Of a stretch of 64,000 nt of DNA, positions 1 through 64,000 are shown one piece after another. The notes beneath the pieces are model-generated. The model did no database searches. It worked only from the letters and a program-made list of their open reading frames with translations, and was not told the DNA's origin. Location: positions 770,445 through 834,444 of the forward strand of contig OZ252239.1 in NCBI GenBank assembly GCA_965249485.1, given 5' to 3'. How positions within the stretch are numbered: position 1 is the stretch's first letter; every line of letters starts with the position of its first letter. The position numbers and the translations under genes were made by a program. The stretch is from a bacterium (GTDB taxonomy: Bacteria; SM23-31).

Positions 1-110
1 TTGGCGCAACCATCCTTCAGGAACCGATGAAGGTGATGGAATATGGGGTATTGAGTGTTATTCAGGACCCCTCCGGAGCAGTGTTTGCAATGTGGAAAGC
101 GAACCAATAA
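1..110 (+). CDS. C-terminal fragment of a VOC/glyoxalase-family protein; the gene starts upstream of the window
   Basis: Open frame from the window edge to TAA at 108-110. The tail ...DPSGAVFAMWKANQ resembles glyoxalase/VOC C-termini. Confidence 0.4.
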   Translation, partial: GATILQEPMKVMEYGVLSVIQDPSGAVFAMWKANQ

Positions 111-122
111 TGTCAAGAAAGG

Positions 123-638
123 TTGAACATGAGTGCAAAACCAGCATCAAAATATCCGCATTATGACCGGATTCAGGCACACCACTGCGGGTTAGGTGAT
201 ATTCCGAAAAGCGATGACGGCTATTTTGAAAAAATGATCATGATAATATTCAGATCGGGTCTGAATTGGAGTGTAATCGAAAAAAAATGGCCCAACTTTG
301 TTGAGGCATTTGTCAACTTTTCTGTTGATAAAGTAGCAGAGTTCGATGTACCCGATATCGACAGGCTGATGGAGGATCAGGGAATTGTCAGAAACTACAG
401 GAAAATCGAAAGTACCGTGAAAAATGCCAGAGAATTTCAGGCGATTAAAAAGGAGTTCGGTTCATTCGGTGCTTATCTTGATTCCGTCAGCAAAGAAGGT
501 GAAGAGGAACTCTGTAAACAGATCAGTAAACGGTTTGCACATATGGGAAAATCGACATCCATGATGTTCCTCAAATCAGTCGGCCTCGAAATGCCTGAAA
601 TGACCCGTTACTGGATGGAAAAGCAGAGAATGGTATAG
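123..638 (+). CDS. DNA-3-methyladenine glycosylase I (Tag)-like protein
   Basis: 171-aa ORF. The central segment GLNWSVIEKKWPNFVEAFVNFSVDKVAEFDVPDIDRLMEDQGIVRNYRKI aligns to the Tag core GLSW...RENYR..F..FDP.KVA...E.DVERL..D.GIIR.R.KI. TAG stop. Confidence 0.6.
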   Translation: MNMSAKPASKYPHYDRIQAHHCGLGDIPKSDDGYFEKMIMIIFRSGLNWSVIEKKWPNFVEAFVNFSVDKVAEFDVPDIDRLMEDQGIVRNYRKIESTVKNAREFQAIKKEFGSFGAYLDSVSKEGEEELCKQISKRFAHMGKSTSMMFLKSVGLEMPEMTRYWMEKQRMV

Positions 639-698
639 CGTCCTCCCGAAAATAATTCAGATAGGTACACATCTTTTTTCTTGACAATGGGAAATTGA

Positions 699-1058
699 GT
701 GATTATATTTAACCATATGGTTAAATATTCTACCAACACACTCAATGCAACATTCGGAGCACTTGCCGATCCGACCCGGAGAGCAATACTGCAGCGTCTT
801 GCAGGCGGTGAACAAACCGTTATGGAACTTGCAGTACCGTTTGAAATGTCTCTCCCTGCTGTGTCCAAGCATCTCCGGGTTCTTGAACATGCCGGACTTT
901 TGATTCAGATAAAGGATGGCAGGATCCGTCGGTGCCGTCTTGTTGCGAAACCGATGAAAGAAGCGTCAAAATGGATTGAACACTACAAAACGTTCTGGGA
1001 AGCACAGTTCGATTCATTAGAGCAGTTCTTCATCAAAAACCAAAAAAAGGATAAATAA
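699..1058 (+). CDS. arsR: ArsR/SmtB-family metalloregulatory transcriptional repressor; alternative start at 717
   Basis: HTH signature LADPTRRAILQRLAGGEQTVMELAVPFEMSLPAVSKHLRVLEHAGLL. 119 aa. TAA stop. Confidence 0.85.
   Translation: MIIFNHMVKYSTNTLNATFGALADPTRRAILQRLAGGEQTVMELAVPFEMSLPAVSKHLRVLEHAGLLIQIKDGRIRRCRLVAKPMKEASKWIEHYKTFWEAQFDSLEQFFIKNQKKDK
705..728. promoter_or_regulatory. Perfect 24-bp palindrome ATATTTAACCAT|ATGGTTAAATAT overlapping the arsR start region; putative ArsR/SmtB operator for autoregulation
   Basis: 12+12 inverted repeat read directly from the sequence. It is centred on an in-frame ATG (717-719) of the ArsR ORF, about 10 bp downstream of a TTGACA motif at 683-688. 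Confidence 0.5.
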
Positions 1059-1059
1059 A

Positions 1060-1512
1060 ATGGACGCAACCATAAATATCTCCGATACATCACTCCAATT
1101 GAAGAGGACATTTCCGGTACCCTGCGAAAAAGTTTTTGATGCCTGGAAAGATCCCGAAAAACTCCGGCAATGGTTCGGCCCGAATAAATTTACTGTACCC
1201 GAAATTGAGGTCGATTTCCGTGTTGGTGGGTCCTATAGTGTTATTATGCAGTCACCTGAAGGTGAACAACACCATGTGGCCGGTTCATATCAGGAGATTA
1301 TCGAAAACAAAAAGATTGTCAAGACATGGATTTGGCAAAATGGTGCAATGGCAGGAGTAGAGACGACGGTTACGATTGAGTTTAATGCACTCGATGATAA
1401 TACCGAAGTTGTTCTGACACATGAAGGATTTCCGAATGAGGACGCTGCCGGCCATCACAATAAAGGCTGGACAAGTATTTATGATAATCTCGAACAGTTT
1501 TGCAAACAATGA
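1060..1512 (+). CDS. SRPBCC-family (Aha1/AhSA1-like) protein, commonly co-operonic with ArsR regulators
   Basis: KVFDAWKDPEKLRQWFGP ... VDFRVGGSYSV ... TWIW pattern typical of Aha1-domain SRPBCC proteins. Starts 2 nt after the arsR stop. Ends with TGA. Confidence 0.8.
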   Translation: MDATINISDTSLQLKRTFPVPCEKVFDAWKDPEKLRQWFGPNKFTVPEIEVDFRVGGSYSVIMQSPEGEQHHVAGSYQEIIENKKIVKTWIWQNGAMAGVETTVTIEFNALDDNTEVVLTHEGFPNEDAAGHHNKGWTSIYDNLEQFCKQ

Positions 1513-1515
1513 CAG

Positions 1516-1948
1516 GTGCAAATAATGCCGGAAATACTCCATAAGCTACTGATCAAAAGACCACCCGAAGTGGTATATGAAGCGATCACAACACAGGACG
1601 GTTTGGCCTCCTGGTGGACACGGGATTGTGTTGCTGTTCCCGAAGAAGGTTCGGTCGCTGAGTTCTATTTTGATAACAGATCTGATTTCGGAAAGATGAA
1701 AATTACGAAACTCGAAAAGGATACTTGCGTATCCTGTGGTCTGTATCGACAGTGTTGATGAGTGGAAAGGCACCACAATTGTTTTTAAATTGTCTTCTCA
1801 TACTAAAGGATCAATGCTTTTCTTTTCTCATAACGAGTGGAAATCAACCGAAGGAATATTCCCTAACTGTAATTATGACTGGGCACGGTATCTTCTAAGT
1901 CTAAAAAAATATTGTGAAACGGGGATTGGGGAACCACATCCAGGTTAA
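1516..1948 (+). pseudogene. Second tandem SRPBCC/Aha1-like gene, disrupted by frameshift(s) near 1700-1760
   Basis: N-terminal ORF (PEVVYEAITTQDGLASWWT) and C-terminal ORF (DEWKGTTIVFKLS...FSHNEW) lie in different overlapping frames (1516..1758 and 1736..1948). A third frame encodes RILWSV between them. Confidence 0.55.
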
Positions 1949-2043
1949 CTATAAACGAAAGATTATTTTATAGCAGTCATACCAATTAATCGATCATCAC
2001 TAAAACCGCGTTTAATACAATAAAACGATAGAGGAGGAATCCT

Positions 2044-2238
2044 ATGTATACTGTATCGTGTCGTGATTTAGGCGGAGACTGTGACCATACTGTCTCCGGT
2101 AACACAATTGATGAAACAAAACAGGCAATGTGGAAGCATGCACAGGAAGACCATGCCGATAAGATCGCTACGCTTTCCGATGATCAGAAAAATGGTATGG
2201 AAATGAAACTTACAAACATCCTGAGTGCACAATCCTGA
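2044..2238 (+). CDS. DUF1059-family small metal-binding protein
   Basis: MYTVSCRDLGGDCDHTVSGNTIDETKQAMWKHAQEDH matches DUF1059 (xFSCrDaGmDCdf...H..H). Strong RBS AGGAGGAAT 6 nt upstream. TGA stop. Confidence 0.75.
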   Translation: MYTVSCRDLGGDCDHTVSGNTIDETKQAMWKHAQEDHADKIATLSDDQKNGMEMKLTNILSAQS

Positions 2239-2607
2239 AACCATAAATTTATTCCGGTGCGAAACGGTCATAGAAGACTATTTCGCGCCGGTCAATTGTG
2301 TTCCATCGGGAACTCTGTTACTCAACGTTCTGTTATGATGATTAGAAACAATCGCGGGGCAGAGAGGACAAAAATGGCAGCACTCCTGAAAAAAATCCGA
2401 AAATCTTTCTTTTCAATCATAAAATTTCTGCGCCAGCCTGCAAAAATGCGGCACCAGTCCGATGACATATCCTGCGGATGCTGAGCATATTCATATAATA
2501 TATCTGCTAATTTCCTCTTGACTCTTATCAAAATAACCCGTAGCATAAAGCGTTTTTGATTCCATGCTGCAGACCACTGTCACTTTCACGCAACGATAGG
2601 AGGCACA

Positions 2608-2979
2608 ATGCAGGCATTAACAACAATAGTTGCAAGAATTCTTTACGGTCTGCCGATGATCATCTTCGGCATTTTTCATTTTATGGCCGTCGGCGACATG
2701 GCTGGAATGATTCCCATTCCGGGAGGCATATTCTGGGTTTATCTGACGGGAGTAGCGCTCATCCTCGCCGGAATAGCCATTATCATCAAAAACAGGGGAC
2801 GGCTTGCGTGCCTGCTTCTGGCGCTCATGATCGGAATTTTTACTCTCGCGATCCATATACCGGGCATTCTTGACCCCAACACAATGCAGATGGAGATGAT
2901 GAACGCTCTGAAAAATTTGATCATGATCGGCGGTGCATTGGGTTTTGCCCACATTTTTGAAGGAGAAAGTAAATCGTAG
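2608..2979 (+). CDS. DoxX-family membrane protein
   Basis: 123 aa with four predicted TM helices, DoxX-like. RBS AGGAGGCAC upstream. TAG stop. Confidence 0.75.
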   Translation: MQALTTIVARILYGLPMIIFGIFHFMAVGDMAGMIPIPGGIFWVYLTGVALILAGIAIIIKNRGRLACLLLALMIGIFTLAIHIPGILDPNTMQMEMMNALKNLIMIGGALGFAHIFEGESKS

Positions 2980-3011
2980 ATAGAGCAAATACTGGTGAAA
3001 GGTCTTACAAA

Positions 3012-3050
3012 TAAGGGGCGGTGTACAATGTACCGCCTCTTATTTATTAT
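3012..3050. terminator. Bidirectional rho-independent terminator between doxX (+) and copA (-)
   Basis: GGCGGTGTACA...TGTACCGCC hairpin followed by TCTTATTTATT. Confidence 0.5.
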
Positions 3051-3070
3051 TAATCAGTGTAAATATGTCG

Positions 3071-5506
3071 TTACATTTTGAATTGCTTCATCGATAGAGA
3101 ATTGCTCACCACCGATATTGAACTCATCGCCATCGCCGCCGCAGCGATCATCGGATTGAGAAGAAATCCGGTTAGAGGATAAAGGACTCCCGCAGCAACA
3201 GGAATACCAATAATATTGTAGATAAACGCAAAAAAAAGGTTTTGTTTGATTTTTTTCATAGTGTATGAACTCAAAGTGAGCGCACGGCCGACATCGGTTA
3301 CATTGTCTTTGATGAGAACAATATCCCCCGTTTCGATCGCAACATCAGTACCCGATCCGAGAGCTATGCCGACATCTGCCTGAGCCAGAGCCGGTGCATC
3401 ATTGATTCCGTCACCTGCCATAGCCACAGTGTGTCCCTTCTCCTGCAATTGCTTGATTACCTCCGCTTTCTCCTCAGGCAGCACTTCCGCAATGACCGTA
3501 TCGATTCCGACTTCACGGGCAATTGCGTTTACCGTCAGTTTATTGTCTCCCGACAATAGGACAACATCGATATTACTGTCACGCAGTATTTTGACAGCAA
3601 CTGCAGCATCGTCTTTGATGGTATCGGCAACCGCAATAATTCCGGCTGCTTCATTGTTAACACCGAGTACCATGACGGTTTTTCCGTCAGATTCTAACCG
3701 GGAAATCTCCGAATGAAGGACATTGGTATTCAACGTGTGCTGCTCCAGGAAATGATTATTGCCGAGCAAAATATCATTATCCTTATAATGTGCCTGTATT
3801 CCCATCCCCGGAACTGCGGTAAATTCAGATGCAGAACCAAATGTTATTCCTGATTGTTCTGCTTTTCTGACAACCGATTCTGCCAGCGGATGCTCAGAAT
3901 TTTTTTCGACAGCCGCTGCAATTTCCAACAGTTCATCCTCGGTCATTTCGTTTATCGGAATCAGATCGGTTACCTCCGGATGTCCCTGTGTCAGCGTCCC
4001 TGTTTTGTCAAAAACAACGGTTGTGATTTTATGTGCCGTTTCAAGCGCTTCACCATTTTTAACTTGTATTCCATACTCTGCTCCCTTGCCAGTACCTACC
4101 ATGATTGCTGTCGGTGTAGCGAGCCCAAGCGCACAGGGGCAGGCAATTATCAACACCGATACAAAATTAACGAGTGCAAAGATCAAAGATGGTTCCGGAC
4201 CAAACGTGTACCAAATAAGAAATGTCATTCCGGCGATTCCGAATACGACCGGAACAAAGATAGATGCAACTTTGTCCGACAGTCGCTGAATCGGTGCTTT
4301 GCTTCCCTGAGCTTGTTCAACGAGTTTGATGATCTGAGCAAGCAGTGTGTCGCTTCCGACTTTCAACGCCTTAACACGGAGAGCACCGTTCTTATTGATT
4401 GTGGCGGCGATAACGGAATCACCTTCGCTTTTTTCGACCGGAATCGGTTCACCTGTCACCATCGATTCATCCACTGTTGAACGGCCGCTCAGCACAATGC
4501 CATCCGCTGGGAACTTCTGTCCCGGCTTTACAAGAACAATATCATCAACCAGCACATTTTCAATTGGTACCAGCTGTTCCTTTCCGTCCCGCTCAACATA
4601 CGCTGTCTGTGCCTGCAGTCCCATAAGCTTTTTGATAGCTTCCGACGTTTTTCCTTTTGCTCGTGCTTCGAGGAATCTGCCGAATAAAATAAGCGTAATA
4701 ATAACCGCTGCCGTATCATAATAGACAGCCTGCGATACTTCAGGAATCCACTGCGGCACAAACGTCACAATCGTACTAAAAAAATATGCTGCACTTGTCC
4801 CGAATGCAATCAGAGTGTTCATATCGGCCCTACCATATTTGAAAAGGCTTCTGAGCCCACGATAAAAGCGCTTCCCGCCATAGAATTGCACCGGTGTTGT
4901 CAAAAGAAATAAAATGTATAATACAGTCTGCCGTTCAATGTCTGCAAGCAGGGGGATAAAGGTGTGAAAACTGAATAAGAGGATAATAACGGTCAAGATA
5001 CTACTAATAAGAAGGGTATTTTTAAGTGTGTTGATTTCACGATTTTGTGCTGTTTGTTGAGTGTTTTCGGATGAGTCGTATTCTATAGCCGTATACCCGG
5101 CTTCCTCAATCGCCTTTTTGATTTCGGTACTCGTTAGAACAATAGGTTCGTATTGTATGGTGGCTAAACTGTTACCGTATGATACCGAAACAGATTCAAT
5201 GCCAGGTAAGTCTTCGAGAGATCTGCGGATAACTCCTTCGCAGTGCGACGATTCCATGCCGATGATTTTGAAGGAGAGTTTTCCGGAAAGTAAATCAGAA
5301 GGTGCGGGAGTATATCCGGCATCTTTAATCGCTTTGACCAGTGTGGTCAGATCACATATTGTTTCATCGTAGCGAACCGTTGCCTTAACTGTCGCAAGAT
5401 TAACACTTGCCTCTTCCACACCGGGCACATTATTCAGTGCTTTTTCGATTACGGAAACACACGATGCGCAATGCATGTCCTGGATGACAAATTCCTGAAC
5501 AGCCAT
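3071..5506 (-). CDS. copA: Copper-translocating P1B-type ATPase with two N-terminal HMA domains
   Basis: 811 aa. [14 protein letters not shown] and [16 protein letters not shown] motifs, CPC transmembrane motif ([12 protein letters not shown]), DKTGTLT phosphorylation motif, [10 protein letters not shown] hinge. TAA stop. Confidence 0.95.
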
Positions 5507-5581
5507 AACGATCTCACAATTTATTATTAGAGTATCTCAAATAAATATAAGGAATTATTGACGATAATTAAACCGGATAAA

Positions 5582-5725
5582 TTATATTTTCCTACTGAAG
5601 GCAAATTCCTTGTCCATAGTGTAGATAACCGGTAGAACGATCAATGTCAGGATAGTCGGTGACACAATGCCGCCAGCCATCGGCACGGCGGTCCATTTTC
5701 AGACGTGCAATCCTGCCAATCTACT
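5582..5725 (-). pseudogene. Remnant 3' end (about 40 codons) of a second HME-RND (CzcA/CusA-like) pump gene
   Basis: Minus-strand translation KWTAVPMAGGIVSPTILTLIVLPVIYTMDKEFAFSRKI* aligns with the C-terminus of the intact pump at 7110-7230 (WKRIAAPMIGGIVTSTILTLVVIPVIYAIVRE...). About 75% nucleotide identity. Preceded by an in-frame TGA, with no upstream gene body. Confidence 0.6.
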
Positions 5726-6983
5726 TCACAAAGGTAACTTTTTTCGAAATTATTCGGTCTTGTGATTTTAAAACTATTAACTAGACCACTCCGGCAGCAA
5801 CGTTTCCCGAATCCGTTTTACCGTTCCACTTGACTGTGTGGATACCCTGTCCAAACTTATTCTCAGTTATTGTACTCACGAGCTGTCCGGTAACGTTAAA
5901 GATCTGTATAGAAACATCTGTCTGTTTTGCGAGAGAAAATTGTATTGAGACCGATGGATTAAACGGATTGGGGTACGCTTCGATAAGACCAAAATCTTCG
6001 GGAATAATAACATTTTCAGACTCATCTATATTGGTTACTAATCCTTTGAACACAGCTACATAATCATACACCTCGGAAGATACGAGAGAAAAATTATTTT
6101 TGTCACTATTGTGTTCAATAGAGCCATTGAACGGTATCCAAGCATTTGTATTCCCATCCCAATAGCAGAGAATCAATTCATCATCTTGTATAGACAGACT
6201 GTCGAGTAAGTTTTGACTGTAATGAAATCTTTGGGTTATACCCGTCTCAAAATCCATGTGACCGGAGCCCCAATGTCCCATATGACCTCCCATAATATGT
6301 CCACCTCAGTTACCATGCATCATATCATTGCCGGATTCATTGATAAATTCAAAATGATACCCGAGTACCATCTCACGGTCGGGACTTTCAGGCATGAGGT
6401 CTAATGGCAGCCTGTTCATATCGACAAAATATTTGTTTCCCCACATACCTCCAAAACCCATATGTCCCGGTGGAAAATTGATAAAACTTGCGCTATCAAC
6501 CGGACAATATATGTAAGTGGAATCAGTTATTACTCTATCAATCCAACTTCCCGACCAATGGTTCCCTTCGGAGAGATCCCGCCAAATAGCACCATTTAAC
6601 TCCTCGACGATAATAACCACGTAACCGTTAAATGAATCATGGACTTTGCCGGATACAGTTATTGATTCCCCATGATTGGGACAGTTAATCGTTTCTGGTG
6701 TATACCACCATGGTCCGAAAGCAAGCATGTAGTCGGTGTTTAAATCAAGATTTGTGTCGAGAAAATAGTGAGGCATAAATCCATTTTGCTCAATAATTAC
6801 GGATCCGGAAACAGTCGTATCCGGCAAGTTCTCTCCAAAGAAATAGTTATATCCATTTTCATGAATACCGCTGCTATGCTGTGGCTCAAAATGGTATTCA
6901 GACTCCTGAGCTCCAGCAGTAGTCGCTAATAAACAAATACAGATAACTGTAACAGATATGGCCCTTTGTATTGCGAGTAACAT
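5721..6983 (-). pseudogene. Secreted Met/His-rich putative copper-binding protein with a T9SS C-terminal sorting domain; the reading frame is interrupted by in-frame TGA (6306-6308) and TAG (5781-5783)
   Basis: ORFs 6306..6983 and 5781..6293 are in the same frame, separated only by TGA: ...GNDMMHGN*GGHIMGGHMGHWGSGHMDFE. The same frame continues past TAG at 5781 as LIVLKSQDRIISKKVTFVK*, the typical KK.hhhK end of T9SS CTDs. N-terminal signal peptide. CTD motif YPNPFNPSVSIQFSL. Confidence 0.55.
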
Positions 6984-7109
6984 TGTATTGCTCTTTCTTA
7001 AATAATAGACGTAAAGTCAAAGCCTCATAATAGTTTGATTCATCAAATTTAAATTAGTTACACACTTCAGAAAGATAAATTAACATATCTACTTGTGACA
7101 AATGAATTA

Positions 7110-10100
7110 TTACTTAGTTTTCATTAACGTACGTTTCAGGCTAATTTCTCTGACAATTGCATAGATGACCGGTATAACGACCAATGTCAGAATAGTCGAT
7201 GTCACTATGCCACCGATCATCGGTGCGGCAATCCGCTTCCAGACTTGGGATCCTGCTCCGGTACTCCACAGAATCGGAACGAGTGCAAATAAGGTTGTCG
7301 TGACCGTCATCATTTTCGGGCGGACTCTATCAACTGCTCCGGACATAACCGCCTGGTAGATATGAGAAATATTGAAATCCGTCCCTTTCTCTTTTTTCAG
7401 AGCGTCATACGCGTGATCGATATAAATAATCATCACAATTCCTGTTTCTGCTGCTAAACCTGCAAGTGCAATAAATCCAACCCACACCGCTACGCTCATG
7501 TTGTAATCGAGAAAATACATCAGCCAGATTCCACCGACGAGCGCAAAGGGAACAGAGAGCATGACTATGAGTGATTCCCACACATTTTTAAAATTGAGAT
7601 AGAGCAGTACGAAAATAATCAGCAGCGTGATGGGGACAACAAATTTCAGACGTTTACTCGCCCTCTCGATATATTCCCACTGTCCGCTCCAGATTAGGTT
7701 ATATCCGGATGGAATTGCAACACGGGACTCAATTATCGGCCGCGCCTGTTCAACATAGGTTCCAACATCGATATCCCGCAGATCGATATAGACCCAGACG
7801 TTCGGACGTGAATTTTCGCTTTTTATAACGGGAGGACCTTTTTTTATGTTGATCGACGCAAGCTGTGCAAGTGGAATCTGTTCACCCCGCGGTGTTGGAA
7901 TGAGAACCCGTTTCAACTTTTCAGGTGTATCGCGGAATTCTCTCCCATACCGGAGGTTGATCGGGTACCGTTCAAGCCCTTCGACACTCTGGGAAATATT
8001 CATACCGCCGATAGCAGTCTGAATAACATCCTGCACATCGCTGATCGAGAGTCCGTACCGGGCGATCTCATCCCGGTTTATATCGATATTGAGATAATTG
8101 CCTCCTACCGATTTTTCGGAATAAGCGCTTGCCGTACCGGGAATGTCCTTCGCAACGGCAGCGATTTGTCTACCGAGTTCTTCGAGAATCGCAAGGTCCT
8201 GTCCCGCAATTTTTATTCCGATTGGTGTCTTGATTCCTGTTGACAGCATATCGATTCGCGTCTTGATCGGCATTGTCCACGCATTGGCCAACCCCGGAAA
8301 CTGAATTGCAGCATCGAGCTCCTGAATCAATTTGTCCGGGGTCATTCCCGGACGCCACTGATCTTCAGGTTTCAGGGTGATGGTTGTCTCGATCATGCTG
8401 AGCGGAGCGGGATCAGTTGCAGTTTCAGCCCTGCCAATCTTCCCGAAAACCGTTTCAACCTCCGGAAAACTTTTTATGATTTTATCGGTTTGCTGGAGAA
8501 GTTCCCGCGCTTTGGTGATAGAAATACCCGGATCGGTTGTCGGCATGTAGAGCAAATCACCTTCATAGAGCGGTGGCATGAATTCAGTGCCGAGTTGATT
8601 ATACGGAAAAATTGTAACGAGCAGTATTACCATGGAGGCCAGAAGCGTTAATTTCTTGAATTTGAGAACCGTCTTTATTACCGGTCTGTATAGCCAGATT
8701 AATGCCCTGCTGATTGGATTTTTTGATTCAGGCCTAATGTTACCTCGAATCAGAAGCCCCAGCAAGACAGGAATCAATGTAATTGCCAGTATAGAAGATG
8801 ATCCCAATGCAAAGGTCTTCGTAAATGCCAGTGGTCTAAAAAGACGCCCCTCTTGGGCTTGTAAGGTAAATACTGGAAGAAACGAAAGGGTTACAATCAG
8901 TAACGAGTAAAACAGGGCGGGACCGACTTCTTTTGCAGAATCGGCAATAATCTTCCAGTGCTCTTTTTTCCCGGTATCCCGTTCAAGATGTTTATGAGCA
9001 TTCTCGATCATAACGACTGCAGCATCGACAAGCACACCGATTGAAATCGCTATGCCTCCCAGAGACATAATATTTGCATTAATATTCGTGTAATTCATAA
9101 TGATAAAAGAAATAAGAATACTTAACGGGAGTGAAAGAACCGCAACCAATGCACTACGGATATGGAGTAAAAAGAGTAAACAAACTATCGCGACAACGAT
9201 ACTTTCTTCCATCAATGTTCCGGTAAGTGTGTCGATAGCTCTACGGATAAGATTGGTCCTGTCATACACCGGTAATATTTCCACGCCTTCAGGCAGTCCG
9301 GTTTTTATCTCATCGAGTTTCTTTTTTACATTGTCTATCACAGTAAGAGCGTTTTCACCATACCGCATTACAACAATCCCGCCGACCGTCTCACCGATGC
9401 CATCCCGCTCTACAAGTCCTCTCCTGATTTCCGGTCCGAGGCCGACAGTCCCGAGTTGACGGAGCAGAATCGGAATACCATTTTGATCGACACTTACCGC
9501 GATGTTTTTCAAATCATCTATTGACTGAATATACCCGTTACTGCGAACCATGAATTCAGTTTCGGCAAGTTCCAGTAACCGACCGCCGACTTCGTTATTA
9601 TTCCGCTGGATCGCACGACGGACAGTACTCAGCGGCAGGCCGAAAGCCATGAGCTTATCGGGATCGACCTCAACCTGATACTGTTTTACAAATCCACCGA
9701 TGCTTGCTACTTCCGCAACACCGGGAACGGATGCGAGTTCATAGCGCAGAAACCAGTCCTGAATCGAGCGGAGTTCGGCAAGGTTATGCCTGTCACTTTC
9801 GACAACATATTCAAACGCCCATCCCACACCGGTTGCATCGGGCCCAAGCTGCGGAGTTACTCCTGCTGGCAGCCGGGTCGATACATAATTCAGATACTCA
9901 AGGACACGGCTCCGTGCCCAGTACATATCGGTCCCATCTTCGAAAATGATATAGACGAATGATATTCCGAAAAACGAGTATCCTCGGACAGTTTTCGCAA
10001 AAGGCACCGACAGCATCTGTGTTGTGAGCGGATAGGTGATCTGGTTTTCGACGATTTCCGGAGCCTGTCCGGGATATTCTGTCAGAATGATAACTTGAAC

Positions 10101-10232
10101 ATCACTCAAATCGGGAATCGCATCGAGAGGTATGTTAACCGCCGAATATATTCCGATAATTATTACAAAAAGAGCCGCTATAATAACCAGCAGTCTGTTT
10201 TTTATGGAAGCATCGATTATTTTCTCGAGCAT
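7110..10232 (-). CDS. cusA: Heavy-metal efflux RND transporter, CusA/CzcA (HME-RND) family
   Basis: 1040 aa, 12-TM RND architecture, high similarity to CusA/CzcA throughout. TAA stop. 4-nt gap to the upstream adaptor gene. Confidence 0.95.
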   Translation of the reverse strand: MLEKIIDASIKNRLLVIIAALFVIIIGIYSAVNIPLDAIPDLSDVQVIILTEYPGQAPEIVENQITYPLTTQMLSVPFAKTVRGYSFFGISFVYIIFEDGTDMYWARSRVLEYLNYVSTRLPAGVTPQLGPDATGVGWAFEYVVESDRHNLAELRSIQDWFLRYELASVPGVAEVASIGGFVKQYQVEVDPDKLMAFGLPLSTVRRAIQRNNNEVGGRLLELAETEFMVRSNGYIQSIDDLKNIAVSVDQNGIPILLRQLGTVGLGPEIRRGLVERDGIGETVGGIVVMRYGENALTVIDNVKKKLDEIKTGLPEGVEILPVYDRTNLIRRAIDTLTGTLMEESIVVAIVCLLFLLHIRSALVAVLSLPLSILISFIIMNYTNINANIMSLGGIAISIGVLVDAAVVMIENAHKHLERDTGKKEHWKIIADSAKEVGPALFYSLLIVTLSFLPVFTLQAQEGRLFRPLAFTKTFALGSSSILAITLIPVLLGLLIRGNIRPESKNPISRALIWLYRPVIKTVLKFKKLTLLASMVILLVTIFPYNQLGTEFMPPLYEGDLLYMPTTDPGISITKARELLQQTDKIIKSFPEVETVFGKIGRAETATDPAPLSMIETTITLKPEDQWRPGMTPDKLIQELDAAIQFPGLANAWTMPIKTRIDMLSTGIKTPIGIKIAGQDLAILEELGRQIAAVAKDIPGTASAYSEKSVGGNYLNIDINRDEIARYGLSISDVQDVIQTAIGGMNISQSVEGLERYPINLRYGREFRDTPEKLKRVLIPTPRGEQIPLAQLASINIKKGPPVIKSENSRPNVWVYIDLRDIDVGTYVEQARPIIESRVAIPSGYNLIWSGQWEYIERASKRLKFVVPITLLIIFVLLYLNFKNVWESLIVMLSVPFALVGGIWLMYFLDYNMSVAVWVGFIALAGLAAETGIVMIIYIDHAYDALKKEKGTDFNISHIYQAVMSGAVDRVRPKMMTVTTTLFALVPILWSTGAGSQVWKRIAAPMIGGIVTSTILTLVVIPVIYAIVREISLKRTLMKTK

Positions 10233-10235
10233 GAT

Positions 10236-12173
10236 TTACAGCCTCCCTTGTTCGATGGAAAAATCATCGGCTGAATCAACATAGAGGACTTCATGGCTGC
10301 TTTCGAACGATTGTAATTCTTCAGACTGGTTGTCCATTAACTCTTTGAGATTCATTCCGCATCGGGGACACGTTCCACCGGATGATGAAAACACCAGATC
10401 CTCTTCCATCGGACAGGTATGTGTTACAGCGCCATCACCTATCACCAGGACAGTTTTCTCTGTCCATGAAGCGTATTCGGTGAGCGGATTAATATCGACA
10501 TTCGTAAGGTCGGATATTCTTATAATATCGCGGCCGGCAATGAGGTTATCAACTTTTGCCGTCTCTTCCGGTTCCATAGCATAAAGCGGCATACCGCAGC
10601 GGGGGCAGAATCCCTCTCCGTCAGAAAAGACAAGGTCTTCTTCCATGATGCAAAAATGAGTTACGTGCCCTTCGCCGAGAATAATCGCCGATTGGTTGCC
10701 CATTTTCTGCGATGTTATTTCCTCATGAGTGTGCTCTCCAACTTCTTCCTGCACCGGTTTACGTGCGGATGTTTGCTTCGACAGCATTTTCATCTGTGCT
10801 TCACGCAGCCGGCTCTCGGAATCGATGAGAAACTGTGCCGAAGTGACGACCCGTTCGCCACCTTCCAGTCCTTCGACAACAGTATAATAGTCATCCGACT
10901 CAATTCCGGTGACTACTTCACGCGGTTCAAATTTTCCTCCTCCGAGATCGAGAATGACAACACTCCGTTCCCCTGATATAATGACCGAACTCACCGGGAT
11001 GATTAAATCCTCCCGCTCTGATTGTGATGCTATTTCAACGTTTACATACATATCAGGTTTCAGCAGCATATCCGGATTGTCAAATTCAATCCGGACCCTG
11101 ATCGTTCTGGTTTGTGCATCGAGATAGGGATAAATAAACGATATAGTACCAGTGAATTCTTTACCCGGATAATACGTTAGGGTCATGGTTGCCTGCTGAC
11201 CGATTTTTACCCAGGGAAGTTCGTATTCATAGATTTCCGCAAGCATCCAGACATGTGACAGGTCAGCAATTTCATACAAATGCGTATTCGGGATGATGCG
11301 TTCACCACCCGTAATCATTCTGTGTCTGACAATGCCGCTAATAGGAGAGAACAGGGTCATATTTTTAGTGGCCTGCTGCGTATCTTTGAGGTGAGCGATC
11401 TGCTCGGGAGTAATATCCCACAACTCAAGACGTTTCCGTGTCGATTCAAGCAGATCGTTCGATTGCTGAGCGACTTCGGAATATGCAGCTCCCTCAAAAT
11501 AGTCGGTGAATCTCAGCGCCTGCAGGTATTCCTCCTGTGTGGTGACGAGATCGGGACTATAAATATCGATCAGCGGATCGCCCTTGGTTACCTGTTGTCC
11601 CGCGAAGCCGACATACAATTTCTCAGCCCATCCCGATACTTTTGTGGTGACACCCATTATGCGGGTTTCGTCATAGACAATACGTCCGACAGCCCGAATA
11701 GTACGGGAAAGTTGTTTCCGCTCGACCGGAACAGATTGTACGCCAATATTCTGAACGGTAACAGGATCGATCGATATCTGACCGGGTGCAGGACTACTGG
11801 TAATATTTCTCCTCACAAGATTCATGTTGCAAATTGGGCATAATCCCGGCTCGGTTTCTTGGACATTCGGATGCATTCCGCAGGTATAGTAATAATCAAC
11901 ACCGGTAACGCCTTCAAGATTGAGTTGAGATGGTGCCTGAGCTCCGGGAAGTTCATCATCATACACCGGAACGAGGTCCATACCCATCGGTGATTTTCCG
12001 GGATTTTCAGATACATAAGCCGGGTCCATCGGTGCGACCCAGTAAGCAACTGTTCGTCCTTCTGCATTGTCACCGTCAGCACCCAAAAAATCATACCGGT
12101 GAAAAACCCACTGGACGGCAATCACAATTATCAGAATGGTGATCCATGTACTGGTGCGTAATTTTCGTGACAT
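10236..12173 (-). CDS. cusB: RND efflux periplasmic adaptor (CusB/CzcB family) with three CxxC heavy-metal-binding domains, one N-terminal and two tandem C-terminal
   Basis: 645 aa. Membrane-fusion core, N-terminal YYTCGMHPNV...GLCPICNMNL, and C-terminal repeats HFCIMEEDLVFSDGEGFCPRCGMPL and HTCPMEEDLVFSSSGGTCPRCGMNL. Confidence 0.9.
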   Translation of the reverse strand: MSRKLRTSTWITILIIVIAVQWVFHRYDFLGADGDNAEGRTVAYWVAPMDPAYVSENPGKSPMGMDLVPVYDDELPGAQAPSQLNLEGVTGVDYYYTCGMHPNVQETEPGLCPICNMNLVRRNITSSPAPGQISIDPVTVQNIGVQSVPVERKQLSRTIRAVGRIVYDETRIMGVTTKVSGWAEKLYVGFAGQQVTKGDPLIDIYSPDLVTTQEEYLQALRFTDYFEGAAYSEVAQQSNDLLESTRKRLELWDITPEQIAHLKDTQQATKNMTLFSPISGIVRHRMITGGERIIPNTHLYEIADLSHVWMLAEIYEYELPWVKIGQQATMTLTYYPGKEFTGTISFIYPYLDAQTRTIRVRIEFDNPDMLLKPDMYVNVEIASQSEREDLIIPVSSVIISGERSVVILDLGGGKFEPREVVTGIESDDYYTVVEGLEGGERVVTSAQFLIDSESRLREAQMKMLSKQTSARKPVQEEVGEHTHEEITSQKMGNQSAIILGEGHVTHFCIMEEDLVFSDGEGFCPRCGMPLYAMEPEETAKVDNLIAGRDIIRISDLTNVDINPLTEYASWTEKTVLVIGDGAVTHTCPMEEDLVFSSSGGTCPRCGMNLKELMDNQSEELQSFESSHEVLYVDSADDFSIEQGRL

Positions 12174-12211
12174 TGTACTTTCCTTAGATTAGTTGTTTTT
12201 ATTAAATATTA

Positions 12212-13534
12212 TTATAAACGCTGACCTGTCAGAAACTCCAGGTTTGCGATATTTTTCTTGTATTCCGTCAGCAATCGGTAATAATCGAGTTCAAATGTTA
12301 AGAGTGTAATCTGGTTGTTTAAAAGGGTCAGAAAATCGACCTTATTGACTTGATAACCAGAAATAGCTGAACTCAATGACTGTGTGGCCTGCGGAATAAT
12401 GACCTCATGAAGCAGTTGTATCCGTTCATCTGTCTCATCAAGTGAGGCGGTTACAACTGCGATTCGGGCGTCGTTCGAATTTTTCATATCCTTGTATGAA
12501 GATTCTGCCGCACGGACTTCTGCCAGTGCTTCTGAAACACCGTTGTCTTGTTTTCTACCGCTCCACAGCGGCAGATTTACCGAAAAATGTGCTGAAAGGA
12601 AATCCGGACGCTGTTGACGCTGCCCGTAGATTACGCCGAATGTCATGTCAGGCCAGTATTGTTTTCGTTTGAGTGATGATGCAATTTCTCTTCGGGCAAC
12701 CTCTTTTCGTGCTGCATTCAACATGGGCCGCCGTTCTGCCGATGTCTGCTGCAGTGTTGCAATATCGAGCGAAACGGAAGAATGAGTTAGTTCTTCTACA
12801 GGACCGATTAGTATGTCTATCGGCCTGTTCAGGAGTGCATTAAGTTCAGCAGTGGAGGCTTCACGATTGTTCCGGTAGCTTATCAGTTTGTCGAGCAGTT
12901 TACTCATCTCAACCTGCGCTTTCAGCACATCCTGTTGTAGCCCTTCACCGACTTCATATTTTTTCGATGCAATTGAAATAAAATCGTTTAGTATCTGCTT
13001 ATTTTTGAGCGTGATAGCAACCGATTTGTCAATCAGGTAGATATCAAAGAACGCCAACGAAATGTCTTTAATTACAGCGTTTCTCGTGTCGACAGCCGTT
13101 AGTCCCGCGATGTCGAATGCTTCCTCGGCTATCTGCTCTTTCAATGATGATATACCGGGAAAAGGGATAGTCTGCTTCAGGGAAATCTGTTTTTGCGTCA
13201 TAGGTTCTACTGTAAATCCTGCATCAGTCAAAGGGAAATTTGCGATGTTCAGGCTCAAGCTTGGATCAGGCCATGCGCCTGCCTGCGGAATGCGCAGTTG
13301 TGCCGATTCACTTTTTTGATCAGCGGCGAGTATCTCAGGATTATCACGGAGCGCAGCTTCAATCAGGCTTTCAAGTGCTACTACGGCACCATTGTTGTTT
13401 TCGACTGAATACGTTTTTGTCGTACCTGCTAAAGCAAAGTCGATAACAGCGTTATGCTGTTGAAATGCATAGCCGGTGCGGGTCAAAACGGAAACCAACA
13501 TGATAACGGCAGTCAAAACTTTTTTTGATCGCAT
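12212..13534 (-). CDS. cusC: TolC-family outer-membrane efflux protein (CusC-like)
   Basis: 440 aa, signal peptide, two TolC-type coiled-coil repeats. Immediately upstream of cusB on the same strand. Confidence 0.85.
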   Translation of the reverse strand: MRSKKVLTAVIMLVSVLTRTGYAFQQHNAVIDFALAGTTKTYSVENNNGAVVALESLIEAALRDNPEILAADQKSESAQLRIPQAGAWPDPSLSLNIANFPLTDAGFTVEPMTQKQISLKQTIPFPGISSLKEQIAEEAFDIAGLTAVDTRNAVIKDISLAFFDIYLIDKSVAITLKNKQILNDFISIASKKYEVGEGLQQDVLKAQVEMSKLLDKLISYRNNREASTAELNALLNRPIDILIGPVEELTHSSVSLDIATLQQTSAERRPMLNAARKEVARREIASSLKRKQYWPDMTFGVIYGQRQQRPDFLSAHFSVNLPLWSGRKQDNGVSEALAEVRAAESSYKDMKNSNDARIAVVTASLDETDERIQLLHEVIIPQATQSLSSAISGYQVNKVDFLTLLNNQITLLTFELDYYRLLTEYKKNIANLEFLTGQRL

Positions 13535-13702
13535 TGTATCTGTTCCTGGATATTATTAATGAATACTGGTTTCAACCGGGATATATACTACCGGTTGAGA
13601 GATATACACTATCAATACTCGCGCAGGGTAAATGAACAAACATTACTCCCGTACTTTCGTAGAGTAGGTATAATGGTGTAATAATAGAAAAGGGGGTGCC
13701 GC

Positions 13703-14179
13703 TTAAATCAGAAAAGCAGCATTAAGGAGAAAATATGGTGGTTGAGATGTCTGTATATTGTGAAAAACAGACGAATGTGTGATGCGTTGTTGAAAATCTT
13801 CGTGTTGATATGACGCTAATGAAGCGGAAAAAATCGTTTTTGTGGAATGGTACGTTTCAGTCCTGACAATGAGCTGATCAACATTGTCAGTATCGGAGAT
13901 AGTACTCAGTGACGCGCAGCAGCATGAACCGTCGTCAGCATAGTGGACTGTTGTAGAAAAATCGATCGGTTTTGTGTCCGGTTCGGTGCAGCATGAATCT
14001 TCAGCCGGTTCGGGAGCTTCCACCGGAATATCTGCGCAGTACCCGGCAGATTCGTTGATTTCCGAATGATCACTGCAGGCATTGCCGCTCACTCCACAGG
14101 GACAGACAGCTAATGCAAATCCGGAGCTTGCAAAACAGAGGACGAGTAAAACCGCTACTATTTTTTTCGACGTTTTCAT
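13703..14179 (-). CDS. Cys-rich small secreted protein of unknown function, first gene of the cus operon; start at MKTSKK (the ORF could extend to 14212)
   Basis: Signal peptide MKTSKKIVAVLLVLCFASSGFALA followed by CPCGVSGNACSDHSE...CADIP...DSCCTEPD...DGSCCCASL. No recognisable family. Confidence 0.45.
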   Translation of the reverse strand: MKTSKKIVAVLLVLCFASSGFALAVCPCGVSGNACSDHSEINESAGYCADIPVEAPEPAEDSCCTEPDTKPIDFSTTVHYADDGSCCCASLSTISDTDNVDQLIVRTETYHSTKTIFSASLASYQHEDFQQRITHSSVFHNIQTSQPPYFLLNAAFLI

Positions 14180-14768
14180 TTGTTTACTATTGTAAAACAA
14201 TTTCGAACACAAAAAAACTACAACAACCGTGCCATTGTCAAAATCGGCACATCGTGTGCGTAACTACAGGTTAGATGCCTCAAAATATAAAAGGTTACAA
14301 TTAAATTTGCAAGAACAATTATTATAAATAAGAATTTGTGTACGTTTTCTTCATTGATCGTTCACTGGTATGGTATAGTTCCCGTCTAGCACACCGAAGT
14401 CACTGCCCCAGCTTCATTGGTGATCTCAATTGTGTCTAATGATGTGGTCTCTTTAAATTAATTGTACAAATATGTAAGTAATTTAGTATTTCTTTATTAT
14501 TGAAAACTGAAAAAAGGCATAAATCGTTCCATTATTCAAAATATCATACAGTATTGGCCAACTGAAAAACGGAACTTGACAATGGGAAATATGTTTTGTC
14601 AGTAAGCGACATGCAAATCATTAATGATTATAATGCGAGTTCTTGTAAGAGGAAAATGTCCTTTTCATAAATAGTAGGCTTATCATCTCACGTTCTACCG
14701 TCAAGAAGTCTTCCTGCTTTCTTTTTATTGGTGCCGCCTCATTGCATAAAGAAAAATTATTACTCAAA

Positions 14769-16118
14769 TTAGTTTAAGCTGCAAAATTCCTTAACTACAT
14801 TGTAATAAACCTGTATCGCACTCTTGATACTCTTTTCACGCACCCGCTCGTCGTTCCCGTGGATTGTGCTATATTCTTCCATTGTGACGGGACCAGGGAA
14901 GAAGCCGTAACAGGTTGCCCCTTTGAGTCGGAAAAACCGCGAATCAGTTCCGTAAATGATGAGATGAGGCAGCGTAATCGAATTCGGATAGACCTTTTTA
15001 GTCTCCTGCTCGATGACACGGAACAGGTCGGTGTCGAACGGTGAAACCACTGATTCGCCCGGTGCATCGATGATATCAAACCTTATTCTCGGATCGTCGA
15101 TGATCTGTTTCAGTTCATCCATAAACGCCTCAACATTCTGGTCGGGAAGAAGACGGCAATCGAGCACCGCTTCGGCATGATCGGGAATAACATTCGATTT
15201 CGGCGGATCACCCACATAGCCCTGTATAACCGTCAACGAGATTGTATTCCGCCGGAGTGCATTGTTGTAGGGTGTATCGACAAGTTCTCCGAGACGTTTG
15301 ATCATTTCAGCAACGACCGGATTGATCTGTACAGGAGTTTGGTAAGTAGCCAGCCTTGCGAGTGCCTGTGACAGAATAAAATTTGCATTACTCTTCGGCG
15401 GCATCGAACCGTGTCCTTCGGTGCCATCCGCAATCAGTTTCAACCAGAGTACTTTCTTTTCTGCAACACCGACGGAAAAAATGAGCCGGTCATCATTGGT
15501 GAAAAAACCCTGTGTGCCGAAACCTCCCTCATCGAATACAAATTCAGCATCGATATCATCCCACAAATTCTCGGCGACCCATTCTGCGCCAAGCTTGCCG
15601 AGCATTTCCTCATCGGCAACAGCGGTTAAAACCACATCCCGGTCAAGCTGAATTTTATTACGCCCGAGCAATACCATCGTCATAAGCTGCATGATACCGA
15701 AATTTTTCATGTCGAGTGCACCCCTGCCGTAGAGATATCCATCCCTACTGACACCCGCAAAGGGATCAACCGACCACCCTGACCGGTCAACGGGAACCGT
15801 ATCGAGGTGGTTCAGCAACATAAGCGGCCGTTTATTCCCGGTACCTTTGATCCGAGCGACAACATTAACTTTACCGTTCGCTCGGTCTGTCCAGTGCAGG
15901 TCAGTTTCAATGCCGGCATGTTCAAGAACTGTCCGGTAAAATTCCGCCGCTCCCGACACGTCGCCCGGCGGATTAGCGGTATTGATCGAAAGGTATTCGC
16001 GAAACATACTGACTGTTTCATCGCCAACTGCCTCCCAGTCCTGACCCGCGGCAATATTCGTAAGCATTATCATTATGACGAAATTTGTGACAAAAGAAGT
16101 ACACAATAAACGTATCAT
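14769..16118 (-). CDS. M20/M25/M40-family metallopeptidase (dipeptidase/carboxypeptidase-like)
   Basis: 449 aa, signal peptide. LNHLDTVPV, GRGALDMK and dimerisation-domain motifs of the M20 family. Confidence 0.85.
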   Translation of the reverse strand: MIRLLCTSFVTNFVIMIMLTNIAAGQDWEAVGDETVSMFREYLSINTANPPGDVSGAAEFYRTVLEHAGIETDLHWTDRANGKVNVVARIKGTGNKRPLMLLNHLDTVPVDRSGWSVDPFAGVSRDGYLYGRGALDMKNFGIMQLMTMVLLGRNKIQLDRDVVLTAVADEEMLGKLGAEWVAENLWDDIDAEFVFDEGGFGTQGFFTNDDRLIFSVGVAEKKVLWLKLIADGTEGHGSMPPKSNANFILSQALARLATYQTPVQINPVVAEMIKRLGELVDTPYNNALRRNTISLTVIQGYVGDPPKSNVIPDHAEAVLDCRLLPDQNVEAFMDELKQIIDDPRIRFDIIDAPGESVVSPFDTDLFRVIEQETKKVYPNSITLPHLIIYGTDSRFFRLKGATCYGFFPGPVTMEEYSTIHGNDERVREKSIKSAIQVYYNVVKEFCSLN

Positions 16119-16431
16119 AGCTAATCCGATTTGTTTGAGGAATAAAAGTGGTTGTGCTTCATTTACAAAGCTGATATATTCTGTTTTGGATAAATTATTG
16201 AAGCATGTATTCAGAATAAAACGACTGCTTCAGCTTGCAAAAACAATTTATTGCTATAATGCAGAACGCTAAGAATGGATTCAATATAGTATAACGACTT
16301 TCGTAATGCAATATGAAAATCAAATAGGTGTATATTGCAGTAATATGAAAAGAAATACGTTGATTTTTATCTTAAAATTCTTAGTATTAATAGTAATTGA
16401 ACAATCTATTTTAAAGAGGAGGATTTGAGGT

Positions 16432-16902
16432 ATGAAAGGCGATAAAGCAGTAATAAAAGTTTTGAATGAAGCGCTTGCCGAAGAGCTGACAGCGGTTATG
16501 CAGTATTTTCTCCATGCGGAGATGTGCGAAAATTGGGGTTACGGAAAACTCTGTAACTTTATCAAGAAAAATTCGATCGGTGAAATGAAGCATGCAGAAG
16601 AACTAATTGAACGTATTCTATATCTCGAAGGAACACCCGATTTAGCCCCGCTGCCACTAAAAATTGGGAAAGATGTCCCGGATTTGCTTAAAAATGATTT
16701 TAAACTTGAACAGGGTGCGATCAAGATGTACAATGCAGGTATTAAACTTGCACGTGAAAAAGGTGATGATGGGAGTGCCGAGCTTCTCAAGAAATTACTT
16801 CTCGATGAAGAAGAGCATGAAGACTGGCTCGAAACACAGTTAGATCTTATCAAAGAGGTTGGTCTTGAAAATTACCTGGCATCCTGGATAGGTGACGAGT
16901 AG
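16432..16902 (+). CDS. bfr: Bacterioferritin
   Basis: MKGDKAVIKVLNEALAEELTAVMQYFLHAEMCENWGY... matches the Bfr consensus. RBS AGGAGGATTTGAGGT. TAG stop. Confidence 0.9.
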   Translation: MKGDKAVIKVLNEALAEELTAVMQYFLHAEMCENWGYGKLCNFIKKNSIGEMKHAEELIERILYLEGTPDLAPLPLKIGKDVPDLLKNDFKLEQGAIKMYNAGIKLAREKGDDGSAELLKKLLLDEEEHEDWLETQLDLIKEVGLENYLASWIGDE

Positions 16903-16949
16903 TAACAGAGGCGAATCAGCTCGTATTCTGTTCGATAAAAGTATCTCAA

Positions 16950-16981
16950 AACGGTGATGATTTTCCATCACCGTTTTTTTA
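16950..16981 (+). terminator. Rho-independent terminator of bfr
   Basis: ACGGTGATG-ATTTTC-CATCACCGT stem-loop followed by TTTTTTT. Confidence 0.65.
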
Positions 16982-17164
16982 TGGAAAAAATATAGAAAAC
17001 GGTAATTCGTGATAAATCCACTCATTGTCATTTCAGGTGTGAATCCTTGTGTAGTATCGGAACAGAATTGTGCAATCTCAATGTTTTGGTTTCAGTATAT
17101 AAAAAGAATAACAGGAGAAATGCTCTGCAGATTGAGGAATTATATGATAGTGTATTAAATGAAA

Positions 17165-18301
17165 CTAATTAAACTGTTTATTAAAGATTGGCAGAATCTG
17201 CAGACCTTTCGGGTTGCTTGCAATGTAGTTCAGGAGACCGATCTGAAGGCCGTCAACGCTGTCGGCATAATTAAAAATACCAAGCGTTACACCGTTGACG
17301 AGTCCCTGAATATAATTAACCGCACTCACAGAAAACCCTTCCATAACACCATTGTATTCCGGATTGCGGATAGTAACAAACAAGACAGATGCGGCTGCCC
17401 CTTTGATATGCCTGCCGCTTCCGACACCGATACCAGCAGCGCTGAGACCGGAAAGTTTATTTCCGGCGCCGACGAATAATCCGCCAAGACTGATACCGGT
17501 AATATCGTTTCCGGCACCAACAAAGAATCCTGAGTTGGCAAAACCGAGGATGTCGTTGCCTGCTCCAGTTGCAAATCATGATATTGCAATGCCTGTTAAA
17601 TCGTTTCCGCTCCCGATAGCGAACCCGGCAGTACCGTATCCCTTAAAATCGTTACCACTTCCAGCCGCAAATCCGGCAAGTGCAATTCCCTGAAAATCGC
17701 TTCCGCTGCCGGCAGCAAATCCCGCTAGCGCGACTCCCTCAAATAATTTTCCGCTTCCAACAGCAAACGGGGAAATTCCTAAGCCTCTAAAATTATTGCC
17801 ACTCCCGGTCGCTAACAGTGCACTTGATATTCCCGTAAACTGTTCTTCGGCTCCGCTTGCCAGCAAACCAAGTCCGATTCCGGTAAACCGCTCAGGTTGT
17901 TCAAGACCGATAACATTCAGCATGAGTCCTGACACGTCCTGGCCGCGCGTTCCGACACCACCGACGGTTATTCCCTTGATAATTCCTGCGTCCGGTGCCC
18001 AGATTCCTATCGCACCGCCTTTAATAATTGCATCTTCATTTTTTTTCGGCTTCCAGAGTGTAATATTCAGACCGGTCATCCGTTCGAGGCCATTATCACG
18101 GTAGTTGATTCGGAGTCCCGTGAATCGCAGTGAATTGCCGAAGCTAACCCCTTTACCGTTTACACCGATATCGACACTCTGCGAAGAGTCCTGCTCCTGT
18201 GCGTTTAAATTATCAGAGAAGGTAATATAACTCAATATAAACAAAGCAAGAATTATTACTGGTCGATTCACGATTACGGCTCCAATTTGATTTTTGATCA
18301 A
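17165..18301 (-). pseudogene. Gly-rich 16-residue-repeat secreted/outer-membrane protein with a C-terminal GLQIGLLNY module; interrupted by in-frame TGA at 17576-17578
   Basis: ORFs 17576..18301 and 17165..17383 share a frame. Repeats G.(A/S)..GF.(A/V)G(S/A)GNDF.G continue across the stop, and the TGA occupies the conserved Gly position of the repeat (GGA to TGA). Confidence 0.6.
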
Positions 18302-18525
18302 TCATATGTGAGACGCGGCATAATACATCATTCGTATTGATGAACGCTCTTAAACAGTTAATGTAATAGTTATCTATTGTAAATTCAATAATATTGTTGC
18401 CCCAATATAATTCATTGACGTAACAAATATATTACGGTGTCATTTCAAAGCGAAGTCCCGACTATATCACTATAATCAGGAATAAAGTGGCGTGATCTTA
18501 TTTTTTGAAAGTACGTTTTGAATTT

Positions 18526-20514
18526 TTACTTCGGCATTAAATATTTTCCCATCCATGCCTCTTCCTCCCGGTCGAGATGAAGCCGGTGGCGTGGTTCATC
18601 GACACCGTGGCCTTCACGCGGAAACCGAAGAAATTCTGTCGTTTTTCCCATTTTTTTCAGAAACCGGTAATACTGTTCTCCCTGAGTGATAGGAACGCGG
18701 CGATCTTCTTCACCGTGAACAACGAGGAGCGGAGTAGTAACGTTTTGAGCATATCGTGCTGCAGACATTCTGTCATAATTCTCCGGGTCATCCCACGGCT
18801 GGACACCGAACATATTGTCGAAATAGTGGAAAATGTCCGTCTGACCATAAAATGGAAAGAGATCGGCAATGGCGGCACTGCCAATCGCAGCTTTGAACCG
18901 GTTGGTTTGGCTGATTGCCCAGAAGGTCATATAACCGCCGTAGCTGCCACCCATGATCCCGAGCCGCTCCTGATCTGCAATACCCATCTCGATTATAGTA
19001 TCCACACCGTTCATCAAGTCGATGAAATCGTTCACACCCCAGTCATTATAAACACCTGCGCCATATTCAAAGGTATGGCCCGAACTGCCCCGCGGATTTG
19101 CACGGAGTACTGCGTATCCACGGGCCGCCCACTTTTGTGCTTCGGCCGTATAAGTATTGTAATAGGCACCATATGGCCCACCGTGCACATCGAGGATAAA
19201 AGGATACCGTTTCCGCTCTTTATAATCGATCGGATAGATAAGCATACCCTCGATATCCCAATCATTTGCCCCTTTCCAGTAGACAACTTCCTGACGTGAA
19301 ACTTCGTATGCTTCCATGTGGTTTGTCGGGCTAAGAATGTTTCTGGTCCGCCTGCCTCTCCTGTCGGTCAGGAAAACCTCGCCAGGTTCGGAAGCAGAGC
19401 TTCCCGTAAAGAGGATCGATATTCCGTCTTCAGACAGGGTGTAGGACCCGGTAACATACTCGTCACCCGAAATAACAAGTTCACGTTCGCCGCCATTCAC
19501 CGGGGAGCGGTAGATCTGCCGTGTCGGTGCCCGCTGGACAGAATAGTAAACGTAATCGTTGTCTTTAGACCACTGTACATTCGAAACCGAATAGTCAAGA
19601 TCGGCGGTCAGGTTGACCGGACTGCCGCCGCTAGCCGGAATGACCATTACCTGTTGCTGTATATACATGATGTTTTCGTGTAAACTTGCGGTATATGCGA
19701 TCCATTCTCCGTCCGGCGACCATGCAGGACTGCCGTCAGGTCCTGTGTTGAAAGTCAACTGCCGCACTTCACCGGAATCAGCGGAAACGATCCAGATGTT
19801 ACTGTTATCGCTATGATTGGGCAGGTTGGTACGTGTCCCGGTACGGTTTGAGCTGAATGCAATCCACTCTCCGTCCGGTGACCATGCGAGTCCATTATTG
19901 TTATAATCACCTTCTGTGATTTTCTTGCTCTCTTTTGCCTCGATATTATAGACCCAGATATGTGTGAACTGTTCATCCTGCTCCCAATAGTAACCGTCGT
20001 TTTTCAACACGACCTTCTTTTCCCACTCCTCTTTATCGGGACGTTCAGACTGTTTGGTATATGCGATTTTGGTATAATCGGGTGAGAAGACCCCGTTTGC
20101 CGGGGCGTCTTCATCGTTAAAAAATAGTTGCCCTTCACCGCCGCGGGTCGAAATGACATACACCTTTTCATCGCCGTCCCGTTCGGAGTTGAACAGGAGC
20201 CGCCCGTCCGGCAGCCACCGGGGGTTTTCCTCTCCGGCATCGGAGTAGGTGAGTTGCCATGTCTCGCCGCCACCCACCTCATAGAGCCATATGTGCGATG
20301 TAGATTCAAAATCCGACGTGTCGAGTGTTGTCTTCGTGAACGCAGTGAGCGATCCGTCGTGCGACAGAGCGTACCCGCCCCAGTTAGGCATCGTCAATTC
20401 CTCAAGCGCCGTCATTTTCTTCTTGCCCATCTCCTGAGCGGCCGTGCTGCTTGTCAGTATTGTAATGCAAAAAAGGCTCACAAGTACAATCAGATATTTA
20501 TTCATTCTCATCAT
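18526..20514 (-). CDS. S9-family serine peptidase (prolyl oligopeptidase/dipeptidyl-aminopeptidase-like) with an N-terminal beta-propeller
   Basis: 662 aa, signal peptide, WSPDGEWIAF-type propeller repeats. GGSYGGYMT nucleophile elbow and the catalytic D and H in the C-terminal alpha/beta-hydrolase domain. Confidence 0.9.
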   Translation of the reverse strand: MMRMNKYLIVLVSLFCITILTSSTAAQEMGKKKMTALEELTMPNWGGYALSHDGSLTAFTKTTLDTSDFESTSHIWLYEVGGGETWQLTYSDAGEENPRWLPDGRLLFNSERDGDEKVYVISTRGGEGQLFFNDEDAPANGVFSPDYTKIAYTKQSERPDKEEWEKKVVLKNDGYYWEQDEQFTHIWVYNIEAKESKKITEGDYNNNGLAWSPDGEWIAFSSNRTGTRTNLPNHSDNSNIWIVSADSGEVRQLTFNTGPDGSPAWSPDGEWIAYTASLHENIMYIQQQVMVIPASGGSPVNLTADLDYSVSNVQWSKDNDYVYYSVQRAPTRQIYRSPVNGGERELVISGDEYVTGSYTLSEDGISILFTGSSASEPGEVFLTDRRGRRTRNILSPTNHMEAYEVSRQEVVYWKGANDWDIEGMLIYPIDYKERKRYPFILDVHGGPYGAYYNTYTAEAQKWAARGYAVLRANPRGSSGHTFEYGAGVYNDWGVNDFIDLMNGVDTIIEMGIADQERLGIMGGSYGGYMTFWAISQTNRFKAAIGSAAIADLFPFYGQTDIFHYFDNMFGVQPWDDPENYDRMSAARYAQNVTTPLLVVHGEEDRRVPITQGEQYYRFLKKMGKTTEFLRFPREGHGVDEPRHRLHLDREEEAWMGKYLMPK

Positions 20515-20560
20515 TATTAATTCTTCCCATTTATAAAATTATTTATAGTTTGTACAACAC

Positions 20561-21742
20561 TTACGTCGTGTTTCGTAATCTATCAATATTTTCCAGAGCT
20601 AATTTTCCGGTTTCTCCATCTGAATCTAATGCAACAACTTTTTTATATTTTTTCAATGCTTCTTTAATTTTTCCTAATTTTTCTAATGCAATACTCCAAT
20701 TATAATAAGCTTTAACGTACTGTGGATCAAGCTCAATGGCTTTTATATATTTTTCAATGGTTTCATCATGCCTACCTAGATTACCCAGAGCAACACCCCA
20801 GTTATTATAGGCTTTGACATCCTGAGGATCAGTTTCAGTAACTTTTTTATATTTTTCAATTGCTTCATCATATCTACCTTGATTACCCAGTGTAACACCC
20901 CAATTATAAAGTGGTAAACAATAATTTGGATCCATATTCGCTGACATTTCAAACTGTTCAGTAGCCTTCGAAAGCACTCCTGCTTCAGATAACATTATAC
21001 CATAACTGTTTCGAATTGTAGGATGTGGATATAATGCAAGAGCAGTAGAATATTTTCCTTCTGCAATCGTAAATTGCTTTTCTGTCGCATGTTTGACCGC
21101 TTCATGCGCAAGTTGAAAAGCAAGTACTTGCTTTTCATTTTCTTTTTGGTCTAATTCACTTTTAAGTGTATCAATTTTTCTTTTGTAATCGTCAAGTTTT
21201 TCTAATTTATACACAGTAGGTTCTATACCATCAATCCACGTGCAGAGATCCTTTTCAAAAAGTTCTATCCAATGCTGTTCAGATTCATATGCACGGTATA
21301 GATAATTTTTTTCTATCTCTAATTTATTTCTGAACTCAAGCACTTGCTTTAATTGTTCGCCCGGATCTGCCATCATGTCGTCCGGTGTTTTTCGAAAATA
21401 AAACCATATATCTATTCCTGCCTTTTTCGCAACTTCATATTCCTCTTCAAATCCGGATGTGTATTTGCCTGATTTACTCGGTTTGGATCCCCATCTTTTC
21501 CATAACAGCATCACTGCTAAATCGCATGATTTTAAATCTTTATTTATGAGTTTTTGCGGCCTTCCCTTTCCCAATAGAGTATCTTCCCATCCGACAGGTT
21601 CCAATAGCAGGCTAATTGATTTTGCCTTAATATCATTAATTTTGTCTACAATGTTTCCGAATTGTTTTCGCTCGGGATTCAAATCGTTAGGAGATCCAAT
21701 GAAGATTCTTTTTCTTTCAAAATATATTGTTGATTTCGGCAT
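20561..21742 (-). CDS. DUF4062-like N-terminal domain, coiled-coil, and C-terminal TPR-repeat protein
   Basis: N-terminus IFIGSPNDLNPERKQF...SCDLAVMLLWKRWGS...SGFEEEYEVAKKAG resembles DUF4062 (vFiSS..DL..eR...cDi.v.ilg.rYG..tE.Ey.A). Central heptad coiled coil. Four or more TPR motifs (AYNNWGVALGNLGRHDETIEKYIKAIELDP...). Confidence 0.65.
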   Translation of the reverse strand: MPKSTIYFERKRIFIGSPNDLNPERKQFGNIVDKINDIKAKSISLLLEPVGWEDTLLGKGRPQKLINKDLKSCDLAVMLLWKRWGSKPSKSGKYTSGFEEEYEVAKKAGIDIWFYFRKTPDDMMADPGEQLKQVLEFRNKLEIEKNYLYRAYESEQHWIELFEKDLCTWIDGIEPTVYKLEKLDDYKRKIDTLKSELDQKENEKQVLAFQLAHEAVKHATEKQFTIAEGKYSTALALYPHPTIRNSYGIMLSEAGVLSKATEQFEMSANMDPNYCLPLYNWGVTLGNQGRYDEAIEKYKKVTETDPQDVKAYNNWGVALGNLGRHDETIEKYIKAIELDPQYVKAYYNWSIALEKLGKIKEALKKYKKVVALDSDGETGKLALENIDRLRNTT

Positions 21743-21794
21743 TTAAATTTTCCTTTGCCGTTGTGCAACCGGCATTTTTATAAGCAATATTGTG

Positions 21795-22035
21795 ATCTAC
21801 TAAAAACTATTTCAAATATATCTCCAACCAAGCAGCCTGTTCCTTATCATTGATAATCCTATGGAATGGTTCACGGATGCCCTGTCCTTCCAACGGAAAC
21901 CGGATAAATTTGACCGTTTTGCCGTGTTTTTCAAAGCTGTGTAGTACTCAATCGCCTGCGATACCGGCACAACAGGGTCGTCATCGCTGTTGATAATGAG
22001 CAGGGGAGTGGTCACGTTCGAAATAAGATTCACCG
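21795..22035 (-). pseudogene. Frameshifted C-terminal fragment of a second S9 peptidase paralogue
   Basis: VTTPLLIINSDDDPVVPVSQAIEYYTALKNTAK, then in another frame FIRFPLEGQGIREPFHRIINDKEQAAWLEIYLK*, matching the C-terminus of the intact S9 peptidase at 18526-18760. No upstream catalytic body. Confidence 0.6.
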
Positions 22036-22299
22036 GAGAATATTTATCTTACAAATTGAATGCACAAATATAATGAATAATAAAAGGTGAAACAACATTC
22101 ATAATACAAAAATATTTTATTCACCTTATCCTTACTTATTGGTAGTTTGGCGTGTGTGCATATTGGAAAAAGATTGGATAATTCTCCTCTGTACCCTCAC
22201 TTTAAAAAAAGTTTTTGCATTTATGCTTCTTTCTGATTACATTTTTTTTTCAAACCCACCCTTTGTAACGTAACCCGCCGTGAGCTTTGGAGGTAGATA

Positions 22300-23380
22300 A
22301 TGGCTTTGCAGAATTCAGAAGAACAAGCTGCAAAAACTGAAGAAAAAACTGCTCAGGATGTCCTGTATATAGGACTCGATCTTGGCACATCACAAAGTGC
22401 AGTAGCAACCAACACCGGAATTCTGGTTAACACTGCCAGTGTTGTTGGATGGCCAAAAGACCTGATATCTTACAAACTGCATCAGAAAGCAGTCCTGTTT
22501 GGTGACGAATGTGTACGAAACCGAATGTCGGTAGATGTTTTTTATCCGCTTGAGAAAGGTGTCATTTCCACATCGTCCAAGGGGAAAAAAACTGACGATT
22601 CCGAACGGAAAGATACTGCACCTGGTGAGTTTATTCGGCATATGATAACGCTTGCTGAACCGAATCAAAATCAGCAGAAATTTCTTGTTGTCGGTGTGCC
22701 TGCGGAAGCTTCTGTTGAGGATAAACAGGCCATTATCAATACCGCTGCTGGTCTGGTTGATTCTGTTCTTGTTGTTTCTCAGCCATTCCTCGTCGCGTAC
22801 GGTCTCGGTTTGTACGGTTTCTCACTTGTTGTCGATATCGGTGCCGGAACGACCGATATTTGCCGCATGCACGGAACAATACCTGAAGAATCCGATCAGA
22901 AAACCTCATTCAAAGCGGGTACTCACATCGATTCACTCCTATTTGATCTCCTCAGATCAAAATATCCGAAAGCCAACATCACAAAAATGATGGCGCAGCA
23001 TTTTAAAGAGAAATATGCGTTTGTCGGCAATATTAATGAACAGATTTCGGTTGAGCTCAACATTGGTGGAAAAAACAGGACACTACGATATTACAAAAGA
23101 AGTAAAAGATGCGTGTGAGAATATTGTACCTGACATTGTGGCGACGCTCAGGCACCTGGTATCAAGTTTCGATCCTGAATTTCAGGATGAGCTCAGAAAT
23201 AATGTGCTCTTTGCGGGATGCGGAAGCAGAATTCGCGGACTTTCTCAGTTGGTAGCATCAGAGCTTGCTGATCTTGGACCGATTAACACCCAAATCGTTG
23301 AAGACCCGGTTTATGCCGGCGCTTTCGGAGCGCTCCGGATTGGCCAGGACATGCCCCTCAGTGAATGGAAACATATGTAG
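22300..23380 (+). pseudogene. MamK-like actin-family ATPase (actin/MreB/ParM superfamily); frameshifted in an A6 run at 23070-23075
   Basis: YIGLDLGTSQSAV (phosphate-1), VVGVPAEAS, VDIGAGTTDI, FAGCGSRIRGL, and overall collinearity with MamK. ORF1 (22300..23118) and ORF2 (23015..23380) overlap in different frames. Deleting one A of GGAAAAAACAGG restores ...IGGKTGHYDITKEVK. Confidence 0.75.
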
Positions 23381-23462
23381 AACTAGATGATTATGATCGT
23401 CTTATAAAAAGATTTTCAGCACGATTGGCTATTAGTAATAAGAGTAGAGTTGAGAAAATTCC

Positions 23463-23666
23463 CTAACTCACTTCAAAAAACTGACTCTCATCACCGTCGG
23501 GGGAGATGTTGAGCGTTACTTTCTTAGCGCATTTCGGATACCAACCCACAAATGCATTGCGTTGTTTATTAAGGTAAATCCGGCTGTACACATTACAGCA
23601 CTTGAAATGGATACCAACAAATGGCCGGGATTCGGATTTTTCTTTGTTACTGTCGTGTTGTGTCAT
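23463..23666 (-). CDS. Small Cys-containing hypothetical protein, translationally coupled (ATGA overlap) to the macro-domain gene
   Basis: 67-aa ORF. Its ATG overlaps the TGA of the upstream gene (23663-23666). H21/C23/C24/C46 give a possible zinc site. No family recognised. Confidence 0.35.
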   Translation of the reverse strand: MTQHDSNKEKSESRPFVGIHFKCCNVYSRIYLNKQRNAFVGWYPKCAKKVTLNISPDGDESQFFEVS

Positions 23667-24193
23667 GCCGAAAAAGTCCTCCGCAGTTCGTTTTCGAACA
23701 CAGTAAAACTTTCATTTCCGAAAAGAACAAACCGGATCGTTTTAAGGTGTTTTGATTCGGTCAGAAATGTTATGGATTCATTGAGCATAATCTGAGCACA
23801 CAAATGTATCAGAAGTCCACCGACACCGGTACTTATTGCTGGGAAGGCAATCGATTCGAGTCGGTTCTCTTCAGCAAGCCGCAAGCTTGCCTTTGTAGTC
23901 TTCCGAACTTTTTCTTCGTCAGTCTTCAGGTCTTGACCCATACCAGCGGCATGGATAACATGTCGGGCAGTCAGCGTCCCCCCCGACGTGATAACAGCAC
24001 CGCCGACTTCGACCGGCCCCTGTTTGACCGCTTCAGTCTCGATTATCTGGCCGCCTTTTTTCTTGATCGCACCTGCAACTCCTGAACCCATCCAAAAATG
24101 GTTATTTGCAGCATTGACGACAGCATCGACATCCTGTTCTGTAATATCGCCTTCAACGACCTCAACCGATCCATGACCAATAGTTACTTTCAT
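23663..24193 (-). CDS. Macro-domain protein (O-acetyl-ADP-ribose deacetylase / ADP-ribose-binding, YmdB-like)
   Basis: VEVVEGDITEQDVDAVVNAANNHFWMGSGVAGAI...AFPAISTGVGG matches macro-domain motifs. Confidence 0.9.
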   Translation of the reverse strand: MKVTIGHGSVEVVEGDITEQDVDAVVNAANNHFWMGSGVAGAIKKKGGQIIETEAVKQGPVEVGGAVITSGGTLTARHVIHAAGMGQDLKTDEEKVRKTTKASLRLAEENRLESIAFPAISTGVGGLLIHLCAQIMLNESITFLTESKHLKTIRFVLFGNESFTVFENELRRTFSA

Positions 24194-24493
24194 ATTTCCC
24201 TACCTGTATAATGTGAACCCAGCTCGAAACAAATGGGAGAGACTTAGTTTTTGCATACAGATCACAAAAATTAAATAAAAAATCATAAAAAGACAAAAGA
24301 AAAGGTTATAGAGTCTAATAATATTCTCAAGATAAAGTGTTCGCAAGCTCACCGTGCGTCACATCAACCTCATTTTAACTTGATTTTATATGATATGCAT
24401 GTTATCTTCTAATCTAGTTAGCACGTCTAAAAGTATATAAAAACAACATCCTGTACAGGGTCATGAATGGAAGTACATTCCGGTTGAGATCAT

Positions 24494-25741
24494 ATGGAAA
24501 CAAAAAAATTATTTAATTGGGAAGTTGAAAAAAAGATTAAAGAGCTTGAAGGCGGCCTCCAGTTTAAGGAGGTCACTATGGTCGATCTGCAGGAGTTTGT
24601 ACTTCAACACAATTACTATAATGGGGAGAACGATGAGGTCTTTGTCTACCTCTGCAATGCATACTTCGATCGGTCAGAACAGGATAAAGCGGAAGAAGTT
24701 TTCGCGAAAATTTTTGAGAAATGGAAAATTGTCAGCAACAAATTTCCTCAAAACATACTGAAACTGAAGCATCTCGCCGATCTGATTATCAGTAAAATTA
24801 AATATGTTCCGGACAAAATGGTCGAGCACTTTAAACATCAGAATGAACAGGAATTGTCCCTGTTGATAGGGTATTGTATCGACCGGTATGTCACGTATGA
24901 AAGAGCAGAACTGCTCGGCCCGTTTCTCCAAAAACTACCTTACAAAGGAGATGATCCGCAGACGCTCTTTAACCTGATCAACGCTACTGTCGAAATCAAT
25001 TCCGATCTGGTCGATGATTATCTGAAACTGGCGCTGAAAGCAATAAAAGATCCGATTTCATTCCTGAATAACATCCAGTTCACATCGGAACTGTTCAGCG
25101 TTGTCCATCCTGACACACTGAAAGAGATCCTCGATTTGCCGGGTATCAATACGAAATTCCATCAGTTTATCAAATTTGAATCCTTTATGGAATCGCTCGA
25201 TAAAATTCCGTCGCTCGATGCACCGTTTTTTATTAAAATTTCGAACCAGCTCTACGAAAAAAACACCACTCTGGCGATCCAGTATGGCTTGCGTGCTATC
25301 AAAAAATCTGATTTTCAATTGAGCGAACATCTTAAGGAAATTAAATGCGCATGTGAAAACGATCCGCCTGAACAACCTTCTATTGCGGAGCAGATTATGC
25401 TCACCGCTCTCAAAGATGGAAATGCAAAAAAAATCTGGCTTGTTGTTAATAACAGCTATTTTGTTAATGCCACGAACATCACACAGTATGATGCAGCATT
25501 GAAGTACACCGCGGCCGCCGTGAAAATCAGCAAAGCGAACTCCGATATGATCTCACAACATATCCAGTTTCTCATGCGCCGAATGCGGTCGGTCGATGGT
25601 CCGGAAGGTATCCTCGAAAGGGACAGGTATAAACACAAAGCAGAGAATTCACAGTTCAGCCGCCAGATAGATATGTTCAGAGTCCTCTACCAGAAAAAAA
25701 TCAGGAAAGAAATTTCTGATTTAAAGCACGTATACCTGTAA
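24494..25741 (+). CDS. Hypothetical all-alpha protein (415 aa), no recognisable domain
   Basis: Long uninterrupted ORF flanked by AT-rich intergenic regions. Helix-rich composition. TAA stop. Confidence 0.55.
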   Translation: METKKLFNWEVEKKIKELEGGLQFKEVTMVDLQEFVLQHNYYNGENDEVFVYLCNAYFDRSEQDKAEEVFAKIFEKWKIVSNKFPQNILKLKHLADLIISKIKYVPDKMVEHFKHQNEQELSLLIGYCIDRYVTYERAELLGPFLQKLPYKGDDPQTLFNLINATVEINSDLVDDYLKLALKAIKDPISFLNNIQFTSELFSVVHPDTLKEILDLPGINTKFHQFIKFESFMESLDKIPSLDAPFFIKISNQLYEKNTTLAIQYGLRAIKKSDFQLSEHLKEIKCACENDPPEQPSIAEQIMLTALKDGNAKKIWLVVNNSYFVNATNITQYDAALKYTAAAVKISKANSDMISQHIQFLMRRMRSVDGPEGILERDRYKHKAENSQFSRQIDMFRVLYQKKIRKEISDLKHVYL

Positions 25742-25939
25742 CCGGCTTCTTGGAGCAAGACCGGATGAAAAACGATAGTTATATAAGCATCATTTTACGC
25801 AACCTGTTCATCAGATCCATTGCAATTTAGTATCTCCCTATACAAGGGTACAGCAGACTTTTTTCGTACACCAATCAACAACAATAATACTCACAGAATG
25901 CCCCGATCTAATCTATGCGGATTGTACATCCCTTGAAAG

Positions 25940-27247
25940 TTGAAAAAAATGGTTTGTCCAAAAAACTTTAATCGGATACTGTTTACCATTCTTGCTTTAG
26001 TGTTGCTGCCTCTGAGCTCATCATTTGGGCAAAACGAGACGGTAAAAGTTTTGACGGTGGAAAGTGCAATAACGCCAGTAAGTGCTGAATATATCATGAA
26101 AGCGATTGAGCAGGCAGAGTTGGAAAACGCCGAGTGCATCATCATTCAACTCGATACACCCGGCGGTCTGATGACTTCAATGGAAGATATCATCAAGAAA
26201 ATATTAGGATCACAAGTTCCCGTAATTGTTTATGTGGCCCCGAGCGGTGCAACCGCAGGTTCAGCCGGAGTGTTTATCACCATGTCTGCTCACATTGCAG
26301 CGATGGCGCCGGCAACGAACATCGGTGCAGCCCATCCAGTCAGTCTCGGATCTCCAGTCGATACGGCGAGTGTCATGGAAGAAAAAATCACCAATAACGC
26401 CGCGGCATATGCCCGCTCTATTGCCGAGAAAAGGGACAAAAATGCGGATTGGGCGGAAAAAGCAGTGCGCGAAAGTGTTTCGATTACGTCGAACGAAGCG
26501 CTCGAAATCGGTGTAATTGACCTCATTGTCCCGACAGTCGATTCTCTACTTTCCGCGATAGACGGCAGGGAAATTGAAGTAATTCTCGGCACCAAAACGC
26601 TCAAAACAAAAGAGGCGCGAATCGAAGAAATTGAACTCGGTTTGCGGTACAGGATACTCTCCCTGATTGTCGACCCGAATATAGCTTACATATTCATGAT
26701 GCTCGGTATGGCAGGTGTAATGCTTGAACTCTACAATCCAGGCTCGATTTTCCCTGGAGTCATTGGCGGTATTTCTCTTATTCTTGCCTTTTACGCGATG
26801 CAGACACTGCCCGTTAATTACGCTGGGCTCTTACTCATAATTCTTGCTGTTGTACTCTTTATTCTGGAGGTCAAAGTGACAAGTTTCGGAATGCTGACGG
26901 TCGGCGGCATTGTTGCGCTTACGTTAGGTTCGGTTATGCTGTTTGATTCCCCGGAAGCAATTCTGCGTGTTTCCTGGAAAGTGATAATCCCGACAGTGAT
27001 GTTGACGGCGTTATTCTTTAGCATCATTATCGGTCTTGCAATCAAAGCGCAAAAAAGACGTCCTTCCATCGGGAATGAAGCTTTAATCGGGGAAACGGGA
27101 GTCGCTCAGACTCGAATCAGGAAAGAAGGCCAGATATTGCTGCACGGCGAGATTTGGAAAGCAACAAGTGAGGATACAATAAAAAAAGGTGACTCGGTAA
27201 AGGCGATCAGCATTAAAAATCTCGAAGTGAAAGTGGAAAAAATTTGA
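25940..27247 (+). CDS. NfeD-family membrane-bound ClpP-class serine protease (stomatin operon partner)
   Basis: Signal peptide, ClpP-like domain (GGLMTSMEDI, SGATAGSAG), TM segments, C-terminal OB-fold. Followed by a stomatin gene. Confidence 0.9.
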   Translation: MKKMVCPKNFNRILFTILALVLLPLSSSFGQNETVKVLTVESAITPVSAEYIMKAIEQAELENAECIIIQLDTPGGLMTSMEDIIKKILGSQVPVIVYVAPSGATAGSAGVFITMSAHIAAMAPATNIGAAHPVSLGSPVDTASVMEEKITNNAAAYARSIAEKRDKNADWAEKAVRESVSITSNEALEIGVIDLIVPTVDSLLSAIDGREIEVILGTKTLKTKEARIEEIELGLRYRILSLIVDPNIAYIFMMLGMAGVMLELYNPGSIFPGVIGGISLILAFYAMQTLPVNYAGLLLIILAVVLFILEVKVTSFGMLTVGGIVALTLGSVMLFDSPEAILRVSWKVIIPTVMLTALFFSIIIGLAIKAQKRRPSIGNEALIGETGVAQTRIRKEGQILLHGEIWKATSEDTIKKGDSVKAISIKNLEVKVEKI

Positions 27248-27345
27248 TAGTCCGGGTACAATCTGAACATTACGTAAATATACCACATAGATTATAATAA
27301 CTCCATATTCAGCAGTACTATTCTCCAATGAGAAAGGAGTAAATC

Positions 27346-28110
27346 ATGCCTCCTGTTACATCTGGTTTTATTGTCGTCAGTATCATAGCGATATTCCTAT
27401 TAGCCAGTATGATCAAAATCCTCAGGGAATATGAGCGAGGTGTCATTTTCCGTTTGGGACGCTTGATCGGGGTAAAAGGGCCCGGCATTATCATTCTGAT
27501 CCCGTTGATCGATCGTATGGTCAAAATCAGTCTTCGTACTATCGTTATGGATGTTCCTCCACAGGATATCATAACAAAAGACAATGTCTCAGTCAAGGTG
27601 AATGCCGTGATCTATTTCAGGGTGTTGGGCGCTGATAAGGCAGTGGTGGAGGTGGAAAACTTTATGTTTGCAACATCACAGCTCGCACAGACGACACTCC
27701 GGAGCGTTCTCGGCCAGGCAGAGCTTGACGAACTCCTTTCCGAGCGCGATAAAATTAATCTGAAACTACAGCAGATCATAGACAGTCATACCGATCCGTG
27801 GGGTATCAAAGTCTCAATGGTCGAGGTAAAACACATCGACCTGCCGCAGGAGATGCAACGTGCAATGGCAAAACAAGCAGAAGCCGAACGTGAACGGCGC
27901 GCGAAAATCATCGCAGCGGAAGGTGAGTTTCAGGCAGCAACCAAGCTTGGCGAAGCTGCTGAGATCATCAGTAAGAATCCGAGTACGCTGCAGCTCCGTT
28001 ATCTCCAGACACTAGTCGAAATCTCAAGTGCAGGTACTTCTTCGACTATTATTCCTCTACCGATCGATCTGCTGAAGCCTATAATTGATAAATTGGGTGG
28101 CAGTAAATAG
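27346..28110 (+). CDS. SPFH/Band-7 stomatin-family protein
   Basis: N-terminal TM, then the SPFH core [21 protein letters not shown] and coiled-coil [27 protein letters not shown]. Confidence 0.9.
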
Positions 28111-28144
28111 TAATACACTCTGTGTAAAAGAGAACTCTCATAAA

Positions 28145-28180
28145 AAGGGTGCAGTCCGGTCTACTGCACCCTTTTTGTAA
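28145..28180 (+). terminator. Rho-independent terminator after the stomatin gene
   Basis: AAGGGTGCAG-TCCGGTCTA-CTGCACCCTT followed by TTTTG. Confidence 0.65.
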
Positions 28181-28302
28181 ACAAAATGTATTCGGTACCT
28201 GAAGTTTTTCACCCCCTATAATTGAGTGATTCGAGTTTTCAGCCGAAAATGAGTATAGAAGATCACACGCATTATATATAGTTGACACTGTAGGCACAAA
28301 CA

Positions 28303-28887
28303 ATGAATTTTTTTGTTATCATAACATCAATAGTGTTTCTAAGCGGAGCCTTTTCAATTGACGAAAGCTCTGCCCAATCGGTGCAGCAGAACACCATACC
28401 ATATGCAACATTTCCGTCAAAATTTCCACCATCCGCAGAAATAGTCTCTGCCCGATACTATCAAGAGTCCGCAAGCAGAGGTGGTATCATGATTGGACTG
28501 AAATCGCTCTTATTCGGACCGCGTATTGGGCTCGAAGCCAACGAAAGCGTGCCGATATCATTCATAGAAAAAGCGAATCTTTTCGTACCTCTTGCCCCAT
28601 TTCAAGCGTATTCGGAAAACGGTATCAAGGGATTCCTCACGAGCGCGTTTATCGGACCTCGTGTTGGGATGGAAATCAAAGAGCGAAAAATCCGAAGAAA
28701 AGAAAAGATCGGCCTGCTTATCATGGCCGGTATTACCTACCATCTCATGACTTCGAAACCCTCGTCAAGCGGTGTTATATCCGAGGTTATCCTCGGTGCG
28801 TTCCTGTCACGTTTATGGCCTGCGTATGAAGCCTACCGCGGCAAAACCATGACCGACATCGATATCACAGAAAACCTCCGCAAATAA
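28303..28887 (+). CDS. Hypothetical secreted/outer-membrane protein
   Basis: 194-aa ORF with an N-terminal signal-like hydrophobic segment. Alternating beta-like pattern. No family recognised. Confidence 0.4.
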   Translation: MNFFVIITSIVFLSGAFSIDESSAQSVQQNTIPYATFPSKFPPSAEIVSARYYQESASRGGIMIGLKSLLFGPRIGLEANESVPISFIEKANLFVPLAPFQAYSENGIKGFLTSAFIGPRVGMEIKERKIRRKEKIGLLIMAGITYHLMTSKPSSSGVISEVILGAFLSRLWPAYEAYRGKTMTDIDITENLRK

Positions 28888-29321
28888 GTAATGATTTCCT
28901 GAAAGTCAACAATTTTCATATACATTCTGATAATTATTTTCTGATTCCTCAAAACACTATAATCAAACTGTCACTCCAGCTGGAATTCTAACAATCTACC
29001 GGGACGAAATGGAGAAATCTCAACATTAATGATTATTTTATAAAAAGTCATTCGAGATCATCATTCTGTAAGGGGCCGAGCATCTGACGAGGAGTTTATA
29101 ATTTAAAGAAAAGAGCTATATTCTAAATAATTAAGAAAACAAGTCCATAATGATTAGATATATGTTTTAAACACGGGTCTGAAAACTTTAAAACGAGTAG
29201 TATTAAAAAAAAACGTGCAAATATAATAAAAACCTCACTATATTTTATAAAGCACATATATCATTCCTTACATTATAGACATTTTCTTACTCCTGACTAT
29301 CCCGAGAAAGGAGATAATATC

Positions 29322-29959
29322 ATGGGTATGTGGTCTACATTTGTCGATGTAATCCAGAACGGTATCCTTGTATTTACCAATGTCTTCGGGGGGAGCATGG
29401 GTACGGCGATCATTGCTGTCTCACTGCTCATTCGCATGGCATTGTTCCCGCTCACACTAAAGCTCGCACATCGTTCTTTCATTCGTAACAATATGCTCAT
29501 AAAACTGAAACCAGAACTTGACACGTTGAAGATACATTTCAAGAATCAACCGGACCGGTTAACCCGCGAGACCATGAAAGTTTTCAACCGCAACGGGATC
29601 AAAATGGTTGATACGAGCAACTTGTTTGGTGGCCTGATTCAGGCCCCAGTTTTTGTGGTCTCTTCTCGGCAATACGAAATATTATCACTGGAGGCGGTCG
29701 ATTTGTCTGGATAAAAGATATAGCAAAACCCGACTTTTTGCTGACACTCTGTGTCACGTCTATAGCAGTATTTGCCGCTTCTCTCAACCCGAATCTTGCT
29801 GAACACAACCGGATGCTGCTTATTATGCTACCAGCTGTAGGGACACTCTTTTTTCTCTGGTACAACTCTGCAGGAATCGCTCTCTATTGGGGTACGACAA
29901 GTTTTGTTACCATTATTCAAAATGGTATCATCATGCATAAAGCAAAACATACGAAATAA
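29322..29959 (+). pseudogene. yidC: Short YidC/Oxa1-family membrane insertase, frameshifted near a T5 run at 29650-29654
   Basis: ORF1 ...LIRMALFPLTLK...LIQAPVF, then in the -1 frame ...GLFSAIRNIITGGGRFVWIKDIAKPDF (the FLWIKDLS motif), continuing into ORF2 29738..29959 (LYWGTTSFVTIIQ). Adding one T restores a single ORF. Confidence 0.7.
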
Positions 29960-29984
29960 ACATATATATTATCCAAAATAGTGT

Positions 29985-30022
29985 TTGAGCTCTGCTGTTA
30001 TTAATGACGGTAGAGCTTTTTT
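29985..30022 (+). terminator. Rho-independent terminator after yidC
   Basis: AGCTCT...AGAGCT hairpin followed by TTTTTTTG. Confidence 0.5.
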
Positions 30023-30117
30023 TGTTTGTACCGGTTAAAATATTTTCGTGGAAATTGAACATGTACGTTCGTACATTTATACAAGTGGTTGCAGTAAATA
30101 TCATGTAATTATATTAA

Positions 30118-30470
30118 ACCCGGAGCGTGGAAAGATGGCCGCGTTTCCCGATTATTTGGGAGATGAGGAAAGTCCGAACTCCACAGGGCAGGATGCCCCG
30201 TGAAAACGGGGTCGTTCCGGTTCACCGGAATGCAGGAAAGTGCCGCAGAAAATATACCGCCCCGTTCCTCGGAATGGGGTAAGGGTGAAAAGGCGAGGTA
30301 AGAGCTCACCGCGTTTTCGGTAACGGAAACGGCAGGGTAAACCCCATCCGGAGCGAGACCAAATAGAGGAGAAGAGGCTGCCCGTCTCATTTGACTCCCG
30401 GGTAGGTCGCATCAGATAAATGGCCATCCGCGACAGAATTCGGCTTACCGAGCGCTTCGGGTTTAGTATA
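30118..30470 (+). ncRNA. rnpB: RNase P RNA (bacterial type A)
   Basis: Conserved blocks GAGGAAAGTCCG, AGGGTGAAAAGG...GGTAAGAGCTCACC, GGTAAACCCCATCCGGAGC...CAAATAG, ACAGAATTCGGCTTAC, all in canonical order. No credible ORF across it. Confidence 0.85.
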
Positions 30471-30492
30471 ATTTATTGTCTTATCAGCCATC

Positions 30493-31608
30493 ATGAATAA
30501 TAAATCCTTATTCTCATACATTGTAGCATTATTCGTGCTATTTTTTTGCATATCATGCAACCGCGACGTCAATCCCGATACACAACAGAAAATCGATGAA
30601 TTGTCAGCACAGATGCCCGATCTTATGCGAGGCTATTATGTGTCTGGTGTTAGCGTGGCGGTTGTCAACAATTTTGAACTCGAATGGACTCAGACTTATG
30701 GTGTTACCGATATAATCTCCAACGCACCGGTAACCGACCGGACACTGTTTCAGGCCTCTTCCGTTAGTCAGAGTTTCACCGCTATGGCGGTGTTAAAACT
30801 TGTGCAAGACGGAAAACTTGACCTTAACACCGCTATCAATGAATATCTTGAGTCGTGGTCGGTTCCGGTAAGTAGCACAGGAACAATGCCCCGTCTCTCT
30901 CTGAAAAGCCTGTTAAGCAGGTCACTTGGCGCCTCAAGTAAAAAGGTAAAGGGTTATGTGTTGACAGAACCGGTTCCTTCTGCTGTTGGATTTCTCGATG
31001 CAGCTTACCGGGGTAATCCTGAACAGAATAGCCCACTGATCAACAACAGTTCACTTGTTGAAGATTATACAATTGTGCAGCTTGTGGTGTCTGATATTTC
31101 CAAGAATCCGTTTCACTCGTTCATGCGTTCAACAATCCTCTCTCCTTTACGGATGGACTATTCCACGTTTGATCAACCACTACCCGAAAGTCTTCTACAG
31201 TTTGCCGCTCTGGGTCATTATGAAAACGGTTCCCTGCTTGAGGAGGGGATGAATGTATTTCCACATACCGCTGCAGCCGGTCTCTGGACGACACCGCACG
31301 ATCTCTCCCGGTTCATCATCGAAATTCAGAAAACGATTCGAGGAGAATCGGAACAAGTTCTTACTCAGGAAATGGTTCAGACTATGCTGACTCCGGCATC
31401 GTCAGGAAAATTTGCACTTGGAAATGTCATATCACAAAAAAATGGCGGCAGTTATTTTGGTCACAGTGGAGCAAATGAAGGGTATACCTGTGAATATTTC
31501 GCCTCCCGAGACGGTGGATATGGTGTTGTCGTCATGACAAACGGCGGTAGAGGTGTCCGACTTGGAAGAGATATTATTCAAAAAATATTCAATCTCTATG
31601 AATGGTAA
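30493..31608 (+). CDS. Serine hydrolase of the beta-lactamase/transpeptidase family (class C-like)
   Basis: Signal peptide, S-x-x-K motif (ASSVSQSFTAM) and a YxN-like motif. 371 aa. Confidence 0.85.
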   Translation: MNNKSLFSYIVALFVLFFCISCNRDVNPDTQQKIDELSAQMPDLMRGYYVSGVSVAVVNNFELEWTQTYGVTDIISNAPVTDRTLFQASSVSQSFTAMAVLKLVQDGKLDLNTAINEYLESWSVPVSSTGTMPRLSLKSLLSRSLGASSKKVKGYVLTEPVPSAVGFLDAAYRGNPEQNSPLINNSSLVEDYTIVQLVVSDISKNPFHSFMRSTILSPLRMDYSTFDQPLPESLLQFAALGHYENGSLLEEGMNVFPHTAAAGLWTTPHDLSRFIIEIQKTIRGESEQVLTQEMVQTMLTPASSGKFALGNVISQKNGGSYFGHSGANEGYTCEYFASRDGGYGVVVMTNGGRGVRLGRDIIQKIFNLYEW

Positions 31609-31639
31609 TAATATGTTTGCAAAAGCGAGGAGCAGCACC

Positions 31640-32367
31640 ATGAATAAGCTAATAAATTTCTTTCTATCTATTTTCCTCTGCCTGATTTTTACGGACAATC
31701 TCAGTGCACAGTACGGATCAGACATAATAGAAACTTCAGATAGTGATTTGGAAGTTACATTTTTGGGACACGGTTCACTTCTGTTTGAGTATGACGGTCT
31801 CATAATATATGTTGATCCATCGGGATTACAGAGTACTGAAAATCTCCCGAAAGCAGACCTGATACTTATAACTCATGAGCACGGTGATCATTTTCGTCCG
31901 GAACTCATTGATGAACTGCGGAATCATTCAGCCATTGTGATTACAAATGAACGATGTGCTGAACGTGTTGACGGTGCAATGATTATGAAAAATGGTGATA
32001 CACGTACCATTATGGGACTTTCTATCGAAGCGGTACCGTCATATAATCTTGTGCATAAAAATGAGTCGGGTGTGTTTTTCCATCCAAAAGGGCGGGATAA
32101 TGGTTATGTTATAACTTTCGGTGATACATGAGTTTATTGTGCAGGAGATTCCGAAAAATGAAGGCGCTCAAGGAAATTGATGTTGCTTTTCTTCCAATGA
32201 ATCTGCCCTATACAATGACTCCCGAGATGGTTGCAGATGCTGCTCAGAATTTCAAACCCTCAATTCTCTATCTCTACCATTACAGAAATGGTGATACGGA
32301 AACATTAGAGCAATTGATGGAAAATGTGAAAGGTGTAGAACTTCGTATCAGGAAAATGTACAACTAA
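31640..32367 (+). pseudogene. MBL-fold metallo-hydrolase (secreted), disrupted by in-frame TGA (32129-32131) and a one-base deletion in an A run (32154-32158)
   Basis: ILITHEHGDHF metal-binding motif. ...GYVITFGDT*VYCAGDSEK, then a frame shift to MKALKEIDVAFLPMN... (compare the paralogue's TTVYHAGDT...[10 protein letters not shown]). An A6 run in place of A5 would give GDSEKMKALKEID. Start at RBS GAGGAG plus ATG 31640. Confidence 0.7.
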
Positions 32368-32391
32368 CACGAAGCTATTTGTCAGGTGCTG

Positions 32392-32859
32392 TTAGTAATC
32401 CTCATCGGGGATCGTCAGTTCCGAATTGTCTCCCCTCGGCCGAAAGCGGTAAAGCCAGAATCCGACTATGACAAACCCGATTGCGATCATTATGAATGGC
32501 CCTGTCCAGGCGAAAATATTAAAACCTTCGGTTGTCGGTTTGATCAGGATGCGTTCACCATATTCCGCAACTAAAGTTGCAGTGATCTCTTCAAACGTTT
32601 TTCCTTCGTCAAGCATCGTGCTTATCTCGGTACGCACTTCTCCGGCTATACCGGACCGATGCAATCCGACTGCTTCTCTGTAGCAACATGGTGAAACGAA
32701 TTCCTGCTCAAGCTGTTCCTGAAGAACAAGCTTTGACGGTTTTTCGATATCCTGAAATGAATAACCGGGTGAAGTAATTCCGAAAAATAATACAACTATC
32801 GCAACTAATATCCGTATAAATATATGGTACATGTAATACCTCTTGTTCGTTTCAGGCAC
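32392..32859 (-). CDS. CcmH/CycL/NrfF-family cytochrome c-type biogenesis protein
   Basis: FVSPCCYREAVGLHRSGIAGEVRTEI...LVAEYGERILIKP resembles CcmH (L.CP.C...sl.dS.a..A.dlR..I..GdfvlY.P). C-terminal TM helix. TAA stop. Confidence 0.6.
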   Translation of the reverse strand: MPETNKRYYMYHIFIRILVAIVVLFFGITSPGYSFQDIEKPSKLVLQEQLEQEFVSPCCYREAVGLHRSGIAGEVRTEISTMLDEGKTFEEITATLVAEYGERILIKPTTEGFNIFAWTGPFIMIAIGFVIVGFWLYRFRPRGDNSELTIPDEDY

Positions 32860-33019
32860 ATACTGTTTCGATTGATTCTGCTAATATACAAAATAATAAC
32901 ACCATGCAAAAGAGAAACACTTCTGGTATCACAGAGAACACTATGATACGCAATAAAGTTCAATATTCGAATATACCATTGATTTTATTTCCGGCCTGCA
33001 TTACCTTACGTTCAGGTAT

Positions 33020-33307
33020 ATGATAAAAAAATCGAAAACCCCAGACTTCATCCTGCCGGGAAAATCATATTTTCTTAAAAATCCCGACGGCTTTGTCTTT
33101 ACCTATCTCTTTGCCTCCGGGGCATCACAGGATACGTTTGTAACACTCCTAAAAAAAGATATATCATTCACACCGGTCTCGGTCCAGATCGCACCGATGA
33201 AGCACATCCATTCAATGGGGAAATGTATCGTCTCGACGGTGCAATTCCCGTCAGTATTTCCAGGCACGTTGGTATCGATTTCACCTTCAAACTCCATTAA
33301 AAAATGA
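33020..33307 (+). CDS. Hypothetical protein, translationally coupled (ATGA) to the downstream gene
   Basis: 95-aa ORF. Its stop overlaps the ATG at 33304. Confidence 0.35.
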   Translation: MIKKSKTPDFILPGKSYFLKNPDGFVFTYLFASGASQDTFVTLLKKDISFTPVSVQIAPMKHIHSMGKCIVSTVQFPSVFPGTLVSISPSNSIKK

Positions 33308-34185
33308 CTGCTAAAACCGGTATTACTTTTGAGGAACTACTGCATACTATTTGTGAATCAATTGCACCCAATCTGTCGAAACTTATCGATACATCAATTC
33401 CGCCACTCTCAATATCAAGTAAATATGCCGACACGTCTAAATATCCAGTCAGTGAGCCGGAAAACTGCCTCTGGATAAAAAATCACTGGGAAATAGCCGA
33501 TGGGGGAAACTTCATTTCCCTGCAATGTATATCACATACTCTGCTTTCGTCGTTCTGCACAGCAATGCTTGGCGAAGAGCTATCGGAGCATGTAGATGAT
33601 CCCGAATCACTTCTTGGTTTAATTCGAAAACTTAATAAGCGGTTTCAAGAGTGGTTGTTTTCATCCATATCGTTGGAGACGTCGGGCACGGTCGCTCTGG
33701 AAAGCGAAAAAAAGACCGACGAAAAACCTGTAAAACTAAACCTTGAAGAACTTCGGATTGTGGACGACAGAACAATCAGAGCTATCATAGAAGAGGCTAC
33801 ACGGAATCAACTCCCTTTCAAGACATTTGTCGTATCAATATCTGTGATGAGCGATGAACTCAGAAAACGGTTTCTTTACAACATGTCGAAGAACCGGCGT
33901 GCGGATGTCAGGGATGAATTAAAACGCATCGATCAATCATCCGAAGATGCGATGGAGGCCCAGAGAGATTTCGCCTGGGTTTTGATCGAGTTAGTAAACA
34001 AGAGTGAAATAACCATCGATAAACGTTTGAAAAAACGGCTCACTGCAATTGTTAACGCGATGGACGCCACGCTCAGAAAGCGAGCTGAAGAGTATATCAA
34101 ATCAAATCAATTTGGAGAATCGATTGCAGCCGTTAATTATGTCCTGCTCCAGCTATTGCTCAGGCGTGTACCAAAAAACTGCTAA
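33304..34185 (+). CDS. FliG C-terminal / MgtE N-terminal-like domain protein
   Basis: RTIRAIIEEATRNQLPFKTFVVSISVMSDELRKRFLYNMSKNRRADVRDELKRIDQSSEDAMEAQRDF matches the FliG_C/MgtE_N helical repeat (..MSkRaaemlreDle...). The N-terminal 150 aa is unrelated to FliG. Confidence 0.5.
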   Translation: MTAKTGITFEELLHTICESIAPNLSKLIDTSIPPLSISSKYADTSKYPVSEPENCLWIKNHWEIADGGNFISLQCISHTLLSSFCTAMLGEELSEHVDDPESLLGLIRKLNKRFQEWLFSSISLETSGTVALESEKKTDEKPVKLNLEELRIVDDRTIRAIIEEATRNQLPFKTFVVSISVMSDELRKRFLYNMSKNRRADVRDELKRIDQSSEDAMEAQRDFAWVLIELVNKSEITIDKRLKKRLTAIVNAMDATLRKRAEEYIKSNQFGESIAAVNYVLLQLLLRRVPKNC

Positions 34186-34199
34186 TTTCGGCACTCTCG

Positions 34200-34400
34200 A
34201 TGGTCCGGGAGGAAACATTCAAAAAAATTGAAAGAAATATGACGCCTGTCTCTCTCGAACTTCTGCAGGAAGATGTAGATCACTGGAACCGGGCGGTTCA
34301 GGACGAAACGCAAAAAGTAACCGCAACCGCTTCCGCTCAAAAAACAATGATCAGAACCGCAATAAAACTCAAGAAAGAATTCTCCCGCGGTGTGATTTGA
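34200..34400 (+). CDS. Small hypothetical protein
   Basis: 66-aa ORF directly downstream of the FliG-like gene. Confidence 0.3.
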   Translation: MVREETFKKIERNMTPVSLELLQEDVDHWNRAVQDETQKVTATASAQKTMIRTAIKLKKEFSRGVI

Positions 34401-34886
34401 TATCAAATGGGTTTAATAAGATATGATTTCACAGCCAATTCCTCTACCACATTAATCATCCTTAGAAGATTCCATGCTTGTTTAAGCGCCTGCTCAGATT
34501 ATAATATAGCGAACAGGAGCCAATAAATGTTACAGAATGTCATGTTGAGCGACGTGACAATTTATGGCTACATTACTTCAGCAGTGATTCTTTCAATTCC
34601 TCACAAATACATCATGGTGCATACATTTAATCATGTTTGTTGAATTCTGGTCAATTATAAAAATTATACGGAATAAATATTCTGCACTTTTGTTTCATAA
34701 ATAGAAAGATTTTGTACAAAATGTTGTTAAAAATCAAAAGGTTACCGATACTTAAAATAGAGGGACATTTTTTATTGTGAAGATGTATACTTCTTGGTAT
34801 GGTAGTTGCCTTTTCCGTCAGTAAAGATCGTGATGTTTTAATTTTAGTACTTTAGGTTTTATGAATCACTTGATTTTGGGGGAATT

Positions 34887-35009
34887 ATGACGTACTACCA
34901 AAAAAGAGTCTATTACTTAAAGACTCGGATTAAAAATGGTATAATCGGATTTGTCAGTTTGACTGTCTTCTTTCTCATAATGATGCTGTTATTCAACCGG
35001 GTTACCTGA
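34887..35009 (+). CDS. Possible small (40 aa) single-TM peptide within a 1.1-kb non-coding region
   Basis: GGGGGA 5 nt upstream of ATG. Hydrophobic core GIIGFVSLTVFFLIMMLLF. Not in the ORF track because it is under 60 aa. Confidence 0.2.
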   Translation: MTYYQKRVYYLKTRIKNGIIGFVSLTVFFLIMMLLFNRVT

Positions 35010-35507
35010 TGTTGTCATATTTATTCCGTATTTCTTAGAAAATCCTGTATTTTAAGATTAATTCGTTTTTTCATCGTTAGAATTCAGAATAATCCTACCA
35101 AAGAATTTACTTTCATTAACGTGTTATCAATTCATTCTCCGTAAGTTTATAGATCCTTTATGATTAATTCATCTGGAGTCATTTCCAATCATTATCCTCA
35201 AACAGAATATCACTATCCTGATCGGGATGTTCTTTGTGTTCATGAAACCATTGGTCAGAATATCGAATTGAATTCCTTTTGGAAAGGCAGTGCATACAAA
35301 TTCCCTTTCCCTTTTTCAATTGACTTTGCTCCTGCCATTAAATATATTTTTGACACTTTATATTCTGAACCAAAACAACACTGAATGGATCGGTTAACCG
35401 GAGTTTCAATATTATTTAAAACAAAGCGCAGAAAACTTAATATAATTAACTGAGTTTTGCTACTATAACCTGATATTTTTCATTATCATTACTATCCTTT
35501 AACCACT

Positions 35508-36527
35508 ATGAAAACGTCATTGATACCTGAACAAATCTGGGGACAGCTTGAATCGGTTATCCAAGACAACACATCATTCACCATCACGTCACATGTCAAT
35601 CCGGATGGAGATGCCGTCGGATCGGAACTTGCACTCTATAACTTTCTGACAAAAAAGCGTAAAAGAGTCAGAATAATAAATTGTAACTCTCTTCCGGTAG
35701 TCTATCACTTTCTCACAGAATCTCAGGAACTGTATCGTGAATTTTCAGAAGCAGATAACGACTGGATAAACGGATGTGATGTCATTTTTATACTCGATAT
35801 CAGCAATAAAGACCGACTGAGCTGAATGCAGCCGATTATATCGGGGAGTCCGGCTTACAAAATCTGCATTGACCATCATGAGGACAACAATCTTGATGCC
35901 GAATTAAAAATCACCTCCGAATCGGCGAGTGCTACTGCTGTGTTAATATATGATCTGTTAATAAACTTGAAAGCTGCCATCGACCAGGAGACGGCAATGG
36001 CACTTTACGTCGGAATATTGACCGACACAAATTCATTTTCCGAGCCGAATACAACATCCCGGGCGCATGAAGTTGCCTCCGAATTGATGCAGTACGGTAT
36101 CCGGTCTGAGGAGATATACCGGAAAATATTTCACATCAACAGCTGGAATCGAACAGAATTATTTAAAGATACACTTGCAACGTTGTCGAGCAGCTGCGGA
36201 GGGAAGCTCGCATGGATGAAAATAACCAGAGAAATGGTTGAAAAGAGTGGAGCGCTCCGTGAGGAAATCGAGGGATTCGTGGACTATCCGCTCACCATTG
36301 ACGGAGTGCAGATTGCCATTCTATTTCTTGAAATTCCGGGAACGGGTACAAAAATCAGTCTCCGGGCAATAAACTCACTCAATGTTCACGAGCTCACCCA
36401 AAGGTTCGGGGGAGGTGGTCACCGTCATGCTGCGGGGATTCGGCTTTACGAAGTATCTATTGACAAAGCGATAACACAGGTACTTGATGAAGCATGTCGC
36501 TACTTTAACAGTCAGAAAAGTCAATAG
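35508..36527 (+). pseudogene. nrnA: Bifunctional oligoribonuclease/pAp-phosphatase NrnA (DHH-DHHA1), interrupted by in-frame TGA at 35823-35825
   Basis: DHH motifs HVNPDGDAVGS and ICIDHHEDN, DHHA1 GGGH. ORF1 ends ...ILDISNKDRLS*, and the next codon is the ATG of ORF2 (MQPIISGSPAYKICIDHH) in the same frame. Collinear with intact NrnA. Confidence 0.8.
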
Positions 36528-36604
36528 TAATAAATTTAAAACCGGTCTGTGTCGTAATAAACCCCGGGTGCTTGTATCGGTCCCGGTGTCAACAGGAGCT
36601 CACT

Positions 36605-37525
36605 ATGGACATATCGGATGTCATAGCGAAGTACCGGGATTTACTCGAAAAAAAAAGTAATCAGACACGCAACACCCGCAGGGCAAAATTGTCTGATCTG
36701 AACCATTTTGGCAGGTTCTTTGAGGAGAGGGAATTAGAATCTGTCACCGAACATGATGTCCGAGATTATTTTGATACACTTCGGGAAGAAGCTCACTATT
36801 CAATTTCCACAATCGTTAGAATATGGTCGACCGTCCGGACATTCTTTGATTTTTGTGTTGAGGAGAAAATTTGCGGAAATAATCCTACTGCGGGGATTAA
36901 AGCGCCGCCCAGGCCGGAACCTCGAGTACCGGAAATCCTAACAAAAGGGGAGCTGCGAAGACTGCTTGCCGCTCCGCAGAAAGAACAAAAAAAACTCGAA
37001 TTACGAAAGAAGAAACAGGCGGGTGACGACAATGCCCGTATCGATGAACAGATATATAACTCAGTGCGGAACCATGCGCTCGTTGAACTCCTTTTTGCAT
37101 CGGGAATGCGTCCTGGGGAAATAGTGAAAGTCAAGCAACACGACATAAATCTCGGTGCGCGTACTGTTACCATATATAATCATAAAGGTATAGCACGTAT
37201 AGGCTATTTCCCATCAGAGGATGTGTGCCGAATAATGCATCACTATATAAAAAGGACGTTGGAACAGCAGAAAAACCAAGTTGATGATTCGAAAAAATTG
37301 CCACCTCCAGAAGAAATGGTACGAGATTACCCGCTCTTCACCTATAAAAACGGATCATCTTTGTCGGAAGACGTTGTCAGAAAAATAGTTCACCGGTATG
37401 CTGAACTAGCGGGCATAAAAAAGACGGTTACCCCCTTTACCTTGCGCCATACAATGGCTGTGATTTTGAGAAAGTCTGGCACCGATGACCACGCTGTCAA
37501 TAGACTGCTCGGAATTGTATCATAA
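36605..37525 (+). CDS. Tyrosine site-specific recombinase (XerC/XerD-like) with a Lys/Glu-rich low-complexity insertion
   Basis: Catalytic-domain motifs ...ASGMRPGEI..., HTLRHTMAV, LLG; R-H-R-Y family. RBS AGGAG 8 nt before ATG 36605. The ORF could extend to 36572. Confidence 0.8.
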   Translation: MDISDVIAKYRDLLEKKSNQTRNTRRAKLSDLNHFGRFFEERELESVTEHDVRDYFDTLREEAHYSISTIVRIWSTVRTFFDFCVEEKICGNNPTAGIKAPPRPEPRVPEILTKGELRRLLAAPQKEQKKLELRKKKQAGDDNARIDEQIYNSVRNHALVELLFASGMRPGEIVKVKQHDINLGARTVTIYNHKGIARIGYFPSEDVCRIMHHYIKRTLEQQKNQVDDSKKLPPPEEMVRDYPLFTYKNGSSLSEDVVRKIVHRYAELAGIKKTVTPFTLRHTMAVILRKSGTDDHAVNRLLGIVS

Positions 37526-37564
37526 AACCACAAAGAGTTAATACTCCCGTAATCATGCATAATA

Positions 37565-38296
37565 ATGAATGAGAATAAACTAAAAGATACCGGTGAACGG
37601 ATGATCCAGCCCGGAAAGGATGAGGTCAGTTTTGTCTTTGCACGGCACCAGTTTGCATACGAATACGCAGCTCAGTATGTTGCGGGGAAAACTGTACTCG
37701 ATGTAGGATGTGGGACGGGATACGGCTGTGAACTGTTCAGCAGCACAGCAGCATTTGTATGTGGTATTGATAAAGACCGGTCGGCCGCTTTATACAGCAG
37801 CAAACAATATGGCAATGATCACGCAGCTTTTTGCTGTATGGATGCTTCCGGATTGGCAGTAAAAAGGCAATTTGACGTTACAGTATCGTTTCAGGTTATT
37901 GAACATGTCAATGACTTCGGGATATATATAAGAGAACTCAAACGAATTACGAAAAGAGACGGTTTGATACTAATCAGTACACCGAATGTCATAAAACCGT
38001 CGAATAAAACAGAGAAAAATCCGTTTCACACGATCGAGTTTAATTTTCAAACGTTCAGCGATCTGATCAACACCCATTTTTCATCATATTCTTTATCAGG
38101 TGTTGTTTATTCGGATAATAACATTCTGAGAACAATCATAGATACCTTTCCGATTTATAGATTGGGAAAATGGCTCAATCGGAAGAGTGCAGTTAAAAAA
38201 TATGCGGATAAAACACTCAAATTAACGCGGTTTGCAATGTCGAAATCACAGCCTGGAAAATTTCATGATCTCTTTGCGATGTGCGAAAACCGCTGA
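37565..38296 (+). CDS. Class I SAM-dependent methyltransferase
   Basis: Motif I VLDVGCGTGYG and a post-I acidic residue; Methyltransf_11-like. TGA stop. Confidence 0.8.
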   Translation: MNENKLKDTGERMIQPGKDEVSFVFARHQFAYEYAAQYVAGKTVLDVGCGTGYGCELFSSTAAFVCGIDKDRSAALYSSKQYGNDHAAFCCMDASGLAVKRQFDVTVSFQVIEHVNDFGIYIRELKRITKRDGLILISTPNVIKPSNKTEKNPFHTIEFNFQTFSDLINTHFSSYSLSGVVYSDNNILRTIIDTFPIYRLGKWLNRKSAVKKYADKTLKLTRFAMSKSQPGKFHDLFAMCENR

Positions 38297-38487
38297 TTGT
38301 TGAGTCTGAGACACACAGACTGCCAATCAGGCTTGAACATTATGAGCCTGAGAATGCTACGTTTTTACTTGCGAAATAATCATCGAGTTAGTACTTTACT
38401 ATTTAAAGCATTGAAATTAAAACGGTTAGCACTAAATGTGGCGCCGGACTGATTGCTGATGATGAAGTAATTTTCGATCTGTACAAC

Positions 38488-39183
38488 TTGTCAATTGTGC
38501 AGTGGAAAGAACTCATGAACATAGAGTTTTGCGGACATTCCTGTTTTCTCTTGAGTGAGGGAAGACATTCGGTTATCATCGACCCATTTTTGTCCGGAAA
38601 TCCAGTAGCAGTGCGAAAACCGGAAGAGGTCAGCGTTGAGGCTGTTCTGCTGACACATGGCCACGGCGATCATATTGGCGATGCCATAGCAATTGCACAG
38701 AGAAACAATGCAACGATTATAGCACCATACGAACTTGCGACGTACAGCGAAAAAAAAGGAGCGCAAGTTCATCCGATGCATATAGGTGGTGGGCATGATT
38801 TTCCGTTCTGTCGGGTGAAACTGACGCAGGCATGGCACGGATCTGCTGTATTTGGTGACGGTGATATTCCAATTTACACGGGAAATCCGTGCGGAGTTAT
38901 CCTGTGACTATGGGCAGCACAACAGTCTATCATGCAGGAGATACAGGATTATTCGGAGATATGAAACTGATTGGCGACAGGAACGAAATCGATTGTGCAA
39001 TTCTGCCGATTGGTGACAATTTTACGATGGGAATCGATGATGCGCTTTACGCGCTTTAATTATTACAACCGAAAAAAGTGATTCCTATGCATTATGACAC
39101 GTTTCCGGTCATTGAAGTCGAGGTAAGTGATTTTACGGATGGGGCGAAGCAGAAGGGATATGATTGTATCGTGCTGAAACCGG
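38488..39183 (+). pseudogene. MBL-fold metal-dependent hydrolase (UPF0173-like), disrupted by a frameshift at about 38905 and an in-frame TAA at 39057-39059
   Basis: LLTHGHGDHIGD motif. After ...GNPCGVIL the homologous sequence continues in the -1 frame ([50 protein letters not shown]). TAA then follows in-frame: LLQPKKVIPMHYDTFPVIEVE...VLKPGESTAL*. Confidence 0.75.
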
Positions 39184-39386
39184 GCGAGTCAACAGCACTC
39201 TGACATTCTATGCTGTAGCGTAGTATTGTTCGTTCACGTTTTATAAAACATCTATCAATCCGTGGTAATGGTAATGCAAACACATAAGATTTTTCAATAA
39301 GGTCATTGCGTCTTCATGACCTTTTTGCATTTTTGAGAGGGCAATGTGTTGACATTATTCCCGTGATTTCTGAAGAAAAGACTGTT

Positions 39387-40343
39387 ATGAACCGAGAGGA
39401 ACAATACAATGATTTGATGAATCTGTTTCCCGGTCTGATCCTGAGGGATGAGCCGATGAGCAATCATACAACATTGCGTATCGGTGGTACAGCCGATCTC
39501 TATTGCGAAATCCAGTTGCCGAGCAAGCTCATTCCGGTATTGCAGGCAGCACAAGAACGTTCGATTCCGGTTTTCTTACTGGGCAGCGGCAGTAACATCC
39601 TCATTGACGATGCAGGATTCAGGGGATTAATAATAAAATTTATAAATACCGATCCGCCTCGTCTCGATTTTCCCCATGTGACAGTCCCGGCTGGAAGTTC
39701 TTTGAAGGATCTGCTGGAATTTGCGGCAAAAAACGCTTTGAGCGGACTTGAGTTTCTTGCGGGAATTCCCGGAACGCTCGGTGGTGCGCTCTACATGAAT
39801 GCCGGTGCCTATGGGATGACAATCGGAGAATTATGTGTCAGTGCAGAGATTATCGATGACAATATGGAAATTAAAACTGTCGATGTAGATTTTTTTCAAT
39901 TCCGGTACCGGGGGTCTGTTCTGCAAGAGAAACCTTCTACGGTAGTGTCGGTTGTTCTTACCGTGAATAGAGGAGATGAACAATCGATTCGTGCCGAATA
40001 TAGCCGAATATTATCGATCAGAGCAGAAAAACATCCGAGACATGATGTGCCGTGTGCTGGAAGTTACTTCAAGAATCTCCCGCCGGAAAATCCGGGAGAG
40101 CACAGGCGCCCGGCAGGATATTTTTTAGAGCAGGCAGGTGTGAAATCGCTCTCAGTCGGCGGTGCAGAAGTCTATAGCGGGCATGCAAACATTATTATTA
40201 ATACCGGAGGTGCAACAGCACGAGACATTATAGAATTGGCTCGCAAGATGAAACAGGCTGTTTTGGAGAAATTCAATATTGTACTTGAAGAGGAAGTTAA
40301 ATATCTCAGTTCAGTTAAGGGCATTGGTCGTGCAGATGATTGA
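39387..40343 (+). CDS. murB: UDP-N-acetylenolpyruvoylglucosamine reductase
   Basis: MNREEQYNDLMNLFPG...TTLRIGG...LLGSGSNIL FAD-binding N-terminus and MurB C-terminal domain. The ORF track starts at 39306, but the homologous start is M at 39387. Confidence 0.9.
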   Translation: MNREEQYNDLMNLFPGLILRDEPMSNHTTLRIGGTADLYCEIQLPSKLIPVLQAAQERSIPVFLLGSGSNILIDDAGFRGLIIKFINTDPPRLDFPHVTVPAGSSLKDLLEFAAKNALSGLEFLAGIPGTLGGALYMNAGAYGMTIGELCVSAEIIDDNMEIKTVDVDFFQFRYRGSVLQEKPSTVVSVVLTVNRGDEQSIRAEYSRILSIRAEKHPRHDVPCAGSYFKNLPPENPGEHRRPAGYFLEQAGVKSLSVGGAEVYSGHANIIINTGGATARDIIELARKMKQAVLEKFNIVLEEEVKYLSSVKGIGRADD

Positions 40344-40471
40344 TATCTTGTTTAAAATGCAGGAGTTAAGGCAGAGATTGCTTGATTTTACCTTAATAAT
40401 TTTGTATGCTTTAGTCTCTTTTATATTGGGTAATTATGTAAAAAAATCAAAGTGGAAATTGTGACGATGAA

Positions 40472-42283
40472 ATGAAACGTTTGAATAAATTTCGAAGTGA
40501 AGTGGGTGCGTGGGCTGTTCGGAATCCAAAAATAGTGCTTGTTATTCTGGCGTTATGTGTTCTTTACGGTTATTTTCATTTCGGATTAGAGAATTCGTCC
40601 TGGATGGTTACGGCATGGCGTGTCGTAACGCTGCTCGGAATTGTAGTGCTTGTTGTATCCCCGTATGACAGGATAAAAGCGGTTAGGATTGAGCAGAAAA
40701 CAGCCGAACCACACGAAGAGATAATCTCGGTTGACAAAGAGGCCGACAGTTTATCATTTCCTGGTTTGTCAGATACATATTTCTTTCAAAACAGGCGTAA
40801 TATCGAGAAAGATTACAATCTCTTTCTATCAAAAATTCTGACGGTAATCAAAAGGACATTTGCAGGACATACGGCGGCATTTTATCTCTATGATGTCAAT
40901 ACCGATTCGCTGAATGCGAAAAGTATTGTCTCCGAGGATGAGCATACCATACAAAGTGGTGACATAGGATCTGAAGAGAAAATATTCGGGAAAATATTCC
41001 AACGGAACAGTCCGTATTATTCGAATGAAAGAGATGAAGTTCAGAATCTCCAGCCGTTTTACACAAACGGAAATTCGGTATCGTCTCTTGTAGCGGCACC
41101 GGTAGTAATTGAGGATGAAATCCGGGGAGTTGTCGTAATCGACTGTGTTGAAAAAAATGCCTACTCGGATGAAGACATGCCGCTGATTGAATCGTATGCA
41201 GGCATTATTGCGGAAACAATTGTTAATTATAATAGTCTGTCCGAGTTTGAACTTTCTGCACAGTTGTTTTCATATTTTTACGAAGTCAGCAGAGGCCTGA
41301 TTTCAAATTTGAAATTCAATGAGATTCTCGATCTTTTGGTTTCTGTTATGAAGGATGTAATCGACTACGACAGACTTACGATATCAGAGTATACTACCGA
41401 TAGTGATGAGGCAAAGATTATCCGGGTGAGTGGGCAAATTGATGATTTTCCCGAAAATACTGTTTTCCCTCTTGATGAAGGGTTGACCGGGTGGATTATC
41501 CGGAATAAAAAAACAAAACTGATGGCAGATATCGAACAGAATGAATATTTTCTACCCCGGTACCATTCAAATGAGAAAACGAACTATAATCTCAGGTCGT
41601 TTCTCGGTGTGCCGGTTAGTTACCATAAAGTCTGTTTTGGAACGATTACAGTTGAGAGTGCTAAACCCGATAAATATTCAGTACGGGATGAGAAAATTCT
41701 AACAATTCTCGCAAACAACTTTGGTGTTGCGCTTGAACGGGGACATGCATTACAGCAGCTCGAACTGCAGGCAACAACTGACGGACTAACCCAACTTTAT
41801 AACTATCGGATGTTCATGCAGCGGATAGCAAACGAAGTTGAGCGGTCCGTACGTTATGATCAGAAATTCACCCTGCTAATGGTCGATATCGACCATTTTA
41901 AGCAGGTCAACGACACCTACGGGCATCGTGCCGGCGATAAAGTCTTGATGCAGGTTGCATCGACGATCAAAAAAAGCTCAAGAAATGTCGACTTTGTATC
42001 CAGGTATGGCGGGGAAGAATTTGCTGTAATCTTAGTAGAAACCTCGCTTAAGGACGCATTATATACTGCCGAACGTATCCGGGAAAATATCGCAAACTTG
42101 AATACAACGTATGAGAAGAATGTTCTGGATGTAACGGTCAGCATCGGTGCTGTTGAATTCCCGAATAATTCGAAAGAGGGTGAAACGCTGATTCATGAGG
42201 CTGACATGGCGTTATATGAAGCGAAATCAAAAGGACGGAACAGAATTGTAACAGTTGATTCGGTAAAACACTCTATTTCCTAA
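40472..42283 (+). CDS. Membrane-anchored GAF-domain diguanylate cyclase (GGDEF)
   Basis: Two N-terminal TM helices, two GAF-like regions. GGDEF domain with RYGGEEF active site and RxxD I-site-like motif. Confidence 0.9.
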   Translation: MKRLNKFRSEVGAWAVRNPKIVLVILALCVLYGYFHFGLENSSWMVTAWRVVTLLGIVVLVVSPYDRIKAVRIEQKTAEPHEEIISVDKEADSLSFPGLSDTYFFQNRRNIEKDYNLFLSKILTVIKRTFAGHTAAFYLYDVNTDSLNAKSIVSEDEHTIQSGDIGSEEKIFGKIFQRNSPYYSNERDEVQNLQPFYTNGNSVSSLVAAPVVIEDEIRGVVVIDCVEKNAYSDEDMPLIESYAGIIAETIVNYNSLSEFELSAQLFSYFYEVSRGLISNLKFNEILDLLVSVMKDVIDYDRLTISEYTTDSDEAKIIRVSGQIDDFPENTVFPLDEGLTGWIIRNKKTKLMADIEQNEYFLPRYHSNEKTNYNLRSFLGVPVSYHKVCFGTITVESAKPDKYSVRDEKILTILANNFGVALERGHALQQLELQATTDGLTQLYNYRMFMQRIANEVERSVRYDQKFTLLMVDIDHFKQVNDTYGHRAGDKVLMQVASTIKKSSRNVDFVSRYGGEEFAVILVETSLKDALYTAERIRENIANLNTTYEKNVLDVTVSIGAVEFPNNSKEGETLIHEADMALYEAKSKGRNRIVTVDSVKHSIS

Positions 42284-42294
42284 TTTAACAACAC

Positions 42295-43331
42295 ATGATA
42301 CACAATATATTACATAGATTACGAATTTCCGGCTTACTTACCGTCGGAATAGTTATTGTGCTGTCGAACATTGCTCCGGCAAATGCACAAGAGGGATTGA
42401 ATCACGAAAAAGAAAGCAGTATATCAATTACAACTGCTGCATATGAAGAATTTGATGCCAACCTGATTCCGTCACCGCTCTTGAAAGTAAATACAGCAAA
42501 AATCAGCCATTTTCTGCTCGTCGACAAATCGAAGCAAGATCTGTATCTTTATAAATATGACGGACGATTCCACAGGATTAAGACATACGATTGTACAACC
42601 GGAGCAAATCTCGGTGATAAACGGGAAACCGGTGACTTGAAAACCCCTGAAGGTATTTACTTTTTTACCGATGTTTGGGAAGAAACCGATCTTATCAGGC
42701 GGTATGGAAAAATGGAAGCAGCACAGTATGGTGTCCGCGCATTCAATACCAACTATCCGAATGTGATTGATAAACAGAACAATAAGAACGGTTATGGCAT
42801 CTGGCTCCATGCATCAGATAAACCAGAACGGATAAAACAACCGTACGACACAATAAAGGATGCATTGTTGTCCGTAACGGAGATATGGACGATCTCACAT
42901 CCTATATCTCACTTGAAGAGACACCGATCATTATCGTGAAAAAACTTGATTTTCTTCGGGAAGATGCAGTTGAGCAGGAGCAGGAGCGGATACTGCAATA
43001 TATCGAAGCATGGCGTTCGAGCTGGGAGTCGGCAGAAATTGAGTGGTACCGAGAGTTTTATTCGCACCAATTTCTTAGTAATGACCGTACTTATGACGAA
43101 TGGGTTGACTACAAACAGTTGATTTTTCCAAACTATTCGTGGATAAAGATTGCACTCTCCGATTTTCAAATTCTCAAATTTGATGACTATTATTTGGTTG
43201 AATTTCATCAAAACTTTCAATTGGATATTTATACAGATTCGGGTAAGAAAAAGCTTTATATCAATAATGACGGTGAGAATCTGACGATAATTTCTGAACT
43301 TTGGGATGCCGGTGGCGCCGGTATAAATTAA
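42295..43331 (+). pseudogene. L,D-transpeptidase (YkuD family) with a C-terminal NTF2-like domain; frameshifted between His and Cys of the catalytic motif (A-run at about 42834)
   Basis: Signal peptide. ...YGIWLHAS in ORF1, and the catalytic NKGCIVVRNGDMDDL only in the -1 frame leading into ORF 42885..43331. Inserting one A in GATAAAACAACC restores ...ERIKTTVRHNKGCIVV. Confidence 0.7.
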
Positions 43332-43383
43332 TCGCCCTGAATAGGGTCGATACCATATGTTTAATTTATTTTGAGGCTTTAAA

Positions 43384-44137
43384 ATGTCAGAAGAAAACAT
43401 TACCGTAATGATTCTAAATGGTGTCAAACGGGTCCGCAGTATCAAGGTGAACCGGAAAAGGATCCGGTTTGCGGTATGGGGTGGGTCAGTATTTGCATTC
43501 CTTTTTGCAATCTCCATCAGCCTCAATGTGTATCAATATGTATTTTTAAATGGGGCTGAACAATTTGCCCGGACCGATACCGGGGAAGCTGAGCCTGCCG
43601 GTGAAGTGCAAGCTGCTATCGGAACCAATGGAAATAGTCAGGATAGATTTACGGCAAATGGCAGTGGGCAGAAAGCAAGTAATGGTACAAATCACAGCAC
43701 AGCTGATAATGGTAATCCTCTTTTCGAAGAGGCTGATTATTTTGCCGGCGATAAATCTTCAACTGTTGTTAGGATTGGTAGACCTGAAAGAATCGGTTAA
43801 GCTCAACGGTGCTGAACTGAATTTTACTTTCAGTATTTACAAGAAGGATATTCCACAGGAAGCTGTTTCAGGCAGGTTTGTGGTTCTTGCGAAAACATCG
43901 GATGCAAGCAATCCGTTCCTGAGCTATCCGCAGGTTGACGTCAATCCCGACGGATCGATTAAGAACTTTGTGAACGGGGAAAGTTTTTTTATGCGCAATC
44001 TGACAATCAAAGAAGGACAAATTCTCCTCGTTGACAGAACATCGGAATTCAAATATTACAGAATTCTTATCTACTCTAATACAGGTGAGCTTCTCCTCGG
44101 ACAAACCACGCTAATCGACAATAATATGATCAATTAA
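43384..44137 (+). CDS. Hypothetical single-TM protein, possibly frameshifted near 43760-43800
   Basis: Two overlapping ORFs (43384..43800 and 43550..44137) in different frames. TM segment FAVWGGSVFAFLFAISISL. No family recognised. Confidence 0.3.
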
Positions 44138-44218
44138 ATTGGATGTGAATAACTGAGTTCGGAGAGCTGAGACAATCATTATTTTCATCAGAATTGCCTT
44201 ATCAGTATTAAAATCAAA

Positions 44219-46074
44219 GTGATGCTTATAAAATCCACATATGACCTGATCTTTCTTGCAAGGAGAATATTCACAATTATCGGATTGTGTGCAGGCATGA
44301 TAACAATAGTGTCATCACTGCAAGCGAATACGTTGCTGGAAGTGTATTTCAAAAACACGGAGTATGAACTCAATATTTACCGGATTTCCGGTACTGAGCC
44401 CGGTCCCACGATACTTATTATCGGCGGTATCCATAATGAGCCGGGTGGGTACCTTACGGCAGACTCATACGTTGATATAGCACTTAAGCGAGGAAATCTT
44501 ATTGTTGTGCCGCGCGCAAACTTTCAAACAATTATCGAAGATGTGCGGGGTGTTTTGGGAGACATGAACCGGCTGTTCAATCTTGATGAACCGCGATTCG
44601 AAAACGACCATGCAATGGAAATAGTTGAAATTCTCAAAGGACTTATTGCCGAAAGTGATATGATGCTCAACCTGCACGACGGATGGGGGTTCTATAGAGA
44701 TGATTATATCGACGAAATGCACAATCCACTGAGGCTTGGTCAGTCTATTATTGCCGATACTGATGTTTATACCATTCCGGGATCAGATCAGCAAATTCAG
44801 CTTCGAAGTATCAGCGAAAAAATATGTACAACAGTAAATTCTCAGATTGAAAACGGAGAACACACATTTCGATTTAATAACCACAACACCTACTCGGAAG
44901 AGAGTGCACACACAGACCAGCGGGGTCTGCCACATTCTACGCGCTTTCGAGTCATCATATTCCGGCATTCGGTATTGAGACATCAAAAAACATAACAGAT
45001 GTTGAATTGCTTGTCCGGTATCAGACAATTGTTGTCAATGCATTTTTCGAGGAATTCGGCGTTATTCGCGATGTTGTCCGCAAACCGATTACGGAACCGC
45101 GACTGCTATTCATCGCAGCATCGATCAACGGTCATCAGCCCAGGTTGTTTCTCAATAATGAAACAGTGTATCTGAAACGTGGTGACACGGTTAATATTGA
45201 ACATATCGAAGCAAATTATGAGCGCGGTGTTTTTGCAGATATTGAACATTATGGCAATACGAACGATCTGGGGAACGATTTAGCGATTTTCAGTAATGCG
45301 TCAATTCTTGTTAAAAAAGATAATGCAACATTCGGCACAGTAAATATAGAAATATCCGAAAACGGTACGGAAGCAATTGGTGCAACGAACGGACACAATT
45401 CAGTACCCGTCGTGGAGCGGTTTATCGTCGATGTTAACGGGTTCATACAGGACATTCCGGCTTCGGGAACACTCACTATAGTAAAAGGGGATGTGGTGCG
45501 GCTGATCGATACAAGCCCGGCTATGGAAATATTTCCAAATGCGTATGTCAATCTTTTTGGATTCTGGTCAAAGGAGCAGCAGAAAAACACAGGTGACGAC
45601 CGGAATCTCCTGATTAACACATCGACCGATCTGGATTCGAAATATTCAGTGAGAGAACAGGGTGTAGAATATGAAATTCGATTGGAAAACGACTCGGAAG
45701 TGTTCTCGAAAATGCGGCTAAAATTGATCGAACCCGAGTTAAAACATCTTGTACTGAAATTTGATAACGGAAATATGGGGTATTTGAAAAACGGTGAAAC
45801 TTATACATTCTCCAATGAACATATATTTGAAATTGTAGATGTAAAAACAACAATACCTAACAACAGTAGTGTCCGAGTGAAAATCAACGGATTTGTTGGG
45901 AACGGTGTGGGAAGTGATATGTACACACCGATCGATATAGCAATGGAGCTTCTTCCTGAATATTCAGTCGATAAACATGGAAGGACCTTTGTGGTAGAAG
46001 TGCTCTACCGGGGAGAACAGATCGGAACAGCATATCTTATCCTCAGTAATGAAGTATACGAAAATAATAGATAA
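44219..46074 (+). pseudogene. M14/AstE-AspA-like zinc carboxypeptidase domain fused to a long beta-rich repeat region; frameshifted at a G4 run (about 44921-44924)
   Basis: GGIHNEPGG (HxxE zinc motif), and ...ATFYALSSHHIPAFGIETSKN (the sfTlE motif of M14) present only in the -1 frame continuing into ORF 45007..46074. Adding one G restores ...DQRGSATFYAL.... C-terminal region with three repeated about 50-aa modules. Confidence 0.65.
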
Positions 46075-46216
46075 CTAAAATACATACTACTATTAAGGCT
46101 GATCTGAATTGATTAGACTGCTTTGTAATATGCTTCATCGGGAATTAAAGAGTGCTCGATAGAATGAAGTTTACATGCTGAATAATTAAATTGGAAGGCT
46201 GAGAAAAGGAAGTAAC

Positions 46217-46414
46217 GTGGCAAAAAAAACAAAAACATTTGCAGAAAAAGCGGCTGGCGGAAAATCTTTCAGCCAAGTCTGTCCCGAATGCGGAACCGCT
46301 TTTACAGCTATACTTGTTGTTGATTCTGAAAAAAATGAAGCGACAGGAGCATGGAAATTTACGAATACTCAAACAAAAGTGTGCAATTGCAACGAATCAA
46401 AGGTCTACGCCTAA
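46217..46414 (+). CDS. Small zinc-ribbon protein
   Basis: 65 aa, GTG start with RBS GAAAAGGAAG. CPECG...CNCN Cys pairs. Confidence 0.4.
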   Translation: MAKKTKTFAEKAAGGKSFSQVCPECGTAFTAILVVDSEKNEATGAWKFTNTQTKVCNCNESKVYA

Positions 46415-46546
46415 AAAAACAATGTTCTTTAGAACAATGAAGTAAGCAGACTTTCCTCAGAGTCGGGAAATACTCTGCCGATAATTGATGCCGGAATGAC
46501 ATAGATCGTAACTTGATCCAAAGAGCGAAACAGGTACTTTACATCC

Positions 46547-47605
46547 ATGGACATAACAGAACTTCTGACGTTTACGAATCAGGCGGGAGGATCCGATCTC
46601 CATATTAGTGCCGGATCACCACCTATGATCCGTGTACACGGTGAAATGCGGAAACTGAAAATCCAGATGCTCACCAATGAAGATATTCATCATTTCATTT
46701 ACGATATAATGAATGATGAACAGAAGAAAATCTTCGAAGAGCATAAGGAGCTCGATTTCTCTCGCCAGCTTGGTAATATTGCCCGGTTCCGGGTTAATGT
46801 CTTTTACAACCAGAATGGCGAAGCAGAAGTTTTTCGGACAATTCCGACAAAAATATTAACTGCCGAAGAACTGAATCTTCCGCCGGTCCTGATAGATCTT
46901 GCTAAAAAGGAAAAAGGTGTTGTTCTCGTGACCGGTCCGACAGGAAGCGGAAAATCGACTACACTCGCAGCGCTGATTGACTACATCAATAAGAACATGC
47001 GAGGTCATATTCTGACGATCGAAGATCCGATCGAGTTCCAGCACGAAAGTAAAATGTGTTTGGTAAATCAACGGGAAGTAGGACCGCATACTAAATCGTT
47101 TTCCAACGCACTGAGAAGCGCTCTGCGTGAGGATCCTGATATTATTCTCGTCGGTGAGATGCGCGATCTAGAAACAATTTCGCTTGCCATCACTGCCGCC
47201 GAAACTGGCCATCTCATTTTCGGAACACTCCACACTTCGAGTGCTGCAAAAACAGTAGACCGTATTATCAATGTTTTCCCGCCCGACCAACAGGCACAGA
47301 TCGGATCAATGTTTGCAGAATCGGTCGAAGGTGTTGTAGCGCAGAAGCTTGTCCCTCGGAAGGATGGTAAATGGCGGGTAGCGGCAATGGAAATCATGAT
47401 CGGCACAACAGCTGTGCGCAATCTGATCCGTGAAGGAAAGACCTTTCAAATTCCGTCAATTATCCAGACCGGACAGGAACAGGGTATGCAGAGTATGGAC
47501 AGCGCATTGAAAAAGCTTGTCAATGACGGTATTGTCGATCCGGAGGTTGCTTTAATTTATGCATTCGACAAAAAAAGCTTCAAAGCTGGTGTCGGAATGA
47601 TGTAA
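46547..47605 (+). CDS. pilT: Type IV pilus retraction ATPase PilT
   Basis: Walker A GPTGSGKSTT, Asp and His boxes, and collinearity with PilT including the N-terminal GGSDLHI motif. Confidence 0.95.
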   Translation: MDITELLTFTNQAGGSDLHISAGSPPMIRVHGEMRKLKIQMLTNEDIHHFIYDIMNDEQKKIFEEHKELDFSRQLGNIARFRVNVFYNQNGEAEVFRTIPTKILTAEELNLPPVLIDLAKKEKGVVLVTGPTGSGKSTTLAALIDYINKNMRGHILTIEDPIEFQHESKMCLVNQREVGPHTKSFSNALRSALREDPDIILVGEMRDLETISLAITAAETGHLIFGTLHTSSAAKTVDRIINVFPPDQQAQIGSMFAESVEGVVAQKLVPRKDGKWRVAAMEIMIGTTAVRNLIREGKTFQIPSIIQTGQEQGMQSMDSALKKLVNDGIVDPEVALIYAFDKKSFKAGVGMM

Positions 47606-47716
47606 ATATTTGTATCTAAATTATCAATTAATAAAAGATTAGTGAATCCCACATTCTTGTGTTGTGCTTTGTAGTCAATTAAAAAATAAACATACTTAAA
47701 GAATTTTTCCCGCTGA

Positions 47717-48331
47717 ATGTCTGTCGTAATTCATAAATTATTGGTAGCAACCGGAAATAAGGGGAAACTTAAAGAAATTACAGCACTCCTCAACGGAGCG
47801 GTAGCGACGTTCCTTACATTGGGCGATCTGAGTGAATCTGAAGATGTGGAAGAGACCGGTTCAACGTTCGAAGAGAATGCTGTCCTCAAGGCGGAACATT
47901 TTTTTAATCTGACAGGAATAGTCACTTGTGCCGACGATTCCGGACTTGAAGTAGATGCTTTAAACGGCAGACCGGGCGTTTACTCTGCCCGTTATGCAGG
48001 AGAACAGGTTTCAGATGAAGATAATAATAGAAAACTGCTTGCAGAATTGGGCACAGTGCCGGAGGGAAGGCGGACCGCACGGTTTGTCTGTGCTGTGGCA
48101 TTTGCCGCGCAAGGCAACACTAAAATATTCAGGGGTGTAGTTGAAGGGGCAATAGCGCGTGAAGCACTGGGCATTCACGGATTTGGATACGATCCTTTGT
48201 TTATTCCTGACGGATATAACAAATCATTTGCAGAGCTCGGCGCAGAAATCAAGAATACCATGAGCCACCGCTTTCGTGCACTAAAAAAACTGCAAGAATA
48301 TGTGATGGCATTTGCTAATAAACCAATTTAA
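47717..48331 (+). CDS. rdgB: Non-canonical purine NTP pyrophosphatase (RdgB/HAM1, XTP/dITP diphosphatase)
   Basis: LLVATGNKGKLKEI..., SGLEVDALNGRPGVYSARYAG, FGYDPLFIP and other family motifs. Confidence 0.9.
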   Translation: MSVVIHKLLVATGNKGKLKEITALLNGAVATFLTLGDLSESEDVEETGSTFEENAVLKAEHFFNLTGIVTCADDSGLEVDALNGRPGVYSARYAGEQVSDEDNNRKLLAELGTVPEGRRTARFVCAVAFAAQGNTKIFRGVVEGAIAREALGIHGFGYDPLFIPDGYNKSFAELGAEIKNTMSHRFRALKKLQEYVMAFANKPI

Positions 48332-48434
48332 TTTGTATACAGTAAATATATTGTCACGTTAACCGGAATCTTGACTTGAATTTTACATTCGAGAAGAAGT
48401 GGAGAAAACACAGAAGGTAATATTACATTAAGAT

Positions 48435-49181
48435 TTGAGAAATAGGAATAAACCACATTTCTGGAAAAACCATGGGAAAAAAATCGATCCGATCACCTTT
48501 ACGTATACATTCCGTTTCGATAATGGGGACAATAAGGAATTTTCTGTTCAACTTGAGCGTAAGACATTGAATCTCATCAAGGACAAGCCAAAATCTCCGC
48601 CGGAATGGACCGATCTTGACCACTATAAGTGTCCTAACTGTCCGCTAAAAAAAGAATCTCATCCCCATTGCCCGGTCGCTTTGAATATTGTCGAACTCAT
48701 TGATTTTTTTAAAGAGGGCCACTCCTATGATGAAGTACAGGTGATTGTTGAAACAGAATCAAGGACATTTTCAAAGAAAACATCGCTCCAATATGGGGTG
48801 AGTTCTATTCTCGGAATCTTCATGGTAACGAGTGGGTGCCCCATTTTGAACAAAATTCGGCCAAAGGTCCGGTATCACCTCCCCTTTACAACGCTCGATG
48901 AAGGTGCGTTTCGGATTTTGTCGATTTATCTTCTTGCACAATATTTTAATAAGCAGAAAGGGAAAGATCCGGACTGGGATTTAAAAAAACTGACAAAAAT
49001 TTACGAAGATATCCACCTTGTTAACAAAAGTTTCTGGCAGCGCCTCTCACACATTAAAATGAAGGATGTCAGCCTCAATGCTCTCGTCATTCTCGACAGT
49101 TTTGCCGGGCACCTGACTTTTAAACTCGATGAGCAACAGTTGTCTGATATTGAGCTCCTCTGCGAAACATACTTTGATTAA
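48435..49181 (+). CDS. Hypothetical protein with a CPxCP...HPHCP metal-binding-like motif
   Basis: 248-aa ORF with YKCPNCPLKKESHPHCPVA. No family recognised. Start uncertain. Confidence 0.45.
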   Translation: MRNRNKPHFWKNHGKKIDPITFTYTFRFDNGDNKEFSVQLERKTLNLIKDKPKSPPEWTDLDHYKCPNCPLKKESHPHCPVALNIVELIDFFKEGHSYDEVQVIVETESRTFSKKTSLQYGVSSILGIFMVTSGCPILNKIRPKVRYHLPFTTLDEGAFRILSIYLLAQYFNKQKGKDPDWDLKKLTKIYEDIHLVNKSFWQRLSHIKMKDVSLNALVILDSFAGHLTFKLDEQQLSDIELLCETYFD

Positions 49182-49190
49182 TTCGTACAT

Positions 49191-49901
49191 TTGAACTTAC
49201 ACACTGTATCCATGAAATCTGTTCAGACTATTCTTAACCGACTCCATTTCCTCGCAGATCCAAAAAATGTCAAAGGGATGGCGCGATATGGAATCAGCAC
49301 ACGTTCGACGCTTGGTGTTCCTGTTCCAGAATTGAGAAACCTTGCGAGGGAAATCGGTACGAATCATACATTTGCGGTAGAGCTCTGGGATTCAGGTATA
49401 CATGAGGCACAAATTCTCGCTTCTATCATCGACGACCCTGCGGACGTCAGCGGAGACCAGCTTGAGCAATGGGTGCTCAAAATCGATTCGTGGGATGTGT
49501 GTGACCAGCTTTGCGGCAACCTGATCGAAAAAACACTTTATGCCTATAATAAAGCCTCCGAATGGAGTCTGCGGGAAGAAGAGTTTGTGAAGCGGGCGGG
49601 ATTTTCACTTATGGCGCGCCTTACCGTCTCCGATAAAAAGGCACCGGATGAAACGTTTCATCCGTTCTTGCGGCGCATCATTGAAGAAGCGGATGATGAG
49701 CGGAATTATGTAAAAAAAGCGGTGAGCTGGGCACTTCGGAATATCGGAAAGCGGAATCTTACACTTCACAAAAAAGCACTCAGCACAGCCGAACGGATCC
49801 TCCGGAAAGATTCAAAATCCGCCCGTTGGATCGCTCGCGATGCCATCCGTGAACTCACGAGTGAGAAAACCATCAGCTTAATTCGTCGAAAAAATAAATA
49901 G
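49191..49901 (+). CDS. DNA alkylation repair enzyme (AlkD/AlkC-like HEAT-repeat glycosylase family)
   Basis: LADPKNVKGMARYGI...VPVPELRNLAREIG...WDVCDQLC...YVKKAVSWALRNIGKRN match the DNA_alkylation family. Confidence 0.8.
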   Translation: MNLHTVSMKSVQTILNRLHFLADPKNVKGMARYGISTRSTLGVPVPELRNLAREIGTNHTFAVELWDSGIHEAQILASIIDDPADVSGDQLEQWVLKIDSWDVCDQLCGNLIEKTLYAYNKASEWSLREEEFVKRAGFSLMARLTVSDKKAPDETFHPFLRRIIEEADDERNYVKKAVSWALRNIGKRNLTLHKKALSTAERILRKDSKSARWIARDAIRELTSEKTISLIRRKNK

Positions 49902-50147
49902 TATGCCAATCCGGGATTGTGCAGAAAACTTTTAAATAATTGTAATGTTACTGATTGTTTAAAAATGCAATGCAGAGATTGCAACGTTGCAATTTCTGGG
50001 ACTAAATAATTAACGTATGTTCAAATCCCGCTTTTAGAAATTGCTGTACAAATAACTTGCTATTATAAACAGCAAATAGTATATTATAGTAATAATCGAC
50101 ACAAGGAAAGCACTATAAGAAAAATTTAATATAGATATAAAAAGAGC

Positions 50148-50222
50148 GCATTACGGGGTGGTTTTAGAAACCTGAGATTAAACCCTTTGAACCTGATCTG
50201 GGTAATTCCAGCGGAGGAAAAT
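50148..50222 (+). promoter_or_regulatory. TPP (thiamine pyrophosphate) riboswitch aptamer
   Basis: ACGGGGTGG...CTGAGA...ACCCTTTGAACCTGATCTGGGTAATTCCAGCGGAGGAAA matches THI-box conserved blocks (GGGGUGC, CUGAGA, ACCC..GAACCUGAUCUGGnUAAUACCAGCGnAGGGAA). Confidence 0.85.
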
Positions 50223-50249
50223 GCACATTGCACATTTTTTCAGGAATCG

Positions 50250-50287
50250 TAACCGCTTTTTATTTACAAGAGCGGTTTTTTTATTGC
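50250..50287 (+). terminator. Riboswitch expression-platform terminator hairpin
   Basis: AACCGCT...AGCGGTT stem followed by TTTTTTT, 35 nt upstream of the receptor RBS. Confidence 0.6.
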
Positions 50288-50320
50288 ACTATTTAACAGT
50301 ATCTTAAAGGAGGTTTTGTA

Positions 50321-52705
50321 ATGAAATTTAGTGTGTCATTTTATTGTTTTCTCTTCATATCCATTTTTTCTTTTAACCACATATTTGCCCAATCTGCCAT
50401 TAGGGTAACCGGAACTGTGATTGACAGTGAAACAGGGGTTCCGCTCAGCGGAGCAAATATTCTTGTCGAAGAGGCGAAAATCGGTGCAGCAAGCGATGCA
50501 GACGGCTCATTTACAATCCGTAACATCCCGCAGGGCAACTACACGCTTAGTGCAAGTTATGTTGGTTACGATGTCAGAAAAGAGAGAATTATCCTGAACG
50601 ATAGAGCGCTAAATATAAAGTTCATTTTAACACCAAAAATAACCGAAACATCGGAAGTTATTGTAACGTCGACACGGGCCCGCAAACGGGAAACACCGAT
50701 TGCATTCTCAAACCTTTCGAAAGAAGATATACAGCAGAGGTATCGTGCACAGGATGTCCCTTTTTTTTTGACAGAGCTGCCAGGAATCAATGCCTATTCG
50801 ACCAACGGAAATGGTATCGGTTACTCATACATCACTGTGCGCGGATTCAACCAGAGCAGAGTCGCTGTTCTCATTAACGGCATACCGCAGAATGATCCGG
50901 AAACGCACGACGTTTACTGGATCGATCTGCCCGATATTCTGGCAAGTGTGGAGGATGTACAAGTACAGCGCGGTGTCGGCAGTTCGCTCTACGGCGGATA
51001 CGGAATCGGCGGTACGATCAATCTCGAGACCAATAATTTCACCCATAACAGGGAAATCGATATCAAGTCGAGTGTCGGCAGCTTTAACACAAGAAAGTTC
51101 ACTCTCTCATTCAACTCGGGACTTATCGATAATTCATGGGCAATGAATACCCGGTTTTCGCGAATTCTGAGTGATGGCTACCGAGATCAGTCATGGGTAG
51201 ACCTCTGGTCTTACTATATCAGTGCTGTCCGGTACGGAGTTTCGACCACAACACGAGTCAATCTTTACGGGGGCCCGGAAAAAACTCATTTTGCTTTTTT
51301 TGGCGCTACACAGGCGGAACTGCAGCAGAATAGAAAATTTAATCCATCTGTTTTTAAAGACGACACGGATGATTTCAACCAGCCCCATTATGAGATTATA
51401 CATGATTGGGACATCAATGAAAATACCCGGTTGTCAAATACTGTCTTTTATATCAAAGGAGATGGTCATTTCCTGTTTCGTGCCCCCCGTCCATTTGACC
51501 CGACATTTGAAGATGTTGTCCAGAAAGACCTCCTCGATATTAAACAATATGGCTGGCTTCCCCGGTTTGAGCTAGAACATAAGGACGGCACGTTTATGAT
51601 CGGTGGTGAAGCCCGTTACAACTGGACTCGCCACTGGAAAGAGATTCAGACAAGTTTTCAAGCGCCGACTAACTTTTCGGATAATAGTTACGATGTGCCA
51701 TACGACTACATCGGGAAAAAATGGATGTACACCCTTTATGCCCACGAACTCTACAACCTAACACCACGTCTGACAGCAATGGTCGGTCTCCAGTTCATGT
51801 ACCACCGGTACGATGTTGGTGAAGACAAGGTACGGAACGTGGCATTCGATGTCGATTATTCGTTTCTGACTCCCCGACTTGGCCTAAACTATAACGCCAC
51901 AGATAATCTTAATGTATTTGGAAACTACTCTCAGGCGCGTCGGGAACCGTCAATGCGCGATTTGTGGGACCCGAGCGGTGTGTTCAATTTTCCGACGGCA
52001 ACACCATTTGCATTTAACACAATTGACGAAGCAAAGGGTATTTGGAAAGATCCATTTATTGTTCCCGAAGAACTCAGTGACTGGGAGCTCGGTGTCGGCT
52101 ATCAAAGACCGGGACTGCAGGCATCGGTCAACGGTTATATTATGGATTTTGAGAATGAGATCGTGAACAGCGGGTATATCGGTGTGAGCGGTGAAGCGAT
52201 CCGGAGTAACGCGGCGCGTACAATGCACAGAGGATTAGAGATGTCGCTCCGCTATGCACCGGTTACCATGATCGATTTTTCTTCCAATGTGACGATCAGC
52301 GAAAACTTTTTCAAATCAGGATCGCTGTTTGATTTTACAAATCAGCCGGTTAATGTACAAGATAAGACAATAGCCAACTTCCCCGAATTCATGTCAAATA
52401 ATCGTATTACTGTCCGGCACGATGATGCTTCGGTGTCATTCTATGTCCGTCATGTTGGCAAGCAGTATCTCGACAACACCCAGAATGAAAACCGCATCAT
52501 CGATCCATATACAGTAAGCTCTCTGTCACTGGCATACGGGCTGCGAAATATCGGTGAACTGCAGAAAATCGAGCTACTGCTCGATTTTTACAATCTTTTC
52601 GACACCGAATACGAGACCTATGGTCATATTGATTTCTTCGGAAATCCTGCATGGATACCAGGCGCCGAGCGCCACTTCTTATTTACTATTCGGGGAGTCT
52701 TATAG
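50321..52705 (+). CDS. TonB-dependent outer-membrane receptor with an N-terminal CarboxypepD_reg domain; probably a thiamine/TPP transporter
   Basis: 794 aa, signal peptide, plug domain, beta-barrel with a C-terminal aromatic-rich strand. RBS AAGGAGG. Directly downstream of a TPP riboswitch. Confidence 0.9.
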   Translation: MKFSVSFYCFLFISIFSFNHIFAQSAIRVTGTVIDSETGVPLSGANILVEEAKIGAASDADGSFTIRNIPQGNYTLSASYVGYDVRKERIILNDRALNIKFILTPKITETSEVIVTSTRARKRETPIAFSNLSKEDIQQRYRAQDVPFFLTELPGINAYSTNGNGIGYSYITVRGFNQSRVAVLINGIPQNDPETHDVYWIDLPDILASVEDVQVQRGVGSSLYGGYGIGGTINLETNNFTHNREIDIKSSVGSFNTRKFTLSFNSGLIDNSWAMNTRFSRILSDGYRDQSWVDLWSYYISAVRYGVSTTTRVNLYGGPEKTHFAFFGATQAELQQNRKFNPSVFKDDTDDFNQPHYEIIHDWDINENTRLSNTVFYIKGDGHFLFRAPRPFDPTFEDVVQKDLLDIKQYGWLPRFELEHKDGTFMIGGEARYNWTRHWKEIQTSFQAPTNFSDNSYDVPYDYIGKKWMYTLYAHELYNLTPRLTAMVGLQFMYHRYDVGEDKVRNVAFDVDYSFLTPRLGLNYNATDNLNVFGNYSQARREPSMRDLWDPSGVFNFPTATPFAFNTIDEAKGIWKDPFIVPEELSDWELGVGYQRPGLQASVNGYIMDFENEIVNSGYIGVSGEAIRSNAARTMHRGLEMSLRYAPVTMIDFSSNVTISENFFKSGSLFDFTNQPVNVQDKTIANFPEFMSNNRITVRHDDASVSFYVRHVGKQYLDNTQNENRIIDPYTVSSLSLAYGLRNIGELQKIELLLDFYNLFDTEYETYGHIDFFGNPAWIPGAERHFLFTIRGVL

Positions 52706-53047
52706 GTAAATAAAGTTCGATTGTTAAGTAAGGAATGTATTTATAGTCGTTTATTGGATGTGCAAAATGTTATTCCATTATCAAATAGATGTATAATGTA
52801 GTTTCAGTTAACGAAGCTGGAGAACTGGCAGAACCGGAAGGAATGGTTCTTTCAGTGTAAGCATAGCGATTCTGACTTCGGATGAATACCGAGAAGCACA
52901 GCTCGAAGCACGATTTCTGGAAAAATGGAAATCACAACTTGGTGGGTGTTATTGAAAAGAGGGCAGATTTACTCTGCCTCCTGATGTATAAAAGTGGTGC
53001 AGACTGACATGGTGACTTGGTAAATCACGTGAATAATGCCGGTCATG

Positions 53048-54052
53048 CTATTTTGACCCGCCGCCGATATTCTGCAGGTTATCCTGCGATTTACCATTGA
53101 CTTCAATAATCCGAAGGTTATTCTGTTCGGACTCCGCAATAAAATCCATTGGATCAGTAGGCTCATCGTCAACCCATATCTGATAATGCAAATGGGGTCC
53201 TGTCGATCTACCCGTGCTTCCCACTGTTCCGATAATATCGCCCCCTTTGACCATGTCTCCCTTCTTAACAAGGATTGAATTGAGGTGGCCGTATTGCGTG
53301 AGTACCTCGTACTTGTGATCGATAATGATGGTATTACCCCATAACCGTTTCTCCCCTGCAAAGGATATGACACCGTCACCGGGAACCACAATTGGGGTAT
53401 TCTTTTTATTGACAATATCTATTCCACCGTGAATTGCAACAGTCTCGGTAAAAGGGGATTGTCTCAGTCCGAATTGTGAAGCAAGCCGGCCTGTTAAAGG
53501 CAGACCTTCCGGGACTGACGCTAATCTGTCTAACATCGTATCAAAGCTTTGTGATGTAGTTGTCAAATCGTTCATGATTTTAGAAAGATATGACGAAATA
53601 ATCAGGGGAGACTCGGGAAAATTGTCAATTGAATGATCAAACGATGGTTTACCATAAACGTTCTGATGCGATTTGTCAAAATCACCGTTTCTATAACCGC
53701 CAGATGTTTGGAAATAAGGGAGAGTATGTGACAAGTCACTGATAAGATGATTAATTGTCCGTACTGTTTCAGATACGAGTTCCGTGCAATTGCCTATCTT
53801 ATCCATACGTGAAAATAACAGAGTTTCTTCTTTCTGGTATAGTCTGAGCGAATCCTGATACGACCGATATGAGTTAAGTATTGTAGCCGCAAATCCAATT
53901 GACGAAATAACCACGATGGTTACTACTGAAAACAGTATCGATCTGGATATATGAATGGATTTTATATCGCTCTCCTCAGAGAAAAGAGTCAAAGAAATAT
54001 AATCCTGACGCAACAGATTAATAAGAAAACGCATCTTTGGAATATCCTTCAC
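53048..54052 (-). CDS. M23-family peptidoglycan metalloendopeptidase
   Basis: N-terminal TM and coiled-coil. C-terminal LytM domain with HxxxD and HLHYQI motifs. Confidence 0.9.
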   Translation of the reverse strand: MKDIPKMRFLINLLRQDYISLTLFSEESDIKSIHISRSILFSVVTIVVISSIGFAATILNSYRSYQDSLRLYQKEETLLFSRMDKIGNCTELVSETVRTINHLISDLSHTLPYFQTSGGYRNGDFDKSHQNVYGKPSFDHSIDNFPESPLIISSYLSKIMNDLTTTSQSFDTMLDRLASVPEGLPLTGRLASQFGLRQSPFTETVAIHGGIDIVNKKNTPIVVPGDGVISFAGEKRLWGNTIIIDHKYEVLTQYGHLNSILVKKGDMVKGGDIIGTVGSTGRSTGPHLHYQIWVDDEPTDPMDFIAESEQNNLRIIEVNGKSQDNLQNIGGGSK

Positions 54053-54389
54053 GTTTTTGAGTCGAATCTAGCAAACTTCGAGTAATTTCGTTTTCGTCAC
54101 ACGTTGAAAACAGGCTGTCTTCAACAATAGAAATCGTCATAAGCCCCCGCTCAATTTCAGTACGAAGCAGTAATAGTGTACTTTTGTTAGAATCATAGAG
54201 ATACGCTTTCTCCTGAAAATACGAATTTACCCGCCAAGTCAGAGTGAATATTACCGACACAGACAGCATTAAAATTGAGAACCATAGAAAAAACCGTTTC
54301 CCGCTGACAGGAATTGTATAACTTTGAGAATCTCTTGACAAAGATATGAGAAGACGTTTGTGTAAACTATTATAGAAAAATATTCGCAT
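54018..54389 (-). CDS. Hypothetical small membrane protein upstream of and overlapping the M23 peptidase gene
   Basis: 123-aa ORF with one TM segment. No family recognised. Confidence 0.3.
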   Translation of the reverse strand: MRIFFYNSLHKRLLISLSRDSQSYTIPVSGKRFFLWFSILMLSVSVIFTLTWRVNSYFQEKAYLYDSNKSTLLLLRTEIERGLMTISIVEDSLFSTCDENEITRSLLDSTQKREGYSKDAFSY

Positions 54390-54765
54390 TATTAATCTTT
54401 TTCATTGTAAGGTTCGGTATCAGCGAAAAAAGGTGCCCCGTTTTAAACACTATGTGCAAATATGGACAGCCCGGTATGCATTATTACACATACCCGAATG
54501 TGATAATTAGTTATATTTGATTTGCGTAAGCATGAACTGGCTTCAATATAACCGATTGATTCATTGGGATGTAATACAATCGCAAAATAGATACCAGGAA
54601 ATTTCTCATGTTGTATCCCGGAAAAACTTTGCGATGGATAAACAATATTTTGTCATGTTGTTCGCAATACCGGGTGATTGTTGTAAACTTTTTTGATTGA
54701 TTTTTTTGAAAGAAATATTTATATTCTGTGTCTCTTAATATGTGCCTGAGCACTTCGGGGTGTAG

Positions 54766-54843
54766 CGCAGTCCGGTTAGCGCACCTGCTTTGGGAGCAGG
54801 GGGTCGGAGGTTCAAATCCTCTCACCCCGACCAGCGTTCACAG
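54766..54843 (+). tRNA. tRNA-Pro (anticodon TGG), CCA encoded
   Basis: Manual cloverleaf: acceptor CGGGGTG/CACCCCG, D-stem GCGC, anticodon stem CCTGC/GCAGG with loop TTTGGGA, T-arm GGAGG-TTCAAAT-CCTCT. Confidence 0.85.
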
Positions 54844-54893
54844 TCTGGATGAAATGAAAACCGCGCTCACGAATGCTAAGGGACTCGATGGAT

Positions 54894-54967
54894 GCGCCAG
54901 TAGCTCAACTGGACAGAGCAACGGCCTTCTAAGCCGTAGGTTGAAGGTTCGAGTCCTTCCTGGCGTA
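54894..54967 (+). tRNA. tRNA-Arg (anticodon TCT)
   Basis: Acceptor GCGCCAG/CTGGCGT, D-stem GCTC/GAGC, anticodon stem ACGGC/GCCGT with loop CTTCTAA, T-arm GAAGG-TTCGAGT-CCTTC. Confidence 0.85.
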
Positions 54968-55027
54968 CACTTTTAAACACGCCAAAGCACATTAAGGGGA
55001 ATGAGTTTCTGCCGAGTAAGATTTTAC

Positions 55028-55102
55028 GGTGGGAGTAGCTCAGTTGGTTAGAGCACTGGATTGTGGTTCCAGGGGTCGCGGGTTCGATTCCCGTCTTCCA
55101 CC
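55028..55102 (+). tRNA. tRNA-His (anticodon GTG) with G-1
   Basis: G-1 plus acceptor GTGGGAG/CTTCCAC, discriminator C, anticodon stem CTGGA/TCCAG with loop TTGTGGT, T-arm GCGGG-TTCGATT-CCCGT. Confidence 0.85.
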
Positions 55103-55147
55103 CTAAAGGCAGATCGGTCATCCCCACCCAACATACAAAGCTTACAT

Positions 55148-55219
55148 GTCCCCTTCGTCTAGTGGTTAGGACTCATGGTTTTCGACCATGCAACAGGGGT
55201 TCGACTCCCCTAGGGGACG
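55148..55219 (+). tRNA. tRNA-Glu (anticodon TTC)
   Basis: Acceptor GTCCCCT/AGGGGAC, anticodon stem CATGG/CCATG with loop TTTTCGA, T-arm AGGGG-TTCGACT-CCCCT. Confidence 0.85.
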
Positions 55220-55225
55220 CACAGG

Positions 55226-55262
55226 AAAAAGGCCTTCTTGAACCATCAAGAAGGCCTTTTGT
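55226..55262 (+). terminator. Rho-independent terminator after the tRNA cluster
   Basis: AAGGCCTTCTTGA-ACCA-TCAAGAAGGCCTT perfect 13-bp stem followed by TTGTGTT. Confidence 0.7.
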
Positions 55263-55417
55263 GTTATTACTTTATAAACGTAGGGATTTATTAAAAGTAA
55301 CGAGATTTCCTCAATATAAAAACCAGTGGTTAAACTTCACGAGAAAAACATTCGTTGAGTAAAGGTCGAACAGGTCGTGGACGCCATCATTTCCTAACAT
55401 GTAAACAAAGTTTACAT

Positions 55418-55491
55418 GTTCCCTTCGTCTAGTGGTTAGGACTTAAGGGTTTTCAACATTGCAACAGAGGTTCAAATCCTCGGGGAGACCC
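55418..55491 (+). pseudogene. Degenerate tRNA-Glu-like pseudo-tRNA
   Basis: The 5' acceptor and D-arm plus about 25 nt of upstream leader are near-identical to tRNA-Glu at 55148. The T-arm AGAGG-TTCAAAT-CCTCG and acceptor are imperfect. The anticodon stem cannot pair (TAAGG versus ACATT around loop GTTTTCA). Confidence 0.45.
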
Positions 55492-55672
55492 AAGTATTTG
55501 TTAATATACGACTTGTAAATCTTCTTACATGTATTGAGGATTATGTTGTAAGAAAAGAGCAATGAATATAGAATATAGGATAATGAAGATATTAATGAAT
55601 TGACAAACTTAAATTATGTCATAAAATATCGGGGCTAGTCATCGCTTAAGAAATTTTAAACCAAGATGAAAA

Positions 55673-56272
55673 TCAGGAGGATTGTTCTCGTAAAAGGGAG
55701 GCGACATCCTGAGATAAAATCTCCACTTCATTCTTGTCGGTACCTTCGTAATATCCTCGAATACGAGCCTGTCTGTCGATTAGCACGAACTTTGTGCTAT
55801 GAAATACCGGTTCTTCTATCGAACCAATCTTAAATCCTTTGACTGCCAGAGCATGTATGTTCTCTCGTAATCCCGTGAGAAAATACCAGTAATCCGTATC
55901 AGCACCATAGCGGGCTGCGTATTCAGCCATCACTGGAGGCGAATCGTATTCCGGATTGACGGAAATCGAGACTAAACGGACATTATCTTCAAGCTTATAG
56001 GATCGATGAAGAGATGCCATTTGCTTGCTCATGACGGGGCAGGGTCCCGCGCAGGTGGTAAAAATAAAATTCACAATCCAAATCTTTTCCTTCAGATGGT
56101 GTAGAGTAACCTCTTCCGTACTACTGTTTATCAGTGAAAATTCGGGCACCTTACCAAGCACCGGTAACGGATTTTGCCGAGAACTCTGGTCAATATATCC
56201 CGGAATCATTATGATGCTGACAATGACCGAAAGTACAAGCAGGGCAATGAATAATACTATAATTTTTTTCAT
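55673..56272 (-). CDS. SCO1/SenC-family copper chaperone for cytochrome c oxidase
   Basis: Thioredoxin-like fold with the CxxxC copper motif (TCAGPCPVM) and a downstream His. N-terminal TM. Start taken at MKKIIVLFIALL (the ORF track extends to 56323). Confidence 0.8.
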   Translation of the reverse strand: MKKIIVLFIALLVLSVIVSIIMIPGYIDQSSRQNPLPVLGKVPEFSLINSSTEEVTLHHLKEKIWIVNFIFTTCAGPCPVMSKQMASLHRSYKLEDNVRLVSISVNPEYDSPPVMAEYAARYGADTDYWYFLTGLRENIHALAVKGFKIGSIEEPVFHSTKFVLIDRQARIRGYYEGTDKNEVEILSQDVASLLREQSS

Positions 56273-56411
56273 ATAGATTGTATTCCAGACTTTATTGAGA
56301 AGATAAACGTGGTAAAATATCAAAGCTCAATCCGTTGAGTATCTAGCTTATCCGAGACATTCACAATGTCAGACGTAACAATTTCTGAACCTGATTCAAG
56401 GGGTACCTGAA

Positions 56412-57179
56412 TTACCACACTTCCCCAGAACCCTCTTCTTCAAGGAGCTGCTGTTGTTCATCCATCCACACCTGGTATTCTTCCTGAGTATGGACGGTCA
56501 GAAATCCAATCATCCGATAATGGCCAAGACCGCATAGTTGTGCACACCCGATCTGAAATTTACCTGTCTCAACTGGAATAAACCATGTCGGTATCTCCAT
56601 CCCCGGAATTGCATCCTGTTTGACTCGCATAGCGTTGAGAGAAAAACTATGGATAACATCCTTCGAAGAAACATAGATGATAACCGGTTTGTCTACGGGT
56701 AGATGCATCTGATTCAGGGTTATCACGTCGTCGGCAGCAAACAGATCTTTTCTGTCTAATCCCAGCGGATTGACCGCCGTATCAACCAGGTCAATATCCC
56801 TTTTGCCAAATATGCCGTCCGGTCCGGGATAATGGATATTCCATGCGAACTGCTCTCCTACCACCTTTATCACCGTTGACTGAGACTCGTCAGGAAACTC
56901 ATTCACTCGCATTGCCCAGAGGGGAATGGCGAAAGCGAGGAGTAAAACAGCTTCAATTAACGTGACAACACCCTCGAGATACGTGGAGGCATGGCTCTTG
57001 ACGCCGGCGTAGTTCGCTCGTTTATTCTTTGATGCTCGAAAGCGGATCAGGGTATAGATAAAAAATGTTCCCCACCCAACGAACAAAATGAGCATCAACC
57101 AGTGAACGATCCCAATTATATTATCTATGTCAGGCCCATGGGCTGAAGCGCTAGAAGTCATTCCTAAATATTTTTCCAT
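56412..57179 (-). CDS. coxB: Cytochrome c oxidase subunit II
   Basis: Two N-terminal TM helices. CuA site HSFSL...CAQLCGLGHYRM. Confidence 0.9.
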   Translation of the reverse strand: MEKYLGMTSSASAHGPDIDNIIGIVHWLMLILFVGWGTFFIYTLIRFRASKNKRANYAGVKSHASTYLEGVVTLIEAVLLLAFAIPLWAMRVNEFPDESQSTVIKVVGEQFAWNIHYPGPDGIFGKRDIDLVDTAVNPLGLDRKDLFAADDVITLNQMHLPVDKPVIIYVSSKDVIHSFSLNAMRVKQDAIPGMEIPTWFIPVETGKFQIGCAQLCGLGHYRMIGFLTVHTQEEYQVWMDEQQQLLEEEGSGEVW

Positions 57180-57219
57180 GGTACTCCCGGTTCTTCATTT
57201 ATTCGATGATACGTTTCTA

Positions 57220-57459
57220 CTATCCCTGCTTCAACATCCTCTTCGCTCTATTCCGCAAATAAATCATGAAAGTTATAATGCTTCCCAGGACACTGCCGGT
57301 CACACCCAACATCAGAAATATCGCCATATTCATTCCGGCCGTCATCGGATCATCAGGTGCACCATAACAGGTTGCACAAGCCCGGGCTAAATTTGGGATT
57401 ATCAAAAGCGAGAAAGCCACAGTCAACTTTACAACAAAGACGTCAATATTAGTTTTCAT
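57220..57459 (-). CDS. Small membrane protein with a CxxC motif in the cox operon
   Basis: 79 aa. ACATCYGAPDDPM followed by a TM helix. Positioned between coxB and coxIV-like genes. Confidence 0.4.
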   Translation of the reverse strand: MKTNIDVFVVKLTVAFSLLIIPNLARACATCYGAPDDPMTAGMNMAIFLMLGVTGSVLGSIITFMIYLRNRAKRMLKQG

Positions 57460-57465
57460 ACCACC

Positions 57466-57663
57466 TCACATATTCTTAAATTTTTTAAGTATTTTAATCT
57501 CGTAAATTACCAATCCGGCTCCTCCAATTAAGGAACCTATTCCGAGGACAAAATAATTTATATTACCCTGGGTTACGTGATAAAAGATTCCCCAGGCTCC
57601 AAATGCCACTGCTCCGATTATTGAAACAGTAATAAAAAAGATATGGAAATATTTTAAAGACAT
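57466..57663 (-). CDS. Small two-TM membrane protein in the cox operon
   Basis: 65-aa ORF with two hydrophobic helices. 6-nt spacing from the neighbouring ORF. Confidence 0.4.
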   Translation of the reverse strand: MSLKYFHIFFITVSIIGAVAFGAWGIFYHVTQGNINYFVLGIGSLIGGAGLVIYEIKILKKFKNM

Positions 57664-57676
57664 AACTTCATCCCCC

Positions 57677-57982
57677 TTAATTTATTGTTATGGTATCGTA
57701 GTAAGCGATAAGCGGCAATACCATCATCACGATAAGGAATATAGCTGTCAAAATGAGAATAAAATATATGATCGGTTTTTCTCCGGTAAGGTGCATAAAA
57801 TTGATTGCCACCAGGCTTCCTTTGACAGTAGCAATAATCAGAGCGATGATAATTCCCGCAACAACGGTCGTCTTGAGACTAGCCACCGCAACGGTAATAA
57901 CGGTAAGAATTGCCAACGCAACAAACGTTATTACATAAACTTTCAAATGTTTACGCACATGATCTGCGCTCGGGACTGCCAT
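57677..57982 (-). CDS. Prokaryotic cytochrome c oxidase subunit IV-like protein
   Basis: HVRKHLKVYVITFVALAILTVITVAV... resembles COX4_pro. Start taken at MAVPS, preceded by AGGAGG 8 nt downstream of the coxC stop (the ORF track extends to 58102, overlapping coxC). Confidence 0.65.
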   Translation of the reverse strand: MAVPSADHVRKHLKVYVITFVALAILTVITVAVASLKTTVVAGIIIALIIATVKGSLVAINFMHLTGEKPIIYFILILTAIFLIVMMVLPLIAYYDTITIN

Positions 57983-57990
57983 AACTCCTC

Positions 57991-58581
57991 CTATAAAAGA
58001 TAGAATACTGGAAACAGAAATATCCAGATCAAATCGACAAAATGCCAGTATAAACCTGTTACTTCCATCCGATTGGTGAAGCGATCGGGTTCTGTTTCCC
58101 ACATGCGTTTCCCCCGGAAAAGGAAATAGCCGAAAACGACCATACCTCCGATGATGTGCAGCCCATGCAAACCAGTCATCGTAAAATAAATAGCCATATA
58201 GGTACTTTCGCTGGGATAAGTGTTATGGGAAAACTTGGCTCCGTATTCAAGGCCTTTGACAATCAAAAACCCGATTCCCAGAAGCAGGGTAGCACTCATA
58301 TAAATTTTGAATTTGCCAAACTCCTTCATTTTCAAAGAGGCCCAGGACATCACGACAGTGATACTCGATGTGATCAGAATTATTGTGTTCAATGTCCCAA
58401 GAGGAACGTCTTGATGATCGATGCCCTGAGGCCATTCCACCGCACCAACCCTCAATAGGACATACGACGAAAACAGGGCGCCGAACAGCATGATTTCCGA
58501 CGCTAAGAACAGCCACATACCAAGCTTGGCGTTATAGAGCCCTGTATCGGGCCGCGCAGTAGTTGTATAGGGAATTTCCAT
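57991..58581 (-). CDS. coxC: Cytochrome c oxidase subunit III
   Basis: 196 aa, 5 TM. Conserved ...LFLASEIMLFGALF...HVTHG-like blocks of COX3. Confidence 0.9.
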   Translation of the reverse strand: MEIPYTTTARPDTGLYNAKLGMWLFLASEIMLFGALFSSYVLLRVGAVEWPQGIDHQDVPLGTLNTIILITSSITVVMSWASLKMKEFGKFKIYMSATLLLGIGFLIVKGLEYGAKFSHNTYPSESTYMAIYFTMTGLHGLHIIGGMVVFGYFLFRGKRMWETEPDRFTNRMEVTGLYWHFVDLIWIFLFPVFYLL

Positions 58582-58589
58582 GCAGATTA

Positions 58590-60332
58590 CTAAGCCTCCG
58601 GTGATTTATTTTGGGGTACGAAATCCTCAGCTTGTCCCGGAACGCTGTATTCATAGGGCTCACGATAGACCGTGGGAGTAACGGTAAAATTGCCGTGGGG
58701 TGGTGGTGAGGGTGCCGACCATTCGAGAGTCGTGGCCCGCCAGGGATTATTGTCGACCTTCTTGCCTTTTCTTATACTGACAAAGAGATTATAGATAAAC
58801 GGGAGTTGAAACAGTAGCAAGATCCAGGCTGAATACGATATAATCACATTCCAATATGCTACTGGCTCCCCAAACGTATATCCAATGCCCCCGTCCCACA
58901 ATCGACGCGACACTCCTGCCATGCCCTGAATGAACATCGGCATGAATATACCGTTCATACAAATAAAAGACCCCCAAAAATGTATTTTCCCCAATTTTTC
59001 GTTCATCCGCCTTCCGGTAATTTTCGGAAACCAGTAATAGACACCTGCAAACATAGCGAAGATTGTTCCCGGTGCCACCACGTAGTGAAAATGTCCTATG
59101 ACGTAGTAGGTATCGTGCAGATAAATATCCGCAGGCGCCAAACCAAGTGGGAGACCAGTCAATCCACCGATGCCAAACATGGGGATAAAAGCCAGGGCAA
59201 ACAGCATGGGGGTATTAAAACGTATTGATCCGCCATAGAGCGAAATGAACAATGACGTCAATATAACGATCGAGGGTATAGAAATAATCATGGTCGTCGT
59301 CTGGAAAAAATTACTGATGACCGTCCCCATTCCGGTCAGAAACATGTGATGTGCCCATACGATAAATGACATGAAACCAAGAAAAATAGTGGCGTAAACC
59401 ATTGACCGGTAACCCCAGAGCGGTTTTCTTGTATTATTGGCAACAATTTCCGCAACAATTCCCATTGCAGGTAAGATCAGGACATAAACTTCAGGATGAG
59501 CCAGAAACCAGAACAGGTGCTGCCAAAGGAGCGGACTTCCCCCGCCGCTTACGTCCAATGCCTCTCCGCTAATTAACAGACCGCTTGGTATGAAAAAACT
59601 CGTGTCTGCCACACGGTCCATGAGTTGCATGATTCCGGCAACTTCCAAAGGAGGAAAAGCGAGCAGCAGTAAAAAAGACGTTACCAACTGTGCCCAAACA
59701 AAAAAAGGCAGCCGCATAAAAGTCAGTCCCTCTGCTCTCAGCTGAAGTATTGTCACGATAAAGTTTATGGAGCCCAACAGGGAAGAGGTGATGATGAATA
59801 TCATTCCAATCAACCATACTGTCTGACCTGTAGTGGCAATGACCGACAGGGGCGGGTAGGACGTCCAACCAGAATTTGCCGCTCCCCCCGGTACAAAAAA
59901 GCTGACAAGCATAGTCACGCCCCCAAGAAAATATACCCAGTAGCTTGCCATATTGAGCTTTGGAAACGCCATGTCCGGCGCACCAATCTGTAGCGGCATG
60001 ACATAATTACCAAAAGCGCCTACTGCAAGCGGCACTATTCCCAGAAAGACCATGATCGTCCCGTGCATCGCTCCGAGTTGATTGTAAAACTCAGGAAGCA
60101 TGATACCTTGAGGCATCCTTTCTTCACCAAACCATCCTCCAATAATGGGAATTGCCTGTTCAGGATACGCTAGCTGCCACCGCATGAGCATCATTATCGA
60201 AAATCCAAACAGGAGAAAAAGTAAACTGGTGAATCCGTATTGAATCCCAATTACCTTATGGTCTGTGGAGAAAACATAATTTTGCCAGTAACCCTTAGAA
60301 CCGTGATGTGCCGTATGACCGGATTGCTCCAT
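58590..60332 (-). CDS. coxA: Cytochrome c oxidase subunit I (heme-copper oxidase, A-type)
   Basis: 580 aa, 12+ TM. Conserved WFFGHPEVY-like FLAHPEVYVLILP, His ligands, and the HDTYYVIGHFHYV motif. Confidence 0.95.
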   Translation of the reverse strand: MEQSGHTAHHGSKGYWQNYVFSTDHKVIGIQYGFTSLLFLLFGFSIMMLMRWQLAYPEQAIPIIGGWFGEERMPQGIMLPEFYNQLGAMHGTIMVFLGIVPLAVGAFGNYVMPLQIGAPDMAFPKLNMASYWVYFLGGVTMLVSFFVPGGAANSGWTSYPPLSVIATTGQTVWLIGMIFIITSSLLGSINFIVTILQLRAEGLTFMRLPFFVWAQLVTSFLLLLAFPPLEVAGIMQLMDRVADTSFFIPSGLLISGEALDVSGGGSPLLWQHLFWFLAHPEVYVLILPAMGIVAEIVANNTRKPLWGYRSMVYATIFLGFMSFIVWAHHMFLTGMGTVISNFFQTTTMIISIPSIVILTSLFISLYGGSIRFNTPMLFALAFIPMFGIGGLTGLPLGLAPADIYLHDTYYVIGHFHYVVAPGTIFAMFAGVYYWFPKITGRRMNEKLGKIHFWGSFICMNGIFMPMFIQGMAGVSRRLWDGGIGYTFGEPVAYWNVIISYSAWILLLFQLPFIYNLFVSIRKGKKVDNNPWRATTLEWSAPSPPPHGNFTVTPTVYREPYEYSVPGQAEDFVPQNKSPEA

Positions 60333-61196
60333 TAAATCTCCTCTGCCCGTTTGTTCACTGTCAATATCACTATTTGATTCATTCTTTTTGTTTCATTTAT
60401 CATATTTATCAATTCCCAAACATGTGTCAAGCTTCATAGGGTAATAAACAGCTTTTGTTATATGCGATCTTTAGGTCACGAAGGTTGATTAACAACGGTT
60501 GAATTGACTGTTTGCAGAACTGTCATCTGCGTCAAAATTACGGCTCATAATTCCGACATTTATCCTGTCTTAAAGAGGACTGAACTCCAATAGTAAGATT
60601 TGTCATAGCAGAATAACAGATATTTGACATAAAAGGCTCAGACACTAATATTCCCCTGGAGAAAAGAAGCTCGGTAATGGCATCCTCTCATTTCACAGCT
60701 CGTAGCCGGCATCAATTGTATAATACAATGAATACGATTGACCAGATTCCCAGGTGAGGTATGAACACGCATACAGAATACAATCTCAATATCTGTGAGA
60801 ACCGATTTTCGGAGGTTATCCTCTGATGATACAGGATCTGTCCTTCGACGCTAATAAATGGCGATAGTATATTGAGATATTATTTTAAATGCAAGAGTAA
60901 TTTTACTTTCCCGGTTACTTCCCACTTTATTAGTAAATACTCCCTTACGGTTCAAACTGTGCTCCATTACTTATTTCAGGAATAAAATGCAAGAGAAAAA
61001 GGTCTATTTGAGCAAAAATGACTTGATTAAAGGGATGAAAAAGTTTATCTTTTGCTGCTTTAACTTATATATTATGATTAATAAAATAACTCTCGTTTCA
61101 TGATGTGATATGAGAGACACGGATTAATATATTTTGCCGATGCCCGACACCTTTCAGAGTTCGTCTATGATGCTTTATGTGTAGGAAGGTCTTTTA

Positions 61197-61970
61197 ATGC
61201 TAATCGTGATACCAGCTCTGACATGTGTGATATTTGGTAGCGCTTATCCGCTTTTTTTCTGGGTAATCTACAAAAAAACGGTGAATCAGAGCTTCTACCG
61301 ATTTAACCTTGGTCTGGCAACGATTATTGGGAGTGTGGGATTATTCTTTATATGGTACCTCAATCTGTCGATAAATACAAAGATCAGTGCCGGAATCTGG
61401 GTTGTTCTTCTGATGGCCGTTACGGCGTATTTTTGGAACAAAACAAGTATCCGTGAGTGGATTGTTAGCCTTCCATCTCTCCTCGGAGGAATTGTCTTTT
61501 TCCTGATATTAGAGCAATTAGTAATGCTGGATTGGAGTATGCGGATAGTCAGTATCTTGAGTGGCTTAATTATTTGCAATGCTCTTTTTGCTATGATTCT
61601 TGGACACTGGTATTTGAACGTCGCCAAGTTACCCATCAGATATCTTCAACGGGTAACAAACGTCATGCTAATCCTACTGTCGCTCCGGCTGGTGTGGGAC
61701 CTGTATGCAGTTATTGCAGTAGATGTGACTATCATGGGCACGATGGTGCCTTTAGTTAACTTTTTGCATCTTATTGAGGGAGTCTTTATTTATCTTGCAT
61801 TCTTTTTTGGCGCTCTATTCCCATTGGTTATAACATTTATGGCCCTAAGATCATTGAAGGTGAGTGCAACTCAATCGGCGACAGGTTTATTGTATATAGG
61901 GGTGATATCAGTTGCTATGGGTGATTTAATTTATAAATATTATCTTTTGCAGTATGGGCTGGTATTGTAA
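61197..61970 (+). CDS. Hypothetical polytopic membrane protein (about 8 TM)
   Basis: 257-aa ORF, highly hydrophobic. Its stop overlaps the next gene's ATG (TAATG). Confidence 0.55.
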   Translation: MLIVIPALTCVIFGSAYPLFFWVIYKKTVNQSFYRFNLGLATIIGSVGLFFIWYLNLSINTKISAGIWVVLLMAVTAYFWNKTSIREWIVSLPSLLGGIVFFLILEQLVMLDWSMRIVSILSGLIICNALFAMILGHWYLNVAKLPIRYLQRVTNVMLILLSLRLVWDLYAVIAVDVTIMGTMVPLVNFLHLIEGVFIYLAFFFGALFPLVITFMALRSLKVSATQSATGLLYIGVISVAMGDLIYKYYLLQYGLVL

Positions 61971-62377
61971 TGCCTTCCATAACAGGGACGTGCGAAAACT
62001 GTAATGAGCCGTTTAACATAGAAGCATCGAGTATAACACAATTATCCTGTACACGTTGCGGTGATCGCACATGGAACATTACACCAGAACTGGACGTATT
62101 TACCCAATGTCCCTTTTGCGGCTGTGAGCACTTTTATAAACAGAAAGACTTTAACAAAGTAATCGGGTGTGGATTAGTTTTTATTGGTGCGGTTTTAGTA
62201 CCTTTTACATATGGATTAAGTTTATTGGTGCTGGCGATTTTTGACTGGATAATGTATCAGCGTTTACCGCAAATGGCTATCTGCTATCGCTGCCGAACAG
62301 AATACCGGGGTTATGACCTTCCTGAGAACATTCAGGGATTCAATCACTGGACGGGATGGGCAACCGAAAAGAACTGA
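61970..62377 (+). CDS. Zinc-ribbon-containing membrane protein
   Basis: CENC...CTRCG, CPFCGC and CYRC Cys pairs flanking a TM helix. Translationally coupled to the upstream gene. Confidence 0.5.
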   Translation: MPSITGTCENCNEPFNIEASSITQLSCTRCGDRTWNITPELDVFTQCPFCGCEHFYKQKDFNKVIGCGLVFIGAVLVPFTYGLSLLVLAIFDWIMYQRLPQMAICYRCRTEYRGYDLPENIQGFNHWTGWATEKN

Positions 62378-62448
62378 AACATGAGCTGTTCGCTTTATAA
62401 AATGTGACCAGTCGGATATCAAAATTATCTATTAATATAGGAGGAATA

Positions 62449-63186
62449 ATGTTGAAAACATCTGTCTGCCTTGTAGTGTCTCTTGCAGCATTTCTTTTGA
62501 TAACAGCCGTGGCTCCCAATGAAGGTGCAACAGCCGCAGCTCCCTATGAAGGTGCAACCATTACAGGCACAATCAATTTCGAGGGAGAGGTACCAACACT
62601 AAGAATCCTGGCGATGAATGCTGATGCGGTATGTGAAATGAAGCACACCGAACCGGTCAAATCGGAAGCCCTTGTATTGGGGGAAGGAAACACGATGGCA
62701 AACGTTTTCGTCCGTGTTGTGAGTGGCTTAACGAAAAAAAATTACCCGGTACCGGAAGAGCCGGCAGTTCTCGATCAGAATGGTTGTGTATACAAACCAC
62801 ATGTCATGGGTATAAGAGTTAATCAGGAGCTCAAAATCCTGAATTCCGACGGCATATTACACAATATTCATCCGCTGCCGAAAGTTAACGATGAGTTCAA
62901 TATGGCGATGCCTAAATTTCGGAAAGAAGCCATAAGAAAATTTGAAGAAGAAGAATTCATTATCCCGGTAAAATGTGATGTGCATCCTTGGATGCAGAGC
63001 TACATTGCGGTATTATCTCATCCTTTCTTCGCCATATCCAACATTGATGGAAAGTTTTCTATCGACGGCCTGGATCCTGGGACATACGAAATTGAAGCAT
63101 GGCACGAGCGAATGGGTGTCCAGAAAGCTACCGTGGTAATCGCCGCCGATGAGACCAAAACCGTCGACTTTACATACAAGCGATAA
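62449..63186 (+). CDS. Secreted cupredoxin-like protein with a putative type-1 copper site
   Basis: Signal peptide MLKTSVCLVVSLAAFLLITAVA. CDVHPWM (C-x2-H-x2-M as in amicyanin CTPHPFM) with upstream His candidates (LHNIHPL). The ORF track starts at 62404. Confidence 0.45.
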   Translation: MLKTSVCLVVSLAAFLLITAVAPNEGATAAAPYEGATITGTINFEGEVPTLRILAMNADAVCEMKHTEPVKSEALVLGEGNTMANVFVRVVSGLTKKNYPVPEEPAVLDQNGCVYKPHVMGIRVNQELKILNSDGILHNIHPLPKVNDEFNMAMPKFRKEAIRKFEEEEFIIPVKCDVHPWMQSYIAVLSHPFFAISNIDGKFSIDGLDPGTYEIEAWHERMGVQKATVVIAADETKTVDFTYKR

Positions 63187-63361
63187 AACCGGTTTGCGGA
63201 ATATCATATAAGACCCAGTATGCTGGATTAGGAAAAAGTATGAATTATTTTACAAATTGATAAGGCTGTATGGTGCTTTACTTCGCTATTCCGAATACCG
63301 ATTATAATAAAGCTAACTGGTCATAACCTGACATCATTCACAATTCGTTAAAAAGAAGATA

Positions 63362-63691
63362 ATGGCAAAAAAAGCATATGATCATTACAAAACGGTGCCT
63401 GAATTACCCGATAAGTTTGGTGTAAAAAAGAAAAAGCCCAGATTAATGGCGGTAGTTGACGAAGATAGCTGCACCGGATGTGGGGTATGTATCCCTTTTT
63501 GTCCGATTGATTGCATCGAAACCGTTCCAAAGGAAAAATACAACATTCCGATACCTCCCGTCCAGATAATTTTTAACGAATGTACCGGCTGTCAAATATG
63601 TGCCAAGGTCTGCACGAAACTGACTTGGGATGCCATCCGTATGCTCCCCACTGAGAAATTTGAGGAGATTTACGGTATTGAGATTGACTAA
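63362..63691 (+). CDS. 2x[4Fe-4S] ferredoxin
   Basis: CTGCGVCIPFCP and CTGCQICAKVCT cluster motifs. Confidence 0.85.
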   Translation: MAKKAYDHYKTVPELPDKFGVKKKKPRLMAVVDEDSCTGCGVCIPFCPIDCIETVPKEKYNIPIPPVQIIFNECTGCQICAKVCTKLTWDAIRMLPTEKFEEIYGIEID

Positions 63692-63775
63692 GGAGTTTGA
63701 TAGGGTCTCTACGGGAGAATCTTGCCCTTTACTTTCACCCATTTAACTATTGAAGTATAGTAAGGTAAAGCCGTC

Positions 63776-64000
63776 ATGTGGTTTTTTATGTTTGCTTGTT
63801 ATCTACTGACGCTCGTTTCAGTTATCTTATTGGCAGTAGTTGGCTGTCAGGGCTATTTTCACTTCCAGGTAATGGGTTTGAACCATCCTTCTTTTGCGCT
63901 TTTTACGACGATTATTTATCTTTTCACGGAAACTCTAGTGATGTTCTTCTTTGTAGGTACCGGTATTAGTATAAAAGAATATGTAAAGGAACAAGAAAAG
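63776..64000 (+). CDS. Partial hypothetical membrane protein (continues beyond the window)
   Basis: Open frame from ATG 63776 to the window end, MWFFMFACYLLTLVSVILLAVVGCQGYF..., hydrophobic. Confidence 0.3.
   Translation, partial: MWFFMFACYLLTLVSVILLAVVGCQGYFHFQVMGLNHPSFALFTTIIYLFTETLVMFFFVGTGISIKEYVKEQEK

What the first reader, a model, noticed from the sequence alone, without database searches (positions are those of the whole stretch)
20561..22035. DUF4062-like / coiled-coil / TPR protein wedged between an S9 peptidase and the decayed 3' end of a second S9 paralogue
The N-terminal domain (IFIGSPNDL..ERK...SCDLAVMLLWKRWGS...GFEEEYEVAKKAG) resembles DUF4062, a TIR/SLOG-like domain frequent in STAND NTPase and TPR proteins of conflict or signalling systems. 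It is followed by a long coiled coil and 4+ TPRs, with no NTPase. Upstream sits a frameshifted C-terminal fragment of another S9 peptidase (21795-22035), suggesting gene replacement at this site. Candidate accessory signalling or defence-type gene.
Basis: partly seen in the sequence, partly recalled or inferred. Interest (0 to 1): 0.55.

Follow-up and report, generated by a model that had tools for sequence, protein, structure and literature searches.

The report
Horizontally acquired DUF4062 NADase–TPR defence-type gene
A foreign, low-GC gene has landed next to the stump of a dead peptidase gene; it joins a TIR-like NAD+-cleaving domain (DUF4062/NIR, shown in 2026 to act in anti-phage immunity) to a TPR repeat array, so it is most likely a single-protein phage-defence sensor of a sensor type not yet tested.

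Summary
ORF 20561-21742(-) encodes a 393-aa protein with three parts. The first is a DUF4062 domain (Pfam above threshold; five-stranded beta/alpha model, pLDDT 89). The second is a short helical stalk. The third is five 34-residue TPR units plus a cap. There is no NTPase. Upstream, 21807-22047(-) is a real remnant of a second S9 peptidase. It aligns with the 3' end of a full-length paralogue at the same site in a relative (L001), has a 1-nt deletion, and has lost the catalytic His.

The gene is accessory and foreign. It is absent from the orthologous site in two relatives (L001, about 77% aa identity; L008, about 90% nt identity), and its GC3 is 0.25 against 0.44-0.55 in its neighbours.

Three 2026 preprints show that DUF4062 ("NIR") is a TIR-like NADase effector of the Swarozyc, Evangelion, Avs2, Vulcan and Vesta systems. 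The residues needed in Eva01 (F11, E87-Y88) align with F14 and E101-Y102 here, which are invariant in 62 homologues.

Best reading (0.6): a single-gene, abortive-infection-type defence protein. Its TPR array would sense a phage protein and release NAD+ hydrolysis. The closest analogue is Vulcan (NIR + HEAT). This is a new variant of a known kind, of moderate interest.

The parts
20561..21742 (-). Complete gene for the 393-aa DUF4062(NIR)-stalk-TPR protein (stop codon 20561-20563)
   Evidence: ORF. Pfam and PADLOC matches. The identical protein P0001 is on a 3.78-Mb NCBI/ENA contig. GC is 0.346 and GC3 0.249.
21218..21742 (-). Residues 1-175: DUF4062/NIR TIR-like domain. Strands at 9-16, 45-50, 75-80, 111-117 and 148-152; helices at 19-43, 63-71, 97-107, 121-125, 129-144 and 155-170.
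   Evidence: PF13271 at 35.4 bits against a 24.7 cut-off. Domain-only model has pLDDT 89.2 and pTM 0.85. Foldseek hits to TIR, NDT and CMP hydrolase folds. There are 5283 representative clusters with E<=1e-3.
21437..21448 (-). Codons for E99-E100-E101-Y102. E101-Y102 is the predicted catalytic Glu-Tyr.
   Evidence: E99, E100 and E101 are invariant in 62 homologues. hhalign places E101-Y102 on Eva01 E87-Y88 and F14 on Eva01 F11. F11A and E87A abolish Eva01 defence.
21557..21592 (-). Residues 51-62 (GWEDTLLGKGRP): nearly invariant flexible loop between strand B and helix B, a 'BB loop' candidate for regulation.
   Evidence: W52, E53 and G58 are invariant. G51, D54, T55, G60, R61 and P62 are at least 90% conserved; position 57 is Pro in at least 90% of homologues but Leu here. 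pLDDT is below 50 at 54-58. In KpSwz the BB loop occludes the active site. The equivalence is inferred.
21125..21196 (-). Residues 183-206: helical stalk with a/d-type hydrophobic spacing (L183, Y186, I190, L193, L197). A possible dimerisation element.
   Evidence: Helix 183-220 in the model, preceded by a low-confidence linker at 171-182. The family consensus I..L..EL is conserved. The analogy with the KpSwz helical stalks is inferred.
20564..21124 (-). Residues 207-393: five 34-residue TPR units (207, 241, 275, 309, 343; the last three canonical) plus a C-terminal capping helix. Predicted sensor.
   Evidence: Pfam TPR_1/TPR_2/TPR_11. Register. Foldseek top hits are consensus TPR designs, OGT and MamA. 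DNA repeats at 102-nt spacing.
21807..22047 (-). Pseudogene remnant of a second S9 peptidase (S9b): the last ~78 codons with their stop codon. It has a 1-nt deletion near 21936 and a catalytic His-to-Gln change.
   Evidence: It is 73% DNA identity over 248 nt to L001 10345-10592. Pfam Peptidase_S9 gives 23.0 bits against a 22.6 cut-off. GC is 0.466, like native genes.
22048..22050 (.). Deletion junction. Homology with L008 and with the L001 upstream spacer ends here, and S9b codons begin.
   Evidence: About 1.7 kb present in L001 (8659-10345) is missing here.
20511..21806 (-). Segment with no counterpart in either relative (foreign insert). It contains 65 nt of leader, the DUF4062-TPR gene, and 50 nt that now form the upstream region of the intact S9 gene.
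   Evidence: Window 22050->20510 corresponds to only 116 unrelated nt in L008. L001 has 302 nt here. No terminal repeats, tRNA or integrase were found.
18526..20514 (-). Intact S9 peptidase (S9a), the native downstream neighbour. It is context, not part of the system.
   Evidence: Peptidase_S9 at 187 bits plus PD40 repeats. It is 77% identical to L001.

Best explanation
The gene encodes a single-protein, abortive-infection-type anti-phage sensor-effector of the DUF4062/NIR family, acquired by horizontal transfer.

Shown here:
- The protein has a TIR-like DUF4062 domain carrying the family's essential Phe (F14) and Glu-Tyr (E101-Y102).
- A short helical stalk follows, and then a TPR array. There is no NTPase.
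- The gene is compositionally foreign.
- It is absent from the same site in two related genomes.

Inferred mechanism:
- In uninfected cells the protein is held inactive, probably as a stalk-mediated dimer with the conserved BB loop (residues 51-62) blocking the pocket, as in KpSwz.
- The TPR array binds a phage protein or peptide.
- Binding clusters or rearranges the NIR domains.
- NAD+ depletion arrests the infected cell and stops phage spread.
For: Domain identity:
- PF13271 is above its cut-off.
- PADLOC PDC-S60 matches at E 3.3e-20 over residues 12-206.
- The confident models show five beta-alpha units.
- Foldseek neighbours are TIR domains, the CMP N-glycosidase BcmB, viral deoxyribosyltransferases (E 1.3e-7, TMq 0.67) and the CAP12/Pycsar TIR.

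Catalytic residues:
- E99, E100, E101 and F14 are invariant in 62 homologues.
- hhalign to Eva01 (probability 85.7%, E 5.4e-6) puts F14 on F11 and E101-Y102 on E87-Y88. The Eva01 numbering was checked on pMW2.

Known function of the domain:
- KpSwz E97, PsAvs2 E108, Vulcan E98 and VstA E103 are each needed for defence and NAD+ depletion.
- Purified KpSwz cleaves NAD+ in vitro.
- Eva01 F11A and E87A lose defence.
- NIR genes are enriched next to defence genes, 20% against 3.9% expected.

Modularity:
- The same 170-residue module (40-62% identity) is fused to TPR, HEAT, STAND+TPR, TIR and other domains.
- HEAT-fused relatives sit inside Mu-like prophage contigs.

Accessory status:
- The gene is absent in L001 and L008 at the orthologous site.
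- GC3 is 0.249 against 0.44-0.55 in neighbouring genes.
- Homologues are solitary genes with no conserved partner.
Against: - No NIR protein with a TPR sensor and no NTPase has been tested in the three preprints, as far as their text shows.
- The window locus is not a defence island. None of the ten neighbouring proteins scanned matches a defence system, apart from a generic macro-domain hit to the DarG model (E 2.2e-9).
- The five homologue contexts examined are also mostly housekeeping genes.
- The fold matches to solved structures are weak (TM 0.4-0.55) and mixed with GTPases and flavodoxins.
- The Q/W/E motif of Evangelion aligns only approximately.
- Oligomeric state, trigger and substrate could not be tested.
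Confidence: 0.6

Rival explanations
1. The protein is a real enzyme of the TIR/NDT superfamily but with different chemistry. It could be a nucleotide or nucleoside N-glycosidase (like CMP hydrolase), or a producer of a signalling nucleotide, rather than a plain NAD+ hydrolase. It could still act in defence.
For: The best structural neighbours include deoxyribosyltransferases, CMP/hmCMP hydrolase and BcmB. The Avs2 effector was first annotated as a CMP hydrolase. Eva01 activation also perturbs other adenine metabolites.
Against: [quoted passage not shown] The catalytic Glu-Tyr context is shared with those proteins.
Confidence: 0.15
2. The protein is not immune. It would be a cellular regulatory or stress protein in which the TPR array binds a host partner and the DUF4062 domain adjusts NAD+/ADP-ribose levels or merely scaffolds. 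This would resemble the eukaryotic DUF4062 proteins TEP1 and NPHP3, which are not classical immune proteins.
For: The locus and the five homologue loci examined are surrounded by housekeeping genes. One homologue is kept at the same site in two contigs that are 98.5-99.8% identical. Eukaryotic members act in vault/telomerase particles.
Against: - The gene is present or absent between close relatives at one site.
- Its base composition is foreign.
- Its distribution across Bacteria and Archaea is patchy.
- The same module is fused to bona fide immune TIR domains, with ThsB/SAVED-TIR matches.
- Relatives lie in prophages.
Confidence: 0.2
3. The gene is an inert passenger or is decaying, like the S9 remnant and the split actin-like gene beside it.
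For: It lies in a stretch with two damaged genes.
Against: The reading frame is intact over 393 codons. All 21 invariant family positions are kept and the model is confident throughout.
Confidence: 0.05

Closest known systems
Vulcan (single protein, N-terminal NIR/DUF4062 + C-terminal HEAT repeats; Le Mouellic et al. 2026, bioRxiv 10.64898/2026.09.04.749371)
   Same: Both are single-gene systems in which a NIR domain is fused directly to an alpha-solenoid repeat array, with no NTPase in between. The catalytic Glu lies near residue 100 in both. DUF4062-HEAT proteins of about 810 aa share 44-53% identity with this N-terminal module.
   Different: The repeat array here is TPR, not HEAT, and much shorter (about 190 against about 600 residues). 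The trigger is unknown. I did not have the Vulcan sequence itself, so clade membership is untested.
Swarozyc (KpSwz) and Evangelion (Eva01): DUF4062 + auxiliary domain (bioRxiv 10.64898/2026.05.01.722283 and 10.64898/2026.06.25.731849)
   Same: The DUF4062 core is shared. F14 and E101-Y102 align with the essential F11 and E87-Y88 of Eva01. A helix follows the core, like the KpSwz stalk. Both are single genes spread by horizontal transfer.
   Different: The auxiliary domains are unrelated: HTH/winged-helix-like in KpSwz and a small AUX in Eva01, against TPR here. Similarity to Eva01 is detectable only by profile comparison and covers residues 12-147 only.
Avs2-type and other NLR-like NIR proteins (NIR-STAND NTPase-TPR)
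   Same: The order is the same, with the effector at the N-terminus and the TPR sensor at the C-terminus. A relative with nSTAND5 + TPR (P0137) carries the same N-terminal module at 55% identity.
   Different: There is no STAND NTPase here. Only about 50 residues (linker plus helix) separate NIR from TPR.
PADLOC candidate system PDC-S60
   Same: The N-terminal 200 profile positions match at E 3.3e-20.
   Different: Positions 206-906 of the profile are not matched, here or in any relative tested. Only the effector module is shared.
Canonical TIR NADases (SARM1, ThsB, TIR-APAZ) and nucleoside 2-deoxyribosyltransferases
   Same: All have a flavodoxin-like five-stranded fold with a catalytic Glu. 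Foldseek finds TIR and NDT proteins among the top hits.
   Different: There is no sequence-level match to the Pfam TIR families. The preprints place DUF4062 as a separate family.

Membership tests
DUF4062 / NIR TIR-like NADase domain (PF13271) | Match to the family profile above the curated threshold | tested here: met
   35.4 bits against a 24.7 cut-off, residues 12-105 covering profile positions 1-82/82
DUF4062 / NIR TIR-like NADase domain (PF13271) | Five-stranded parallel beta-sheet in a repeating beta-alpha topology (KpSwz cryo-EM description) | tested here: met
   AlphaFold models show five strands alternating with helices, six helices in all counting the short 121-125 one. pLDDT is 89 and pTM 0.85. 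This is a prediction, not an experiment.
DUF4062 / NIR TIR-like NADase domain (PF13271) | Structural neighbours are TIR and NDT/CMP-hydrolase folds | tested here: met
DUF4062 / NIR TIR-like NADase domain (PF13271) | Catalytic Glu (Glu-Tyr) after an acidic/S-Y-T stretch | tested here: met
   Y94-T95-S96-G97-F98-E99-E100-E101-Y102. The three Glu are invariant. E101-Y102 aligns with Eva01 E87-Y88.
DUF4062 / NIR TIR-like NADase domain (PF13271) | N-terminal aromatic residue (Eva01 F11) | tested here: met
   F14 is invariant and aligned with F11
DUF4062 / NIR TIR-like NADase domain (PF13271) | Q/W/E motif | tested here: inconclusive
   hhalign puts P62-Q63-K64 opposite Eva01 Q50-W51-E52. Q63 is invariant, and W52-E53 are invariant but lie 10 residues earlier.
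DUF4062 / NIR TIR-like NADase domain (PF13271) | NAD+ hydrolysis to ADP-ribose and nicotinamide | not testable with these tools
   Needs enzyme assays
Vulcan | C-terminal HEAT repeats fused directly to NIR | tested here: not met
   The C-terminus is TPR. Direct fusion without an NTPase is met.
Avs / NLR-like NIR proteins | Central STAND NTPase | tested here: not met
   No NTPase family in Pfam or NCBIfam. I see no Walker A motif in the sequence. Only one helix lies between NIR and TPR.
Swarozyc / Evangelion | Family-specific auxiliary (AUX) domain required for sensing | tested here: not met
   hhalign similarity to Eva01 stops at residue 147 of the query. The C-terminus is TPR.
PADLOC PDC-S60 | Full-length match to the 906-position profile | tested here: not met
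   Only profile positions 6-205 match
Anti-phage defence system (general) | Location in a defence island or next to known defence genes | tested here: not met
   The ten neighbours scanned give no PADLOC system hits apart from a generic macro-domain match to the DarG model (E 2.2e-9). Homologue contexts are mostly housekeeping genes.
Anti-phage defence system (general) | Accessory, horizontally moving gene | tested here: met
   Absent at the orthologous site in L001 and L008. GC3 is 0.249.
Magnetosome protein MamA | NCBIfam equivalog score and a magnetosome gene context | tested here: not met
   72 bits against a cut-off of 200. The adjacent actin-like gene is also present in relatives that lack this gene.
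S9 prolyl-oligopeptidase family (for the remnant 21807-22047) | Complete catalytic domain with the Ser-Asp-His triad | tested here: not met
   Only the last ~78 codons remain, with a frameshift and His replaced by Gln

The most novel reading that the evidence does not exclude
NIR-TPR proteins could be a widespread, untested class of minimal, NTPase-free immune sensors in environmental Bacteria and Archaea. In these proteins a portable cassette of about 175 residues (NIR plus stalk) would be re-armed by swapping sensor arrays. Partners seen here are TPR_1-type (this gene), TPR_12-type with copy-number variation, HEAT, TIR, S-layer and beta-propeller domains. Ligand binding by a short TPR array alone would be enough to switch on an NADase.
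Probability: 0.4. Interest if true: 0.5.

Novelty: new variant of a known kind. Interest (0 to 1): 0.38.

Why it matters
DUF4062 has only just been recognised as an NADase shared by bacterial immunity and the human protein TEP1. The tested bacterial systems use HEAT, STAND-TPR or small auxiliary sensors, mostly from enterobacteria, pseudomonads and staphylococci.

This locus shows the same effector joined directly to a short TPR array in an uncultured environmental bacterium. It is caught as a recent insertion at a site that differs in all three related genomes.

Hundreds of similar proteins are annotated only as 'tetratricopeptide repeat protein'. If NIR-TPR proteins defend, they should be re-annotated. 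They would also offer a small, tractable model for how a repeat sensor switches on a TIR-like NADase without an NTPase.

Tried and rejected
- Magnetosome reading (MamA-like TPR next to an actin-like, MamK-like gene). Rejected: MamA scores 72 bits against a cut-off of 200. The actin-like gene is also present, at the same place, in relatives without the TPR gene.
- Functional link with the macro-domain gene 23663-24193 (ADP-ribose handling). Rejected as a co-acquired pair, because the macro gene is syntenic in L001 and L008, which lack the NADase gene.
- Mobile-element scars. No terminal direct or inverted repeats, tRNA or integrase were found at the insert. The 116-nt spacer of L008 matches nothing above shuffled controls, so the exact mechanism of insertion is unknown.
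- Sequence search of the PDB with residues 1-219 found nothing meaningful.
- Exact-sequence look-ups of three window proteins and of P0086 found no record.
- tblastn against phage genomes found no match.
- A literature search for PDC-S60 found nothing.
- Rfam found no RNA family in the region.
- An HMM of the N-terminal module found no second copy in the window, L001, L002 or L008.
Full report
**What is there.** The minus-strand ORF 20561-21742 encodes 393 residues. An AAGGAAAA motif sits just before its ATG.
- Pfam assigns residues 12-105 to DUF4062 (PF13271; E 1.3e-8; 35.4 bits against a cut-off of 24.7). It assigns the C-terminal third to TPR_1/TPR_2/TPR_11 (E about 1e-22).
- PADLOC's candidate family PDC-S60 matches residues 12-206 (E 3.3e-20), but only over positions 6-205 of its 906-position profile.
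- NCBIfam gives only sub-threshold TPR families; MamA scores 72 bits against a cut-off of 200.
- No NTPase family matches, and I see no Walker A motif in the sequence.

**Structure.** An AlphaFold model built on 62 homologues is confident (mean pLDDT 89.7).
- Five beta-alpha units span 9-170, followed by a disordered linker at 171-182.
- One helix runs 183-220, and helix pairs continue to residue 392.
- In 34-residue register there are five TPR units at 207-376. The last three are canonical. A capping helix follows.
- The full model matches consensus TPR designs, the OGT TPR domain and MamA.
- The domain-only model (pLDDT 89.2, pTM 0.85) finds plant TIR domains, SfSTING-TIR and the CMP N-glycosidase BcmB among solved structures. 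These hits are weak (TM 0.4-0.55) and mixed with GTPases and flavodoxins.
- Among viral models its best hits are deoxyribosyltransferases (E 1.3e-7, TMq 0.67), a CAP12/Pycsar TIR protein and a CMP hydrolase.
- The fold is thus TIR/NDT-like, as the preprints describe for DUF4062.

**The neighbouring S9 remnant.** The stretch 21807-22047(-) reads DKYSPVNLISNVTTPLLIINSDDDPVVPVSQAIEYYTA. After a 1-nt deletion near 21936 it continues as GKTVKFIRFPLEGQGIREPFHRIINDKEQAAWLEIYLK*.
- In the related genome L001 (OZ251221.1; neighbouring proteins 62-90% identical) a full-length second S9 gene, S9b, lies between the actin-like gene and the intact S9a. There it is read in three frames.
- The window's remnant is 73% identical in DNA to its last 248 nt.
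- The catalytic His is kept in L001 (RERHG) and in S9a (EGHG), but is Gln in the remnant.
- The remnant's GC (0.466) is like that of native genes.

**The gene is accessory and foreign.**
- Relative to L001, about 1.7 kb of S9b is missing from the window. The spacer between the S9b stop and the S9a start is replaced by 1.3 kb carrying the DUF4062-TPR gene.
- In L008, a contig about 90% identical in DNA, homology runs up to window 22050 and resumes at 20510. Only 116 unrelated nucleotides lie between, so L008 has neither the remnant nor the gene.
- The site therefore has three different states in three relatives.
- The gene's GC is 0.346 and its GC3 0.249. This compares with GC3 of 0.554 (S9a), 0.52 (M20 peptidase) and 0.435 (macro gene).
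- No repeats, tRNA or integrase mark the insert.
- An HMM of the N-terminal module finds no other copy in the window or in the related loci.
- The organism is an uncultured bacterium. The best named S9a relatives are from candidate division KSB1 and Longimicrobiales, at about 54% identity.

**The family.**
- The whole protein has 739 hits. Most of the full-length hits are DUF4062-TPR proteins of 330-650 residues, 31-44% identical, from metagenomes of Bacteria and Archaea. They are named, if at all, 'tetratricopeptide repeat protein'.
- The N-terminal 185 residues alone find 5283 representative clusters at E<=1e-3 and 214 at E<=1e-30.
- The module (40-62% identical) is fused to TPR, HEAT (about 810 aa), nSTAND5+TPR, TIR, an S-layer domain and Sortilin/BNR-like repeats, or stands alone. 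All of these share only the first ~200 positions of PDC-S60.
- In the 62-sequence alignment, 21 positions are invariant: F14, P18, D20, E24, R25, W52, E53, G58, Q63, I66, W84, G85, G97, E99, E100, E101, F116, D126, V134, F137 and W169.
- The N-terminal module is far better conserved (36-63% identity to the query) than the whole proteins (31-53%).
- This protein's TPR units are of the 34-residue TPR_1/2/11 type. Most relatives carry 40-42-residue TPR_12/TPR_10 units. Two nearly identical contigs differ by exactly one 40-residue unit.
- Five homologue loci show solitary genes among housekeeping genes, with no conserved partner.
- Two HEAT-fused relatives lie between head genes of Mu-like prophage contigs.

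**What is known about the domain.** Three 2026 preprints establish DUF4062 as a TIR-like NADase.
- Osinski et al. (10.64898/2026.05.01.722283) show that Swarozyc (KpSwz) depletes NAD+ and needs E97. It forms stalk-linked dimers whose BB loops block the active site, and it is switched on by a phage portal protein.
- Ibarra-Chavez et al. (10.64898/2026.06.25.731849) describe Evangelion. F11A, E87A and W162A abolish its defence.
- Le Mouellic et al. (10.64898/2026.09.04.749371) rename the domain NIR. They show it as the effector of an Avs2 protein (E108), of Vulcan (NIR + HEAT, E98) and of Vesta (E103). They report that NIR genes lie near defence genes in 20% of cases, against 3.9% expected.
- I fetched Eva01 from pMW2 (NC_005011.1, 3863-4837) and checked its numbering. 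Profile comparison with the alignment gives probability 85.7% and E 5.4e-6. It places F14 on F11 and E101-Y102 on E87-Y88.
- None of the three texts mentions a TPR fusion without an NTPase. Their figures could not be read.

**Interpretation.**
- The domain assignment and the presence of the catalytic residues are shown.
- NADase activity, stalk dimerisation, BB-loop autoinhibition, sensing through the TPR array and a defence role are inferred from the characterised relatives.
- The closest of those is Vulcan, in which a solenoid repeat array is likewise fused directly to NIR.
- The main reservations are that the locus is not a defence island, that the sampled homologue contexts are housekeeping, and that no NIR-TPR protein has been tested.
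- I put the defence-NADase reading at 0.6, a non-immune regulatory role at 0.2, different chemistry at 0.15 and an inert gene at 0.05.

**Verdict.** This is a new architectural variant of a family whose function became known in 2026. It is of moderate interest, mainly as a compact, testable NIR-TPR sensor and as a clear case of recent gain at a variable site.

Noticed in passing
window 22300-23380 (+): The actin/MreB-like gene is split into two overlapping frames (272 + 121 aa). The frame switch is near 23073, inside an A6 run (23070-23075). The orthologue is intact (389 aa) in L001 and also split in the low-coverage contig L008. It could be a homopolymer sequencing error or a real pseudogene.
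   Followed up: partly
window 23463-24193 (-): A macro-domain protein (176 aa; PF01661, 109 bits; weak DarG-model hit) overlaps a 67-aa Cys-containing ORF with no Pfam match. The pair is conserved in L001 and L008, so it was not acquired with the NADase gene, although it would handle ADP-ribose.
   Followed up: partly
window 17576-18301 (-): A 241-aa ORF carries Gly-rich repeats of the form AGSGxxFxG(I/Y)A. It has no Pfam family and is 51% identical to an ORF in L001.
   Followed up: no
proteins P0071, P0074, P0086, P0095, P0103, P0109, P0110: The same DUF4062 module is fused to a canonical TIR domain (PADLOC ThsB/SAVED-TIR matches). These proteins therefore carry two TIR-type effector domains.
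   Followed up: partly
proteins P0116, P0118, P0127 (Methanoperedens and relatives): The DUF4062 module is fused to an archaeal S-layer protein domain (PF07752, 179 bits). This is an odd pairing of a presumed cytoplasmic NADase with a cell-surface domain.
   Followed up: no
L013 5971-8430 and L014 5911-8412 (IMG/VR contigs): DUF4062-HEAT-like proteins of about 820-830 aa are present on viral contigs. In L014 the gene lies between genes that look like Mu-like head genes, judged by eye from the translations rather than by a profile search.
   Followed up: partly
L005 8001-9785 versus L010 9001-10665: Two DUF4062-TPR genes in contigs 98.5-99.8% identical differ only by one 40-residue TPR unit. 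This is either repeat copy-number variation or assembly collapse.
   Followed up: yes
L001 8916-10592: The full-length second S9 paralogue of the relative is itself read in three frames. It may have been decaying before the deletion seen in the window, or the assembly has indel errors.
   Followed up: partly
window 30121-30463, 50143-50236, 54756-55220 (+): Bacterial RNase P RNA class A (241 bits), a TPP riboswitch (65.6 bits) and a cluster of tRNA-Pro, -Arg, -His and -Glu genes.
   Followed up: no
window 20699-20726 (-): A promoter-like site (TCCACA-16-TATAAT, 10 of 12 matches) lies inside the 3' end of the TPR gene. The 50 nt upstream of the intact S9 gene come from the insert, so S9a expression may now depend on the foreign DNA. 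The number of such sites in the region is no higher than in shuffled sequence.
   Followed up: no

Follow-up and report, generated by a model that had tools for sequence, protein, structure and literature searches.

A frameshifted MamK-family actin gene and its conserved TPR-like neighbour in a KSB1-like lineage, apart from magnetosome genes

MamK is the textbook bacterial actin dedicated to one organelle, the filament that lines up magnetic organelles, and a MamK-like gene in a setting without magnetosome genes raises the questions of which actin it is, what it works with, and whether it still works at all. We addressed these questions for a locus within a 64-kb stretch of bacterial DNA (contig OZ252239.1, positions 770,445 to 834,444), referred to here as the window. 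A first-pass annotation, made from the letters alone, had read the locus as a MamK-family cytoskeletal filament, as opposed to MreB or ParM, its gene split into two reading frames at a run of six A residues, with no mam genes nearby and with a macro-domain protein and an orphan helical protein as neighbours; a phylogeny and a search for conserved neighbours of the orthologues were proposed as checks.

The two reading frames (22300-23118, 272 aa, and 23015-23380, 121 aa, both on the plus strand) overlap and are the halves of one actin-like gene. The split and the A6 run are both present as described, the run exactly at 23070-23075, and removal of one A gives a single ORF of 359 aa (against the earlier estimate of about 360) ending in a TAG stop at 23378-23380. 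The motifs cited for collinearity with MamK were likewise located, and the repaired protein matches a solved MamK structure from end to end. The features of the gene are:

22289..22293, plus strand: GGAGG ribosome-binding site, read from the sequence, 6 nt 5' of the ATG at 22300
22300..23075, plus strand: N-terminal part of the actin, about 258 codons, with DLGTS, VVGVP, VSQPF and DIGAGTTD inside
22378-22392, plus strand: DLGTS, phosphate-1 motif, in the upstream frame
22687-22701, plus strand: VVGVP motif, in the upstream frame
22834-22857, plus strand: DIGAGTTD, phosphate-2 motif, in the upstream frame, with the Asp161 equivalent present
23070..23075, plus strand: A6 run, site of the +1 A frameshift; A5 in L090, AAG CAG in L001 and L003
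23076..23380, plus strand: C-terminal part of the actin, about 101 codons in the +1 frame, with AGCGSRIRG, TAG at 23378-23380
23213-23239, plus strand: AGCGSRIRG, adenosine motif, in the downstream frame

In the closest relative found (L090, 91% nucleotide identity) the site reads TGG-AAAAA-CAGG as against TGG-AAAAAA-CAGG in the window, and this A5 run confirms the one-A repair independently. The leader 5' of the gene, from about 22110, is conserved with the same relative. In translated searches (tblastn) with orthologues, the match passes out of frame 1 and into frame 2 at 23072-23106, and the more distant orthologues are all uninterrupted at this site. What sets the window copy apart from an uninterrupted MamK-family gene is the additional A at 23070-23075, which splits it: as written, the N-terminal ORF continues out of frame past the A6 run to a TGA at 23116-23118, and its product would end after residue 258 and 14 out-of-frame residues, a truncation that would cost the last quarter of the fold and with it the adenosine-binding motif.

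The organism might in principle bridge the split by +1 ribosomal frameshifting or by transcriptional slippage on the A run, which would yield a full-length protein spanning ...NIGGKTGHYDIT...; slippage is possible on A runs, and the frames share 128 nt (22991-23118), within which a shift at any position would connect them. Against such programmed decoding, the arrangement is not conserved, since the protein is read in a single frame in L090, L001, L003 and L010, and it needs a shift of +1 (or -2), so that a -1 slip at A_AAA_AAC as the slippery site would lead into the wrong frame. Six A residues are also short for efficient transcriptional slippage. We rejected programmed frameshifting on the grounds of non-conservation and frame, and consider it barely conceivable.

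Family assignment was made with the repaired protein. Among the NCBIfam models MamK ranks first with 378 bits (residues 22-358 of 359 against model positions 1-329 of 335), followed by BeeR (184), MreB (71) and salactin (29). The MamK model (NF040964) carries a curated cut-off of 400 bits, and the family may also be taken as more than 30% identity in the sense of Derman et al. With its 378 bits the protein stays below the curated cut-off, and it is for this reason that the public annotation of the orthologues is ‘rod shape-determining protein’ and not MamK; this MreB label is a superfamily-level annotation only, as is the 74-bit match to Pfam MreB_Mbl. The scores for MreB/Mbl itself (PRK13927/TIGR00904, 71 and 56 bits) lie far from the respective cut-offs of 293/366, the 184 bits for BeeR (NF053558) far from its cut-off of 530, and in the Pfam scan no ParM model was matched at E<=0.01, Alp7A_C reaching 19 bits, under its cut-off. 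Among solved structures the best match is MamK of Magnetospirillum magneticum AMB-1 (PDB 5LJW, 5JYG, 5LJV), to which 335 of 347 residues are collinear at 40% identity (5LJW, E 1.8e-76, query 16-358 to 6-340 of 347). This end-to-end match is far past chance, and it is followed by BeeR (8R2N, 1e-34) and MreB (4e-10).

A neighbour-joining tree of 150 sequences (200 bootstraps, rooted on MreB, ParM left out) places the protein in a clade of its own, group A, with 100% bootstrap support. Within the MamK/BeeR superclade this group is distinct both from the BeeR clade (98.5%) and from AMB-1 MamK, and it joins with groups B, C and D at 96.5%, again without AMB-1 MamK. The reading as a MamK-like actin and neither MreB nor ParM is thus borne out by the NCBIfam ranking together with the MreB-rooted tree, ParM being addressed by the Pfam scan, and the proposed phylogeny, drawn without ParM, came out with group A in the MamK/BeeR superclade and MreB as the outgroup; the sequence evidence supports a MamK-family actin. 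Judged by the tree, magnetosome MamK and this protein are not orthologues, and the latter falls in a distinct, well-supported clade with members from KSB1, Latescibacterota and Gemmatimonadota; within this clade, group A is best described as an uncharacterised MamK-family subfamily of KSB1-like metagenomic genomes of the FCB superphylum. A protein search of JGI data returned no relatives at 79-99% identity, and literature searches retrieved BeeR, but no account of non-magnetotactic bacteria with MamK-clade actins at about 40-50% identity.

Comparison with characterised actins places these differences in context. The repaired protein and AMB-1 MamK are of similar length and alike in the phosphate-1, phosphate-2 and adenosine motifs. 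In the repaired protein, however, the adenosine motif reads GCGS for GGGS, eight residues (SSKGKKTD) are inserted behind the PLEKGVIS motif, and Gln takes the place of the catalytic Glu143. The last of these is a signature of group A: all seven of its sequences read VSQPF where nearly all sequences of other clades read VSEPF. The equivalent of Asp161 is kept in the repaired protein. Eukaryotic actin likewise has Gln (Gln137) at the position of MamK Glu143, and the ATPase activity of group A may therefore be retained but altered; the exchange of Glu for Gln points to filaments that hydrolyse ATP more slowly and last longer. In MamK itself, mutation of E143 or D161 abolishes both ATPase activity and filament dynamics (PMC5059902). 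MreB (Thermotoga maritima, 1JCE), a member of the same actin superfamily and the outgroup of our tree, is 27% identical. A closer comparison is BeeR of Opitutus terrae (PDB 8R2N; PMC11929497), which has the same actin fold and motifs and is a relative of MamK in non-magnetotactic bacteria, and so sets a precedent for MamK-like actins that do something else. It constitutes a separate clade, is 32% identical to the window protein, and has a disordered N-terminal domain of about 35 residues as well as the contact residues of a three-stranded tube. As BeeR and MamK are 25-30% identical (PMC11929497), the distance to MamK is much smaller for the window protein, at 40%, than for BeeR.

A second MamK-family paralogue (P0123), intact, is encoded elsewhere in the same genome, its contig having the length of the window's own (3,779,686 bp), and belongs to group B, with orthologues P0036 and P0064. 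Groups A and B are sister clades (79% bootstrap) from the same organisms, about 50% identical, and share the GCGS adenosine motif, but group B keeps the catalytic Glu, unlike group A. The orthologues of P0123 adjoin feoB. Conserved beside group B are genes for a protein of 73-95 aa, for FeoB and for a rubrerythrin-like protein; upstream lies an Amidase_3 gene. Group B is intact both in the genome of the window and in the sister genome that lacks group A.

Could the gene nevertheless be a true magnetosome MamK, the uncultured host being magnetotactic now or recently and its cluster lying elsewhere in the genome? The top matches among both HMMs and structures are MamK, and in its identity to Magnetospirillum MamK the protein equals the magnetosome MamK of Nitrospirota, which reaches about 40% (PMC4818849). 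The same-genome paralogue stands beside feoB and a rubrerythrin-like gene, and Latescibacterota are among the relatives. Latescibacterota are a phylum with reported magnetosome clusters. Against this, the main ORFs of the window, scanned with Pfam, gave no magnetosome-type domains (including CDF, HtrA/magnetochrome and LemA), and no magnetosome-type genes occur in those orthologous loci for which genes were called (L001-L004, L090), so that neither here nor there is a cluster of the mamA/B/E/I/M/O/P/Q type present; on this point the first-pass annotation was right. Group A is also a clade of its own, apart from AMB-1 MamK, and its score stays under the curated cut-off for MamK. Three relatives exceed this cut-off (L056 with 482, L045 with 423 and L044 with 402 bits), and no Mam families surround them, their neighbours being DtxR/FeoB, HAD/DnaA and unannotated genes, respectively; as the model passes proteins that stand beside DnaA or DtxR/FeoB without mam genes, a match does not imply magnetosomes. 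We therefore regard a magnetosome function as very improbable.

If the actin does not serve magnetosomes, its conserved neighbours are the obvious place to look for its role. Downstream of it lie the following genes:

23463-23666, minus strand: 67-aa Cys-containing protein, between actin and orphan only in the closest relatives
23663-24193, minus strand: Macro-domain protein, between actin and orphan only in the closest relatives
24494..25741, plus strand: the orphan, a TPR-like all-alpha solenoid protein of 415 aa without Pfam match, 24 homologues known
25940..27247, plus strand: NfeD-family membrane protease gene, second in the orphan-NfeD-SPFH row (Pfam; synteny)
27346..28110, plus strand: SPFH/Band 7 (slipin) gene, third in the row (Pfam; synteny)

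The two neighbours named in the first-pass annotation are accordingly present, the Macro-domain protein and the 415-aa protein, but the orphan proved to be more than a neighbour: it is adjacent to the actin across relatives and broken together with it, as would befit a conserved partner, and the search for conserved neighbours of the orthologues retrieved both it and the NfeD-SPFH pair. In intact relatives an actin of about 360 aa adjoins a TPR-like solenoid protein of about 409 aa that heads the row, and in the window as well as in L001, L002, L003, L010, L011, L013, L028 and L090 the actin has the orphan, the NfeD-Band7 pair or both next to it. The orphan family is narrow, with only 24 clusters among 5.8 billion, several of which lie on contigs equal in length to one that carries a group A actin (40821, 8443, 15693, 27994, 39781 and 112233). 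From gene order we conclude that the orphan is the one gene that travels with the group A actin and not an incidental neighbour. The link consists of adjacency within one family-level clade. At greater distance it fails, the most divergent orphan (P0170, 44% identity) having no actin, NfeD or Band7 gene within 8 kb. A TPR-like partner would also separate group A from MamK, whose partners are MamJ, MamY or McaAB.

An alternative is that the actin-orphan-NfeD-SPFH adjacency is inherited synteny without function, and that the actin acts in envelope growth or division. It draws on the Nitrospirota and Desulfobulbaceae, where a MamK-family gene lies between Amidase_3 and response-regulator-SPOR genes, on the amidase gene found beside the actin in 44 loci, on the Amidase_3 gene 5' of the group B paralogue, and on the divergent orphan P0170 standing alone. 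However, the adjacency outlasts both inversion of the orphan-NfeD-SPFH row (L011, L028) and loss of the intervening Macro and small genes (L013), actin and orphan have decayed together in the sister genome L094 while the flanking genes are intact, and in the window each of the two carries a private frameshift. Synteny without function is thus unlikely in our view. Under the partner reading, which we prefer, the actin would polymerise with ATP into filaments of the MamK type, the solenoid protein would act on it as an adaptor or regulator, perhaps by way of the invariant basic tail at its own C-terminus, and the two would position some non-magnetic cellular structure.

Whether any of this takes place in the organism sequenced here depends on whether the lesion is real. 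The shift in the actin is a change in homopolymer length, a classic site of long-read error, and the names of related ENA contigs (ctgN_NNx_c/l) point to long-read metagenome assemblies. Every lesion in the window is seen in this one assembly only. The orphan has a 1-nt insertion, a T after an A7 run at about 25701, that swaps the invariant C-terminal tail TGKKFLI for IRKEISDLKHVYL. A third 1-nt shift, in a YidC-like gene, is next to C4 and T5 runs, and other genes of the window carry three in-frame TGA codons (substitutions) and a 10-nt deletion, none of which are homopolymer-length changes. In the sister genome L094 (ctg820255_34x_c) the actin survives only as fragments, corresponding to aa 157-258 and 307-359 in three frames, and the orphan is truncated, while Macro, NfeD and Band7 are intact, as is the gene for the 67-aa Cys-containing protein; L093, an independent 14x assembly, shows the same structure. 

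One explanation is that the gene is intact in the organism, which would then make a working 359-aa actin, and that the extra A and the extra T of the orphan are long-read homopolymer errors in the consensus. This would suit the position of the shift in an A6 run, the third shift beside C4 and T5 runs, the long-read style of the relatives' contig names and the state of the low-coverage L090 (2.17x), which is full of similar indels, as well as the intact and conserved leader and ribosome-binding site. It would also suit the substitution pattern: in comparison with L090, dN/dS is 0.066 upstream of the shift and 0.089 downstream, the frameshifted part gives no hint that selection has relaxed, and such low values on both sides mean that the shift is either very young or not real. 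Yet the three stops and the 10-nt deletion are of another kind than homopolymer-length errors, and if substitution errors had been frequent enough to give three stops, indels would be expected to disrupt many more genes in 64 kb than three or four. Moreover, the lesion in the orphan is an inserted T and not a change in run length, and the two frameshifts hit precisely those genes that are fragmented in the 34x sister, a state seen in a second assembly. Consensus error is in our estimation a less probable explanation, if one to be taken seriously. Because the orphan bears a private insertion that destroys its tail, and because both genes are fragments in the sister genome, we judge the lesion more likely to be real than an assembly error. 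The account we favour, with moderate confidence, is a MamK-family group A actin gene inactivated here by a real lesion, within a lineage-wide loss of the module, the gene probably being dead in this genome. Of the MamK-family filament initially proposed, the family assignment therefore stands, orthology to magnetosome MamK does not, and a working filament in this genome most likely does not exist.

Several further features of the window were considered alongside. Recoding of TGA was rejected for the three in-frame codons, as 13 of 48 long ORFs have TGA as their stop, this codon closes the Macro and NfeD genes exactly where their orthologues end, and relatives carry Gly, Arg/Gln and Arg at the three positions. 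Five overlapping same-strand ORF pairs were examined as further frameshifts, the fifth being 54018/53048; the other four (30493/31553, 42295/42885, 43384/43550 and 57991/57677) have different Pfam domains or none and therefore look like separate genes. Upstream of the actin the window contains:

20561..21742, minus strand: DUF4062-TPR gene between the S9 peptidase and actin genes (Pfam; PADLOC PDC-S60, 70 bits)
21810..22057, minus strand: C-terminal remnant (frame change) of a second S9 peptidase paralogue, intact here in L003

The DUF4062-TPR gene is missing from L090 and L001 and, lying in a variable hotspot, is a candidate for a role in defence. For the assembly as such, the unusually high density of disrupted genes in the window, at about 10% of its genes, is a matter for annotators to check against the reads.

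This locus adds to the MamK family a subfamily that is as near to Magnetospirillum MamK as is the magnetosome MamK of the Nitrospirota, and which is found without a magnetosome context. The series from intact genes, through one frameshift per gene, to fragments with intact neighbours amounts to natural-experiment evidence for cooperation of actin and orphan, and the two proteins provide a concrete pair for a candidate new filament-adaptor system. A wider interpretation, which we offer tentatively and as a rather improbable one, is that group A actins and their lineage-restricted TPR-like partner constitute an undescribed two-component cytoskeleton of KSB1-like bacteria that positions a non-magnetic membrane structure, possibly an NfeD/SPFH microdomain complex, with the window and its sister genome representing successive stages of its loss. 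If true, the MamK family would have distinct conserved partner sets, such as amidase with a SPOR regulator, TPR with a ParB-like protein, or FeoB with a rubrerythrin-like protein, and would consist mainly of non-magnetosome positioning filaments, of which magnetosome MamK would be one specialised branch.

The actin gene lies in the window as two overlapping reading frames, with the following features:

22300-23118 (+), upstream ORF of 272 aa, overlapping a 121-aa ORF of another frame
22774-22788 (+), VSQPF motif, in the form typical of group A (the window actin and its orthologues)
23015-23380 (+), downstream ORF of 121 aa, in a frame other than that of the 272-aa ORF
23070-23075 (+), A6 run, site of the frameshift

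With one A less at 23070-23075 a single protein of 359 aa is obtained (the repaired protein), and tblastn with orthologous proteins as queries places the switch from frame 1 to frame 2 at 23072-23106. In the closest relative found, locus L090 (an ENA contig, 91% DNA identity), the site reads GG-AAAAA-CAGG against GG-AAAAAA-CAGG in the window; orthologues beyond L090 have AAG CAG. The coordinates, motifs and one-A repair proposed in the first-pass annotation are all borne out, and the gene codes for a MamK-family actin fold with nucleotide-binding motifs. As written, the product is a 258-residue N-terminal fragment followed by 14 out-of-frame residues; it stops short of the adenosine motif and lacks the C-terminal quarter, and therefore no complete fold is possible.

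Among NCBIfam models, the repaired protein scores 378 bits with MamK (E 4e-113; curated cut-off 400), 184 bits with BeeR and 71 bits with MreB, and in the PDB it matches MamK 5LJW at E 1.8e-76 (residues 16-358 against 6-340 of 347), BeeR 8R2N at E 1e-34 and MreB 1JCE at E 4e-10. Pfam matches were to the MreB_Mbl and Actin models only, at the superfamily level. The MamK-like family is small, since just 124 of 1.84 billion cluster representatives reached E<=1e-30 in an exhaustive search. In a neighbour-joining tree (150 sequences, 342 columns, MreB root, 200 bootstraps; no ParM included), group A received 100% bootstrap support, the BeeR clade 98.5%, and groups A, B (its sister clade), C and D together 96.5%; the latter assemblage is made up of KSB1-like, Latescibacterota and Gemmatimonadota proteins, with the MamK of AMB-1 outside. 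Given the top score for MamK and this MreB-rooted tree without ParM, the earlier assignment to the MamK family rather than to MreB or ParM stands. Identities of the window protein in the trimmed alignment are 40% to AMB-1 MamK, 43-51% to other MamK-family clades, 32% to BeeR and 27% to MreB. As 'Ca. Magnetobacterium casensis' has a magnetosome MamK that is likewise reported to be ~40% identical to Magnetospirillum MamK (PMC4818849), the window protein falls by sequence within the spread of true MamKs, yet on its own branch. MamK relatives in non-magnetotactic bacteria were already established by the BeeR work (PMC11929497), and the NCBIfam MamK model exceeds its own cut-off for proteins without mam neighbours; our literature search found no paper on MamK-family clades closer than BeeR. 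The window gene is a new, uncharacterised variant inside the known MamK family.

Group A is set apart at the catalytic site. VSQPF is present in 7/7 group A sequences (orthologues L001, L003 and L010-L013 among them), whereas nearly all sequences of other clades, MamK, BeeR and MreB included, have glutamate at the glutamine position (VSEPF, PEPF, EEPM). In the PDB match this glutamine aligns with the catalytic Glu143 of MamK. In MamK, both ATPase activity and filament dynamics are lost when either E143 or D161 is mutated (PMC5059902). The window protein retains the counterpart of Asp161, and groups A and B carry GCGS in place of GGGS in the adenosine motif. Eukaryotic actin has glutamine (Gln137) at the position equivalent to Glu143. 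Because of this precedent and the importance of E143 in MamK, we infer altered, probably slower hydrolysis in group A rather than loss of function.

Pfam scans found no magnetosome-type domains among the main ORFs of the 64-kb window, in keeping with the earlier remark that no mam genes are nearby. The domains detected include a copper P-type ATPase, a CusCBA-type efflux system, peptidases, a ferritin-like gene, cytochrome oxidase, MurB, a PilT-like ATPase and a T9SS sorting domain. This last domain is consistent with the FCB superphylum, and homologues carry the label candidate division KSB1 or plain 'bacterium'. In the metal-efflux block (3071-13534, -), the P1B ATPase is of the copper type and has two HMA domains; the block further encodes a small protein with a T9SS tail and an RND system made up of CusA, CusB and an outer-membrane factor. 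Also in the window are a class A RNase P RNA (30121-30463, 241 bits), a TPP riboswitch (50143-50236) upstream of a TonB-dependent receptor gene (50321-52705) and a four-tRNA gene cluster (54756-55220: Pro-TGG, Arg-TCT, His-GTG, Glu-TTC).

Close orthologue loci (L001-L004 and L010, 77-78% identity) share the order S9 peptidase(s) (-), actin (+), 66-aa gene (-), Macro (-), the all-helical orphan (+, ~409 aa), NfeD (+) and Band7 (+). Group A loci further removed lack the Macro and small genes; actin still adjoins the orphan in L013, and in L011 and L028 the orphan-NfeD-Band7 row is inverted, with gaps of 13-26 nt between its genes, and actin converges on it. Conserved neighbours, a check suggested by the first-pass annotation, are thus found in the orphan, which recurs beside group A actin even where the row is inverted. 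A search of 5.8 billion clusters yielded just 24 homologous to the orphan, several of them on contigs equal in length to one that carries a group A actin; a counter-example is the most divergent homologue, P0170 (44% identity), with no actin, NfeD or Band7 within 8 kb. The AlphaFold2 model of the orphan is an all-alpha solenoid (pLDDT 89) with generic TPR matches only in Foldseek, e.g., OGT and LGN, and its C-terminal tail (...TGKKF-LI) is almost invariant, ending 17/17 aligned homologues. The window copy bears a private 1-nt insertion within 25695-25741, a T after an A7 run where L090 and L094 (the sister genome ctg820255_34x_c) read AAAAAAA-C, which turns the tail TGKKFLI into IRKEISDLKHVYL. 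The gene co-occurring with actin is thereby frameshifted as well, at a distance of 2.6 kb from the actin shift.

We consider the actin frameshift probably a real and very recent lesion. An assembly error, which we regard as less likely, would agree with a change in homopolymer length, with contig names in related assemblies that suggest long-read metagenome assembly, and with dN/dS against L090 (0.066 before the shift, 0.089 after it; dS 0.33), the downstream value being about as low and therefore indicating the same purifying selection there for nearly all of the divergence. Against such an error speak the private insertion in the orphan and the advanced decay of both genes in the sister genome (3.79 Mb; Band7 94% identical to that of the window). 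There, actin survives only as fragments in three frames (residues 157-258 and 307-359; the N-terminal 156 residues are gone), and the orphan has lost an internal stretch and its own stop codon and has gained a premature stop, while Macro, NfeD, Band7 and the gene for the small protein remain intact; an independent 14x assembly has the same structure. The window also holds lesions of other kinds, and stop codons by substitution and a 10-nt deletion are atypical of homopolymer errors:

17168-18301 (-), repeat-protein gene (GxxxxGFxxGxGNDx repeats), in-frame TGA at 17576-17578
20561-22057 (-), second S9 peptidase remnant and inserted DUF4062-TPR gene, between S9 peptidase and actin
28974-30036, ~1.06-kb segment absent from L090 and L094, bearing a YidC-like gene
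29322-29959 (+), YidC-like (60KD_IMP) gene, 1-nt frameshift by C4 and T5 runs at about 29644-29654
31641-32367 (+), MBL-fold (Lactamase_B_3) gene, TGA and 10-nt deletion at about 32156
35508-36527 (+), DHH/DHHA1 (NrnA-like) gene, split into 105-aa and 233-aa ORFs by TGA at 35823-35825

All three nonsense codons seen are TGA, a normal stop codon in the window. The first occupies a repeat glycine position (GGC in L090), that of the MBL-fold gene is CGA in L090 and CAA in L094, and that of the DHH/DHHA1 gene is AGA in L094. The MBL-fold gene of L094 has its own 8-nt insertion, and decay is therefore independent in the two genomes. Just 5' of actin lies a variable hotspot: the DUF4062-TPR gene is a candidate defence gene (PADLOC PDC-S60, 70 bits), and L094 carries LmuB/SMC-like ATPase genes there (2635-5646). 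The second S9 peptidase is intact in L003 and shorter, at 427 aa, in L010. Insertions at this spot are the probable cause of the loss of the second S9 gene and, in L094, of the 5' half of actin. Of the 'MamK-family cytoskeletal filament' proposed earlier, the family holds, and a working filament is improbable in this genome; the gene is probably a young pseudogene.

The same genome encodes a second, intact MamK-family protein of group B (P0123, 358 aa, ~50% identical), its contig matching that of the window in length (3,779,686 bp), and this paralogue type has stayed intact in the sister genome, where the window-type actin is lost. Its orthologues (L005-L009, L017, L018, L023, L026, L032) are preceded by an Amidase_3 gene and followed directly by a conserved ORF of 73-95 aa, feoB and a rubrerythrin-like gene; this MamK-like locus with a link to iron, in a lineage that seems not to be magnetotactic, merits its own study. 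A large clade (L046-L089), from Nitrospirota, Thermodesulfovibrionia, Desulfobulbaceae, Aminicenantes and others, has the actin gene flanked 5' by an AmiC-like Amidase_3 gene and 3' by a gene for a response-regulator-SPOR-domain protein, neighbours that hint at a role in septal peptidoglycan. In a Latescibacterota/Gemmatimonadota clade, actin has a TPR gene on one side and a ParB-like gene on the other. Many family members (P0173-P0197) reach 520-1230 aa through N-terminal extensions, the actin domain being C-terminal, and L044 (7764-9887) pairs an extended 707-aa protein in tandem with a plain 345-aa copy. Three MamK-family genes (L045, L073, L077) are on contigs labelled archaeal (Thermoplasmata, 'uncultured archaeon'); that of L045 adjoins a DnaA-type gene, so the archaeal binning may be wrong.

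We suggest that in intact relatives the group A actin would polymerise as MamK does, with the TPR-like orphan as its putative adaptor or regulator. This pairing is supported by an adjacency that outlasts rearrangement, by the narrow orphan family found alongside group A actins, and by the joint decay of both genes. NfeD and SPFH persist without the pair and are therefore at most candidate cargo, not dependent components. It is the comparative series, not the window copy, that makes the locus of interest, as a specific actin-partner pair worth testing.
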